DNA from: Desulfobulbus propionicus DSM 2032
GTDB lineage: Bacteria > Desulfobacterota > Desulfobulbia > Desulfobulbales > Desulfobulbaceae
Reading direction: 5' to 3'
DNA length: 32,000 nt
NCBI RefSeq assembly: GCF_000186885.1
Contig: NC_014972.1
Location: 3,630,001-3,662,000, forward strand
The position numbers and the translations under genes were made by a program. This document shows positions 1-32,000 of this stretch, in pieces (within the stretch, counting starts at the first letter, position 1; each line of letters begins with the position of its first letter). A model generated the notes under the pieces. The model made no database searches. It saw only the letters and a list, made by a program, of their open reading frames with translations, and had not been told where the DNA came from.

Positions 1-154
1 AGCAGCCCGAGGCGTCAAGCTCCTGCACGTCGGGAGGCACGGGCTGGTCCGGCGCGCCGATGCGGCCGTCGATCACCAGCAGGTCGGCGATTTCGTCTCG
101 TGAGTTGGCCGGATCGATAATCCGGCCGTTGCGTATGCGCCAGGTCGTGTTCAT
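1..154 (-). CDS. pyrC: dihydroorotase, N-terminal fragment (gene runs off the window edge)
   Basis: Minus-strand ATG at 154..152. Hand translation is MNTTWRIRNGRIIDPANSRDEIADLLVIDGRIGAPDQPVPPDVQELDASGC. This is the typical N-terminal strand pattern of amidohydrolase-type dihydroorotases (xDP...D.lI.dGkI...iDAsG). It lies 58 nt downstream of pyrB on the same strand. It is not in the ORF track because it is truncated. Confidence 0.6.
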   Translation of the reverse strand, partial: MNTTWRIRNGRIIDPANSRDEIADLLVIDGRIGAPDQPVPPDVQELDASGC

Positions 155-212
155 CGGCAACAGGCCTCGGAAAAACGGAAAGGAAGAAAGGATCGGAGCA
201 GCGGCCGGGCCA

Positions 213-1145
213 TCAGGAATTGCCCATGACCAGATACAGCAAGGCCATGCGTACCGCCACGCCGTTGGTCACCTGATCAAGGATCACCGATTGGGGTCCG
301 TCGGCCACGTCGGGATTGAGTTCCACCCCTCGGTTGACCGGACCGGGATGCATCACCAGGGCATCCGCCTTGGCCAGGGACAGAACCTGGCGGGAAATAC
401 CGAACTGTCGCGAATACTCGCGCAGGGAGGGCAGCAGCGGATCGTTCTGCCGTTCGCGCTGGATGCGCAGGGCCATGACCACGTCGGCACCGCGAACCGC
501 CTCTTCGAGCGAGGTGCAGACCTTGGCCCCCAGATGCTCGATGCCTTGGGGAATCAAGGTCCTGGGGCCGTAGAGGTGCACCTCCGAGCCCATGCGGGTG
601 AAGCCGACGATGTCGGACCGGGCTACCCGGCTGTGGGTGATGTCGCCAATGATGGCGATTTTCAGACCGCTCAGGGTGCCCCGGCGCTCCTTGACGGTCA
701 TCATGTCCAGCAACCCCTGGGAGGGATGCTCATGGGCGCCGTCGCCGGCGTTGATCACCGCCGCCCGCACGTGGCGGCTAAGCAGCAGCGGCGCCCCAGA
801 GCAGGCATGGCGGATGATGATGATGTCCGGATGCATGGCCGAGATGTTGCGGGCGGTGTCGGCCAGGGTTTCCCCCTTGGTGGTGCTGCTGGTCGAGGGA
901 CTGATATTGAAGGTATCAGCGCTCATCCGCTTGGCCGCCACCTCGAACGAGAGGCGGGTGCGGGTCGAGGGCTCGAAGAAGAGGTTGATGATCGTGTGGC
1001 CGCGCAGGGTCGGCACCTTCTTGATCGGCCGGGCCGAGATCTCCTTGAACGAGTCGGCGGTGGTGAGGATATGACTGATATCCTCGCGGGACAGCTGTTC
1101 AATACCCAGGATGTGGCGGTGCAGGAAAGAGTAGCCGGTTGCCAT
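213..1145 (-). CDS. pyrB: aspartate carbamoyltransferase catalytic subunit
   Basis: Track ORF 213..1241, trimmed to the internal ATG at 1145 ([19 protein letters not shown]...). ATCase signatures are present: [23 protein letters not shown] and [12 protein letters not shown]. Confidence 0.95.
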
Positions 1146-1159
1146 GCTGCCTCCAGCGG

Positions 1160-1882
1160 TCAATGAACGATATCGCCAAGCCGACTCCAGCGGATGGAAC
1201 GAAGCCGGTCCAATGAAAACAGGGACTGCTGCACATCCCACGACCAGTAGATCATCCAGGCCTTGCCGCGAACCGCCTTGAGATCGACAAAGCCCCAGAA
1301 ACGGCCGTCAAAGGAGTTGTCCCGGTTGTCGCCCATGGCGAAGATCTTGCCTGCGGGCACCGTGACCGGACCGAAATTGTCACGCGGATCAAGGCTGGCG
1401 GGGTGAACCAACGGGTCGAGGAACACCCCGTGACGGTCGTCGAACGGCTTGCCGTTGATGAAGATTTTCTTGTCGCGGATCTCGACCGTGTCCCCACCCA
1501 CCGCGATCACCCGCTTGATATAGTCGAGCGACGGATCTCGGGGAAATTGGAACACCACGATGTCGTTGGCCTTGGGCGTGCTGATCGGAATGAGGGTGGT
1601 TCCGGTGAACGGCATCTTGATACCGTAGATGAACTTGCTGACCAGGATGTGGTCACCGATCTGCAGGGTCGGCAGCATCGACCCCGAGGGGATTTTGAAC
1701 GCCTGGATGACGAAGGTGCGGATCACCAGGGCGAGGACAACGGCGATGATGATGGCCTCGATGTTTTCCCGGATCGCGGATTTCTTGGGCTGTTGGGGGG
1801 TATCTGCCACGAATGTGCCTGTAAGTAGAGAGCAAAGTTGAAAAATTTTGCCAAGGCTACCCGATGGGCCGATAAAATTCAA
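1160..1882 (-). CDS. lepB: signal peptidase I
   Basis: Catalytic Ser box [10 protein letters not shown], Lys box [11 protein letters not shown] and [16 protein letters not shown]. There is an N-terminal TM helix ([16 protein letters not shown]). The start is uncertain: the longest ORF starts at 1882, and a GTG at 1810 is an alternative. Confidence 0.9.
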
Positions 1883-2003
1883 GCAGGTTTTGCCGGGAAT
1901 CTCCGGTGAATATCCCTAGGGCTTCGCCCCAATTCGGGTATACTGTGGGTATTTGAAACAAGACCGGTAGCTTGACCTTTCCCTCATCCTCCAAGGAGTG
2001 ACC

Positions 2004-3887
2004 ATGCGGCGTGGAGTAAAAACAATGGCCTTTGGATTGACCCTTTTCCTCGCCGGCTGCGGCGATCAACCGGAACAACAGGTTGTCGGTACCCCAGGCG
2101 GCGTCGCGGAGCCCATCGAACTGACCCTGCTGCACCTCAATGACCATCATTCGCATCTCGACCCGGAAAAGATCACCCTGCAACTGGACGCCGGCCGCGG
2201 CCGCGAGGCGATCACCGTGGAACGGGGGGGCTTTCCCCGGGTGGTGGCTGCCTTCAAGGAGTTGGCGCGGCAATCCGACCAGGTGATCAAGATCCACAGC
2301 GGCGATGCCAGCACCGGCGATCTCTACTCGCTGCTCAACAACGGCAAGGCCGATGCCGAGCTGATGAACACCATCTGTTTCGACACCTTTACCCTGGGCA
2401 ATCACGAATTCGACAACTCCGACGCAGGTGTCAAGCACTTCATGGACGTTCTCCATGACGGAACCTGCGCCACGCCGCTGCTGAGCGCCAATGTCCGCTT
2501 CGGCCCCAGCTCGCCCCTGTACGGCGCGCAAGCGCCGGAAGCGATTCTGCCTTCGGTGGTCCTGGAACGGGGCGGCCAGAAAATCGGCGTCATCGGCCTG
2601 ACCGTGGCCAGCAAGACCAAGCACTCTTCCCGGCCGAATGCGGACACCACCTTCATCGACGAGGCCGAAGCCGCCCAGGCGGAAATCGACCGCCTCCAGG
2701 CCCAGGGCATCAACAAGATCATCCTTGCCACCCACATCGGCTACCGCGCCGATCAGGCCCTGGTGAAGAAACTCAGCGGGGTGGACGTGGTGGTGGGTGG
2801 CGATTCCCACTCCCTGCTCGGTCCGGAGTCCTTGAGCGCCTACGGCCTCTCGCCCGAAGGCCCGTATCCCACCCGGAGCACGGACAAGGACGGCAAGCCG
2901 GTGTGCATTGTCCAGGCGTGGCAGTATGGTTCGGTGGTGGGGGAGTTGCGGGTGCGGTTTGACGCCCGGGGCGAGGTCAGTGCGTGTGCGGGCACGCCTT
3001 GGGTGCTGCTCGGCGACCAATTCAGCCGCCCCGAACAGGGACCGCTGACCGCTGCGGAAACCGCTGCCGTCCGGACCGACCTGGCTCGCGGCCAAGTGCT
3101 GCGGCTCACCCTGCCCGACCCCCAGGCCACGGCCCTGCTCGCGCCGTACAAAGAGCAGAAGGAAACCATGGGGAACATCGTGGTGGCCACGGCCCCGGAC
3201 AACCTCTGTCTGCGCCGCGTTCCGGGGAGCAAGCGCGACACGTCGCGCTCATCCCTGGGCGATGTCTGCAACAAGAGCGAGCGGGTCAACAAGCATGGCG
3301 GCGACATCCAGCAGGTGGTGGCCGAGGCTTTCCTCCAGCAGGGCAAGACCTTTTTCGGCGCCGATCTCTCCATCCAGAACGGCGGCGGCGTTCGGGTCGA
3401 TCTGACCAAAGGACCTATCACGGTCAAGGACGTGTACACGGTGCTGCCGTTCAACAACACCCTGGTGCAGCTCAATGCCACCGGCCAGGAGATCAAGAAC
3501 GCCCTGGAGGATGCGATCGACGGCGTGGTCGGTCCAACGAACAACACCGGCTGTTACCCCTATACCGGCGGCCTGCGCTGGCGGCTGGATCTGAACAAGC
3601 CCAAAGGCGCGCGTCTCTCCCATCTGGAGATTCGGACCACAGCCGGCGGGTACCAACCCTTTGATCTCGACAGAACCTACAAGGTGGCTACCATCTCTTT
3701 CCTCGCCGACGGCAACGACTCGTTCACCGCACTGAAACAGATCACCGGTGAACGGCGCATCGATGTCGGTCTCGATTATGCCGAGGCCTTTTTGCAGTAC
3801 CTCAAGAACCTGCCCGGCAACAACAAGGTGCTGGCGCCGTTGCCGCTGGCGGACTACAGCACCCAGCAATTCACCGACACCCCGTAA
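2004..3887 (+). CDS. bifunctional metallophosphatase/5'-nucleotidase lipoprotein (UshA/NadN family)
   Basis: Metallophosphatase motifs LHLNDHHSHL and GNHEFD, followed by a C-terminal 5'-nucleotidase domain (PFNNTLV, YKVATISFLADGNDSF). Lipobox LFLAGC follows a short signal peptide. AAGGAG lies just upstream of ATG 2004; the track start at 1998 is a GTG two codons earlier. Confidence 0.85.
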   Translation: MRRGVKTMAFGLTLFLAGCGDQPEQQVVGTPGGVAEPIELTLLHLNDHHSHLDPEKITLQLDAGRGREAITVERGGFPRVVAAFKELARQSDQVIKIHSGDASTGDLYSLLNNGKADAELMNTICFDTFTLGNHEFDNSDAGVKHFMDVLHDGTCATPLLSANVRFGPSSPLYGAQAPEAILPSVVLERGGQKIGVIGLTVASKTKHSSRPNADTTFIDEAEAAQAEIDRLQAQGINKIILATHIGYRADQALVKKLSGVDVVVGGDSHSLLGPESLSAYGLSPEGPYPTRSTDKDGKPVCIVQAWQYGSVVGELRVRFDARGEVSACAGTPWVLLGDQFSRPEQGPLTAAETAAVRTDLARGQVLRLTLPDPQATALLAPYKEQKETMGNIVVATAPDNLCLRRVPGSKRDTSRSSLGDVCNKSERVNKHGGDIQQVVAEAFLQQGKTFFGADLSIQNGGGVRVDLTKGPITVKDVYTVLPFNNTLVQLNATGQEIKNALEDAIDGVVGPTNNTGCYPYTGGLRWRLDLNKPKGARLSHLEIRTTAGGYQPFDLDRTYKVATISFLADGNDSFTALKQITGERRIDVGLDYAEAFLQYLKNLPGNNKVLAPLPLADYSTQQFTDTP

Positions 3888-3916
3888 TCGTGCCGGCGGC
3901 GCAAGGGGAAGACAGG

Positions 3917-3940
3917 GGGCGCCCGCACGGCGCTCTTTGC
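3917..3940 (+). terminator. weak candidate hairpin terminator after the nucleotidase gene
   Basis: GGGCGCC (3917-3923) pairs with GGCGCTC (3929-3935), giving 7 bp including one G-U, with a 5-nt loop. Only TTT follows, so the T tract is poor. Confidence 0.25.
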
Positions 3941-4118
3941 TCCCCGGCGCCACCTCAAGCACAGGGAGCACAACCGGCCGCTCCCCGTGGGGGGACGAGA
4001 GACAACGATCCTGAAACAGCGAACATCGTTTGGATGCGCAGGACAAGCCGTGCCATCCTTTCGCGAGCCGCACCTTTCATCTTTTGACACCGCCAGGCGT
4101 GCTGCTTATTTTCTGTGC

Positions 4119-4397
4119 ATGGAAAAGCAGAAAAGCCGTTTCGACATCGGTGTGTATCTGTTTTACGGCGCTGCCATTGCTGGCCTGTTTGCCGCCCTGT
4201 GGCGGGCGACCGACTTCTTTACCGCGGTTGCCGCAGTTCAGTTCTTTGGCCCGATCATCATCCTGCTCTGCATCGGACCCAGCATGTTCTGTGGAGAGCT
4301 GATCGACGCCGTGGCCAAGCTGTGGACCGAGCGGTTCAAGCACCAGGAACCACCGGACACCCCGGCCGCCGGAGACCACGCCCACACCACCGCCTGA
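4119..4397 (+). CDS. small hypothetical membrane protein (92 aa)
   Basis: Track ORF 3987..4397, trimmed to ATG 4119 (MEKQKSRFD...). Two hydrophobic helices are visible: IGVYLFYGAAIAGLFAALW and AVAAVQFFGPIIILLCIGPSMF. I recognise no family and see no clear SD sequence. Confidence 0.5.
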   Translation: MEKQKSRFDIGVYLFYGAAIAGLFAALWRATDFFTAVAAVQFFGPIIILLCIGPSMFCGELIDAVAKLWTERFKHQEPPDTPAAGDHAHTTA

Positions 4398-4589
4398 GCC
4401 TGAACGACCGCCATGGTCAGTCACTGGCAGGCCACCCGCAGAGCGGGGTCGACATATTGTGTCCCCTGCCCTTACCCACCAACCCAGCGTAATCCAACAA
4501 AAATATCAACCGAGCAATCCCGCCAGCGCAAAGCGTTGAACAGGATAGACCCTGTTTGGCGCCAGGACGTTTCGGTATCGCGCGGCATG

Positions 4590-4623
4590 AAAAAACAGAA
4601 GGGGCAACGGAATCCGTTGCCCC
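4590..4623 (-). terminator. rho-independent terminator downstream of secB (possibly bidirectional)
   Basis: Perfect 10-bp stem: GGGGCAACGG (4601-4610) with CCGTTGCCCC (4614-4623) and a 3-nt loop. On the minus strand it is followed by TTCTGTTTTTT (complement of 4590-4600). It lies about 40 nt after the secB stop. Confidence 0.65.
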
Positions 4624-4662
4624 CCTTTGCATTGCACCTGTGCGGACCCACTCAGTCGGGCA

Positions 4663-5127
4663 TCACGCATCCTTGTTCTGGCGCTGGGCGTTGTCGTAGA
4701 GGGCGATGAAGTTGATCGGCTCCATCAAGAAGGGCATGAAGCCGCCGTCCACCGCGGCCTGACAGACGATCTGGCGGGTGAAGGGGAAGAGCATCAGCGG
4801 GCAGTCGACCGCCAGAACGCGCTCGTGGTGCTCCTGGGGAATGTTCTTCATCAGGAACACGGCCGCGTGCTCGATCTCGACGATGAACATTACCGAATCC
4901 TCGTTGTTCTTATCCAATACCTTGGCGGTGATGGCGATGGAAACCTCGCTGTGGTCGTCGTCGAGCTTCTGGTTCTTCAGCTGCAGGTTGAAGTCCACCT
5001 TAGGATCCTGATTGCGCACCAGGAAGACCTTGGGGGCATTGGGGCTCTCAAAGGAAAAATCCTTGATGTACATCTTCTGCATGCGAAAAACCGGGATGTC
5101 CTGCTGTTCGGGGGTCTGGTCTGCCAT
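4663..5127 (-). CDS. secB: protein-export chaperone SecB
   Basis: 154 aa. The N-terminal FRMQKMYIKDFSFESPNAPKVF and later AVDCPLMLFPFTRQIV...GGFMPFLMEPINFIALY match the SecB family pattern. Confidence 0.9.
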   Translation of the reverse strand: MADQTPEQQDIPVFRMQKMYIKDFSFESPNAPKVFLVRNQDPKVDFNLQLKNQKLDDDHSEVSIAITAKVLDKNNEDSVMFIVEIEHAAVFLMKNIPQEHHERVLAVDCPLMLFPFTRQIVCQAAVDGGFMPFLMEPINFIALYDNAQRQNKDA

Positions 5128-5246
5128 GATCTGTCCTTGTGGGATGAAGTCAATAAAAACCGGCGTCAGGAGTCTGCGCCGGTCAGATGGTCCGTTCGGG
5201 GGTCATCGTACCAGGGGTTGGACCGGGAACACAATCAAAAAACCGG

Positions 5247-8084
<2,838 letters not shown>

Positions 8085-8199
8085 AACAAGTACTCTGCGG
8101 GGAAAGGAGGCCGGGAGCAGGCTGGAGCACCGCACAAAACGGCCTCGATCTGTGTTCGTCGCCGGGCTTGCCGCTGCGAGCGCTCAAGAGACAATTTCG

Positions 8200-8228
8200 T
8201 TTACCATGGCCCCGGCCTATGGTAGATT
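8200..8228 (+). promoter_or_regulatory. candidate sigma70-type promoter for glyQ
   Basis: TTTACC (8200-8205), an exact 17-nt spacer, then TAGATT (8223-8228) preceded by TGg (extended -10-like). It lies about 55 nt upstream of the glyQ ATG. Pattern match only. Confidence 0.3.
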
Positions 8229-8283
8229 GCCGCACAAATTGTAGCCACGATCACCCAACAATCAATACTGGAAAGATTTCACC

Positions 8284-9159
8284 ATGTATTTTCAGGACAT
8301 CATCGCCACCTTGAACAGCTACTGGGCATCCGCGGGCTGCGTTGTCATGCAGCCCTATGACATGGAAGTCGGCGCCGGCACCTTTCATCCCGCCACCCTG
8401 CTCCGCGCCCTGGGGCCCGAGCCGTGGAAGGCCGCCTATGTCCAGCCCTCGCGCCGTCCCACCGATGGCCGCTATGGCGAGAACCCCAACCGGCTGCAAC
8501 ACTACTATCAGTACCAGGTGGTGATCAAACCCTCGCCCAAGGATGTGCAGGCCATGTACCTGGAGAGCCTGGAACGGTTCGGCCTCAATCTGCTCGAACA
8601 CGACATCCGCTTTGTCGAGGACGATTGGGAATCCCCGACCCTGGGGGCCTGGGGGCTGGGTTGGGAGGTGTGGCTCGACGGCATGGAGATCACCCAATTC
8701 ACCTACTTTCAGCAGGCCGGTTCGGTGGACCTCAAACCGATCACCGTGGAGATTACTTATGGTCTGGAGCGGATCGCCATGTATCTGCAGAAGGTGGATT
8801 CGGTCTACGACATTGCCTGGAACGAGCATGTGACCTACGGCGAGATCTTTCACCAGGCGGAAAAAGAGTTCTCGGCCTTCAACTTCGAGGAGGCCAATGT
8901 CGCCGACCTGACCGTGGCCTTTGACAACTACGAGCGCGAGGCCCTGAAACTGGTGGACAAGGGATTGATCCTGCCTGGCTACGACTACTGCCTCAAATGC
9001 TCGCACACCTTCAACCTGCTCGATGCCCGCAAGGCCATCAGCGTAGCCGAAAGAACACGCTATATCGGCCGGATACGCAACATCGCCCGCCAGGTGGCCC
9101 AGCGCTACGTCGAGCAGCGCGCGGCCATGGGGCATCCTTTGCTCAAGGCAACGGTCTAG
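8284..9159 (+). CDS. glyQ: glycine--tRNA ligase alpha subunit
   Basis: [48 protein letters not shown]...[28 protein letters not shown] is near-invariant GlyQ sequence. 291 aa. Confidence 0.97.
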
Positions 9160-9929
9160 GCGAAACACAACAAGGGAAAAAGCAGCTCGGCGGGCAGCGA
9201 AAAAAACCGGACCAAGCGAAAAAATATCTGGCCTTTCAGAGTATTTTAAAGTAGATAAAATTCGGTTCGTAGTTGAGCATCTTCCCTTTTTATCCTGGGC
9301 TCAGGCACAGCAGTTCGAGTATCTGTGGTACATATCTTCTCCCCACAATCTTCCACACCATCCTCCTTCGAACGTCTTCATTGTGCCTGCTGTTGTTCCC
9401 TTTCCATGGGGTGTGCCCACTGAATGAACGGTTCCAACGGTCACATCGTTGTCTCCTTCCCGGCCCGCAATGGCCTTGACCGTTTGCTGCTTCCCCTGCG
9501 TTCCCCGATTTCCCCCCAGTCTTTGAAGACAGCTACAACACCCCCGTGGCGTGAAACCGCCCCGGTGGATGACGGTTGTCCTCATTTCTTGGATCATCGA
9601 CCCGTTGTCCCTTGCCGCCCTTTCTTTGCCCGGAGTTGATACCAAGTGACACCTTTTTTTCCCTCGTTGTCCAATCATTTTTCATTCATCCTGTGCAGGT
9701 TGGCGCGTGCTTTCTCTGCGTCAGCGGTTCACCCCTCCAAGGTGAAGCAAGAAACCGCCGCCTTCGGCGATTGGCTCTGGGAAGCGCATGACTTTTTTAG
9801 GGTTTTGCCAACACCTCCCGCTCGGTCCCGCATGCACCGTGGCAGGAGGTAGTAAGGTATAAACCCGCATTTGAAAAAGGCCCGTAACCGGGTCAGCTTG
9901 TTAGGTCGTAGACACAAGGAGGAACGGCA

Positions 9930-10130
9930 ATGGCAGAGGGAACAGTTAAATGGTTCAACGATTCCAAAGGGTTTGGATTTATTCAGCAGGATGGTGGCAA
10001 GGATGTGTTCGTCCACTATTCGGCGATCCAGGGCCAGGGATTCAAATCCTTGAAAGAGGGAGAACGGGTGAAATTCGAGGTGGTCAGCGGCGCCAAGGGG
10101 CCGGCTGCTGAAAACGTGACCAAACTTTGA
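9930..10130 (+). CDS. CspA-family cold-shock protein
   Basis: 66 aa. RNP1 is KGFGFI within [15 protein letters not shown]; RNP2 is VFVHYSAI. A strong SD (AAGGAGGA) lies 6-7 nt upstream. Confidence 0.95.
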
Positions 10131-10147
10131 TCACCCACGTCGATGCC

Positions 10148-10184
10148 GCGCACGCCGCTTTGTCTTGGACAAAGCGGCGTGCGC
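10148..10184 (+). terminator. hairpin terminator after csp
   Basis: Perfect 17-bp inverted repeat: GCGCACGCCGCTTTGTC (10148-10164), loop TTG, GACAAAGCGGCGTGCGC (10168-10184). It starts 18 nt after the csp stop. The downstream tract is only weakly T-rich. Confidence 0.5.
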
Positions 10185-10417
10185 CGTTCGTTGCCCAATC
10201 CCCTCGCCTTCGCCCCGCCGCCAACGGTTTGGCGTGAGCACCTCTCTCTATCGTCTGCCCCCTTCCCGTCGTCTTCCTTGCGGTCAATGAACCGCTCGAC
10301 ACGTTCCCTTCGTTTTTTTCCTCGATCCAGCTGGTAAACAGGTACGCGCTACACGGAACGCCTCCTGTGCCGGCCTCTGCTACGGCCGACAAGCACAACA
10401 AGGCCGTTCCCTGACTC

Positions 10418-11629
10418 CTATTCGTGGCTGATCGACATCGCACTGCCGGAAGTCGCGTCTCCTTGATTCGGCGGCAACCATCGAATGCCCAGTAGCAGCA
10501 ATCCCGCCACAAGCGTTGCGGCGGCAAGGGTGAGAAAGAGGACCGTGTAGCCGAATCGGTCCAGCAGCAACCCGCCGATACAGGGACCGAGAAAAAACCC
10601 GCCCTGCATCATCACAACGAGCAGGTTCTGGTTCATGGCCCGATGGGCCGGCGGGGAAAGGTCGAACATGGCGGCCGCCTGCAGGGGCATGGCGATTCCC
10701 CAGCCCAAGCCGGAAAATCCCGCCAGGAGCGCCAACCCCGGACTGGAGGCGCACAGAGGGAGCAGCGCGTAACAGACACTCGCCAGCACCAACCCAGCGG
10801 CACAGAGCTGTACCTTGTGGCAGCGGTCGAACAACCAGCTGCCCAACAACCGGACCGCGATCATCACCACTGTGGCCGTGGAGAAAAAGAGGCTGGTGTT
10901 GACAATACCCCGGCTGAGACCGAACTGTTTGAAATAAAAGAACAGCGTGGCGTAACCGGAAAAAAAGAGCAAGGTCGAGAGCAGCAGCGTCACCACGGCC
11001 GGCGAGCGCAGGCTGGCGGCCATGCCAGCCAATCCCGGGGGAGACGGTTTCTCTCCCCTTTCTGCGTGCCGGGCGGCCGGGAGCAGGAGCAGCAGTGGCG
11101 GCAGCAGCGCCACCACGGCGGCCGCGTGGAGCACGGCGGGGAATGACGCGGCCTGGATGGCGCGCAGATCAAACAGAAAGGGGATGAGTGCATACGGGAG
11201 CAAGCGAACCAGCGAAACCCAGCCAAAGGCCCGGCCGCTCATTGCCGGGGGAATACAGCCGACCAGCAGGGCCATCAGGGCCGACAGCATACAGATGAAC
11301 CCGCCACCTTGGAACAGCCGGGCCACGACCAGCAACGGCACCGAGGTGACCTGGGACAGCAGCGCGAGTGCCATCGACAGCAGCAGCGAACCGACGACGA
11401 GCCAGCGACGGGCGTTGGCAGAGTGGACCACGGGCGCGATCAATGGCTGGATGACCAAGGCGGCCAGGGCATCGGCACTGAGGATGAAGCCCGCGCTTGC
11501 CGGGCTCAGGCCCAGTAACTGGAGATAGCCGGAAAAGGCGAAAAACAGGGCGGCAATGGCCGTGACCAGGGCAAATTGGAGATTGATCGCCACAAACCCC
11601 GGAGAGATGAGCCCACGCCCCTCAGTCAC
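10418..11629 (-). CDS. MFS transporter
   Basis: 403 aa, almost entirely hydrophobic helices (roughly 12), with an MFS-like loop after TM2. GTG start at 11629 overlaps the stop of the upstream FAD-subunit gene by 8 nt. It is the last gene of the operon. Confidence 0.8.
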   Translation of the reverse strand: MTEGRGLISPGFVAINLQFALVTAIAALFFAFSGYLQLLGLSPASAGFILSADALAALVIQPLIAPVVHSANARRWLVVGSLLLSMALALLSQVTSVPLLVVARLFQGGGFICMLSALMALLVGCIPPAMSGRAFGWVSLVRLLPYALIPFLFDLRAIQAASFPAVLHAAAVVALLPPLLLLLPAARHAERGEKPSPPGLAGMAASLRSPAVVTLLLSTLLFFSGYATLFFYFKQFGLSRGIVNTSLFFSTATVVMIAVRLLGSWLFDRCHKVQLCAAGLVLASVCYALLPLCASSPGLALLAGFSGLGWGIAMPLQAAAMFDLSPPAHRAMNQNLLVVMMQGGFFLGPCIGGLLLDRFGYTVLFLTLAAATLVAGLLLLGIRWLPPNQGDATSGSAMSISHE

Positions 11630-12470
11630 CCAAGGCCTCCACGAAGCGAACCGCTAGGTTGGCCGCCACCAGGCGGCGATATTCGGCCGAGGCGCGGAGA
11701 TCGCTGAGGGGCGAAACCCCTTGATGTACCGTTTGATGGATATGGCCGAGGGGTGCGCGGTCAACCCGAACACCAACCAGTTCCGCCTCCAACCCAGGCA
11801 GCCGGACCACCGTCGGCCCGACGCTGCCCCAGGCCATGCGAATATCGGCAATGACGCCTTCGTCGTCAAGTCGGGCCAGACCGGCAAAGCTGGTCACCGA
11901 GATGGCATGGGCCCTTCGACGACCGACCTTGACAAACCGCTCACGGGAAAAAGGCGGTGCCTTGGGCAGCAGGATGCGGGTGATGAGTTCCCCCTGTTGC
12001 CGTGCCGTCCGTCCGGGACCGTGGAGAAAGGCATCGAGCGGCAGCACCCGCCTGCCTGCGGGCGAGGCCAACTCGATTCGGGCATCATGCAGACACAGCG
12101 GTGGCAAGGAATCGCCCGCAGGCGAGGCGGTGGCGATATTGCCGCCGATGGTGGCCATGTTCCTGACGGCTGGGCCGCCGATGGTTCGGGCGGCTTGGGC
12201 CACCAGCGGCGCATGCCGCTCCACCAGCGGATCGGCGAGGATGCGGGCAAAGGGCGTGGCCGCGCCGATGGCCAGGAAAGATGAGTGCTCGGCCACGCCC
12301 TGCAGTTGCTCGATGCGGGCCAGGGAAAGCAAGGGAGGAGCGCTGCCCGGGTCCCTGGCGCGCAATCGGACCAAAAGGTCGGTGCCGCCCGCCAGCGGCA
12401 ACGCATCGGGATGCTCGGCCAGCAGATCCAGGGCCTGGTCCAGGCAGGTGGGGATCAGGACCGCGCTCAT
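11622..12470 (-). CDS. molybdenum hydroxylase FAD-binding (medium) subunit, CoxM/XdhB-like
   Basis: Track ORF trimmed to ATG 12470, which forms an ATGA overlap with the upstream stop. FAD-binding-5 motifs are present: LPLAGGTDLLVRLR and GGPAVRNMATIGGNIATASPAGD. The C-terminal CO-dehydrogenase-flavoprotein-like part contains DLRASAEYRRLVA. Confidence 0.85.
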   Translation of the reverse strand: MSAVLIPTCLDQALDLLAEHPDALPLAGGTDLLVRLRARDPGSAPPLLSLARIEQLQGVAEHSSFLAIGAATPFARILADPLVERHAPLVAQAARTIGGPAVRNMATIGGNIATASPAGDSLPPLCLHDARIELASPAGRRVLPLDAFLHGPGRTARQQGELITRILLPKAPPFSRERFVKVGRRRAHAISVTSFAGLARLDDEGVIADIRMAWGSVGPTVVRLPGLEAELVGVRVDRAPLGHIHQTVHQGVSPLSDLRASAEYRRLVAANLAVRFVEALGD

Positions 12471-12946
12471 CGTTCCTCCCGGCAGCAGCGAATATCGCGG
12501 GCCGCTCGTTCGACCGCGTCGACGATTTTGGTGTAGCCGGTGCAACGGCAGAGGTTGCCGGACAATCCTTCACGAATGCAGTCACGATCCGGTGCGTTCT
12601 CCTGCCGGAGCAGGGCCAGGGCCGTCAGCTCCATGCCGGGAATGCAGAAGCCGCACTGAACCGCCCCCTCCTCGACAAAAGCCTGCTGGAGCAGCGCTCC
12701 TTCGGTCGTCGCCGCCACCCCTTCCACGGTGGTGACCCGGCAGCCTTCCAGCTGGGCCGCCACCATCAGGCAGGAGAGCCGCGTCTCACCGTTGACCAGG
12801 ACCGTGCAGGCACCGCACTCGCCGGTGCCGCAGCCTTCCTTGGTGCCGGTCATGCCCATATCCTCGCGTAGCAGATCCACCACCCGCCGATCAGGGGGGA
12901 CATCGATTGCAACCGGTGTCTCGTTCAGCGCAAACCGTACCTTCAT
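12467..12946 (-). CDS. molybdenum hydroxylase [2Fe-2S] (small) subunit, CoxS-like
   Basis: Plant-type ferredoxin cluster CGTGECGACTV...SC and second cluster QCGFCIPG...CRCTGY. 159 aa. ATGA overlaps occur at both ends. Confidence 0.9.
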   Translation of the reverse strand: MKVRFALNETPVAIDVPPDRRVVDLLREDMGMTGTKEGCGTGECGACTVLVNGETRLSCLMVAAQLEGCRVTTVEGVAATTEGALLQQAFVEEGAVQCGFCIPGMELTALALLRQENAPDRDCIREGLSGNLCRCTGYTKIVDAVERAARDIRCCREER

Positions 12947-15234
12947 GCCTTTTCCTCCAAAGCCAACAGCACCCGTTCCGGGGTCAGCGGTGCCTGATGC
13001 AGACGAATACCGCAGGCCTGGTCAACCGCGTTGGCCACCGCCGGCAGCGGGCCATTCATCGCCACCTCGCCCACCCCTTTGAGTCCAAACGGCCCGGTGG
13101 CCTCGGCTCCCTCAAGACGGCACGAATGGATGTCCGGCAGGTCCACAGCCGTGGGGATCAGGTAGGTGGCCAGGCTATCACTGTGCACCCTGCCCTCGTG
13201 CCGCTCCACCTCCTCCATCAGGGCATAGCCGATCCCCTGGGCCACCCCGCCCTGGATCTGCTGATCAAGCATGGTCGGATTGAGGACCGTGCCGCCGTCG
13301 GTGACGGCCACATAGTCGCACACCCGGATCAGGCCGGTCAACAGGTCGACCTCGATGCGGGCCAGATGCGCGCCGTAGGCAAAGATCACATGGGGGAAGC
13401 CGATGAAGAACCCCTTGGCCGTGTCCGGTGGCTGCTCGCACACCGGGGCCACGAACTGGCTGATGCATACCCGGTCCTCCTGGGGCATGAAGGCTGCCAG
13501 CTGCGCGAATTCCACCTGGCGACCCGTGGGCGGGTGGATCACCTTGCCGGGCACCAGGCGGAGATCGCGATCATCGTCGAGGAACAACAGCAGACCGGCG
13601 CGGTTAATCAGGCGGGCTCGCAGCTCCTCGCAGGCCTTGATCAGGGCATTGCCGAAGGTGTAGGTGGTGCGGCCCGCCGAGGCCGAACCCGAGGGATAGG
13701 CGGTGCGGGTGTCCGGCTGGCGCAATTCCATCTGGCCCGCATCCTGGGAGAGGATATGGCCGGCCATCTGCACAAAGGCGCTGCCATTGCCCTGGCCCAT
13801 GTCGGTGACCGCGTTGTGGACCACGATTTTCCCCTCCGCATTCAACTCCACCTTGGCAATGGCGGCATCGCGCACCTTGCCGCCATAACCGGCGGCATTG
13901 AAGACCGCCGCCAGGCCAAGGCCGCGCCGGGTCTGGGGTGGGGCCTGCGCCTTCCATGCCTGCCGCTCCTGCCACAGGGGGTGCTCACGCAGCCTCTCCA
14001 GGCAGCCAACCATGCCGGTCGAGGTGGTGAGCCGCAGGCCGGCGCAGTTGTCATCCCCCTCGACCAGGGCATTGCGCAGGCGCAGCTCCAGGGGATCCAT
14101 GCCGAGCTCTTGTGCCAGCAGGTCCATCATCGATTCCATGGCAAAGGCCACCTGGCAGACGCCAAAGGCCCGCATGGCCCCGGCCACCGGGTTGTTGGTG
14201 TAGACGCAGCGCCCCTCGATGAGCACATGGGGGATGCGGTAGGGGCCACCGGCATGCTCCATGCCCAGCTCCATCACCTCGCCGCCCAGATGGGCATAGG
14301 CGCCGGTGTCGTAGAGCAGGGAACAGTGCAGGGCGATGAGCGTGCCGTCCCGGTCCGCGCCCAGGCGGTAGCGCAGCCGGCAGGGGTGGCGCTTATAGCC
14401 GGCCACCATGCTCTCTTCCCGCTCCCAATGCATCTTCACCGGCCGGCCCTCGGCGTGCAGCGCGGCCAGGGCCAGCAGACACTGCACCGTGGCCCCGTCC
14501 TTGCCGCCGAACCCACCGCCCAAACAGGGAGCGACGATATGGAGGCGGTCGTAAGGAATGCCAAGGGCGGTGCCGACCTCGAACCGGTCGCGAAAGGGTG
14601 ATTGGCTCGACACGGTCATGGTGAGGGTGCCATCCTTCTCCAACCGGGCCACGCCGTTTTCCGTCTCCAGATAGATGTGCGCCTGCATGGGGGTGGAAAA
14701 TTCCCCTGCCACCACCACCTCGCAACGGGACAGGGCACGGTCGGCCTCGCCGGTGCGAATCTCGGCGGCCAGCAGGATGTTGCCGGCGTGCCCCTCGTGC
14801 AACAGGGGCGCCCCCTCGGTCAGAGCCGCTTCCGGATCAAACACCGCGGGCAGTGGTTCGATCTCCACCCGCACCCGGGCAATGGCCTGGCGCAGGGCCG
14901 TTCGGCTCTCGGCCAGGACCAGGGCCACGGCATCGCCGGCATGGCGCACCCGCTCGTTCACCAGCACCGGGGTGTCGCGATGGATGATGCCGTGGCGGTT
15001 GGGACCCGATACATCGGCGGCGGTCAGTACCTTGTAGACGCCGGAAACGGCCAGGGCCGCCTCGGTCGCCACCGAGAGCAACCGGCCGCTGGCGATGCCG
15101 GCCCGCACCACCCCGGCCCACAACAGGTTCTCCGGATAGAGGTCGGCGGCATAGGGTTCGATGCCGGCCGTCTTGGCCGCGGCATCGCAGCGCACCTCCG
15201 CGCGGCCCACCTGCAACGGTTCCCTGGCGGTCAT
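12943..15234 (-). CDS. molybdopterin-binding (large) subunit of a xanthine dehydrogenase/aldehyde oxidoreductase-family hydroxylase
   Basis: Track ORF 12943..15543, trimmed to ATG 15234 (MTAREPLQVGR...), which overlaps the aminotransferase stop as ATGA. Family motifs include HGIIHRDTPVL, MQAHIYLETENG, QSPFRDR, GGGFGGKDG and DMGQGNGSAF. About 763 aa. Confidence 0.9.
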   Translation of the reverse strand: MTAREPLQVGRAEVRCDAAAKTAGIEPYAADLYPENLLWAGVVRAGIASGRLLSVATEAALAVSGVYKVLTAADVSGPNRHGIIHRDTPVLVNERVRHAGDAVALVLAESRTALRQAIARVRVEIEPLPAVFDPEAALTEGAPLLHEGHAGNILLAAEIRTGEADRALSRCEVVVAGEFSTPMQAHIYLETENGVARLEKDGTLTMTVSSQSPFRDRFEVGTALGIPYDRLHIVAPCLGGGFGGKDGATVQCLLALAALHAEGRPVKMHWEREESMVAGYKRHPCRLRYRLGADRDGTLIALHCSLLYDTGAYAHLGGEVMELGMEHAGGPYRIPHVLIEGRCVYTNNPVAGAMRAFGVCQVAFAMESMMDLLAQELGMDPLELRLRNALVEGDDNCAGLRLTTSTGMVGCLERLREHPLWQERQAWKAQAPPQTRRGLGLAAVFNAAGYGGKVRDAAIAKVELNAEGKIVVHNAVTDMGQGNGSAFVQMAGHILSQDAGQMELRQPDTRTAYPSGSASAGRTTYTFGNALIKACEELRARLINRAGLLLFLDDDRDLRLVPGKVIHPPTGRQVEFAQLAAFMPQEDRVCISQFVAPVCEQPPDTAKGFFIGFPHVIFAYGAHLARIEVDLLTGLIRVCDYVAVTDGGTVLNPTMLDQQIQGGVAQGIGYALMEEVERHEGRVHSDSLATYLIPTAVDLPDIHSCRLEGAEATGPFGLKGVGEVAMNGPLPAVANAVDQACGIRLHQAPLTPERVLLALEEKA

Positions 15235-16361
15235 GCGGCAACTCCTTGTTTGTTCCGGATCATATCCACCTCCTCGGCCAGCGCCTCGACAAACCGTTCC
15301 ATCACTTCTCGCTCCCGCAGGGTGACCCGGATCCAGCCGGGAAAGCGGAACCCGGTCATGGTGCGAACCATCATGCCCCGCCGCATCAGCCGCCGGTACA
15401 TGAGCATGTCGTTGATCGGCGTGCGGATCATCAGGTAATTGCCCTCGCCGCCGACCGTTTCCAGCCCCAGATCCCGGCAGGCATCGCCCACCATGGCCTT
15501 GCCCTGCCGCACCAGGGCCCGGGTGGCGGCAATGTGCTCGCAATCGTCCTCCAGGGCGGCCAGGGCCGCCTGCTGGGCCTGGACATTGACCGAGTAGGCC
15601 ACGCTGGTGCGCCGCACCACCTCGACCACCGCCTCGGTGCCCGCCAGATAACCGACCCGCAATCCCGCCAGTCCATACATCTTGGAAAAGGTGCGGAAGA
15701 CCACCAGATTGGGGAATCGCTCCATCAGGCCGACGGTGTCGGGATAGTCCGGATCCTCCACATACTCCCGGTAGGCCTCGTCCACCACCACGATCCGGTC
15801 GTCACCAACCTGTTCGAGGAAATCGACCAGCACCTGGCGGGACCAGGAACTGCCGGTGGGGTTGTTGGGGTTGCAGACAAAGAGGATCTTGGTGTGGCGG
15901 TCGATGCGGTCGAGCATGGCCTGCGGGTCAAAGGCATAATCATGCAGCGGCGTCAACCGGGCCTCAATGCCGGAGAACTCGGCCACCCACTCGTAGACCG
16001 CAAAGGTCTTGTCGGCGGTGATGATGTTGTCGCCCGGCTGGCAGAAGGCCTTGATCACCGAGGAGATCACCTCGCAGGAGCCGTTGCCGACCAGAATCCG
16101 GTCCGCAACCAGGCCCAGGCGTACTCCCAGCGCCTGGCGGAGGTCATGGCAGTCGCCGCTGGGATAGACAGCGGCACGCTCAGGGGGAAAGGCGGCAATG
16201 ACCCTGGCGGCGGCCGGCGGCGGCCCCAGCGGATTTTCGTTGTTGTTGAGCCGGTGTAGCACCGGGGCACCGTATTCGCGCATCAGCAGATGATCCGGCT
16301 TGCTGGGCACATAGGCCTGAAAGCCACGCACATACTCGGGGATCAGGGCCTCAAGATTCAT
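15231..16361 (-). CDS. PLP-dependent aminotransferase, HisC (histidinol-phosphate/aromatic) family
   Basis: NNNENPLGPP, FVCNPNNPTG, VVVDEAYREY, and the PLP-lysine box RTFSKMYGLAGLRVGY. 376 aa. The substrate cannot be told from sequence. Confidence 0.85.
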   Translation of the reverse strand: MNLEALIPEYVRGFQAYVPSKPDHLLMREYGAPVLHRLNNNENPLGPPPAAARVIAAFPPERAAVYPSGDCHDLRQALGVRLGLVADRILVGNGSCEVISSVIKAFCQPGDNIITADKTFAVYEWVAEFSGIEARLTPLHDYAFDPQAMLDRIDRHTKILFVCNPNNPTGSSWSRQVLVDFLEQVGDDRIVVVDEAYREYVEDPDYPDTVGLMERFPNLVVFRTFSKMYGLAGLRVGYLAGTEAVVEVVRRTSVAYSVNVQAQQAALAALEDDCEHIAATRALVRQGKAMVGDACRDLGLETVGGEGNYLMIRTPINDMLMYRRLMRRGMMVRTMTGFRFPGWIRVTLREREVMERFVEALAEEVDMIRNKQGVAA

Positions 16362-17680
16362 GCGCGGGCCCCTGCTGCCGGATGGTCATAGATCACCAGG
16401 TCGCCCTGACCGCCATCCGGAATCACCAGACGAGGCACAAAGCCGGTCTCGGCCAGGGATGCGGCAAAGGCGGTGTCCTCGCTTCGGCCGGTGTTGAGTT
16501 CCACCAGGAAGTTGGCGATCCCCTCGCCCCGCAGCAACTCCAGGTGGGCGGCCAGGTTGGCGGTCATATCCCGGCCGGCGCACAGGGGACGGATCACCGC
16601 CAGCGATCGACCATATTCGAGTTCCACCGCCAGTACCGAACTGTCGCGCAACCGGGCGGGATCGCCCGATGACGGGCGGATCTGCCGGGGCAGGCAGAGG
16701 CGGTCGTACTGGGCGCCGAGGAAGGTGGCCAGCGGTTCGGCGCAGTAGACCGTGCCGCCGCTCTCTTCCTTGAGCTGGCGATAGTAGCAGGTGCAGCGGT
16801 TGATTCCTCCGGGCCCTCGCAGGGGGAGCTCGCCGAGGAAATCAAAGAAGCGCTCGGAGCCGGCGAAGGCTCCCTGCCGCCGTACCAGTCCCCGGAAGGC
16901 GGAACGGGAGATGCGGCCGACAGCCTCGTCGAGCAGCAGACGCAGCCCCTGGTCGCCCGGATCGTCACCGAACAGATAGGGGCCGTAGAGTTCCAGGCAG
17001 GCATCGGTCAGCGGCCGCCACAGCACGCCGCCCCGGATCCAGTTGCCCTGCTCGACCAGGAGCGCGCTCACATGGCCCACGGCCAGCATGGCCGCCGCCA
17101 TGTCCGGCCGGGCGAGAAAGCCGGGGAGGAATTCGCTCCCGGCGGTCACCGCCATGGCGGCAAAGTGACGCAGGTCCTCCCGGGAGGGATCGAGCAGGCG
17201 CAGCGGTCCCGCCAGGTCGGCCGGTGGCAACGGCACGGGAGCGGCCTGCGGATAGTCGCGGTCGCGGGTCATGCGCAGCGCCACCTGCTCGTCGGCGCCG
17301 AACTCGAGCCGCAGGCTGGAGACGCTGCGGGCGGCGAGCATCGGACCGAGCATCGCCAGCGCGTCCTCGTTGTCGAGGCTGCACCTCCAGGTCAGATTGA
17401 GGGCGCGCAGATCGGGATTGGCCACACGAAAGATCAGGGAGAGTGCCAGGCGATAGCCCTGGTCCTCCAGCTCGATCTCCACCGCCGAACCCTTGGCGGC
17501 CTGCTGGACATAGAAGGAGAACAGTTCCTCGGTGGCCAGCACCAGGCCGCCGGCCGCCGGACCGGTGGCGCCGAATCCCTGCGCGCCCTTGTCGACCAGG
17601 GTCATGACCAAGGGCAGGAACGGCGGGCTGAAGGGAAGACGCGCGGCGATGCTGTGCGGCCGGATTGACGACTGTTTCAT
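16358..17680 (-). CDS. hypothetical 440-aa protein with an N-terminal degenerate RsbW/HATPase-like region and a C-terminal region resembling the neighbouring GNAT-like protein
   Basis: ATG 17680 has AGGGGA 8 nt upstream, and the stop overlaps the aminotransferase start (ATGA). Coding is supported by its operon position and by residue patterns shared by eye with ORFs 21153..21563 and 17715..18764. I recognise no named family. Confidence 0.7.
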   Translation of the reverse strand: MKQSSIRPHSIAARLPFSPPFLPLVMTLVDKGAQGFGATGPAAGGLVLATEELFSFYVQQAAKGSAVEIELEDQGYRLALSLIFRVANPDLRALNLTWRCSLDNEDALAMLGPMLAARSVSSLRLEFGADEQVALRMTRDRDYPQAAPVPLPPADLAGPLRLLDPSREDLRHFAAMAVTAGSEFLPGFLARPDMAAAMLAVGHVSALLVEQGNWIRGGVLWRPLTDACLELYGPYLFGDDPGDQGLRLLLDEAVGRISRSAFRGLVRRQGAFAGSERFFDFLGELPLRGPGGINRCTCYYRQLKEESGGTVYCAEPLATFLGAQYDRLCLPRQIRPSSGDPARLRDSSVLAVELEYGRSLAVIRPLCAGRDMTANLAAHLELLRGEGIANFLVELNTGRSEDTAFAASLAETGFVPRLVIPDGGQGDLVIYDHPAAGARA

Positions 17681-17714
17681 CGGTAATCCCCTGTGAGGAT
17701 GTGGTGGAGGCTGC

Positions 17715-18764
17715 TCATGCCTGACTCCGCAACCATTCGTTCCTGATCAGCTCCACCAGGGCGCGGCCGCGGTCGGAATGGATCTTCATCCCCGCGAAAT
17801 TCGGGTCCACCAGATGCTTCTGCAGCAGCAGCCCATCAGTGCCGAACCAGATCGGCAGCAGACCGCCGAGCGCATAGCCCTGGCCGCGCAGCTGCTCGAC
17901 CACCCCGCCGGCCCAGGGCTGACCGAGATCGACAAAGCATTGGATCAGGGCATAGTTATCGGCCCGCAACCGCTGCTCCAGGGCGCGCAACCGCCCGGGC
18001 AGATCCGCGCCCGGCGCGGTTACCGTGCAGCGGGCCACCCCGGCGAAGTCGAAGCGACCCACCTCGACGGCCGCCTCACCCGCTGGAATGCCGCTATCGG
18101 CCTCCACGATCTCGCGGTCCAGGGTGAACCCCTCCATGATGAAGCGCAGCTGGTCCCGATAGGGCCTGGGCAAAAACAGGGGTTTGCGCTGATCGACATC
18201 CACCCGGAAATAGACCAGACAGCCCACCCGGCCCAGGCCACTCCACTCGGTTTCGTACGCCTCGGCGGGCATCAGGGCCGGTTCCACCGCAGTTTCAAGA
18301 CCCTTGGCATGCTGTGTCAGTTTCTGGGTGATGGTGTGGTTGCATACTGCCTCACCAAAAATACCGTCAATCCCGTCCTTGCCCACCAGCCGCATCAGCA
18401 ACTGGGTTGCACGGAAAAAAGCCATGGTCGAGCGATAACTCGGCAGGGTCAGCCCCACGCCGTACTCGTAGAGCCGAGGGTTGGGCGGCGAGCTGCGATA
18501 CAAGGCGGCATGGGCCACCACCTCACCGGAAACCGTGCGCGCCACTGTGCTGCGGATGGTGCCTCGGCGGTTTTCCTCGGCCAGACGTTCGGGAATGTAG
18601 TAGGTGTCAATCGGATAGCCGTCACCGTAGACGGCATAAAAGAGCCGGGCCACGCCGGTGCCGTCGGACGGCTCGAAAAAGTGGGCCGCATACGCCTCGC
18701 CCTCGGGAACCACATGCGGCGTACTGGCCAGGAACTGCAGCGCCTCCTTTCTGTCCATGGTCAC
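17715..18764 (-). CDS. GNAT-like acyltransferase-family protein (two-domain, about 349 aa)
   Basis: The N-terminal half (GVARLFYAVYGDGYPIDTYYIPERLAEENRRGTIRSTVARTVSGEVVAHAALYR...EAVCNHTITQK) matches a widespread GNAT-family pattern recalled from memory. The start is GTG 18764 (GTGA overlap with the ACP stop) or ATG 18758. Confidence 0.65.
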   Translation of the reverse strand: MTMDRKEALQFLASTPHVVPEGEAYAAHFFEPSDGTGVARLFYAVYGDGYPIDTYYIPERLAEENRRGTIRSTVARTVSGEVVAHAALYRSSPPNPRLYEYGVGLTLPSYRSTMAFFRATQLLMRLVGKDGIDGIFGEAVCNHTITQKLTQHAKGLETAVEPALMPAEAYETEWSGLGRVGCLVYFRVDVDQRKPLFLPRPYRDQLRFIMEGFTLDREIVEADSGIPAGEAAVEVGRFDFAGVARCTVTAPGADLPGRLRALEQRLRADNYALIQCFVDLGQPWAGGVVEQLRGQGYALGGLLPIWFGTDGLLLQKHLVDPNFAGMKIHSDRGRALVELIRNEWLRSQA

Positions 18765-18997
18765 ACCTTGGCCTTGATGCAGTGCTCGAAGTCGGCCAGG
18801 GTCTTGAGCCGCAGGGCCTCGGCATCCGAGATCCTGACCCCGTAGCGCTCTTCCACCGCCAGGGCAAAGGCCGGGTAATCGATGGAATCGAATCCCTGTT
18901 CGCTCAGCAGCACATTCGGATCGAGACGGGACACCATCTCCTCGTCCAGGTCGATGGCGAGCATCAACTGCTTCAAGTCAGCGATCGTGATGGCCAT
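18761..18997 (-). CDS. acyl/aryl carrier protein
   Basis: 78 aa with a four-helix ACP-like pattern and a phosphopantetheine-attachment serine in GFDSIDY. GAGGAG SD lies upstream of ATG 18997. It sits directly downstream of the adenylating enzyme. Confidence 0.85.
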   Translation of the reverse strand: MAITIADLKQLMLAIDLDEEMVSRLDPNVLLSEQGFDSIDYPAFALAVEERYGVRISDAEALRLKTLADFEHCIKAKV

Positions 18998-19027
18998 AAT
19001 CGTTCTCCTCGGTAAAACGGGTTGAAT

Positions 19028-20533
19028 TCATTGCTTTAGTTTAAACCGCTGCACCTTGCCGGTGGGGGTGCGGGGCAGGTCATCGACAAACCGGTACACC
19101 AGGGGACACATATACTCGGGCAGACGAACGGCCAGGAAGGCGCGCAATGCCTTTTCCAGGGGCCGGCCGGGTTCGTGGCCCGGCCGCAGGATCAGGTGGG
19201 CGGCCGGACGCTCCAACCCACCAAGCCGATAGGCAGCCACCGCGCAGTCCGAGACCACCGGGTGGGTGCGCAACACCTCCTCGACCTGGAGCGGCGAGAT
19301 CCATTGGCCGCCGACCTTGAGCATGTCGTCGCTGCGGCCACGGTGCCAGTAGCGGCCCTCCTGTTCGACTGCCACATCGCCGGTACGGATGAACCCGTCG
19401 GCCAGCATGGTCTCGGCGGTCTTGTCCGGCCGGTTCCAATACCGGGGCGCCGCCCCCGGTCCGCGCACCAGCAGATGGCCGGTAACGCCCGAGGCCACCG
19501 GATTGCCGTCGTCATCCACCAGCCGCACCTCGTAGCCCGGCACCGGCCGGCCTGTGGAACCGGGGACCAGATCGCCCGGCCGGTTGGAGAGGAAGATGTG
19601 GGTCATCTCGGTGGAGCCGATGCCGTCCAGCACCTCCAGGCCGGTGAGCCGCTGCCACTCCTCGACCATGGCGGCAGGCAGGGCCTCCCCGGCGGAGACG
19701 CACAGCCGCATCGGCAGGGACAGGTGGTCCTCGTTGACACTGCGGATGAGCTGACCGTAGACCGTGGGCACCGAGAAGAACAGCGTTGGCCGATACCGCG
19801 CCATCAACGCCAGGAGCTGATCGGGCAGGGGATTGTCGGGATGGAGTACCGCCGTGGCGCCGACATATAACGGGAAGGCCAAGCTGTTGCCCAGGCCGTA
19901 GGCAAAATAGAGTTTGCTGGCCGACAGCACCACGTCGTCCTCGCCCATGCCCAACACCTGCACCGCATAGCGTTCGGCCGCCGCCAGCAGGTCGCCATGG
20001 CGATGGGGCACCCCCTTGGGCCGGCCGGTGGAGCCCGAGGTATAGAGCATGTAGGCCAGATCGTCCGGCCCGACCGCGGCGGCTGCCACCGGGACGCTGG
20101 GCCTCTCGGCCACGGCCTCGGCGAGCCGCTCGCCACAAACCAGGCAGTCCGTTCTGGCGCGGGGAAATCCCTCGATCGCCGCCACAGATGGCGAGACCAG
20201 GGCCAGTCGGGCCTCGCTGTCGCTGAGCAGGAAGTCATAGGTCTCGGCATTCAAGGCAGTGCCGACCGGGACCGCGACCGCACCGATCAGGGTGGTCCCC
20301 AGAAAGGCGGCGACGAACACCGGCGAATCCACCAGGACGATCAGCACCCGGTCGCCCGGCCCTATGCCCTTGGCGTGCAACAGGCGGGCAAAACCATAGG
20401 CGCCCGCAGCCAGCTGCCGATAGCTGACCGCCTGGCCTGCGCAGAGATAGGCAGTTTTGTCGGGATGGCGCGCGAGATTGGGCAGGAGCAGGTGCGCTGT
20501 CAGGTTGCGGTTATTGGCTGTACATCCGTTCAT
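19028..20533 (-). CDS. AMP-forming adenylating enzyme, benzoate-CoA ligase family
   Basis: AMP-binding core YTSGSTGRPKGVPHRH. Family-typical SKLYFAYGLGNSLAFPL and DGIGSTEMTHIFLSNR. C-terminal RSDDMLKVGGQWISP and PRTPTGKVQRFKL. The start overlaps the cupin stop (ATGA). Confidence 0.9.
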   Translation of the reverse strand: MNGCTANNRNLTAHLLLPNLARHPDKTAYLCAGQAVSYRQLAAGAYGFARLLHAKGIGPGDRVLIVLVDSPVFVAAFLGTTLIGAVAVPVGTALNAETYDFLLSDSEARLALVSPSVAAIEGFPRARTDCLVCGERLAEAVAERPSVPVAAAAVGPDDLAYMLYTSGSTGRPKGVPHRHGDLLAAAERYAVQVLGMGEDDVVLSASKLYFAYGLGNSLAFPLYVGATAVLHPDNPLPDQLLALMARYRPTLFFSVPTVYGQLIRSVNEDHLSLPMRLCVSAGEALPAAMVEEWQRLTGLEVLDGIGSTEMTHIFLSNRPGDLVPGSTGRPVPGYEVRLVDDDGNPVASGVTGHLLVRGPGAAPRYWNRPDKTAETMLADGFIRTGDVAVEQEGRYWHRGRSDDMLKVGGQWISPLQVEEVLRTHPVVSDCAVAAYRLGGLERPAAHLILRPGHEPGRPLEKALRAFLAVRLPEYMCPLVYRFVDDLPRTPTGKVQRFKLKQ

Positions 20534-21039
20534 TTGCGCTCCCTGTCCGTTGCGTGCCCGGCCGTCTGCCGAGCGGCCTTGTCCGTGGGTTCCTGCTTGA
20601 TCACGTTTGGTGTCCCTTCAGCCCCAAGATAGAACACCGCCAGCTTGACCGGCTCGGTGCCGCTGTTGGTGCCATTATGCAGGACATCGACCACCTCGAT
20701 CACCGCCTCGCCGGCACGATACGCGGTGGAGCGGCCATCTTCCAGCTCGACGGCCAGGGTGCCAGCAATCACATACGCATAGACGGGAACCGGATGCTTG
20801 TGCCAGCCGGTGCTGGCGCCAGGCGCAAGCTCCACGGTCATGGCGGTCACCTCGGCCTTGTCGGTGCAGGGATAGACGATCTTGTGTCCATTGGCGGTGG
20901 TAGTGGTTTTCTGCACGACATGGGCGGTCACTCCGCCACGGTAGCCGCTGTCGGCAAACACCGGCCCTGCCGTGAGCAGCAGGACCAACAGAAAGAAAAC
21001 GATGGGTTGCTGCCATCGTCGGCAATACACGCGCCTCAT
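20530..21039 (-). CDS. cupin-domain protein with a predicted N-terminal signal peptide
   Basis: Track ORF trimmed to ATG 21039, which has GGAGGAG upstream. Signal-like N-terminus: MRRVYCRRWQQPIVFFLLVLLLTAGPVFA/DS. Cupin barrel motif: GASTGWHKHPVPVYAYVIAGTL...GEAVIEVVDVLHNG. Confidence 0.75.
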   Translation of the reverse strand: MRRVYCRRWQQPIVFFLLVLLLTAGPVFADSGYRGGVTAHVVQKTTTTANGHKIVYPCTDKAEVTAMTVELAPGASTGWHKHPVPVYAYVIAGTLAVELEDGRSTAYRAGEAVIEVVDVLHNGTNSGTEPVKLAVFYLGAEGTPNVIKQEPTDKAARQTAGHATDRERK

Positions 21040-21152
21040 GCACGCACTCCTCCGGTTGAATGAACGGATATACACGCTTGTTTGCCAGCCAAAGCCCGGC
21101 CGGTTCTCGTGGGTCCCCTGGTTGTCCGGTGGGGAGGGCATCTCCGCAGCAC

Positions 21153-21563
21153 TCAGCCACGGTTGAAGGTGATGCGCAGGATGTTGCGCCCCCCCTCCCG
21201 GTGATATCTGACGCTGTCCGCGAATGTGCGGATGAAATGCACTCCCAGGCCGCCCACGGCCCGCTCGCTGATGTTGGAAGCACGATCGGGTTCCGGCAGC
21301 GAAAGCAGATCAAAGGGCACACCCGAATCGACGATTTCGAGGACAAAGGCGTCGCCGTCGCCGTCGCAGGCCAGTTCGGCTTCTCCTTGCCCGTCCGGAT
21401 AGGCGTGATGGCAGATATTGACAAAGGCCTCTTCCAGGGCCAGGGTCAGGCCAAACCGTTTGTTGGGCCCCAGGCCGAAATGGGTGGCCTTGTCCTCCAC
21501 GAACGCAATCGCTTCGGCAAGGCGCTCCACCCGGGCCGCGACACGAAAAGTGTCAACAGACAT
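21153..21563 (-). CDS. anti-sigma-factor-type serine kinase (RsbW/SpoIIAB-like, HATPase_c_2)
   Basis: 136 aa. N box is LEEAFVNICHHAY, G1-like motif is EIVDSGVPFD, and G2 is VGGLGVHFIR. It lies 6 nt downstream of the STAS gene. Confidence 0.85.
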   Translation of the reverse strand: MSVDTFRVAARVERLAEAIAFVEDKATHFGLGPNKRFGLTLALEEAFVNICHHAYPDGQGEAELACDGDGDAFVLEIVDSGVPFDLLSLPEPDRASNISERAVGGLGVHFIRTFADSVRYHREGGRNILRITFNRG

Positions 21564-21569
21564 GGCCGG

Positions 21570-21905
21570 TTATTCAACAGCGGCCACGGCGCCGGCAACG
21601 GAATCGTGCATCGGGAAAATAGTGCTGAACCCGGAAATATCGAACACCTCCCTGACCGACCCGGTGACATTGGCACAACGGACCTGACCTCCCCTCGACT
21701 TGCTCCGTTTGGCGGTAGCAAGCAGGGCCCGCAGCCCGGCACTGCTAATGTAGTCGAGCCGTTCGCAATCAACGATCAGTACGCACGATTCGGCGGCAAG
21801 CAGTTCGTTGACCTTCTTTTCGAATTCCGGCGCGGTGACCGCGTCCAATTTGCCGGTGAGGGCGAGAACCAGAGTACTGCCTTCCGTGCTCATCTGTATG
21901 TCCAT
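21570..21905 (-). CDS. STAS-domain anti-sigma-factor antagonist (RsbV/SpoIIAA-like)
   Basis: ATG 21905 with GAGGAA 7 nt upstream is preferred over the GTG at 21926. The phosphorylatable-serine motif is DYISSAGLRALL, and the C-terminus has VREVFDISGF. Confidence 0.85.
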   Translation of the reverse strand: MDIQMSTEGSTLVLALTGKLDAVTAPEFEKKVNELLAAESCVLIVDCERLDYISSAGLRALLATAKRSKSRGGQVRCANVTGSVREVFDISGFSTIFPMHDSVAGAVAAVE

Positions 21906-21948
21906 GGTGTTCCTCGTTTCTTTCACGCTGCATCCGGAGAGGCCCGGA

Positions 21949-23883
21949 TCACTGGGTTGTGTTTGTACCTATCCCTCGATAGGTAATGGCGAGCATGGTC
22001 ACGTCGTCGGACTGCGGCGCCCCTCCGGCGTGCCGGGCGACATCCGCCCGGATGCCATGAATGATCTCCGCCAGTTCCCGATCCGCCCTTTCCTGCAGGG
22101 CCGCCAGCAACCGCGATTCGCCGTAGGGTTCCTCTTGTCCGTTTTTCGCTTCGGTCACCCCGTCGGTATACAGAAACAGGACCTCCCCCGGCAACAGGGT
22201 GATCCGCTCGCTTGCATACACCGCCTCCTCCATGGGACCAAGGACAAATCCCGCCCGGACCGACAGGAGCCGCGCCGCTCCTCCGCTGATCAGCACCGGC
22301 GGATTGTGGCCGGCATTGGCGAAACGGACCTCGCCGCTGGTCGTGTCGAGGATGGCGCAGAACACGGTGGTGAACATGCAGCTGTCGTTGTCCGCGGCCA
22401 GGATGGTGTTGACCCGGGACAGGATCCGGTCCGGCTCGCCAAGCATCTGCCCCTCGGCCTTGAGCAGGGTCTTGACCACCATCATGTAGAGGGCGGCCGG
22501 GACCCCCTTGTCGGCCACGTCGGCGATCAAAAAACAGAGGTTGTCCTGGTCGACGAAGAAAAAGTCGTAGAAATCGCCACCCACCTCCTTTGCCGGATCC
22601 ATAGCGGCGAAGACATCGAACTCGGGCCGGTCGGGAAAGGCGGGAAACAGGCGGGGCAGCAGGCTGGCCTGGATGTCGGTGGCCATCTTGAGTTCGCTCT
22701 GGATGCGCTCCTTGGCGGCAGTGGTTTCGGTCAGGTTGCGGATATATTCTTTGAGGGCCGTGGTCATGGCGGCAAAGGCCAGGGTCAGCTTGCCCACCTC
22801 GTCGCGCACCCGTACGGGCGGCAAGTTGGTGTCAAAGTGGCCTGCGGCGATCCCCTCCGTTGCCTTGGCCAAGGCACCAAGCGGGGCGGTGACGGTGCGG
22901 GCGATGAAAAAGACCATGATGGTCAACAAGCCAATCCCTCCCAGGGCAATACCGGTCACGGTAAAGGTGAGACGATGGACATCCGCATACATCTCCGCTT
23001 TGGGAAAAACGACCGCCAAGGTCCAGCCGGTGGAGGGAATCGGGGCGTAGTACATCCAGGTGTCGACGTTGCGCAGGTTGGTATAGGCGACCAATCCCGA
23101 TTCGCCGCGCGCCATTTTCCTGCCGATCTCGCGGAGTTCCGGACTGTTGCGCGATTCGGCGAGACTGAAGATGGTTTCGTTCATGATCAAATTGCGGTCA
23201 GGATGGGTCAGGAAGGTGCCGTTGCGGGAGAGGAGGAAACTGTAGCCCGTGTCCAGCACCCGGATGGAGGCCACCAGCCTGGTCAGCCACTCCAGGGAAA
23301 CATCGGCCACCACAACGCCGCGCACCGCTTTCTCCTTGCCCTGGTCCATGAAAATCGGGACCGAGCAGCTGGTCATCAGGATCTCGCCGCTGGTCTCGTC
23401 GTCATAGGGCTCGCTCCACGCCTGTTCCCGCAGCTCCTTGGCAATCTGATACCAATCCTGCTGCAGATACTGGAAATTCTCCTCTGGAGCGAAGAGCAGC
23501 TGGTCGCCTTGCCTATAAAAATAGGGAACCACCGGACAGGGCGGGTTGAAGGCGGGATCGGGTTCAAAGGCCACCCCAAGGCCATGGATCTCACGGTTCT
23601 CGATCAGGGTCCGCCGCAGAAGGAGCGACAATGACTGGTCGGAGGTCACCCCTGTCTCCACGGAGCGCCCCACGCCTTCGGCGACCTTGCCAATGGCGCG
23701 CAGGGTGGCCTCCATCCTGTTCACCGAGGCCAACACCAGTTTCTCGGCATTGTTCTCCACTTCTCGTTCCAGGGCCACTCGGGAACGGTGATAAAAATAG
23801 CTGATGGCCACGGAAAAAATCAGGATGGTGCAGACCGAGACCACCAGCGTGAAGGTGGAGGCGATGGTTCTAGCGGCGAACAT
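21949..23883 (-). CDS. membrane sensor phosphatase: Cache-like periplasmic domain, HAMP, PP2C/SpoIIE (RsbU-like)
   Basis: TM1 is TIASTFTLVVSVCTILIFSVAISYF. A periplasmic region of about 270 aa follows, then TM2 (FTVTGIALGGIGLLTIMVFFIA) and a HAMP domain (PLGALAKATEGIAAGHFD...DEVGKLTLAFAAM). PP2C motifs are GGDFYDFF, FLIADVADKGVPAAL, LYTDGVTEA and QSDDVTML. Start taken as ATG 23883, a 14-nt overlap with the upstream gene; ATG 23919 is an alternative. Confidence 0.85.
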   Translation of the reverse strand: MFAARTIASTFTLVVSVCTILIFSVAISYFYHRSRVALEREVENNAEKLVLASVNRMEATLRAIGKVAEGVGRSVETGVTSDQSLSLLLRRTLIENREIHGLGVAFEPDPAFNPPCPVVPYFYRQGDQLLFAPEENFQYLQQDWYQIAKELREQAWSEPYDDETSGEILMTSCSVPIFMDQGKEKAVRGVVVADVSLEWLTRLVASIRVLDTGYSFLLSRNGTFLTHPDRNLIMNETIFSLAESRNSPELREIGRKMARGESGLVAYTNLRNVDTWMYYAPIPSTGWTLAVVFPKAEMYADVHRLTFTVTGIALGGIGLLTIMVFFIARTVTAPLGALAKATEGIAAGHFDTNLPPVRVRDEVGKLTLAFAAMTTALKEYIRNLTETTAAKERIQSELKMATDIQASLLPRLFPAFPDRPEFDVFAAMDPAKEVGGDFYDFFFVDQDNLCFLIADVADKGVPAALYMMVVKTLLKAEGQMLGEPDRILSRVNTILAADNDSCMFTTVFCAILDTTSGEVRFANAGHNPPVLISGGAARLLSVRAGFVLGPMEEAVYASERITLLPGEVLFLYTDGVTEAKNGQEEPYGESRLLAALQERADRELAEIIHGIRADVARHAGGAPQSDDVTMLAITYRGIGTNTTQ

Positions 23884-24871
23884 CGGCCCCCCCCATGAAG
23901 GTTTCGTAATCGGGAACATCCTTGATGACCCCGTGGTCACGCAAAATGGCCGCGGCTGCCTGGTATCCCGGCGGCTGCAGGCGGCCAGGTGGTTCACCGT
24001 CGCTTGCCGGAGCCATCAAGTCGCGCATCCGCTCCAGCATCCATCGCTGGTGTGACCGGCTTGCAGGTACCTTGGCCTGCCGCATGATACGGAGGGTGAC
24101 GTCCAGGGTTTCTTCCGGAGCAGCAAAGGCGTATCGCCACCCTTCCAAGGATGCCCTGGCAAAGGCCTTGGCCAAGGCCGGATCCTGGCGATAGCGATGC
24201 TCCAAGGCATATAAGCCGTCCTCGGGAAAGGTGATGCCGTGCTCATGGAGAGAAAAAACCCGCAGTTCTTCCGGGTTGATCCCGGCATTGAGCATGGTGT
24301 GGTATTCATTGTACCACATGGCCGAGGCCGCATCGAGACCGCCCCGGAGAAACAGGTTGACGGTATAGGCCTGGGGGATCCGCCGTACCTGAAGGTGATA
24401 CCGGTCAAGGAAGGCCAGAATCGGCAGGGACAGTTCGCCGTCCCACACCCCGATTTTTTTTCCTTGAAGGTCCTTGGGCGTTCGGATGCCGCTTGCCGTG
24501 CGGACCACAAGCAGCAGGGAGGAACGCGGAACGATCTGCGCCAGGTTGACGAGTTTGAGCCCGGCATCATGCTGCTGCAGGGCGGTCGACAACCAGAGCA
24601 CGGCGAAATCGGCCTCACCGTTGGTCAGCGATTGTATCGCCGAGCGGCCCGGCCCCCCCGTGAGAATGGTCAGATCGATACCATGGCGGGCATAAATGCC
24701 CTTTTCCAGGGCCATATAATAACCGGCAAACTGAGCCTGCGGGCTCCACAAAGGCATGAGCCGCGCCTTTTTCAGGCCTGTTTCCGCAGAGGCTGGGGAA
24801 ACAAGGCCGGCGAACACGGCCAACCACACCATCAGGCACACGCAAACCGTGCGTCGGCGCGCTTTTCCCAT
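23870..24871 (-). CDS. periplasmic substrate-binding protein, NMT1/THI5 (TauA/SsuA-like) family
   Basis: Track ORF trimmed to ATG 24871. Signal peptide is MGKARRRTVCVCLMVWLAVFAGLVSPASA. Family-like WSPQAQFAGYYMALEKGIYARHGIDLTILTGG and NGEADFAV. No ABC permease or ATPase gene is nearby. Confidence 0.8.
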   Translation of the reverse strand: MGKARRRTVCVCLMVWLAVFAGLVSPASAETGLKKARLMPLWSPQAQFAGYYMALEKGIYARHGIDLTILTGGPGRSAIQSLTNGEADFAVLWLSTALQQHDAGLKLVNLAQIVPRSSLLLVVRTASGIRTPKDLQGKKIGVWDGELSLPILAFLDRYHLQVRRIPQAYTVNLFLRGGLDAASAMWYNEYHTMLNAGINPEELRVFSLHEHGITFPEDGLYALEHRYRQDPALAKAFARASLEGWRYAFAAPEETLDVTLRIMRQAKVPASRSHQRWMLERMRDLMAPASDGEPPGRLQPPGYQAAAAILRDHGVIKDVPDYETFMGGADVRR

Positions 24872-25290
24872 GGTTGTTTCCTGTATTGGCGAGATCACCG
24901 CTGCTGTCTGAATCGACACATCGTCCCTCGACGGTGGAGAAAGAGCTGCCGCAAGACCATTCCATCGGTACAACCGCTTGACGGCAAAACATGAGGTCCT
25001 TGCCCCTCCGTCATGCCGCCTGGTTCTGCCGCGCAGGCAGCGATGAGCAGGCACATGCTTCAAAGGGACCAACACGATCGATTGTAGCTTAATCACCAAA
25101 ATGAAATCAAAAAAAATTCCACTTTCCCGATCCTTTTGTACAATGAACGCATGCAGGACCTGTCCATGCCGACCGACGGGCACAATTTTTCTTCCCCGGC
25201 GTGCGACTTCTCGCTCTTCATCGAACTAACCAAAAGCCGTTCGCCCCCCTCTTGCTGGCCGGAACGCGAACAAGGAACTTGTTATAGGGC

Positions 25291-25917
25291 ATGAAACGCT
25301 TCTCATCGATTTTTCATCGGAACGAGCCGCACACGGTGCAGGGAACAGGCAGGGTGAACGCACTCAGGGCAAGAAGATCAGCCCCTCGATTCCACGGGTG
25401 GAGCGTGCTCGCGGCAGTGGCGATCGTGTCGTTGCTGGGAGGCTGTGCCGGCAAATCCGTGGTGCGCGTGATGGACACGACCGCCTATTGCGGCTGTGCA
25501 ATCTGCTGCAGCTGGGAAAGGGGCAGCTGGACCTATCTCAAGTTGGATTTCTGGAATCGCTATGTGAGCGCTGGCCCCCAGGCAGGGCGGCCCTATAGCG
25601 GTTTGACGGCCCGGGGGACCAGCCCCCATGAACCTGCCGCCGGACTCTTTTCCTGGGACACGGTGGAGCGTCCGTGGATGCTCCCCCTTCGTCTATTGCC
25701 CTGGTCATGGTTTCCCGAAGATGGCACCATTGCCGCCGATACCCGCTATTATCCGTTCGGCACCAGGATGTATGTTCCGGGATACGGGTGGGGGACTGTG
25801 GAAGATCGGGGGGGCGCCATCAAGGGCAGGGATCGGATTGATTTGTTCTTCGATTCCCATGACGACGCCCTCCTGTGGGGACGGAAAAAAGTGGAAGTGC
25901 GCATCGAGTACCCTTGA
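25291..25917 (+). CDS. 3D-domain (MltA/RlpA-like double-psi barrel) lipoprotein
   Basis: Lipobox-like SLLGGC after a hydrophobic segment. TAYCGCAICCS motif, and the C-terminal 3D-domain pattern GTIAADTRYYPFGTRMYVPGYGWGTVEDRGGAIKGRDRIDLFF. Confidence 0.75.
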   Translation: MKRFSSIFHRNEPHTVQGTGRVNALRARRSAPRFHGWSVLAAVAIVSLLGGCAGKSVVRVMDTTAYCGCAICCSWERGSWTYLKLDFWNRYVSAGPQAGRPYSGLTARGTSPHEPAAGLFSWDTVERPWMLPLRLLPWSWFPEDGTIAADTRYYPFGTRMYVPGYGWGTVEDRGGAIKGRDRIDLFFDSHDDALLWGRKKVEVRIEYP

Positions 25918-25982
25918 TGGCATCGTGGGCTTCTCGGCCGGCCGGAAGTCCTTCCACTTCCCGCCCCGGGCTGCCGGACAGC

Positions 25983-27515
25983 CTAACGATCTTTTTTGGG
26001 TTTATCCAGATAATCGATGCCCTCCTCGTGCAGCTCCTTGAGCTTGATTTCAATGCATTCGCAGAGGGTTTTCAGGATCTTGATACGGGCGAAATTCTTG
26101 TCGTTGGCTTCGACCAGGGTCCACGGGGCAAGCAAGGTGCTTGTCCGGTCAACCATGTCGCACACCGCCTGCTCGTATTCCTCCCATTTTTCCCGATTGC
26201 GCCAGTCCTCCTCGGTAATCTTGAAACTCTTGAATCCGGTCCGCTGTCGTTCCTCGAATCGCCGCAACTGCTCGTCCTTGGTGATGGCCAGCCAGAATTT
26301 GACGACCAGCAGGTGATGCCTGACCATCTGCGCTTCGAAATCGTTGATTTCGCCATAGGCCCGCATCCAATCGACCTCTGCGCAGAACCCCTCGACCCGT
26401 TCCACCAGTACCCGGCCGTACCAGGAGCGATCAAAGATGGTCACCCGGCCTTTCCGGGGAAGATGCCGCCAGAAACGCCACAGATAGGGCTGGGCACGCT
26501 CTTCCTCGGAGGGAGCGGCAATGGGAATGACCTGGTAGTAGCGGGCGTCCAACGCCCCGGTAATGCGGCGGATACTGCCTCCTTTGCCGGCGGCGTCGTT
26601 GCCCTCGAACACGGCGATCACCGACATGTATTTGAACTTGGGATCGCGGGTCAGCACATTCAGCCTGCCTTGATATTTTTCCAGCTGAACCTTGAATTTG
26701 TCCTTGCTCAACGCCTGCTTCATATCAAGCGTCTTGAGCAGATGCAGGTTGTCGATGGCGGGCATCAGCGGCGGCGCGAGAATCTTGGCAGGAACCACCT
26801 GTTCCTGTTCCAGCCTCTCCTGGATCGCCTTGAGAATCACCTTGCCCACGGTGAGGTTGCGGTAATGGGCATCTTCCCCTTCCACAATCAGCCACGGCGC
26901 CTCAGCCGTGCTGGTGTGGCGGATAACATGCTCATGCACTTCTTGAAATTTGTCGTAGGCCTTGAAATGCTTCCAGTCACGATCAGTGACCTTCCAGCGG
27001 GTCAACGGATTTTTTTCCAACTCCTTGAAACGTTTTTCCTGTTTCTTTTTGGAGAGGTGCAGCCAAAATTTGATTATCAAGGCCCCCTCATCCACCAGCA
27101 TTTTTTCCAACCGTTTGGCCCGTTCCATGCTTTGTTCAAGATCGGCGGCCTTGGTGCGGCCATTGACCCGGTTGAGAATAGGCCAAGTGTACCAGGAACC
27201 GAGAAAAACCCCAATCTTGCCCTTGGGCGGCAAGGCGCGCCAGAAGCGCCACATCATCGGACGATCGAGTTCCTCGTCGGAAGGCTCGCCCATGCCATGG
27301 GTTTGGATGTGGCGCGGATCCATCCATTCGTTGAGCAGATTGACGGTGGCCCCGCGCCCCGCGCCATCCAATCCTCCCACCAGGATAATCACCGGGAAAG
27401 CCGCGGATTCCGCCAGCCTCAGCTGCGCATCGAGCAGCGCCTCGCGCAGGGGAGGAACCTCTTGCTCATACACTGACTTTTTAATTTTGTGTCCTAATTC
27501 CGCCGATTCAAACAT
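25983..27515 (-). CDS. ppk2: two-domain polyphosphate kinase 2 (polyphosphate:AMP phosphotransferase-type)
   Basis: Two tandem PPK2 modules. Module 1 has P-loop GGLDGAGRGATV and lid WRFWRALPPKGKIGVFLGSWY; module 2 has FEGNDAAGKGGSI and WRFWRHLPRKGRVTIFDRSWY. GAGGAGG SD lies upstream of ATG 27515. Confidence 0.9.
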   Translation of the reverse strand: MFESAELGHKIKKSVYEQEVPPLREALLDAQLRLAESAAFPVIILVGGLDGAGRGATVNLLNEWMDPRHIQTHGMGEPSDEELDRPMMWRFWRALPPKGKIGVFLGSWYTWPILNRVNGRTKAADLEQSMERAKRLEKMLVDEGALIIKFWLHLSKKKQEKRFKELEKNPLTRWKVTDRDWKHFKAYDKFQEVHEHVIRHTSTAEAPWLIVEGEDAHYRNLTVGKVILKAIQERLEQEQVVPAKILAPPLMPAIDNLHLLKTLDMKQALSKDKFKVQLEKYQGRLNVLTRDPKFKYMSVIAVFEGNDAAGKGGSIRRITGALDARYYQVIPIAAPSEEERAQPYLWRFWRHLPRKGRVTIFDRSWYGRVLVERVEGFCAEVDWMRAYGEINDFEAQMVRHHLLVVKFWLAITKDEQLRRFEERQRTGFKSFKITEEDWRNREKWEEYEQAVCDMVDRTSTLLAPWTLVEANDKNFARIKILKTLCECIEIKLKELHEEGIDYLDKPKKDR

Positions 27516-27975
27516 GCTTGGCCTCCTCGCGCTGCTGGGCAGTCACGACAATGAATCCACAATGTCCCCAGACCGATCACCGCACGCCGTTTCCTCGTCC
27601 GGCGCAGTTCCCGCCTGTTCCCCTTGACCGCCTTCCAGCTTGCCAGTACTCAAGCTATCGACGTAACGTCGTATCATAGTTGATATGCCGCTTGTTTTCA
27701 CCAACTTGTCCCAAAAGAAATGCACCGAAGGCTTGCCTGCCACGTATGGCGGCACATCGGGTACCATCCAGAAGGAATGGAGGCAGGTCGGAGAGGGAAA
27801 ACGGAGACACTCCATGACTGCGAGGATCGACCCGCTTCGCGAGGGAGGCGTCGCCCCCAACCGTTGGCTATTTTTTCCTTGACAGGAACGGAGAGAAGAG
27901 AATTGACAGCCAAAAAAGATTCAGGCTAGAATAAGGACGTTCTGTGACATCGTCCCAATCACGCATTGAGGAATA

Positions 27976-28073
27976 TGGCGGAAGTGCATGGGAATCGAAC
28001 CCACCTGCCGGGCTATTCACCCGACACACCGGATTTGAAGTCCGGGAGAGCCACCAGAGCCCTTTCCACTTCC
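27976..28073 (-). tRNA. selC: tRNA-Sec (anticodon UCA)
   Basis: Minus strand reads GGAAGTGGAAAGGGCTCTGGTGGCTCTCCCGGACTTCAAATCCGGTGTGTCGGGTGAATAGCCCGGCAGGTGGGTTCGATTCCCATGCACTTCCGCCA. Hand fold: extended acceptor, 6-bp D stem, anticodon loop CTTCAAA (UCA), 7-bp extra arm, TTCGATT T loop, G discriminator and encoded CCA. The ends (GGAAG...CTTCCGCCA) and GGACTTCAAATCC are as in E. coli selC. Confidence 0.85.
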
Positions 28074-28186
28074 GACTGGCTATAACTTTTACTCGCTACC
28101 CAACAGAAAAACAATCGTTTCTTCTCGTTTTCCTAACCCCTTGACCGGGCACATTGTCCGCAACCGCAACGCACGCCTATTTTCCG

Positions 28187-28546
28187 ATGGAATGTGAACA
28201 ACTGATCCGACTCATTAAAGACTGGTACCTCAGGGTTAAGCAAGAAACCATGGCTCCGGCTCGGATGATGCAATTTGTCGACCAACACGTCAAAAACTGC
28301 TGCATCTGCCAGGCTGACCTCCTCCTGCCCGATGAGGTGGAAAAAATCAGAGAATTCGTTCTCCCGGAATCGAAGATCCCCAAGGCCTCGCGCTCGCTGG
28401 ACGATACGACCCCAGAAATTTCTCCCGGCGAGGAGGACGATTTTGATGAGGATGACGAGTACGTCGACGACACCGACGATGAGCTCGATGAAGACGATAT
28501 TGACGACGACGAAGAAGATGATCTCAGCGATGACGATGTTATCTGA
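28187..28546 (+). CDS. hypothetical protein with a Cys-containing N-terminal domain and an extreme Asp/Glu-rich C-terminal tail
   Basis: Track ORF 28154..28546 (TTG start), with ATG 28187 (MECEQLIRLIKDWYL...) preferred. The N-terminal roughly 70 aa look globular (HVKNCCICQADLLLPDEVEKIREF). The last 50 residues contain 31 Asp/Glu by my count. There is no clear SD, so the coding call rests on length and codon pattern. Confidence 0.55.
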   Translation: MECEQLIRLIKDWYLRVKQETMAPARMMQFVDQHVKNCCICQADLLLPDEVEKIREFVLPESKIPKASRSLDDTTPEISPGEEDDFDEDDEYVDDTDDELDEDDIDDDEEDDLSDDDVI

Positions 28547-28589
28547 TCCGTGTTGCCCTCTGTCGAGCATCAGCCGGTAGGGGATCCCC

Positions 28590-29573
28590 TTGCGTGCGCA
28601 ACAACACAGCGATCAGGGCAATACAACGAGACTGGTTGTCAGTCTCGTTTTTTTTTCCTTGCTCCTGGTTTGCGGTCCCATCGCTGTCCTGCCGGCGACC
28701 GCAGACAGCAAGGCGCACCCGATCTATGAGCGTGTTGTCTCGCTCAGTCCCTTGATCACCGAAAACATTTTTCTGCTCGGTGCGGGGAACAGCCTGGTCG
28801 GCAACACCATCTACTGTCAGCGACCGGAAGCGGCTCAGCACATCGAGAAAGTGGGTTCGGTCCAGGAATTGAGTCTCGAGAAGATCGTCAGCTTGAACCC
28901 CCAACTGATCCTGGCCAGCAACCTGACCCCGCCTCAAACGGTCGAGCAGCTGCGCTCCCTGGCGTTGCGGGTCGAGACCTTTGGCCAGCCCGCTTCCTTT
29001 GAGGATATCTGCAATCATTTCCTTAGATTGGGAGCAATACTCAACCGGAACGAATACGCCGTAGCCCTTGTTGATCAAGCCAGGCGCAAGGTCGATGCCG
29101 TTCGCCGTGCGGTGAGCTCGTTGCCGCGCCGCAAGGTTTTTCTCCAAGTCGGCGCCCATCCGCTGTTCTCCTCGGTACAGAGTTCCTTCACCCATGATTT
29201 CATTGAACTGGGGGGCGGCATCAATATCGCCGGCGAGCAGAAAACAGGCGCGATGAAAACGGAACAAGTCCTTGCCTTGAATCCAGATCTGATCATCATC
29301 GCGGTCATGGGTTCGGAAAATGGCATCGGTGCCGAGGAAAAGGCGCGGTGGATGCGCTTTTCCACCCTTGAGGCGGTCCGCGCCAATCAGGTCCACGTCA
29401 TGGATCCGAATCTGGTCTGCAGCCCCTCTCCCACCACCTTTGCCGATACCCTGGTGACCATTGCCCGCCTGATCCATCCGCAGGCGGCCATCGCCGCACC
29501 GGATGCAGCAGGTGGGCCGCACACGAGTTCAAACCACCTTCCCGTAGCCGAGGTTGGGGGGCGGCAGCAGTGA
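28590..29573 (+). CDS. periplasmic binding protein, BtuF/FhuD-like (cobalamin/iron-siderophore class)
   Basis: TTG start with AGGGGA 6 nt upstream. Signal peptide is LVVSLVFFSLLLVCGPIAVLPATA. Class pattern: RVVSLSPLITENIFLLGAGNSLVG, SLEKIVSLNPQLILAS, LNPDLIIIAVMG, ANQVHVMDPNLV. Confidence 0.75.
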   Translation: MRAQQHSDQGNTTRLVVSLVFFSLLLVCGPIAVLPATADSKAHPIYERVVSLSPLITENIFLLGAGNSLVGNTIYCQRPEAAQHIEKVGSVQELSLEKIVSLNPQLILASNLTPPQTVEQLRSLALRVETFGQPASFEDICNHFLRLGAILNRNEYAVALVDQARRKVDAVRRAVSSLPRRKVFLQVGAHPLFSSVQSSFTHDFIELGGGINIAGEQKTGAMKTEQVLALNPDLIIIAVMGSENGIGAEEKARWMRFSTLEAVRANQVHVMDPNLVCSPSPTTFADTLVTIARLIHPQAAIAAPDAAGGPHTSSNHLPVAEVGGRQQ

Positions 29574-30046
29574 CACCGCGATCAATCGGGCCCAAACACG
29601 GCGATCTGTGTTCGCTGGGGGAACGCCTCGCCGGGATCTACTCCAGGAAACAGTGGAACCGGCAGTGGCGCTTGTTTCAGCTGGCCCGCCAATGGCCCTC
29701 AATCGTCGGCGCCGATTATGCCCGGCTGACCACGCCTGCTTTTTTCCGCCAGCAGACCTTGTGGATCTATGTGCAAGATTCCTCCTGGATGCACCACCTC
29801 CAATTCGTTAAGCTTGACCTGCTGGCCCGAATCAACCTGGCGATGGACGATCAGCCGGTTGCGGATATTCGCTGGCAGCTGCAACCGCAAGAGTCAGCGC
29901 CGTCAGCGTCGCGCCCGACCATCCCCCCCACCGTCGATGTCGCGGAAGAACAATCCTTCCTGCGCATGGCCGAAGGTATCGCCAACCCGGAATGCCGCAC
30001 CGCCCTGCAGCGATTGTGGCGGACCTTTGCCGCCGCCAGGGAATAA
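29570..30046 (+). CDS. DUF721 / DciA-like protein
   Basis: GTG start overlaps the upstream stop (GTGA). The core W-PSIVGADYARLTTPAFFRQQTLWIYVQDSSWMHHLQFVKLDLLARIN matches the DUF721 pattern (W..IVG...a..t.P......tL.v.v.ss.w..eL.....ll..in) as I remember it. Confidence 0.6.
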   Translation: MTPRSIGPKHGDLCSLGERLAGIYSRKQWNRQWRLFQLARQWPSIVGADYARLTTPAFFRQQTLWIYVQDSSWMHHLQFVKLDLLARINLAMDDQPVADIRWQLQPQESAPSASRPTIPPTVDVAEEQSFLRMAEGIANPECRTALQRLWRTFAAARE

Positions 30047-30162
30047 CCTCATCCGCTCCACCGACAGCGTCCGATCCACTCGAGCCGTGTTGTCCAGAGG
30101 CTCTTGTCTCCTCCATCCAGCCGCCTTCCTTGAACAAATTTCCTCCCGACAAGGCGCATATT

Positions 30163-30191
30163 TTGCGCTTTGCCCGCAAATAGGCTATGTT
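30163..30191 (+). promoter_or_regulatory. candidate sigma70-type promoter upstream of the cysteine synthase-CysRS-like ORF
   Basis: TTGCGC (30163-30168), a 17-nt spacer, then TATGTT (30186-30191), about 48 nt upstream of ATG 30239. The -35 overlaps a small inverted repeat, GCGCA-TATTT-TGCGC (30154-30168). Pattern match only. Confidence 0.25.
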
Positions 30192-30238
30192 GTCGGCTGC
30201 GTTTATCGTTTTGATTCCTTGAAACACCCGTGGCAAAC

Positions 30239-32000
30239 ATGAAACTCGTTGAATTAATAGGCAAGACTCCTCTGGTCGAGTTGGCTCGGCTCAATCCCGC
30301 CGCTGGCAAGGTCCAACTGCTGGGCAAACTCGAATCCCGCAATCCCGGGGGCTCAATCAAGGACCGGGTTGCCCTGTCCATGGTCGAAGCCGCCGAAAAA
30401 AGCGGCGAACTGACCCGCGACAAGATCCTCCTCGAAGCCACCAGCGGCAATACCGGTATCGGCATGGCCATGGTGTGCGCGGCCAAACAGTACCGTTGCC
30501 AGCTGATCATGCCGGAATCGGCGTCCATCGAGCGACGGCTGATCATGCAGGCCTACGGCGCGGAGATCATCCTCACTCCGGCCAAGCGGGCCACCGACGG
30601 AGCGATCGAGAAGGCCTATGCCCTGGCCCGCGAACATCCTGACCGCTACTTTCTCGCCGACCAATTCAACAACCCCGCCAACTGGCAAGCCCATTACACC
30701 TCGACCGCGCCAGAGATCTGGCAACAGACAGAGGGCAAGGTCACCGACATCATCGTCACCTTGGGCACCTCGGGCACGGCCATGGGACTGTCCCGCTGGT
30801 TCCGCGACCACCATCCCGAGGTGCGGGTGATTGCCGTGGAACCTCATCCCGGCCACAAGATCCAGGGGCTGAAGAACATGAAGGAGTCCTACAAACCCGG
30901 CATCTTCGACAAAACCCTGCCCCATGCCATCGTCAACGTGGCCGATGCGGATGCCTTTGCCACCGTTCGCCGCCTGGCCGCCGAGGAGGGCGTTTTTGCC
31001 GGCATGAGCAGCGGCGCGGCCATGTTTGTCGCCATGGAGCGGGCCCGGGAAATCGACGGGGGATGCATCGTCGTCATCCTGCCCGACGGCGGTGAACGCT
31101 ACCTGAGCACCCCACTGTTCAAACAGCCGGCCAAGAGCAAGGAAGAGGCGTCGCAGCTGCGGTTGTTCAACACCATGACCCGGAAAAAAGAGGTCTTCCA
31201 ACCGATTCGCGACAACCGAGTGACCCTCTATGCCTGTGGGCCGACCGCCGCCGAATCGCCCAACATCGCCCACTGCCGCCGCCTCATCGTTGCCGATCTC
31301 ATCAACCGCTCCCTCCTCGCCCAGGGGTACGCGGTCGAACTGTACATGAACTTCACCGATCTCGACGACAACACCATCACCGGCGCCATTGACGCCGGCG
31401 CTGACCTGCGCGAGTTCACGGGACGATACATCGACGAGTTCAAGCAGGCCATCGAGGCCCTCAACGTGCAGCAGGCCACCGGCTATCCGCTCGCCTCCGA
31501 GCATGTCGGCCACATGATCGAAATCGCCCACGACCTGATCCACAAAGGATATGCTTACGAGAAACTCGGGTCGATCTATTTCGATATTTCCAAATTCAAA
31601 CACTACGGCCGCCTCTCGGGAATCGACTTGAGCAAAATCAAGATCGGCCAGACCGTGGACCTCGACAACTACGAGAAGGACAACCCCCGCGACTTCACCC
31701 TGCTCAAGCGGTCCACCCTGGCGGAGCTGAAAAAGGGCATTTTCTACGAAACCGACTGGGGCAATATCCGCCCCGGCTGGCATATCGAGTGCTCGGCCAT
31801 GTCGACCAACTATCTCGGGGAAACCATCGACATCCACACCGCCAGCCAGGATCTGCTCTTTCCTCATCACGAAAACGAGATCGCCATCGCCGAGGCCCTG
31901 ACCGGCAAACCGCTGGCCAACTACTGGCTCCACTCCGGTCAACTGCTCATGGACGGCCGCAAAATGGCCAAGGAAACCGGCAACGTGGTCACCCTGCGCG
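30239..32000 (+). CDS. fusion protein: CysM/CysK-family cysteine synthase (N-terminal) and cysteinyl-tRNA-synthetase-like catalytic domain (C-terminal); 3' end lies beyond the window
   Basis: It is not in the ORF track because there is no stop in the window. I walked all 587 codons from ATG 30239 to 32000 without meeting a stop; an in-frame TGA lies upstream at 30212. The N-terminal domain has NPGGSIKDR, TSGNTG, LGTSGT and HKIQGLKNMKE. From nt 31157 the sequence is colinear with CysRS from its first residues: LRLFNTMTRKKEVFQPI, LYACGPT, NFTDLDDNTI, RPGWHIECSAM, FPHHENEIA, MDGRKMAKETGN. Confidence 0.85.
   Translation, partial: MKLVELIGKTPLVELARLNPAAGKVQLLGKLESRNPGGSIKDRVALSMVEAAEKSGELTRDKILLEATSGNTGIGMAMVCAAKQYRCQLIMPESASIERRLIMQAYGAEIILTPAKRATDGAIEKAYALAREHPDRYFLADQFNNPANWQAHYTSTAPEIWQQTEGKVTDIIVTLGTSGTAMGLSRWFRDHHPEVRVIAVEPHPGHKIQGLKNMKESYKPGIFDKTLPHAIVNVADADAFATVRRLAAEEGVFAGMSSGAAMFVAMERAREIDGGCIVVILPDGGERYLSTPLFKQPAKSKEEASQLRLFNTMTRKKEVFQPIRDNRVTLYACGPTAAESPNIAHCRRLIVADLINRSLLAQGYAVELYMNFTDLDDNTITGAIDAGADLREFTGRYIDEFKQAIEALNVQQATGYPLASEHVGHMIEIAHDLIHKGYAYEKLGSIYFDISKFKHYGRLSGIDLSKIKIGQTVDLDNYEKDNPRDFTLLKRSTLAELKKGIFYETDWGNIRPGWHIECSAMSTNYLGETIDIHTASQDLLFPHHENEIAIAEALTGKPLANYWLHSGQLLMDGRKMAKETGNVVTLR

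Follow-up and report, generated by a model that had tools for sequence, protein, structure and literature searches.

Within the 32,000-nt stretch of Desulfobulbus propionicus DNA analysed here (the window), a co-directional unit of 14 genes may encode a regulated, carrier-protein-dependent acyl-transfer pathway leading to a small, probably exported metabolite of the N-aroyl/N-acyl amine type, a reading that we put forward tentatively. Ten of these genes occupy positions 10418-21039 on the minus strand (the strand of all features named below), and both the listing of open reading frames and the reading of each junction bear out their tight packing as given in a preliminary description of this DNA. 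Directly read junctions reveal 4-nt ATGA/GTGA overlaps at 20530-33, 18761-64, 16358-61, 15231-34, 12943-46 and 12467-70 and an 8-nt overlap (GTGACTGA) at 11622-29, while gaps of 30 and 34 nt separate the ligase gene from the ACP gene and the U347 gene from the U440 gene, respectively. The ten genes are translationally coupled. The overlap at 18761-64 depends on the start assigned to U347: public gene calls begin this gene, described earlier as encoding 349 aa, at ATG 18758 (347 aa; P0001), which leaves a 2-nt gap instead. Profile matches in Pfam/NCBIfam support all eight functions previously predicted for the array. The array continues beyond 21039: four further co-directional genes encoding a partner-switching module, missed before, lie directly upstream (21153-24871), spaced by 113, 6 and 43 nt and with a single overlap. 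The unit is probably larger than ten genes, and its 14 members are probably transcribed as one or two transcripts.

The ten-gene layout is not due to chance, because the same genes recur together, in shuffled order, in 78 loci of other genomes from Desulfobacterota, Geobacter/Trichlorobacter, Thauera, Thiodictyon, Chlorobiaceae, Acidobacteriota, Vulcanimicrobiota, Synergistia, Verrucomicrobiota and Planctomycetes. The gene set is consequently conserved across phyla, in many anaerobic bacteria, and this mining of related genomes, which the preliminary description had proposed, upholds its view of the array as one functional unit; the genes for the Mo-enzyme, the MFS transporter and the regulatory switch are among those that recur. 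GC-rich sequence yields many long shadow ORFs, and one might suspect that the genes are chance neighbours and the two unannotated reading frames not real genes. However, U347 and U440 each possess hundreds of homologues (40-85% identity) and are themselves confidently predicted to fold, and the recurrence of the gene set across phyla refutes this explanation, to which we assign practically no weight. Variant clusters additionally contain genes for a FabH-like KAS III, KAS I/II, a 3-hydroxyacyl-CoA dehydrogenase, a TPP enzyme, an opine-dehydrogenase-like protein and extra U347 paralogues, inserts that lend the cluster a biosynthetic flavour. The earlier remark that no described pathway with this gene set was known to its author is in keeping with our literature search, in which no paper or characterised pathway matching the cluster was found.

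The most upstream gene of the ten encodes a secreted cupin (169 aa; 20530..21039; PF07883, 2e-13) that has HxH...H metal motifs and an N-terminus resembling a signal peptide. The gene is coupled in translation to that of the ligase but had been wrongly counted among the pathway members: it is found only in loci L001-3 and L008, which amounts to one of the 78 loci once near-identical contigs are set aside. The adjoining 501-aa adenylating enzyme (19028..20533) belongs to the benzoate-CoA-ligase family (TIGR02262; 460.5 bits, cut-off 375) and is a putative aroyl:carrier-protein ligase. The closest solved structure is that of benzoate-CoA ligase 2V7B (396 bits; about 48% identity, as estimated from the alignment), with near-identical pocket motifs (FAYGLGN, GIGSTEMtHIFLSN), followed by the AuaEII-type anthranilate-CoA ligase 4WV3. 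Together with the stand-alone acyl/aryl carrier protein encoded next to it (ACP; 78 aa; 18761..18997; PF00550, 2.7e-7; Ser in GFDSID), this assignment substantiates the previously claimed aryl-acid ligase. The enzyme may activate a benzoate-like acid and load it onto the 78-aa carrier.

Stand-alone loading of aryl acids is known from benzoate priming by EncN/EncC, from FadD22 with p-hydroxybenzoate, and from anthranilate priming by AuaEII/AuaE/AuaB. As in these systems, a benzoate-CoA-ligase-family enzyme stands beside a small dedicated carrier, and FabH-like or KAS genes are added in some of the variant clusters; in contrast to them, the window holds no PKS or NRPS partner, and the gene of a novel GNAT-fold protein lies downstream of the ACP gene. 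The ACP gene adjoins that of U347 in 26 of 34 loci and that of the ligase in 22 of 28. Since ligase and ACP are missing from some otherwise complete clusters (e.g., L004), the aroyl-carrier step is not universal, and the two proteins, previously taken for core members, are accessory to the conserved cluster.

U347 (17715..18758) represents an unannotated family with more than 409 homologues. Neither U347 nor U440 is matched by any profile of Pfam and NCBIfam, and just two of 53 U347 family members match PF00583. Structure prediction nevertheless supports the GNAT relationship suggested for both proteins, as did the Foldseek searches that had been recommended. The AF2 model of U347 (pLDDT 91.7) combines an N-terminal GNAT fold with a C-terminal alpha/beta domain and matches GNATs with E values of about 1e-8; the invariant residues include E98 and the motif E136-x-x-C139-N-H141 (alignment A1). 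The canonical Q/RxxGxG/A acyl-CoA loop could not be recognised by inspection in the GNAT part of either protein. U347, whose gene nearly always follows that of the ACP, may use its GNAT active site (E98, C139, H141) to pass the acyl group from the carrier on to an amine.

Acyl-ACP-dependent GNAT-fold N-acyl amino acid synthases are known from the fee cluster (FeeM/FeeL/FeeH) and from exosortase-associated ligase/ACP sets, with which the locus shares the ligase/ACP/GNAT-type transferase logic. The likeness to exosortase-associated loci drawn in the preliminary description does not extend to the ligase family: the enzyme scores 210 bits against TIGR03098 (cut-off 592) and so does not match it, and it is of the aryl rather than the fatty-acyl type. 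Furthermore, the NAS Pfam family is not matched here, and U347, with its extra C-terminal domain, is twice as large as the transferases of those sets.

U440 (16358..17680), which represents a second unannotated family (426 clusters at 50% identity), consists of an RsbW/SpoIIAB-like N-terminal domain, a GNAT fold and a C-terminal domain with weak similarity to the one in U347, as judged from its AF2 model (pLDDT 90.1), Foldseek and hhalign. The model matches both RsbW (6M37; TM 0.85) and GNATs, its N-terminal domain aligns with the product of the neighbouring RsbW gene (hhalign E 2e-5), and distant family members give weak PF13581 matches. In the N-box, the ATP-binding Asn is replaced by Phe/Tyr, and the Asn is missing in all 62 sequences compared. 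According to this modelling, the domain is an RsbW-like pseudo-kinase domain, which had escaped notice when the protein was described simply as GNAT-related. The HisC/aromatic-type class I/II PLP aminotransferase encoded downstream (376 aa; 15231..16361; PF00155, 5e-53) scores 284 bits against TIGR01141 (cut-off 276.6) and has the putative Phe aminotransferase 4R2N as its nearest structure. It would make or consume the amine/2-oxo partner while obligately paired with the U440 GNAT domain.

The architecture of U440, in which a GNAT comes after a regulatory domain, might alternatively be that of a signal-regulated protein lysine acyltransferase, a role perhaps shared by U347; the RsbW-like module would then act by analogy with the cAMP- or amino-acid-binding domains of Pat-type enzymes, and modification would fall on the ligase, on the aminotransferase or on other enzymes, with no small molecule being made. 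GNAT acetyltransferases are known to target AMP-forming ligases, among them the benzoate-CoA ligase BadA, the ligase of the cluster carries the conserved C-terminal Lys (PTGKVQRFKL), and switch genes are co-located. We nonetheless consider this explanation improbable: the aminotransferase adjoins U440 in all 43 loci compared and is fused to it in one natural case (P0275, which could be a frameshift artefact), resembling a metabolic pair, whereas the ligase is found in only 19 of the 43 U440 loci; the ACP-U347 pairing favours acyl-carrier chemistry, and known protein acetyltransferase families gave no matches.

The upstream module begins with an NMT1/THI5-like periplasmic binding protein (23870..24871; 333 aa as called; PF09084, 3e-38; gene calls in L002/L003), whose reading frame could extend to 25183. 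Its gene overlaps the start of that for an RsbU-like membrane-bound sensor phosphatase that combines dCache, HAMP and SpoIIE/PP2C domains (644 aa; 21949..23883; PF07228, 8e-51; PF02743; PF00672). These two genes are paired in all seven related loci that have both, and relatives of the phosphatase adjoin the cluster in 11 loci. Next come a STAS anti-sigma-factor-antagonist-like protein (111 aa; 21570..21905; PF01740, 1e-22), whose phosphorylatable serine motif DYISSAG is retained in related loci, and an RsbW-like serine kinase/anti-sigma-type protein (136 aa; 21153..21563; PF13581, 1e-28) with N, G1 and G2 boxes that read as intact (EEAFVN, VDSGVPFD, GGLGVHF). The module is co-conserved with the cluster: a STAS gene is present in 17 of the 78 loci, 16 of which also carry U440. 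Against a part of the switch in the pathway, such genes lie near only about one third of the U440 loci, and STAS genes are also common in the genomes concerned. In six loci with STAS, a separate RsbW is absent, which leaves U440 as the sole nearby carrier of an RsbW-like domain.

The operon is probably under a phosphorylation switch, and control would be post-translational, without a sigma factor; none is called in the surrounding 21 kb. A signal may be sensed by the periplasmic binding protein together with the dCache-PP2C phosphatase and lead to dephosphorylation of the STAS protein, which would exchange the RsbW kinase for the RsbW-like, ATP-binding-deficient domain of U440, or the reverse, and so turn this enzyme on or off; the STAS-U440 contact in this scheme is purely inferred. 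Partner switching directly on enzymes has precedents in HenR/All4160 of Anabaena (PMC13555669) and SiaABCD of P. aeruginosa (PMC8457831). As in these systems, a PP2C phosphatase, an RsbW-type kinase and a STAS protein open to phosphorylation have their genes beside that of a biosynthetic enzyme and not of a sigma factor, but in the putative output enzyme here a GNAT is joined to a degenerate RsbW-like domain, a combination of which our literature search found no description.

The remaining genes encode a three-subunit hydroxylase of the XDH family and an MFS transporter (403 aa; 10418..11629; PF07690, 4e-36), whose gene comes after the FAD-subunit gene in 21 of 25 loci. The hydroxylase comprises a molybdopterin-binding large subunit (763 aa; 12943..15234; PF01315, PF02738, PF20256), a [2Fe-2S] small subunit (159 aa; 12467..12946; PF01799, PF00111) and an FAD-binding medium subunit (282 aa; 11622..12470; PF00941, PF03450). 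It shares this L/S/M set with nicotinate dehydrogenase, quinoline 2-oxidoreductase, PaoABC and 4-hydroxybenzoyl-CoA reductase, along with the Mo-pterin, two [2Fe-2S] cluster and FAD domains, the catalytic Glu in GVGE, and the XdhC and MocA maturation helpers encoded in variant loci. Unlike these named enzymes, its large subunit scores below every equivalog cut-off, being about as far from aldehyde oxidoreductase as from nicotinate dehydrogenase and 4-HBCR, and its FAD subunit lacks the 4Fe-4S insertion of HcrB and reaches only 124 bits, split over two stretches, against TIGR03195 (cut-off 405). An assignment as 4-hydroxybenzoyl-CoA reductase was rejected on these grounds. From its sequence, a true xanthine dehydrogenase is likewise unlikely, because Asp follows GGGFGGK and the position that we take to be that of bovine Arg880 appears to be Leu. 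The enzyme may hydroxylate a ring or oxidise an aldehyde, and the transporter may carry product or substrate across the membrane.

Enzymes of the XDH and benzoate-CoA-ligase families typically serve catabolism, which counts against a biosynthetic reading. The locus could alternatively be a catabolic island for an amine or acid with an aromatic or N-heteroaromatic ring, in which the MFS protein imports the substrate, the Mo-hydroxylase adds a hydroxyl group to the ring, the aminotransferase takes off an amino group, the ligase activates the resulting acid for anaerobic degradation, and the GNAT proteins are amide-forming, amide-cleaving or detoxifying helpers. The ligase family serves anaerobic aromatic degradation, N-heterocycles are classically degraded by XDH-family enzymes that have XdhC/MocA helpers, and the transporter weakly matches aromatic acid:H+ symporters. 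Relatives occur in known degraders of aromatics, namely Thauera aromatica and, with U347 alone, Syntrophorhabdus aromaticivorans; HGD-D/BcrBC-like genes, with an ATPase-type gene read by eye as their candidate activator, and an enoyl-CoA-hydratase-like gene lie near some variants. Yet a dedicated carrier, which catabolic CoA ligases do not need, is placed between ligase and U347 in most loci; neither annotation nor gene calls place any ring-reducing, ring-cleaving or beta-oxidation gene in the 32,000-nt window; the flanks are housekeeping genes (glyQ, uvrA, PPK2); and the rejection of 4-hydroxybenzoyl-CoA reductase and the FabH-like, KAS and opine-dehydrogenase-like inserts likewise speak against degradation, which we regard as less likely than synthesis.

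We suggest that the locus encodes a putative switch-regulated, carrier-dependent aroyl-transfer pathway, which is probably biosynthetic. Its operon combines a putative aroyl-loading ligase and carrier, two unannotated acyltransferase families, an aminotransferase, a Mo hydroxylase and a transporter.

Ten consecutive minus-strand genes fill positions 10418-21039 of the window, and both the list of open reading frames and a direct reading of each junction agree with the preliminary description on this point. Read in the direction of transcription, they encode a cupin with a signal-peptide-like N-terminus (20530-21039), an adenylating ligase (19028-20533; matched by TIGR02262), a 78-aa carrier protein (ACP; 18761-18997) with a PP-binding match and the serine motif GFDSID, the unannotated protein U347 (347 or 349 aa; 17715-18758 or 18764), the unannotated 440-aa protein U440 (16358-17680), a HisC-like aminotransferase (15231-16361), the Mo subunit (12943-15234; PF01315, PF02738, PF20256), the [2Fe-2S] subunit (12467-12946; PF01799, PF00111) and the 282-aa FAD subunit (11622-12470; PF00941, PF03450) of an enzyme of the xanthine dehydrogenase (XDH) family, and an MFS transporter (10418-11629). 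The genes are translationally coupled; the overlaps (six of 4 nt and one, GTGACTGA, of 8 nt) and the gaps of 30 and 34 nt are exactly those reported before. Public gene calls start U347 at the ATG at 18758 (P0001, the 347-aa protein), and a 2-nt gap would then replace the GTGA overlap. The AT skew of the plus strand reaches its maximum (+0.33) at 11001-12000, over the MFS and FAD-subunit genes, likely because of the T-rich Leu/Phe codons of a minus-strand membrane protein.

The extent given earlier is probably too small, as four further co-directional genes lie directly upstream. These encode an RsbW-like kinase with intact N, G1 and G2 boxes (21153-21563; PF13581), a STAS protein with the phospho-serine motif DYISSAG (21570-21905; PF01740), a dCache-HAMP-SpoIIE/PP2C phosphatase (21949-23883; PF07228) and an NMT1-like periplasmic binding protein (23870-24871), all on the minus strand. 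Judged by their sequences, they constitute a complete partner-switching module in which the RsbU/V/W-type components are all present. In the ~10 kb to each side, the called genes include no sigma factor. An internal promoter could lie in the 113-nt gap that precedes the cupin gene; scans for consensus promoters and terminators performed no better than on shuffled sequence.

Contigs of the metagenome-assembled genome (MAG) GCA_029267735.1 and of two Logan assemblies match the window at 99.8% identity, and the cluster is ~81% identical to that of Desulfobulbus elongatus DSM 2908. Gene calls of the NCBI MAG (L001 3852-4852) split the NMT1-like gene in two (81 and 243 aa) and give the ACP a length of 67 aa, while both are intact (333 and 78 aa) in the Logan contigs (L002 3134-4135) and in the window; at 99.8% nucleotide identity this is probably assembly or strain variation. 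Further upstream of the cluster, a two-domain PPK2 of 510 aa (25983-27515, minus strand), matched by PF03976 in two stretches, adjoins a 3D-domain protein (25291-25917, plus strand). Long shadow frames are common in this GC-rich window: a 1012-aa frame without a Pfam match (5187-8225, plus strand) is the antisense shadow of the 962-aa UvrA gene (5247-8135, minus strand), and a 305-aa frame (8251-9168, minus strand) shadows glyQ (8284-9159, plus strand).

Neither U347 nor U440 is matched by any Pfam, NCBIfam or PADLOC model, even at E<=10, and profile searches of PDB sequences with both gave no match. Both families are nevertheless genuine and conserved: U347 has over 409 homologues, with 56-100% identity among the best 120, and the U440 family comprises 426 clusters at 50% identity, nearly all of ~440 aa. 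AlphaFold2 yields confident models for both (pLDDT 91.7 for U347 and 90.1 for U440), and Foldseek searches with these models uphold the earlier view that the two unknowns are GNAT-related. The structural comparison suggested at the time additionally uncovered an RsbW-like domain that had not been foreseen. The N-terminal half of U347 adopts the GNAT fold, with RimJ, SpeG and PAT as matches in the PDB (E ~1e-8); PF00583 is matched by 2 of 53 U347 relatives, at 3e-6. In the alignment and the model, invariant residues occupy GNAT active-site positions, namely E98 on strand 4 and E136, C139, N140 and H141 at the junction of strand 5 and helix 4. The Q/RxxGxG/A acyl-CoA loop is not recognisable by eye in either protein.

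In U440, residues 1 to ~145 form an anti-sigma GHKL fold of the RsbW/SpoIIAB type (Foldseek to 6M37, TM 0.85), followed by a GNAT fold that matches the tabtoxin-resistance protein and PAT (E ~1e-6). A relationship of this N-domain to the RsbW-like gene of the same locus is evident by hhalign (E 2e-5), and the C-terminal domains of U440 and U347 are weakly alike (E 0.0014-0.014); hhalign revealed no similarity between N- and C-halves. In the RsbW and SpoIIAB kinases, the Asn of the N-box binds Mg-ATP. Among 62 U440 sequences, this position is occupied by Phe in 53, Tyr in seven, Cys in one and His in one, and by Asn in none; the G2 box is likewise degenerate, with LGPM where RsbW has GGLG, although the RsbW/SpoIIAB fold is retained. 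We therefore read the N-domain of U440 as a putatively kinase-dead RsbW-like domain.

The ligase scores 460.5 bits over its whole length against the benzoate-CoA ligase family TIGR02262 (curated cut-off 375.25), and from the printed alignment we estimate its identity to 2V7B, the benzoate-CoA ligase from Burkholderia, at ~48%. Its pocket and adenylation motifs, FAYGLGN and GIGSTEM(T)HIFLSN, align with those of 2V7B and 4EAT with a single Leu-to-Thr change, and the C-terminal catalytic Lys is present in the alignment to the solved benzoate-CoA ligases. The adjoining ACP suggests that a carrier may be the thiol acceptor in place of CoA. An assignment to the exosortase-associated ligase/ACP system was rejected (TIGR03098, 210.5 bits against a cut-off of 592.35), as was a pairing of 4-hydroxybenzoyl-CoA reductase with 4-hydroxybenzoate-CoA ligase, whose cut-offs were missed. 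The aminotransferase barely exceeds the cut-off of the HisC equivalog TIGR01141 (283.9 against 276.55 bits), and its closest structure is a putative phenylalanine aminotransferase.

The Mo-enzyme is a complete set of the XDH/aldehyde oxidoreductase superfamily, with Pfam-supported Mo large, 2x[2Fe-2S] and FAD subunits. It misses every equivalog cut-off in NCBIfam, including those of glyceraldehyde dehydrogenase, Pao and CODH. A true xanthine dehydrogenase is rejected by the scores against the pucD and XdhA equivalogs (530 against 784, 507 against 780 and 485 against 916 bits), and 4-hydroxybenzoyl-CoA reductase (HcrABC) by those of its alpha (412 against 995), beta (124 against 405, in two split stretches) and gamma subunits (157 against 258); the Fe-S insertion of the HcrABC beta subunit is missing from the FAD subunit of only 282 aa. 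In the Mo subunit, the catalytic Glu (GVGE) and the Phe914-type residue are conserved, an Asp follows GGGFGGK, and the position of bovine Arg880 appears to be a Leu. On account of this Leu and Asp, the enzyme is probably not a purine hydroxylase. At a distance of ~7 kb from the cluster, a tRNA-Sec gene (27976-28073, minus strand; anticodon TCA; Rfam RF01852, 72 bits) shows that the organism uses selenocysteine; the Mo-enzyme contains no in-frame TGA, and a link to this tRNA is not evident.

With the U347 alignment as query, 78 distinct loci, many of them on short contigs, were retrieved from a collection of one genome per species; the 14 proteins of the window were compared with all of these by tblastn, and 31 loci have full 10-kb flanks. 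The loci stem from Desulfobulbales, Geobacter/Trichlorobacter/Pelobacter, Desulfovibrio, Desulfobacter, Syntrophales, Thauera and Thiodictyon, and furthermore from Chlorobiaceae, Nitrospiraceae, Acidobacteriota, Vulcanimicrobiota, Synergistia, Verrucomicrobiota, Planctomycetes and Ignavibacteriota-like MAGs. U347 is present in 78/78 loci (31/31 with full flanks), followed by the aminotransferase in 46 (25/31), U440 in 43 (24/31), the ACP in 34 (15/31), the MFS transporter in 33 (19/31), the Mo-enzyme subunits in 29-32 (17-19/31), the ligase in 30 (13/31), STAS in 17 (11/31), RsbW in 12 (6/31) and PP2C in 11 (7/31). The neighbourhood conservation sought in related genomes was thus found, with the gene order shuffled between lineages. 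The cupin, contiguous with the operon in the window as first described, recurs in 1/78 loci (0/31 with full flanks) and is lineage-specific. Since some complete clusters lack the ligase and ACP (L004), the conserved core consists of U347, the pair of U440 and aminotransferase, the Mo-enzyme and the MFS transporter; the aroyl-loading pair and the switch often accompany this core as accessories. These data refute a chance juxtaposition of genes, to which we assign practically no weight.

Certain adjacencies are kept despite the shuffling: the ACP adjoins U347 in 26/34 loci, the ligase the ACP in 22/28, the FAD subunit the MFS gene in 21/25, the NMT1-like gene PP2C in 7/7, and U440 the aminotransferase in 43/43. 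Because this last linkage is fixed, a housekeeping role of the aminotransferase is disfavoured. The 813-aa protein P0275 is a natural fusion of a U440-family protein with an aminotransferase, a single case that could be a frameshift. The combination of a regulatory domain and a GNAT in U440 would also fit a regulated acylation of proteins, an improbable explanation in our view since its pairing with the aminotransferase is obligate. Six loci, including that of D. elongatus, possess STAS without a separate RsbW, and the sole RsbW-like partner nearby is the U440 N-domain.

Variant clusters add XdhC and a MocA-like cytidylyltransferase (Mo-cofactor maturation), a FabH-like KAS III, once inserted between the Mo-enzyme genes, KAS I/II, 3-hydroxyacyl-CoA dehydrogenase, a TPP enzyme, an opine-dehydrogenase-like gene, a DHA2-type MFS and up to three U347 paralogues. 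Two or three such paralogues, in tandem or nearby, occur at L006 8882-11053, L075 8939-13545, L036 and L059, which may point to several acyl transfers, in succession or as alternatives. In Trichlorobacter thiogenes (L032 3-3659), the flanks of the variant cluster carry genes for a TPP-dependent enzyme, an octopine/opine-dehydrogenase-like gene and a DHA2-type MFS, a setting that may be reminiscent of opine-type metallophore pathways. In Nitrospiraceae (L005 / L022 3874-11059), the ACP and U347 have as neighbours another U347 paralogue and a fused, acetyl-CoA-carboxylase-like protein of 1504 aa; aminotransferase, U440 and Mo-enzyme are absent, and the ACP-U347 pair hence stands in a different setting. 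A minimal partner was sought at the lone-U347 loci L072 and L025, whose neighbours, of the transposase or toxin-antitoxin type, are uninformative. The enzyme families involved, and the presence of aromatic degraders among the carriers, are what a catabolic island for an aromatic or heterocyclic compound would show; we consider it rather unlikely, given the dedicated ACP, the FabH/KAS inserts and the absence of ring-reduction and beta-oxidation genes from the window.

Our preferred reading, held tentatively and at somewhat less than even chances, is a carrier-dependent acyl-transfer pathway that is probably biosynthetic. From the gene identities, folds, translational coupling and co-conservation, we infer its steps and its regulation. 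The ligase would put a benzoate-like acid on the ACP, U347 would transfer the acyl group onto an amine, the amine/2-oxo partner would be handled jointly by the aminotransferase and the GNAT of U440, the Mo-enzyme would hydroxylate or oxidise the intermediate, and the MFS transporter would move the product. Control may be post-translational, with the sensor phosphatase setting the phosphorylation state of STAS, for which the RsbW kinase and U440's pseudo-RsbW domain would be alternating partners. The locus would work like aryl-acid:carrier loading systems, like ligase/ACP/GNAT sets for N-acyl transfer and like enzyme-targeting partner-switching systems; membership in the N-acyl amino acid synthase (NAS) Pfam family was considered and rejected. 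Partner switching that acts directly on enzymes has been documented for SiaABCD (PMC8457831) and HenR/All4160 (PMC13555669).

Like the preliminary description, which knew of no pathway with this gene set, our literature search for the set and for an RsbW-GNAT fusion found no description. The locus contains two unannotated protein families and one new domain architecture, RsbW-like-GNAT. A bolder and, to our minds, rather doubtful proposal is that the locus represents a widespread, undescribed module of anaerobes that joins signalling to metabolism and makes a new class of exported aroyl-amine metabolites, such as a signal, metallophore or antibiotic. In such a module, the cascade of periplasmic binding protein, dCache-PP2C, STAS and RsbW would act on an enzyme and not on a sigma factor, its contact point would be the kinase-dead RsbW-like domain fused to a GNAT acyltransferase, and the obligate aminotransferase partner, the second novel GNAT family, the aroyl-carrier loading pair and the Mo-hydroxylase would be the co-producers.

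Two families without a Pfam or NCBIfam model are firmly tied to a gene set found again and again in sulfate reducers, Geobacter relatives, Thauera, phototrophs and several candidate phyla, and cultured carriers (Desulfobulbus elongatus DSM 2908, Trichlorobacter thiogenes ATCC BAA-34 and Thauera aromatica LG356) allow a direct test. If true, our proposals would define a new biosynthetic (or catabolic) pathway in anaerobes, about whose small-molecule chemistry little is known, would assign a function to two 'dark' families, and would add an enzyme-fused pseudo-RsbW domain as a new type of output to partner switching.

Follow-up and report, generated by a model that had tools for sequence, protein, structure and literature searches.

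The window analysed here is a stretch of 32,000 nucleotides from Desulfobulbus propionicus DSM 2032, and all of the features described below lie on its minus strand. The gene for a 440-residue protein, p440, is an open reading frame at positions 16358..17680. Its stop codon is overlapped by 4 nt by the start of a gene for a HisC-like class I/II aminotransferase (15231..16361; PF00155; TIGR01141, 284 bits), which comes after p440 in every locus, and the rest of the conserved operon encodes, according to Pfam, the large, 2Fe-2S and FAD subunits of a xanthine-dehydrogenase-family Mo hydroxylase and an MFS transporter (10418..15240). On the other side of p440 lies p349 (17715..18764), a stand-alone GNAT protein with a C-terminal domain and a paralogue of the C-terminal two thirds of p440. 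The start of p349 is overlapped by the stop codon of a gene, read from the sequence, for a 78-aa carrier protein of the PP-binding type (18761..18997; PF00550, E 2.7e-7, above cut-off), which is conserved in 8 loci beside an adenylate-forming ligase of the benzoate-CoA ligase family (19028..20533; PF00501 and PF13193; TIGR02262, 460 bits, above cut-off). A Cupin_2 protein (20530..21141; PF07883, E 2.7e-13) comes before the ligase. The Mo enzyme and the ligase were also considered as 4-hydroxybenzoyl-CoA reductase or xanthine dehydrogenase, an assignment that was rejected because the NCBIfam equivalog models all scored far below their cut-offs. With its ligase, carrier protein, p349, aminotransferase, Mo hydroxylase and MFS transporter, the operon appears to encode a carrier-protein-dependent acyl-transfer pathway.

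Next to this operon is a partner-switching module. Its stand-alone RsbW-type Ser kinase (21153..21563; PF13581, E 1e-28) has intact N, G1 and G2 boxes, and the motifs EEAFVN, DSGVPFD and GGLGVHFIR are kept in 14 co-located orthologues. The neighbouring gene encodes a single-domain STAS protein of the anti-sigma antagonist type (21570..21926; PF01740, E 1e-22), whose phospho-serine motif DYISSAGLR is likewise kept in the co-located orthologues. It is joined by a membrane sensor phosphatase of dCache-HAMP-PP2C (SpoIIE) architecture (21949..23997, from Pfam) and by an NMT1/SsuA-like periplasmic solute-binding protein (23870..25183; PF09084, E 3e-38), the start codons of both being uncertain; the genes for the last two adjoin each other in most loci.

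In 19 of 26 informative loci (73%), the module of NMT1-like protein, dCache-HAMP-PP2C phosphatase, STAS and RsbW stands beside the operon that contains p349, p440, the aminotransferase and the Mo hydroxylase. Among them are loci from Desulfobulbus, Geobacter, Rhodoferax, Thauera, Hyphomicrobiales and relatives with 28–33% identity. The position of the module relative to the operon varies between upstream and downstream, and in five loci (L029, L030, L032, L034 and L041) p440 is directly preceded by STAS-RsbW or PP2C-STAS. No sigma-70-family ORF is present in the 32-kb window, and no sigma-factor gene adjoins the module in the Pfam-annotated related loci. The link between operon and module claimed in the preliminary description is therefore borne out for a gene family tightly tied to STAS, RsbW and PP2C with no sigma factor nearby, both in its co-occurrence across loci and in its conservation among orthologues down to 28% identity. 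We consider a functional link between module and operon likely. Since p440 always travels with the whole operon, the linkage of STAS is not assignable to p440 over the operon.

Several loci depart from the standard arrangement. Within 7–10 kb on both sides, seven of the 26 lack the module (L001, L019, L021, L033, L035, L036 and L043), and the p440 N-domain is conserved in all of them. Desulfobulbus elongatus (L005) has the NMT1-like protein, PP2C and STAS beside the operon with no stand-alone RsbW within 10 kb, locus L013 has a STAS gene with no detectable stand-alone RsbW in the locus, and Thauera (L034) has its RsbW domain joined to the membrane phosphatase in one protein. In three loci (L006, L007 and L024) the gene directly upstream of STAS encodes an ABC-transporter ATPase with a second dead RsbW-like domain at its C-terminus, recognised by hhalign with a Prob of 93.7% and an E of 2e-7, in which VEELLQL replaces the N-box. 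The ORFs of L008 and L006 were also considered as a STAS-ATP-grasp-methyltransferase fusion and rejected as such; in L008 the STAS-like part is limited to the first ~40 residues, and this ORF start looks like a deletion remnant or an ORF run-on instead of a functional fusion.

The p440 protein consists of three parts: an N-terminal domain of RsbW/SpoIIAB-type GHKL fold (residues 1–145; 17246..17680), assigned through Foldseek, hhalign and PF13581 matches in relatives and taken as a pseudo-kinase for the reasons given below; a degenerate GNAT-like domain (residues about 158–303; 16772..17209), assigned through Foldseek; and a C-terminal α/β domain (residues about 309–435; 16376..16756) common to p349. 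The AlphaFold2 model has a pLDDT of 88 and a pTM of 0.85, the latter of which suggests that in the model the N-domain packs against the remainder of the protein. Neither Pfam nor NCBIfam gave a match for the p440 of the window, none of 167 p440 homologues has a Pfam match, and the family HMM found nothing among PDB sequences at E≤10. The family comprises at least 400 clusters at 50% identity (419 at E≤1e-3) from anaerobic Proteobacteria and Desulfobacterota, with cultured strains including Desulfobulbus elongatus DSM 2908 and Thauera aromatica LG356.

The first ~145 residues of p440 almost certainly form an RsbW/SpoIIAB-type GHKL domain that is a paralogue of the co-encoded RsbW. A likeness to RsbW had been noticed by eye in the preliminary description, which placed residues 34–54, QGFGATGPAAGGLVLATEELF, at nt 17519–17581 and aligned them to THFGLGPNKRFGLTLALEEAF of the RsbW at 21153..21563. 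These coordinates are right, a recount by hand gives the same 9 identities in 21 positions, and the likeness is real, as Smith-Waterman, hhalign, AlphaFold2/Foldseek and HMM comparisons agree. Smith-Waterman alignment of p440 residues 1–150 with RsbW spans p440 4–141 and RsbW 1–135 with a score of 53, whereas shuffled sequences scored 27.4 ± 4.6 and attained at least 53 in 2 of 2000 cases. At the profile level, the N-domain of the p440 family aligned by hhalign to 17 co-located RsbWs with a Prob of 96.1% and an E of 3e-9 (residues 11–82 versus 4–77); this stretch, β1-α1-α2, is that of strongest similarity. The register is identical to the one chosen by eye, and the alignment extends at low mact to 8–142 versus 1–136. 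The downstream blocks paired by eye also match the computed alignment, except for a 2-residue gap before EDQGY. BLASTP reported nothing for p440 against RsbW or against p349, because pairwise tools are too weak at such similarity.

The structural comparison gives the same assignment. All of the top 15 Foldseek matches of the p440 model are RsbW, SpoIIAB or UsfX, the best PDB entries being RsbW 6m37/6m36, SpoIIAB 1til/1l0o/1th8 and UsfX 8ih8/8jzt (E 1e-7 to 1e-5; TM on target 0.69–0.87). In the model, residues 9–140 follow the order β-α-α-β-β-α-α-β-β, which is that of the Bergerat sandwich. The HATPase_c_2 profile (PF13581) matched 28 of 72 distant p440-family representatives (E≤0.01; best E 3.6e-6) and 3 of 42 close homologues (best E 0.082), but not the p440 of the window itself, even at E≤1. 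The HMM of the co-located RsbWs matches the N-domain of distant p440 members over its full length (E 1e-8 to 1e-10), and the nearest relative of the p440 N-domain is the co-located RsbW, not generic HATPase_c_2.

The motifs by which such a domain binds ATP are gone from p440, as the preliminary description had claimed for the N-box Asn and the G-box glycines. The N-box remnant EELFSF (17513..17530; residues 51–56) keeps Glu51 and Glu52 and has Phe in place of the Mg-ATP Asn. Among 72 representatives, position 56 is Tyr in 44, His in 12, Phe in 11 and Asn in one, with Glu51 kept in 66 and Glu52 in 68. At the site of the lost G1 box, VANPD (17411..17425; residues 86–90), a 4-residue deletion stands opposite DSGVPFD of RsbW, and aligning the p440 relatives with RsbWs and RsbW-GNAT proteins confirms that DxGxG is absent. 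MLGPMLAAR (17327..17353; residues 110–118), the remnant of the G2 box and helix α3, aligns to GGLGVHFIR of RsbW and has one Gly left; the GGLG of RsbW becomes MLGP/xxGL, and Gly112 (64/72), Ala116 (69/72) and Arg118 (68/72) are well kept among the 72 representatives. To our knowledge, the N-box Asn, G1 and G2 are all needed in every characterised GHKL kinase (Bergerat fold). All three ATP-binding motifs being lost, the p440 N-domain is classed as a pseudo-kinase, and judging from its sequence it very probably has no kinase activity.

Some features of the ancestral domain persist. The α1-α2 face, LxLAxEExF, is retained, and an Asn at position 95 in the lid region is invariant among the 72 representatives. 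Glu52 aligns with Glu49 of Bacillus subtilis RsbW, a residue that contacts the phospho-acceptor Ser56 of RsbV (PMC7340262). The RsbV-contact positions other than Glu49 and Ser48 (Arg23, Asp42, Lys44 and Tyr118) showed no consistent conservation when mapped onto p440 and were not counted as evidence. The conserved Glu51, Glu52 and Asn95 might be read as the signature of an atypical kinase that still phosphorylates STAS, or of a sensor of ATP/ADP or an acyl-adenylate, and such an activity would account for L005 and L013, where STAS occurs but no stand-alone RsbW was detected in the locus. With the Mg-binding Asn missing in 71 of 72 representatives, the adenine-binding DxGxG box deleted and a single Gly in G2, however, we find this reading scarcely credible.

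Along its whole length, p440 resembles a family of ~495-aa fusion proteins that carry PF13581 and PF00583 and are named in the sources 'ATP-binding protein' or 'anti-sigma regulatory factor/GNAT N-acetyltransferase' (here RsbW-GNAT). Examples come from Trichlorobacter ammonificans and Azospirillum sp. TSO22-1, and members are also present in two p440-type clusters (L019 and L002). The hhalign comparison covers 405 columns (Prob 99.1%, E 1.6e-18) and runs from residues 11–435 of p440 against 10–459 with identical domain order; by this alignment p440 is a divergent full-length paralogue of the RsbW-GNAT family, ~55 residues shorter. The two differ in what they keep. All 29 RsbW-GNAT proteins have an intact G1 (DxGxPxD) and 12 of them the N-box Asn, both of which p440 has lost, so that motif decay is graded from RsbW with all boxes through RsbW-GNAT to p440 with none intact. 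They also keep YGY, RxRG and EAVxxHPYTQK, none of which survives in p440. Opposite the RsbW-GNAT invariants YGY, Y198, R252/G253, and H284 and Q288 (P0121 numbering), p440 has -AG, A, G/D and a 19-residue gap, respectively; the gap lies opposite EAVTIHPYTQKGN. Pro200, Gly400, Pro452 and Asp458 of the same numbering are kept. The literature yielded no paper on RsbW/HATPase_c_2-GNAT fusions and no experimental paper on the RsbW-GNAT or p440 family.

The GNAT-like half of p440 found many GNAT matches in Foldseek (E 1e-5) and no match to PF00583. Helix α4 is missing from the model, in which no helix separates strands 264–267 and 279–288, and after β4 the sequence FGDDPGDQG does not fit the GNAT pyrophosphate loop Q/RxxGxG/A and is variable across the family. 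The preliminary description had called p440 an enzyme. This label is doubtful, because the GNAT-like half has lost α4 and acyl-CoA-site residues that are invariant in its catalytic-looking paralogues, and p440 may be a regulatory subunit instead. The paralogue p349, which has no Pfam match either, has a complete GNAT topology in its AlphaFold2 model (pLDDT 87), including at residues 144–152 the helix α4 that p440 lacks. Foldseek matched it to GNAT acetyltransferases (E 1e-8), and its HMM spans the entire C-terminal part of the RsbW-GNAT proteins (E 1e-53 to 1e-71). The C-terminus of p440 aligns to p349 residues 183–305 (hhalign Prob 94.7%, E 6e-8), with GxD and P....GDL as common motifs. The 349-aa GNAT protein is therefore the likelier catalyst, as a predicted acyltransferase.

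What the dead domain does in p440 can be approached from its relatives. RsbW-GNAT proteins are widespread. Of four members whose surroundings were looked up, three (from Azospirillum, Dehalococcoidales and L040) lack STAS and PP2C genes within 8 kb, so the domain can exist in p440's protein family without a linked partner switch. It could then be an inherited structural, oligomerisation or small-ligand-binding part of an acyltransferase-like family that does not bind STAS, with the module controlling the operon otherwise, for instance by way of a sigma factor or regulator encoded elsewhere, or because STAS has a different target. The seven informative loci without the module fit such an account, as does the mirror-tree signal between STAS and the p440 N-domain (partial r 0.28), which does not exceed that of the unrelated FAD-subunit control (0.35), whereas the known partners gave 0.70 (STAS-RsbW) and 0.47 (STAS-PP2C). 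Against this stands the linkage itself: a module found in 73% of the informative loci, in various gene orders and still present at 28% identity, is hard to account for unless it is functionally connected with the operon. Neither a sigma factor nor a DNA-binding regulator accompanies the module, the N-domain is closer to the co-located RsbW than to generic HATPase_c_2 proteins, and the ABC ATPase in some of these clusters has a dead RsbW-like domain of its own, which suggests that docking is a role that recurs. On balance a purely structural part appears unlikely to us.

RsbW and SpoIIAB are obligate dimers through β1 and α1 (PMC7340262), and in p440 these elements lie within the best-conserved stretch, residues 11–82. 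This agrees with an oligomerisation role and also with a different kind of partnership, in which the dead domain of p440 pairs through β1/α1 with the live RsbW, p440 replaces the sigma factor as the protein that RsbW sequesters or modulates, and unphosphorylated STAS releases p440. Such a heterodimer would supply the target that canonical logic requires of RsbW and that is not otherwise encoded. The D. elongatus locus, having STAS and PP2C but no stand-alone RsbW within 10 kb, speaks against it, and the fusion of RsbW to the membrane phosphatase in Thauera is a poor fit with a stoichiometric heterodimer, so that we regard this arrangement as quite improbable.

The reading that we prefer is that the module controls the carrier-protein-dependent pathway by protein docking, with the p440 N-domain as receiver, a proposal to which we give even chances. 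The NMT1-like binding protein and the dCache-HAMP-PP2C phosphatase would sense a signal and dephosphorylate STAS, and the intact stand-alone RsbW would re-phosphorylate it. The dead RsbW domain of p440 would be the docking site of unphosphorylated STAS and, being unable to phosphorylate its partner, could not release it. Docking would make the attached GNAT-like module, or the paralogue p349, more or less active, and the acyl-transfer pathway would be switched on or off post-translationally without a sigma factor. For the direct docking of STAS on the p440 N-domain itself our confidence falls a little short of even. Still more tentatively, one STAS protein may serve several pseudo-kinase receivers, namely p440 everywhere and the amino-acid-type ABC-transporter ATPase in some lineages.

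Compared with RsbW, SpoIIAB and UsfX (PF13581), the p440 N-domain has the same fold and topology (TM 0.78–0.87 to 6m37, 1til and 8ih8), detectable sequence homology to RsbW with the α2 Glu as the equivalent of RsbW Glu49, and a gene that stands in one row with STAS and PP2C, as RsbW-type genes do. It differs from them in its lost ATP motifs, its fusion to a GNAT-like module of ~290 residues and the lack of a nearby sigma-factor gene. Some GNAT acyltransferases also carry a fused regulatory domain. In the mycobacterial cAMP-regulated protein acetyltransferase, for example, post-translational control comes from a domain that precedes the GNAT fold. That domain binds a small molecule and its GNAT part is catalytically intact, whereas p440 combines a putative docking pseudo-kinase with a degenerate-looking GNAT.

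A partner switch whose output is an enzyme, as put forward in the preliminary description, has a precedent in SiaABCD of Pseudomonas aeruginosa, where the PP2C SiaA and the kinase SiaB act on the phospho-switch SiaC, and unphosphorylated SiaC binds the diguanylate cyclase SiaD with no sigma factor involved (PMC7278518). The likeness extends to the set of PP2C, kinase and small switch protein, and the nearest NCBIfam model of the window phosphatase is SiaA, below cut-off. SiaD, however, lacks an RsbW-like docking domain and makes c-di-GMP; the putative target at the p440 locus has a dead kinase copy attached, and what it would control is a carrier-protein/GNAT pathway. Switches built from STAS, RsbW and PP2C whose output is something other than a cognate sigma factor are also known from SypA/SypE (Vibrio fischeri), BtrU/V/W (Bordetella) and RbaV/W (Rhodobacter) (PMC8256260). 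In these systems the STAS target is undefined or is not a pseudo-kinase domain, and none has a GNAT-like protein, unlike the p440 locus.

Partner switching is commonly presented as a means of freeing a sigma factor. The few exceptions have targets that are undefined or, as in SiaABCD, an enzyme without a kinase-like docking site. The p440 N-domain offers a candidate target domain defined by sequence, which is a dead version of the kinase belonging to the same system. It opens to experiment the route by which a STAS switch could reach a target other than a sigma factor, and the question of whether GHKL pseudo-kinases of bacteria serve as receivers. The analysis also flags p349 and p440, two families without Pfam models, as GNAT-fold proteins of a conserved pathway. 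If the proposal is true, the ancestral roles of RsbW would have been split, with kinase activity residing in the live stand-alone RsbW and target binding in the dead fused copies, and a multi-receiver switch would toggle uptake and carrier-protein-dependent acyl transfer together at the protein level.

The RsbW-like similarity lies within the first 150 codons of the open reading frame for p440, a 440-aa protein (440 codons, 16358..17680, minus strand), and both the coordinates and the 9/21 identities that the preliminary description gave for its match to the RsbW kinase of the window are correct. BLASTP, Pfam and NCBIfam return nothing for p440 of the window. Despite this, the RsbW-like N-terminus is judged to be real, because four independent tests (Smith-Waterman alignment, hhalign, AlphaFold2 modelling with PDB matching, and family profiles) agree. 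The Smith-Waterman alignment of p440 residues 1–150 with the window RsbW spans the whole domain and scores 53, against 27.4 ± 4.6 for shuffled sequences, 2 of 2000 of which reached that score. When the N-domain of the family was compared by hhalign with 17 RsbW proteins from related loci (Prob 96.1%, E 3e-9), the register was that seen by eye, extended to residues 8–142 versus 1–136. In the AlphaFold2 model of p440, built from 42 homologues (pLDDT 88, pTM 0.85), residues 9–140 form a beta-alpha-alpha-beta-beta-alpha-alpha-beta-beta domain; the best PDB matches of the model are RsbW (6m37, 6m36), SpoIIAB (1til, 1l0o, 1th8, 1tid) and M. tuberculosis UsfX (8ih8, 8jzt), at E values between 1e-7 and 1e-5 and on-target TM scores of 0.69–0.87. 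With 419 clusters at 50% identity (E ≤ 1e-3), the p440 family extends far beyond what its close homologues would indicate. PF13581 is matched directly by 28 of 72 distant representatives (best E 3.6e-6), and an HMM of the co-located RsbWs matches the N-domain of relatives 28–33% identical to p440 over its full length (E 1e-8 to 1e-10). Some relatives are already named 'anti-sigma regulatory factor' by JGI. The N-domain thus belongs, in structure and by descent, to the RsbW/SpoIIAB GHKL group.

It differs from that group in that the window protein falls below the Pfam threshold and every catalytic hallmark is lost. In a joint alignment, the co-located RsbWs carry EEAFVN, DSGxPFD and GGLGVHFIR, whereas the N-box of p440 relatives reads EE[LIV]F, a variable position and F/Y/H; a 4-residue deletion takes out DxGxG, and xxGLxxAxR stands at the G2 position. 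The N-box Asn position in the 72 representatives is occupied by Tyr (44), His (12), Phe (11) or Asn (1). Alignment and counts together bear out the loss of the N-box Asn and the G-box glycines already reported for p440. What is retained is the alpha1-loop-alpha2 stretch (FLPL..F..K.A..FG.....GL.LA.EE.F; E51 in 66/72, E52 in 68/72), together with the invariant Asn95 of the former lid and G112, A116 and R118 in alpha3. It is against both this retention and these losses that one main rival, a residual atypical kinase, has to be weighed; on its motifs, the N-domain is solidly assigned as a pseudo-kinase. A chained alignment places E52 at Glu49 of B. subtilis RsbW, which contacts the phospho-acceptor Ser56 of RsbV in RsbV-RsbW crystal structures, the STAS-binding face of RsbW being helices alpha1–alpha3 (PMC7340262). 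This match is only suggestive of a STAS-binding face in p440, because the same Glu is also part of the catalytic N-box.

The p440 gene belongs to a tightly packed row of minus-strand genes, several of which overlap their neighbours by 4 nt. The row comprises an NMT1-like periplasmic binding protein (25183..23870), a dCache-HAMP-PP2C (SpoIIE) sensor phosphatase (23997..21949), a STAS protein (21926..21570), the RsbW kinase (21563..21153; PF13581, E 1e-28), a cupin (21141..20530), an adenylating enzyme of the benzoate-CoA-ligase family (20533..19028), a 78-aa PP-binding carrier protein (18997..18761; PF00550, E 2.7e-7; GFDSID motif), the 349-aa protein p349 (18764..17715), which has no Pfam match, p440 itself, a HisC-like aminotransferase (16361..15231), the three subunits of a Mo hydroxylase of the xanthine-dehydrogenase family and an MFS transporter (11629..10418). 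The stop of the carrier-protein gene overlaps the start of p349, and the carrier-protein ORF is kept beside the ligase in eight related loci. Since it lies between the ligase and p349, the 'benzoate-CoA ligase' probably loads the carrier protein, and the operon has the appearance of a small acyl-transfer pathway dependent on a carrier protein. The search of the 32-kb window turned up no gene for a sigma factor. Just outside the cluster, a polyphosphate kinase 2 of 510 aa that contains two PPK2 stretches (PF03976, E 4e-141; 25983..27515, minus strand) appears unrelated to the RsbW-like domain.

In a 497-aa protein of the related locus L019, Acetyltransf_1 comes after an unambiguous HATPase_c_2 domain (E 2e-12); the protein is a member of a widespread family of ~495 aa annotated PF13581 + PF00583. 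This RsbW-GNAT family is homologous to p440 over the full length (hhalign Prob 99.1%, E 1.6e-18, 405 columns); its part after the kinase domain corresponds to complete p349 (p349 HMM, E 1e-53 to 1e-71), and p440 and p349 have a C-terminal domain in common (Prob 94.7%). From these shared parts, therefore, there are three related architectures: GNAT + C-domain (p349), RsbW + GNAT + C-domain (~495 aa) and dead RsbW + degenerate GNAT + C-domain (p440). Along the series the kinase motifs are progressively lost: the ~495-aa family retains G1 in 29/29 but the N-box Asn in only 12/29. Automatic annotation already records the HATPase_c_2/GNAT pair in relatives; a full-text literature search found no paper on such fusions. 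In L037 (Trichlorobacter ammonificans; 2914–9482) and L019 (520–7128), genes for AMP-binding, LuxE (acyl-protein synthetase) and LuxC + AMP-binding (acyl-CoA reductase) proteins lie upstream of the RsbW-GNAT gene with intact G1; L037 also has a dCache-HAMP-PP2C gene 7 kb upstream.

The preliminary description had called p440 'the enzyme'. Its GNAT-like half is present (residues about 158–303; window 16772..17209, minus strand), but the label is doubtful, because the p440 model lacks helix alpha4 and because p440, when aligned with the RsbW-GNAT family, shows a 19-residue gap opposite EAVxxHPYTQK and neither YGY nor RxRG, all invariant in p349 and that family. The model of p349 (pLDDT 87) has the complete GNAT topology, alpha4 included, and matches dozens of GNAT acetyltransferases. 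'Acyltransferase-like, possibly regulatory, subunit' is the better term, and p440 may be a regulatory, non-catalytic paralogue of p349, with which it is found in most loci having enough flank, including four distant relatives looked up. In L042 (17967–19014) two ORFs (205 + 129 aa as called) make up the p349 homologue just upstream of STAS-NMT1-PP2C, the result of either a frameshift or an assembly error. In L033, a divergent 1338-aa fusion ORF upstream of p440 (1395–5408, minus strand) combines an AMP-binding ligase with a p349-like GNAT module and an aromatic amino acid ammonia-lyase (PF00221, E 1e-141), which hints at a pathway substrate derived from an aromatic amino acid or histidine.

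The loci comprised 33 from species-representative genomes and 9 further distinct ones obtained by exact-protein look-up, whose ORFs were searched with the window proteins and HMMs built from them; a locus was informative if the module was seen or at least 7–10 kb per side was free of it. The STAS/RsbW/NMT1/PP2C module, or most of it, adjoins the p440 operon in 19 of 26 informative loci. It lies upstream in the window, L005, L007, L010, L016, L024, L025, L029, L030, L032, L034 and L041, and downstream in L002, L027, L028, L031, L042 and L044; its last gene immediately precedes p440 in L029, L030, L032, L034 and L041. These loci cover Desulfobulbus, Geobacter/Pelobacter, Rhodoferax, Thauera aromatica and Hyphomicrobiales, with relatives down to 28–33% identity to p440. 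The link between operon and module is thus solid, and with it the co-occurrence of the p440 and STAS genes; together with the pseudo-kinase, it supports the earlier interpretation in part. No locus with Pfam annotation has a sigma-factor gene beside the module; the only sigma-like matches nearby are to GerE-type regulators of L039 and L043, which match Sigma70_r4_2 weakly, and both loci are without the module.

Beyond fold, homology, motif loss, paralogy and gene linkage, a switch acting through p440 would involve two steps that we infer: that STAS binds the dead domain, and that this binding alters activity. Three observations stand against them: the mirror-tree partial r of STAS with the N-domain is 0.28, versus 0.35 for an unrelated control, with the true partners RsbW (0.70) and PP2C (0.47) standing out; seven of the informative p440 loci have no module nearby; and three of four RsbW-GNAT relatives looked up lack partner-switch genes within 8 kb. 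Beside these observations and the 19 linked loci stand two further main rivals, that the RsbW-like domain is an inherited structural or oligomerisation domain, and that the dead domain forms a heterodimer with live RsbW. Direct docking of STAS on the N-domain of p440, a candidate receiver, is plausible.

The module itself varies. In Thauera aromatica LG356 (L034, 6984–9491) an intact RsbW kinase domain (PF13581, E 3e-20) forms the C-terminus of the dCache-HAMP-PP2C phosphatase, followed by STAS and immediately by p440. Desulfobulbus elongatus DSM 2908 (L005, 3633–11320) has the order NMT1, PP2C, STAS, ligase, carrier protein, p349, p440, with no stand-alone RsbW within 10 kb; because its STAS still has the DYISSAGLR serine motif, the kinase must either be encoded elsewhere or be lacking. 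Immediately upstream of STAS in L006 (3–746), L007 (5573–6694) and L024 (4923–6137) is an ABC-transporter ATPase gene, in the latter two after a fused multi-SBP_bac_3 + permease gene. This ATPase ends in an RsbW-like domain of ~110 residues whose N-box, VEELLQL, is dead (hhalign versus RsbW, Prob 93.7%, E 2e-7), making it a candidate second pseudo-kinase receiver in the same clusters. A 700–720-aa ATP-grasp + SAM-methyltransferase ORF lies immediately upstream of p440 in L008 (7810–9969) and L006 (1777–3876); the L008 copy opens with ~40 residues of the same type as the local STAS family has at its N-terminus. Rather than a genuine STAS fusion, this is probably what a deletion left of the module, or else an ORF run-on.

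In its way of working the proposed switch most resembles, by analogy, SiaABCD of P. aeruginosa, whose PP2C phosphatase SiaA and kinase SiaB control SiaC, which in its unphosphorylated form binds the diguanylate cyclase SiaD and activates it (PMC7278518); SiaA is also the nearest NCBIfam model to the window phosphatase, though far below cut-off. It differs from SiaABCD in that the putative target bears a dead kinase copy as docking site and the output would be a GNAT/carrier-protein pathway. In other non-canonical STAS systems (SypA/SypE, BtrUVW, RbaVW) the targets are unknown or different (PMC8256260). A partner switch without a sigma factor is the best-supported reading of the window module: the phosphatase with its periplasmic binding protein, plus the live RsbW, would set the phosphorylation state of STAS, and unphosphorylated STAS would act on protein targets bearing dead RsbW domains. 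The universal target of this kind would be p440, which may govern the acyl-transfer step in a pathway that depends on a carrier protein, acting either by way of its own GNAT-like part or via p349.

What the first reader, a model, noticed from the sequence alone, without database searches (positions are those of the whole stretch)
30239..32000. ORF missing from the track: cysteine synthase fused in frame to a CysRS-like domain with altered HIGH and KMSKS motifs
Seen:
- One + strand frame stays open from ATG 30239 to the window end.
- The only track entry here is the antisense shadow ORF 30353..31942.
- Residues 1 to about 294 are a fold-type-II PLP cysteine synthase, with the PLP lysine in GGSIKDR at 30359-30361.
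- After a 12-residue linker (KQPAKSKEEASQ), residue 307 (nt 31157) begins a colinear match to the extreme N-terminus of class I cysteinyl-tRNA synthetase.

Established:
- In E. coli CysRS the zinc/cysteine pocket uses the Cys of the CG(I/P)T motif, the Cys of WHIECS and the His/Glu of HHENE.
- All are present here: TGT 31235-31237, TGC 31790-31792, HHENE 31865-31879.
- Both class I signatures differ: HIGH reads NIAH (31262-31273) and KMSKS reads KMAKE (31961-31975).
- A CysRS paralogue that ligates cysteine to a non-tRNA amine is known (MshC in mycothiol synthesis).
- The N-terminal domain (GLKNMKESYKPGIFD) reminds me of mycobacterial CysM-type enzymes, which take sulfur from a thiocarboxylated carrier. 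This is from memory and not verified.

Inference: a single polypeptide makes cysteine (or an analogue) and immediately activates it. It could then channel it to a tRNA or ligate it to a small-molecule acceptor, as in low-molecular-weight thiol pathways. I do not recognise this architecture as characterised.
Basis: partly seen in the sequence, partly recalled or inferred. Interest (0 to 1): 0.85.

Follow-up and report, generated by a model that had tools for sequence, protein, structure and literature searches.

The report
Cysteine synthase fused to decaying CysRS
This is a real gene in Desulfobulbus propionicus that joins a working cysteine-making enzyme to a cysteinyl-tRNA synthetase copy that still looks able to hold cysteine and its tRNA but is losing its ATP-using machinery, and it belongs to an apparently undescribed family, widespread in sulfate-reducing bacteria, that may link cysteine production directly to the cysteine tRNA.

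Summary
One + strand frame is open from ATG 30239 to the window end. It encodes the first 587 of 775 residues of a Desulfobulbus propionicus protein: a CysM-type cysteine synthase, a flexible linker, then a complete CysRS-like module including the anticodon-binding domain. HIGH reads NIAH and KMSKS reads KMAKE; GGG is also TAS and KIIK is NTIT.

The gene belongs to a distinct CysRS paralogue clan that is always partnered with one CysM subfamily. The two are fused in Desulfobulbales, Desulfobacterales-type MAGs and Desulfovibrionales, and are adjacent genes in basal members.

Across the clan the CysM half is always catalytically intact. The CysRS-like active site decays stepwise to complete loss in more than 100 Desulfovibrionales clusters. 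The CP domain and anticodon-recognition residues stay 97-100% conserved.

D. propionicus is an intermediate: zinc/cysteine pocket and tRNA surfaces kept, ATP site eroded. Its closest relatives mostly lack the second KMSKS lysine.

Most likely this is a cysteine/tRNA-Cys-binding module coupled to cysteine synthase, analogous to HisZ, and not the housekeeping synthetase.

I could not determine whether a second cysS exists. No paper I searched describes this fusion.

The parts
30239..32000 (+). Open reading frame: first 587 of 775 codons of the CysM / CysRS-like fusion protein. The stop is predicted at about 32566, outside the window.
   Evidence: P0001 is 100% identical, 775 aa.
30239..31123 (+). 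CysM-type fold-type-II PLP cysteine synthase domain (residues 1-295).
   Evidence: Pfam PALP E 1.4e-70. NCBIfam cysKM scores 357-360 bits against a cutoff of 344. The best PDB matches are CysM/OASS-B at 267-274 bits.
30359..30361 (+). PLP-binding lysine K41 in GGSIKDR.
   Evidence: It is invariant in every fused and split family member.
30440..30457 (+). TSGNTG substrate-carboxylate (Asn) loop.
   Evidence: It is conserved in all members as [TS]SGNTG; two MAG fusions read SSGNTG.
30854..30892 (+). Lid motif HKIQGLKNMKESY, the signature of the partner CysM subfamily. K212 aligns with the Arg of Mtb CysM 'LRNM' and of E. coli CysM 'IRRW'.
31121..31156 (+). Linker KQPAKSKEEASQ, variable in length and sequence across the family and predicted to be disordered.
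   Evidence: variable. (pLDDT below 50 for residues 290-300).
31157..32000 (+). CysRS-like module, first 281 of 469 residues. The SC-fold remainder, DALR_2 helical bundle and C-terminal anticodon domain lie beyond the window.
   Evidence: TIGR00435 scores 402.9 bits against a cutoff of 340 for the full protein.
31235..31237 (+). Cys333, equivalent to the E. coli C28 zinc ligand (ACGPT).
   Evidence: Invariant in the Desulfobulbales branch. Retained in 0% of Desulfovibrionales fusions.
31262..31273 (+). NIAH in place of HIGH (E. coli H37-I-G-H40).
   Evidence: The first position is Asn in 117 of 122 and the third is Ala in 120 of 122 sequences of the branch.
31370..31381 (+). NTIT in place of KIIK (E. 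coli K73-K76).
31547..31774 (+). CP (connective polypeptide) domain carrying the clan signature GYAYEK..S.YFD, NPRDFTLLKR and WGNIRPGW. It is the most conserved part of the CysRS-like half.
31778..31795 (+). WHIECS: equivalents of the cysteine-pocket Trp (E. coli W205) and the C209 zinc ligand.
31835..31852 (+). HTASQD in place of HGGGxD. The two glycines, conserved in 85% or more of canonical CysRS, are replaced by Ala and Ser.
31865..31879 (+). HHENE: equivalents of the E. coli H234 and E238 zinc ligands.
31961..31975 (+). KMAKE in place of KMSKS.
   Evidence: The second Lys is present in only 2 of 122 sequences of the branch, and KMAGD is typical.
30353..31942 (-). Antisense shadow ORF of 529 aa; not a gene.
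   Evidence: listed. (no Pfam family).

Best explanation
**What it is (shown)**
- The gene encodes a 775-aa protein: an intact CysM-type cysteine synthase, tethered by a flexible linker to a full-length CysRS-derived module.
- It belongs to a distinct clan of CysRS paralogues that are always partnered with this one CysM subfamily.
- The two are fused in Desulfobulbales, Desulfobacterales-type MAGs and Desulfovibrionales. They are adjacent, near-abutting genes in basal members.

**What is conserved (shown)**
- Across the clan the CysM half never loses a catalytic motif.
- The CysRS-like half loses its ATP-site and then its zinc-site residues stepwise.
- The CP domain and the C-terminal anticodon-recognition residues are kept throughout.
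- The D. propionicus protein is an intermediate. It keeps the Cys/Zn pocket and the tRNA-docking surfaces. It has lost the first His and the Gly of HIGH, the GGG glycines and the KIIK lysines.

**How it most likely works (inferred)**
- The module no longer serves mainly as an ATP-dependent synthetase.
- It acts as a cysteine-binding and tRNA-Cys-binding module that couples the attached cysteine synthase to cysteine or tRNA-Cys status. The coupling could be allosteric control or tethering.
- The closest precedent is HisZ, a dead HisRS paralogue that regulates HisG.
- A separate canonical CysRS, or another route to Cys-tRNA-Cys, is predicted to exist in the genome.
For: - **Architecture.** establish the domains.
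- **Separate clan.** Ten clan-specific residues are shared by the fused and the split members and by no canonical CysRS. The clan separates from canonical CysRS in an NJ tree.
- **Rosetta-stone partnership.** P0136 lies 2 nt downstream of a PALP gene, and P0287 lies 4 nt downstream of one. L009 is also split. The adjacent PALPs are 57-61% identical to the fused CysM domain and carry the same lid motif.
- **Decay series.** Motifs run from near-canonical HLGN/KMSRS (P0121), through NIAH/KMAKE here and NLSL/KMSAE in Desulfocapsa, to QLSE with no KMSKS, and finally to no zinc Cys, HIGH or KMSKS.
- **Retention of canonical invariants by domain.** The dead forms keep 6-11 of 25-27 Rossmann invariants, but 13-14 of 18 in the CP domain and 5-7 of 7 in the C-terminal domain.
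- **120 Desulfovibrionales clusters (54-85% identical, all 754-817 aa).** C333, H342, G344, C518 and E547 are retained in 0% and K575/K578 in at most 1%. R732, R736, D745, R748, G755, D760 and G764 are retained in 97-100%. The CP domain is as conserved as CysM (0.72 against 0.73).
- **Desulfobulbales branch.** The CP domain (0.84-0.89) and the zinc-pocket half (0.77-0.94) are more conserved than CysM (0.67-0.75). The HIGH-bearing half is least conserved (0.55-0.59). K578 is Gly in 102 of 122.
- **Free amino-acid chemistry.** The [TS]SGNTG carboxylate loop is intact in every member.
- **Precedent.** HisZ is described in the review read.
Against: - D. propionicus still keeps 75 of 91 canonical CysRS invariants. 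These include all four zinc ligands, the fourth His of HIGH and both lysines of KMAKE.
- It passes NCBI's cysS equivalog cutoff, 402.9 bits against 340.
- E. coli CysRS K73A, K76A, K266A and K269A mutants kept protein-synthesis capacity in vitro (PMC5660078). The lysine losses therefore do not prove inactivity.
- The neighbours are housekeeping genes (dciA, tmk, surE), as expected for a housekeeping synthetase.
- I could not show that D. propionicus has a second cysS.
- There is no direct evidence for regulation.
- AlphaFold gives two confident modules but pTM of only 0.60 and a disordered linker, so no fixed interface is predicted.
Confidence: 0.45

Rival explanations
1. It is a true bifunctional enzyme. 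The CysRS module is still an active, possibly the only, cysteinyl-tRNA synthetase of D. propionicus with a tolerated variant ATP site. Fusion serves to hand freshly made cysteine directly to tRNA charging.
For: - It passes the cysS equivalog cutoff.
- All zinc ligands, the cysteine-pocket Trp, the fourth His, K575 and K578, and the whole anticodon domain are kept.
- The catalytic core is strongly constrained in Desulfobulbales (Ross2 0.77-0.94).
- E. coli CysRS tolerates K-to-A changes at KIIK and KMSKS for translation.
- An independent fusion of a fully canonical CysRS to the same CysM subfamily exists in a Nanoarchaeota MAG (0 of 10 clan residues; HIGN, KMSKS). That shows coupling synthesis to charging can be selected.
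- The gene context is housekeeping.
Against: - The first His and the Gly of HIGH and two of the GGG glycines are replaced across the branch. No canonical representative among the 94 examined shows this.
- Orthologues at 63-64% identity over the CysRS-like half have no HIGH histidine at all (NLSL, NLAL) and no second KMSKS lysine.
- Position 578 varies freely (G, S, D, H, K, E) among relatives at 84% identity or more, so it is unconstrained.
- The same orthologous clan runs on to forms that cannot be synthetases.
- AlphaFold predicts a disordered linker and no fixed inter-domain geometry for a channel.
Confidence: 0.3
2. The module docks tRNA-Cys as a substrate carrier, and the PLP domain acts on the aminoacyl group. 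One version converts O-phosphoseryl-tRNA-Cys or seryl-tRNA-Cys to Cys-tRNA-Cys, as an analogue of SepCysS. Another modifies Cys-tRNA-Cys.
For: - The CP domain and the anticodon-recognition residues are conserved even in catalytically dead forms. tRNA docking in the normal geometry therefore appears to be the conserved function.
- The PLP chemistry, beta-replacement with sulfide, is the same as that of SepCysS (own knowledge).
- The fusion and operon linkage are tight.
Against: - The substrate alpha-carboxylate loop [TS]SGNTG is intact in all members. An esterified aminoacyl-tRNA has no free carboxylate.
- No SepRS was looked for or found.
- The zinc pocket is conserved in Desulfobulbales but lost in Desulfovibrionales, which is hard to reconcile with one shared tRNA-linked chemistry.
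Confidence: 0.1
3. It is an MshC-like amide ligase. The module adenylates cysteine and ligates it to a small-molecule amine in a low-molecular-weight-thiol pathway.
For: - MshC is a precedent for a CysRS paralogue with a non-tRNA acceptor.
- The cysteine/zinc pocket is retained.
Against: - The MshC model scores 199 bits against a cutoff of 485.
- An ATP-dependent ligase needs exactly the motifs that are decaying here.
- The anticodon-binding domain and its recognition residues are kept.
- No glycosyltransferase, deacetylase or acetyltransferase partner is conserved next to the gene across loci.
Confidence: 0.04
4. It is an artefact: two ordinary adjacent genes (cysM and cysS) joined by a sequencing or assembly error at the junction.
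For: - Split versions with a stop codon between the two halves do exist in other lineages.
Against: - The identical fused protein occurs in the finished genome and in independent JGI, ENA and Logan assemblies.
- Hundreds of fused orthologues exist across three orders.
Confidence: 0.01

Closest known systems
HisZ, a HisRS paralogue that is the regulatory subunit of ATP-phosphoribosyltransferase HisG
   Same: - Both are aaRS paralogues that have lost, or are losing, adenylation.
- Both are physically associated with an enzyme that makes the cognate amino acid.
- HisZ keeps the amino-acid pocket and mediates end-product inhibition. Here the Cys/Zn pocket is kept in Desulfobulbales.
   Different: - HisZ is a separate subunit, belongs to class II and, from my own knowledge, lacks the anticodon-binding domain.
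- Here the module is class I and usually fused.
- Here the anticodon-recognition residues are the most persistently conserved feature.
- Regulation has not been shown here.
Canonical bacterial CysRS (E. coli CysS, PDB 1LI5 and 1U0B; TIGR00435)
   Same: - The match is colinear over all domains, E 9e-83 to 1LI5.
- Zinc ligands, DALR_2 and the C-terminal domain are present.
- The equivalog cutoff is passed.
   Different: - HIGH reads NIAH, GGG reads TAS, KIIK reads NTIT and KMSKS reads KMAKE (KMAGD in relatives).
- Ten clan-specific substitutions occur, mostly in the CP domain, and canonical W489 of DFxLWK is replaced by Leu.
- An N-terminal CysM domain is attached.
- The nearest unfused canonical CysRS is only about 41% identical.
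MshC, the mycothiol cysteine ligase
   Same: Both are CysRS paralogues that retain the cysteine/zinc pocket.
   Different: - MshC keeps its ATP motifs and lacks the C-terminal anticodon domain (own knowledge).
- It scores 199 bits here against a cutoff of 485.
- It belongs to a different lineage with a different gene context.
CysRS*, the SelC*-charging CysRS of a Desulfobacterales subgroup (Mukai et al., cited in PMC9437257)
   Same: - Both are non-canonical CysRS paralogues found in Desulfobacterota.
- A tRNA-Sec gene happens to lie 2.2 kb from the gene in this window.
   Different: - CysRS* lacks the anticodon-binding domain. This protein keeps it.
- The nearby tRNA has G73 and is an ordinary tRNA-Sec.
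- No tRNA-Sec lies near the fusion in nine other loci.
CysM: E. coli/Salmonella O-acetylserine sulfhydrylase B, and the M. tuberculosis CysM/CysO O-phosphoserine system
   Same: - The N-terminal domain is CysM-like throughout, with the short lid and a basic residue at the position of E. coli R210 and Mtb 'LRNM'.
   Different: - It scores below both the CysM and CysK equivalog cutoffs (343 against 394, and 319 against 351).
- It has its own invariant lid motif HKIQGLKNM.
- There is no Mtb-type C-terminal tail.
- No cysO or moeZ gene lies in the window or within 10 kb downstream. A MoeB/ThiF-type gene follows one split pair only.
- The substrate (OAS or OPS) and the sulfur donor are unknown.
GCN2 HisRS-like domain, a sensor of uncharged tRNA in eukaryotes (own knowledge)
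   Same: Both are catalytically dead aaRS-like domains, fused to an effector enzyme, that retain tRNA binding.
   Different: - GCN2 is eukaryotic, controls a kinase and binds many tRNAs.
- Here the anticodon-specific residues for tRNA-Cys are kept and the effector is a biosynthetic enzyme.
- tRNA binding has not been demonstrated here.

Membership tests
CysK/CysM cysteine synthase (TIGR01136 cysKM subfamily) | Score at or above the curated cutoff of the subfamily model | tested here: met
   357-360 bits against a cutoff of 344.15.
CysK/CysM cysteine synthase (TIGR01136 cysKM subfamily) | PLP lysine (SxKDR), Asn/carboxylate loop TSGNTG, GTxGT phosphate loop and SSGAA | tested here: met
   All are present in P0001 and in every family member; two MAG fusions read SSGNTG at the Asn loop.
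CysM equivalog (TIGR01138, PRK11761) or CysK equivalog (TIGR01139) | Score at or above the curated equivalog cutoff | tested here: not met
   CysM 343-345 bits against 394.2; PRK11761 336-339 against 413; CysK 319-322 against 351.
CysK/CysM cysteine synthase | Catalyses O-acetylserine or O-phosphoserine plus a sulfur donor to give cysteine | not testable with these tools
   Needs an enzyme assay. The substrate and the sulfur donor are unknown.
Canonical cysteine-tRNA ligase (TIGR00435 equivalog) | Score at or above the curated cutoff over the full length | tested here: met
   402.9 bits against 340. For comparison, the canonical-motif fusion P0123 scores 517, and the dead P0126 had no cysS match at the E <= 1e-40 threshold used.
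Canonical cysteine-tRNA ligase | Four zinc/cysteine-pocket ligands (E. coli C28, C209, H234, E238) | tested here: met
   C333, C518, H543 and E547 align to them. The motifs carrying them are invariant in the 120 close relatives.
Canonical cysteine-tRNA ligase | Class I HIGH signature (HxGH or HxGN) | tested here: not met
   It reads NIAH. In the Desulfobulbales branch the first position is Asn in 117 of 122 and the third is Ala in 120 of 122. All 94 canonical representatives were selected for having HxG[HN].
Canonical cysteine-tRNA ligase | KMSKS signature with a conserved second lysine | tested here: inconclusive
   D. propionicus has KMAKE with both lysines. The second Lys is present in only 2 of 122 sequences of the branch. 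E. coli K269A still supports translation in vitro.
Canonical cysteine-tRNA ligase | Anticodon-binding helical bundle (DALR_2) and C-terminal domain with conserved recognition residues | tested here: met
   DALR_2 and CysS_C are present. All 7 of 7 C-terminal invariants are kept.
Canonical cysteine-tRNA ligase | Aminoacylates tRNA-Cys and is the cell's CysRS | not tested
   This needs biochemistry. I tried to learn whether a second cysS exists in D. propionicus but could not resolve it.
MshC (TIGR03447) | Score at or above the curated cutoff | tested here: not met
   199.3 bits against 485.1.
MshC (TIGR03447) | Truncated architecture without the C-terminal anticodon domain, and a mycothiol gene context | tested here: not met
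   The full CysRS architecture is present. The neighbours are dciA, a periplasmic-binding protein gene and polysaccharide genes.
CysRS* / SelC* recoding system | CysRS lacking the anticodon-binding domain | tested here: not met
   The domain is present with its conserved residues. The definition comes from PMC9437257.
CysRS* / SelC* recoding system | Genetic coupling to a tRNA-Sec-like tRNA-Cys (SelC*) and to SelB* | tested here: not met
   The tRNA-Sec 2.2 kb away has G73. No tRNA-Sec lies in nine other fusion loci. No gene called within 10 kb on either side carries an elongation-factor-type domain. That SelC* carries U73 is from my memory.
M. tuberculosis-type CysM/CysO/MoeZ thiocarboxylate pathway | CysO-type carrier and MoeZ-type E1 encoded alongside CysM | tested here: not met
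   None lies in the window or within 10 kb downstream. A MoeB/ThiF-type gene follows one split pair, L086.

The most novel reading that the evidence does not exclude
The conserved job of the CysRS-like module is to dock tRNA-Cys in the normal synthetase geometry, so that the fused fold-type-II PLP enzyme works on the tRNA-bound amino acid. That would be a second, SepCysS-independent, tRNA-dependent route to Cys-tRNA-Cys, or a tRNA-linked cysteine modification, in sulfate-reducing bacteria. The weaker but still novel version is my best explanation: a biosynthetic enzyme gated directly by its cognate tRNA.
Probability: 0.1. Interest if true: 0.95.

Novelty: new variant of a known kind. Interest (0 to 1): 0.72.

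Why it matters
- **A new aaRS paralogue family.** aaRS paralogues that have given up aminoacylation are a recurring source of new biology: HisZ, GCN2, MshC, EpmA, GluQRS. This would add a CysRS-derived family, and it is unusual in three ways.
  - It is locked to the enzyme that makes the cognate amino acid.
  - It is caught at every stage from active-looking to catalytically dead.
  - It keeps the anticodon-specific tRNA contacts after catalysis is gone.
- **A testable idea.** It makes directly testable the proposal that a bacterial biosynthetic enzyme is controlled by, or acts on, its own tRNA.
- **Annotation errors.** The same protein is named 'cysteine--tRNA ligase' in some genomes and 'cysteine synthase' in others. 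TIGR00435 is a standard single-copy marker gene (from memory), so the Desulfobulbales forms that pass its cutoff could distort completeness estimates, marker-based phylogenies and metabolic reconstructions for Desulfobacterota.
- **Cysteine metabolism.** It bears on how sulfate reducers, which live in sulfide, manage cysteine synthesis.

Tried and rejected
1. **Second cysS in D. propionicus.**
   - A canonical Thermodesulfobacteriota bait (P0197) returned only Syntrophales-type proteins at 67% identity or more.
   - tblastn of all held loci found only the fusion itself.
   - Supplementary tables of two related genome papers held nothing, and a third paper was not held.
   - The question is unresolved.
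2. **CysRS*/SelC* link through the neighbouring tRNA-Sec.** Rejected: the tRNA has G73, the anticodon domain is present, and the proximity is not conserved.
3. **MshC-like ligase.** Rejected on model score, architecture and context.
4. **Leader RNA, T-box, promoter or terminator in the 192-nt upstream spacer.** Nothing found.
5. **A conserved sulfur-carrier or cysE neighbour across loci.** None found. The neighbours are dciA, tmk and surE.
6. **Cysteine persulfide synthase reading.** The PLP-binding lysines reported for E. coli CysRS (K73, K76, K269) are the ones missing here. That activity, as described, is unlikely to reside in this module. The coincidence with a fused PLP enzyme is noted but remains speculative.
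7. **A single origin of all CysM-CysRS fusions.** Rejected: the Nanoarchaeota fusion shares 0 of 10 clan residues and nests among canonical CysRS.
8. **A fixed inter-domain channel.** AlphaFold does not support one: pTM is 0.60 and the linker is disordered.
9. **Prior description.** Ten full-text literature searches found none.


Full report
**1.
- Translating 30239-32000 on the + strand gives 587 codons with no stop.
- The mechanical ORF list lacks this frame only because it omits ORFs that run off the source. It does list the antisense 30353..31942 frame, which matches no Pfam family and is a shadow ORF.
- Pfam finds PALP at residues 6-283 (E 1.4e-70) and tRNA-synt_1e at 320-586 (E 1.5e-81).
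- Alignment to solved CysRS structures (8QHP, 3TQO, 1LI5) confirms HIGH to NIAH and KMSKS to KMAKE.

**2. Source and full length.**
- The window is Desulfobulbus propionicus DSM 2032. The 775-aa protein P0001 is 100% identical over the 587 residues.
- It carries PALP, tRNA-synt_1e, DALR_2 and CysS_C.
- The identical protein is found in the 3.85-Mb finished genome and in independent JGI, ENA and Logan assemblies. The junction is not a sequencing error.
- Sources disagree on its name: 'cysteine synthase' at NCBI, 'Cysteine--tRNA ligase' at UniRef.

**3. The N-terminal half is an intact CysM-type enzyme.**
- It passes the cysKM subfamily cutoff (357-360 bits against 344). It falls below both the CysM and CysK equivalog cutoffs.
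- Its best structural relatives by sequence are enterobacterial CysM (267-274 bits). M. tuberculosis CysM scores 209.
- At the lid, GLKNM aligns with Mtb ALRNM and E. coli GIRRW.
- The PLP lysine, the [TS]SGNTG carboxylate loop, GTxGT, SSGAA and a lid motif HKIQGLKN[ML]xE are kept in every family member examined.

**4. The C-terminal half belongs to a distinct, CysM-partnered CysRS clan.**
- Fusions occur in Ca. Desulfobulbus rimicarensis, Desulfocapsa, Desulfopila, Desulfobacterales-type and Thermodesulfobacteriota MAGs at 51-72% identity. The nearest unfused canonical CysRS is only about 41% identical.
- The all-against-library search finds several 50%-identity clusters of full-length fusions.
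- Ten residues are shared by 85% or more of the Desulfobacterota fusions and by 10% or less of 94 canonical CysRS representatives: R348, T472, L475, T487, R491, L494, L497, K498, G500 and L559.
- The two apparently unfused nearest relatives carry 7 and 8 of these ten residues. Both are encoded directly downstream of a PALP gene, with gaps of 2 nt and 4 nt. A third lineage (L009) has a stop and a spacer of about 70 nt between the halves.
- Those adjacent PALP proteins are 57-61% identical to the fused CysM domain and carry the same lid motif. The partnership is therefore conserved whether the genes are fused or split, a classic Rosetta-stone signal.
- A Nanoarchaeota fusion (P0123; HIGN, WHLECS, KMSKS) shares 0 of 10 clan residues and nests among canonical CysRS. 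It is an independent fusion to the same CysM subfamily.

**5. The active site decays across the clan and the tRNA surfaces do not.** The motifs form a series:

| Member | HIGH | Cys-pocket motif | KMSKS |
|---|---|---|---|
| P0121 | HLGN | WHIECA | KMSRS |
| D. propionicus | NIAH | WHIECS | KMAKE |
| Desulfocapsa | NLSL | WHIECS | KMSAE |
| Desulfobacterales-type | HLGE or QLSE | WHIQCA | none |
| D. ferrophilus type | DPEF | WFMQMA | none |

- I defined 91 columns that are at least 85% conserved in the 94 canonical representatives. D. propionicus keeps 75 of them.
- The dead forms keep only 6-11 of 25-27 in each Rossmann half. They keep 13-14 of 18 in the CP domain and 5-7 of 7 in the C-terminal domain.
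- The dead form is not a pseudogene. 120 clusters, 754-817 aa long and 54-85% identical, occur across cultured Desulfovibrionales: Desulfocurvus, Desulfobaculum, Maridesulfovibrio, Salidesulfovibrio, Desulfoplanes and Desulfocurvibacter africanus.
- Among those clusters C333, H342, G344, C518 and E547 are retained in 0%, K575/K578 in at most 1%, and the KMSKS loop is deleted. R732, R736, D745, R748, G755, D760 and G764 are retained in 97-100%. The CP domain is as conserved as the CysM half (0.72 against 0.73 mean pairwise identity).
- By the alignment, those C-terminal residues correspond to E. coli R423, R427, D436, R439, G446, D451 and G455. From memory of the E. coli CysRS/tRNA-Cys complex, R427, D436, R439 and D451 contact the GCA anticodon. 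I could not verify that here.

**6. Where D. propionicus sits.**
- In its own branch (119 near-full-length relatives at 84% identity or more, plus three Desulfobulbales MAG fusions), the zinc ligand motifs ACGPT and HHENE are invariant and WHIEC[ST] nearly so.
- These canonical invariants are replaced: V337A, Y338F/A, H342N (117 of 122), G344A (120 of 122), K378N, G535A, G536S, Q550I, S551A, K578G (102 of 122; Lys in only 2) and S579D.
- Against the Desulfobulbales orthologues, the CP domain (0.84-0.89) and the zinc-pocket half of the Rossmann fold (0.77-0.94) are more conserved than the CysM domain (0.67-0.75). The HIGH-bearing half is least conserved (0.55-0.59).
- Selection therefore guards the cysteine pocket and the tRNA-docking parts, and has let go of the ATP site.

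**7. Caveats.**
- The protein still passes NCBI's cysS equivalog cutoff (402.9 against 340; P0123 scores 517).
- Akaike et al. (PMC5660078) report that E. coli CysRS K73A, K76A, K266A and K269A mutants keep protein-synthesis capacity in a cell-free system while losing persulfide synthase activity. The lysine losses alone are therefore not proof of inactivity. The argument rests on HIGH, GGG and the family trend.
- I could not establish whether D. propionicus has another cysS.
- The neighbours are housekeeping genes: dciA here and in Desulfobulbaceae, tmk and surE in Desulfobacterales-type loci.

**8. Alternatives checked.**
- MshC: 199 bits against a cutoff of 485, the wrong architecture and the wrong context.
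- CysRS*/SelC*: a 2022 review lists only MshC and CysRS* as CysRS paralogues, and defines CysRS* as lacking the anticodon-binding domain. The tRNA-Sec at 27976-28073 (-) has G73 and an encoded CCA. No tRNA-Sec lies near the fusion in nine other loci.
- No riboswitch, T-box, promoter-like or terminator-like site was found in the upstream spacer.
- AlphaFold2 with a 50-sequence family alignment gives mean pLDDT 84.7 and pTM 0.60, with pLDDT below 50 in the linker (290-300) and in a CP loop (469-481). That means two confident modules on a flexible tether with no fixed channel geometry. The disordered CP loop contains clan-invariant residues G470, T472, V473, D474, Y478 and K480, as expected of a loop that orders on binding a partner.

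**9. Mechanism.**
- Shown: the architecture, the clan, the fused or split partnership, the pattern of decay and the pattern of conservation.
- Inferred: the module's conserved function is binding tRNA-Cys and, in Desulfobulbales, also cysteine or a cysteinyl group through zinc. This binding is coupled to the attached cysteine synthase.
- The closest precedent is HisZ, a non-adenylating HisRS paralogue that mediates histidine feedback on HisG. GCN2's HisRS-like tRNA sensor is a second analogue (own knowledge).
- The intact carboxylate loop in all CysM domains favours ordinary free-substrate cysteine synthesis over chemistry on aminoacyl-tRNA. The latter is not excluded.
- My estimates for D. 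propionicus:
  - 0.45: binding or regulatory module that is not the housekeeping synthetase.
  - 0.30: still-active bifunctional enzyme.
  - 0.10: tRNA-dependent chemistry.
  - 0.04: MshC-like ligase.
  - 0.01: artefact.
  - The remainder is unassigned.

**10. Novelty.** Ten full-text searches found no description of a CysK/CysM-CysRS fusion or of this clan. The components and the general idea of an aaRS paralogue partnered with a biosynthetic enzyme are known. I therefore rate it a new variant of a known kind, of high interest to the aaRS and sulfur-metabolism fields.

Noticed in passing
window 27976-28073 (-): A tRNA-Sec gene (anticodon TCA, G73, encoded CCA; Rfam RF01852 at 72 bits) lies 2.2 kb upstream of the fusion on the opposite strand. 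It is an ordinary SelC, not a SelC*-type tRNA-Cys. No tRNA-Sec lies near the fusion in nine other loci.
   Followed up: yes
L010 2644-3642; L011 1707-2666; L014 7135-8034; L007 7650-7763 (cut by the contig end): A conserved protein of about 320 aa with no Pfam or NCBIfam match directly follows the fusion gene, overlapping its stop in L010. This is seen in all four Desulfobacterales-type loci (30% identity, E 2e-47 between L010 and L011). It is absent from the D. propionicus window and from the other loci, so it may be a subclade-specific partner.
   Followed up: partly
L086 6553-7293: A MoeB/ThiF-type E1-like adenylyltransferase gene follows one split PALP / CysRS-like pair by 16 nt. It scores 252 bits to PRK08762, below the curated cutoffs. 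This is the only hint of a sulfur-carrier link, and it is not seen in the other loci.
   Followed up: partly
P0123 (Nanoarchaeota MAG protein, 768 aa): This is an independent fusion of a fully canonical CysRS (HIGN, WHLECS, KMSKS; 517 bits on TIGR00435) to the same CysM subfamily (lid HTIQGLKNL). It shares 0 of 10 clan-specific residues, so the same architecture arose convergently in a DPANN archaeon.
   Followed up: partly
window 8284-9159 (+): glyQ, the GlyRS alpha subunit (Pfam tRNA-synt_2e, E 1.7e-152), has no + strand ORF of 100 aa or more after it until 10643. glyS therefore does not appear to be adjacent. uvrA lies immediately upstream on the opposite strand (5247-8135).
   Followed up: no
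window 16358-17680 (-) and 17715-18764 (-): Two long ORFs (440 and 349 aa) have no Pfam or NCBIfam match. They sit between a class I/II aminotransferase gene (15231-16361) and an AMP-binding enzyme gene (19028-20533), next to a xanthine-dehydrogenase-family molybdoenzyme cluster (11622-15543).
   Followed up: no
L005 5762-5838 and L006 2523-2599: A tRNA-Arg(TCT) gene lies just downstream of the fusion in the Desulfocapsa and Desulfopila loci. It is not present in D. propionicus.
   Followed up: no
P0001 residues 469-481 (window 31643-31681): A CP-domain loop is predicted to be disordered (pLDDT below 50). It nevertheless contains residues that are invariant between the Desulfobulbus clade and the dead Desulfovibrionales forms (G470, T472, V473, D474, Y478, K480). 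This suggests a loop that orders on binding a partner.
   Followed up: partly
Annotation of P0001, P0012, P0032, P0126 and P0452 in public databases: The same architecture is named 'cysteine synthase', 'cysteine--tRNA ligase', 'cysteinyl-tRNA synthetase' or 'cystathionine beta-synthase' depending on the source. The Desulfobulbales forms pass the TIGR00435 cutoff, and that model is used as a single-copy marker gene (from memory).
   Followed up: no
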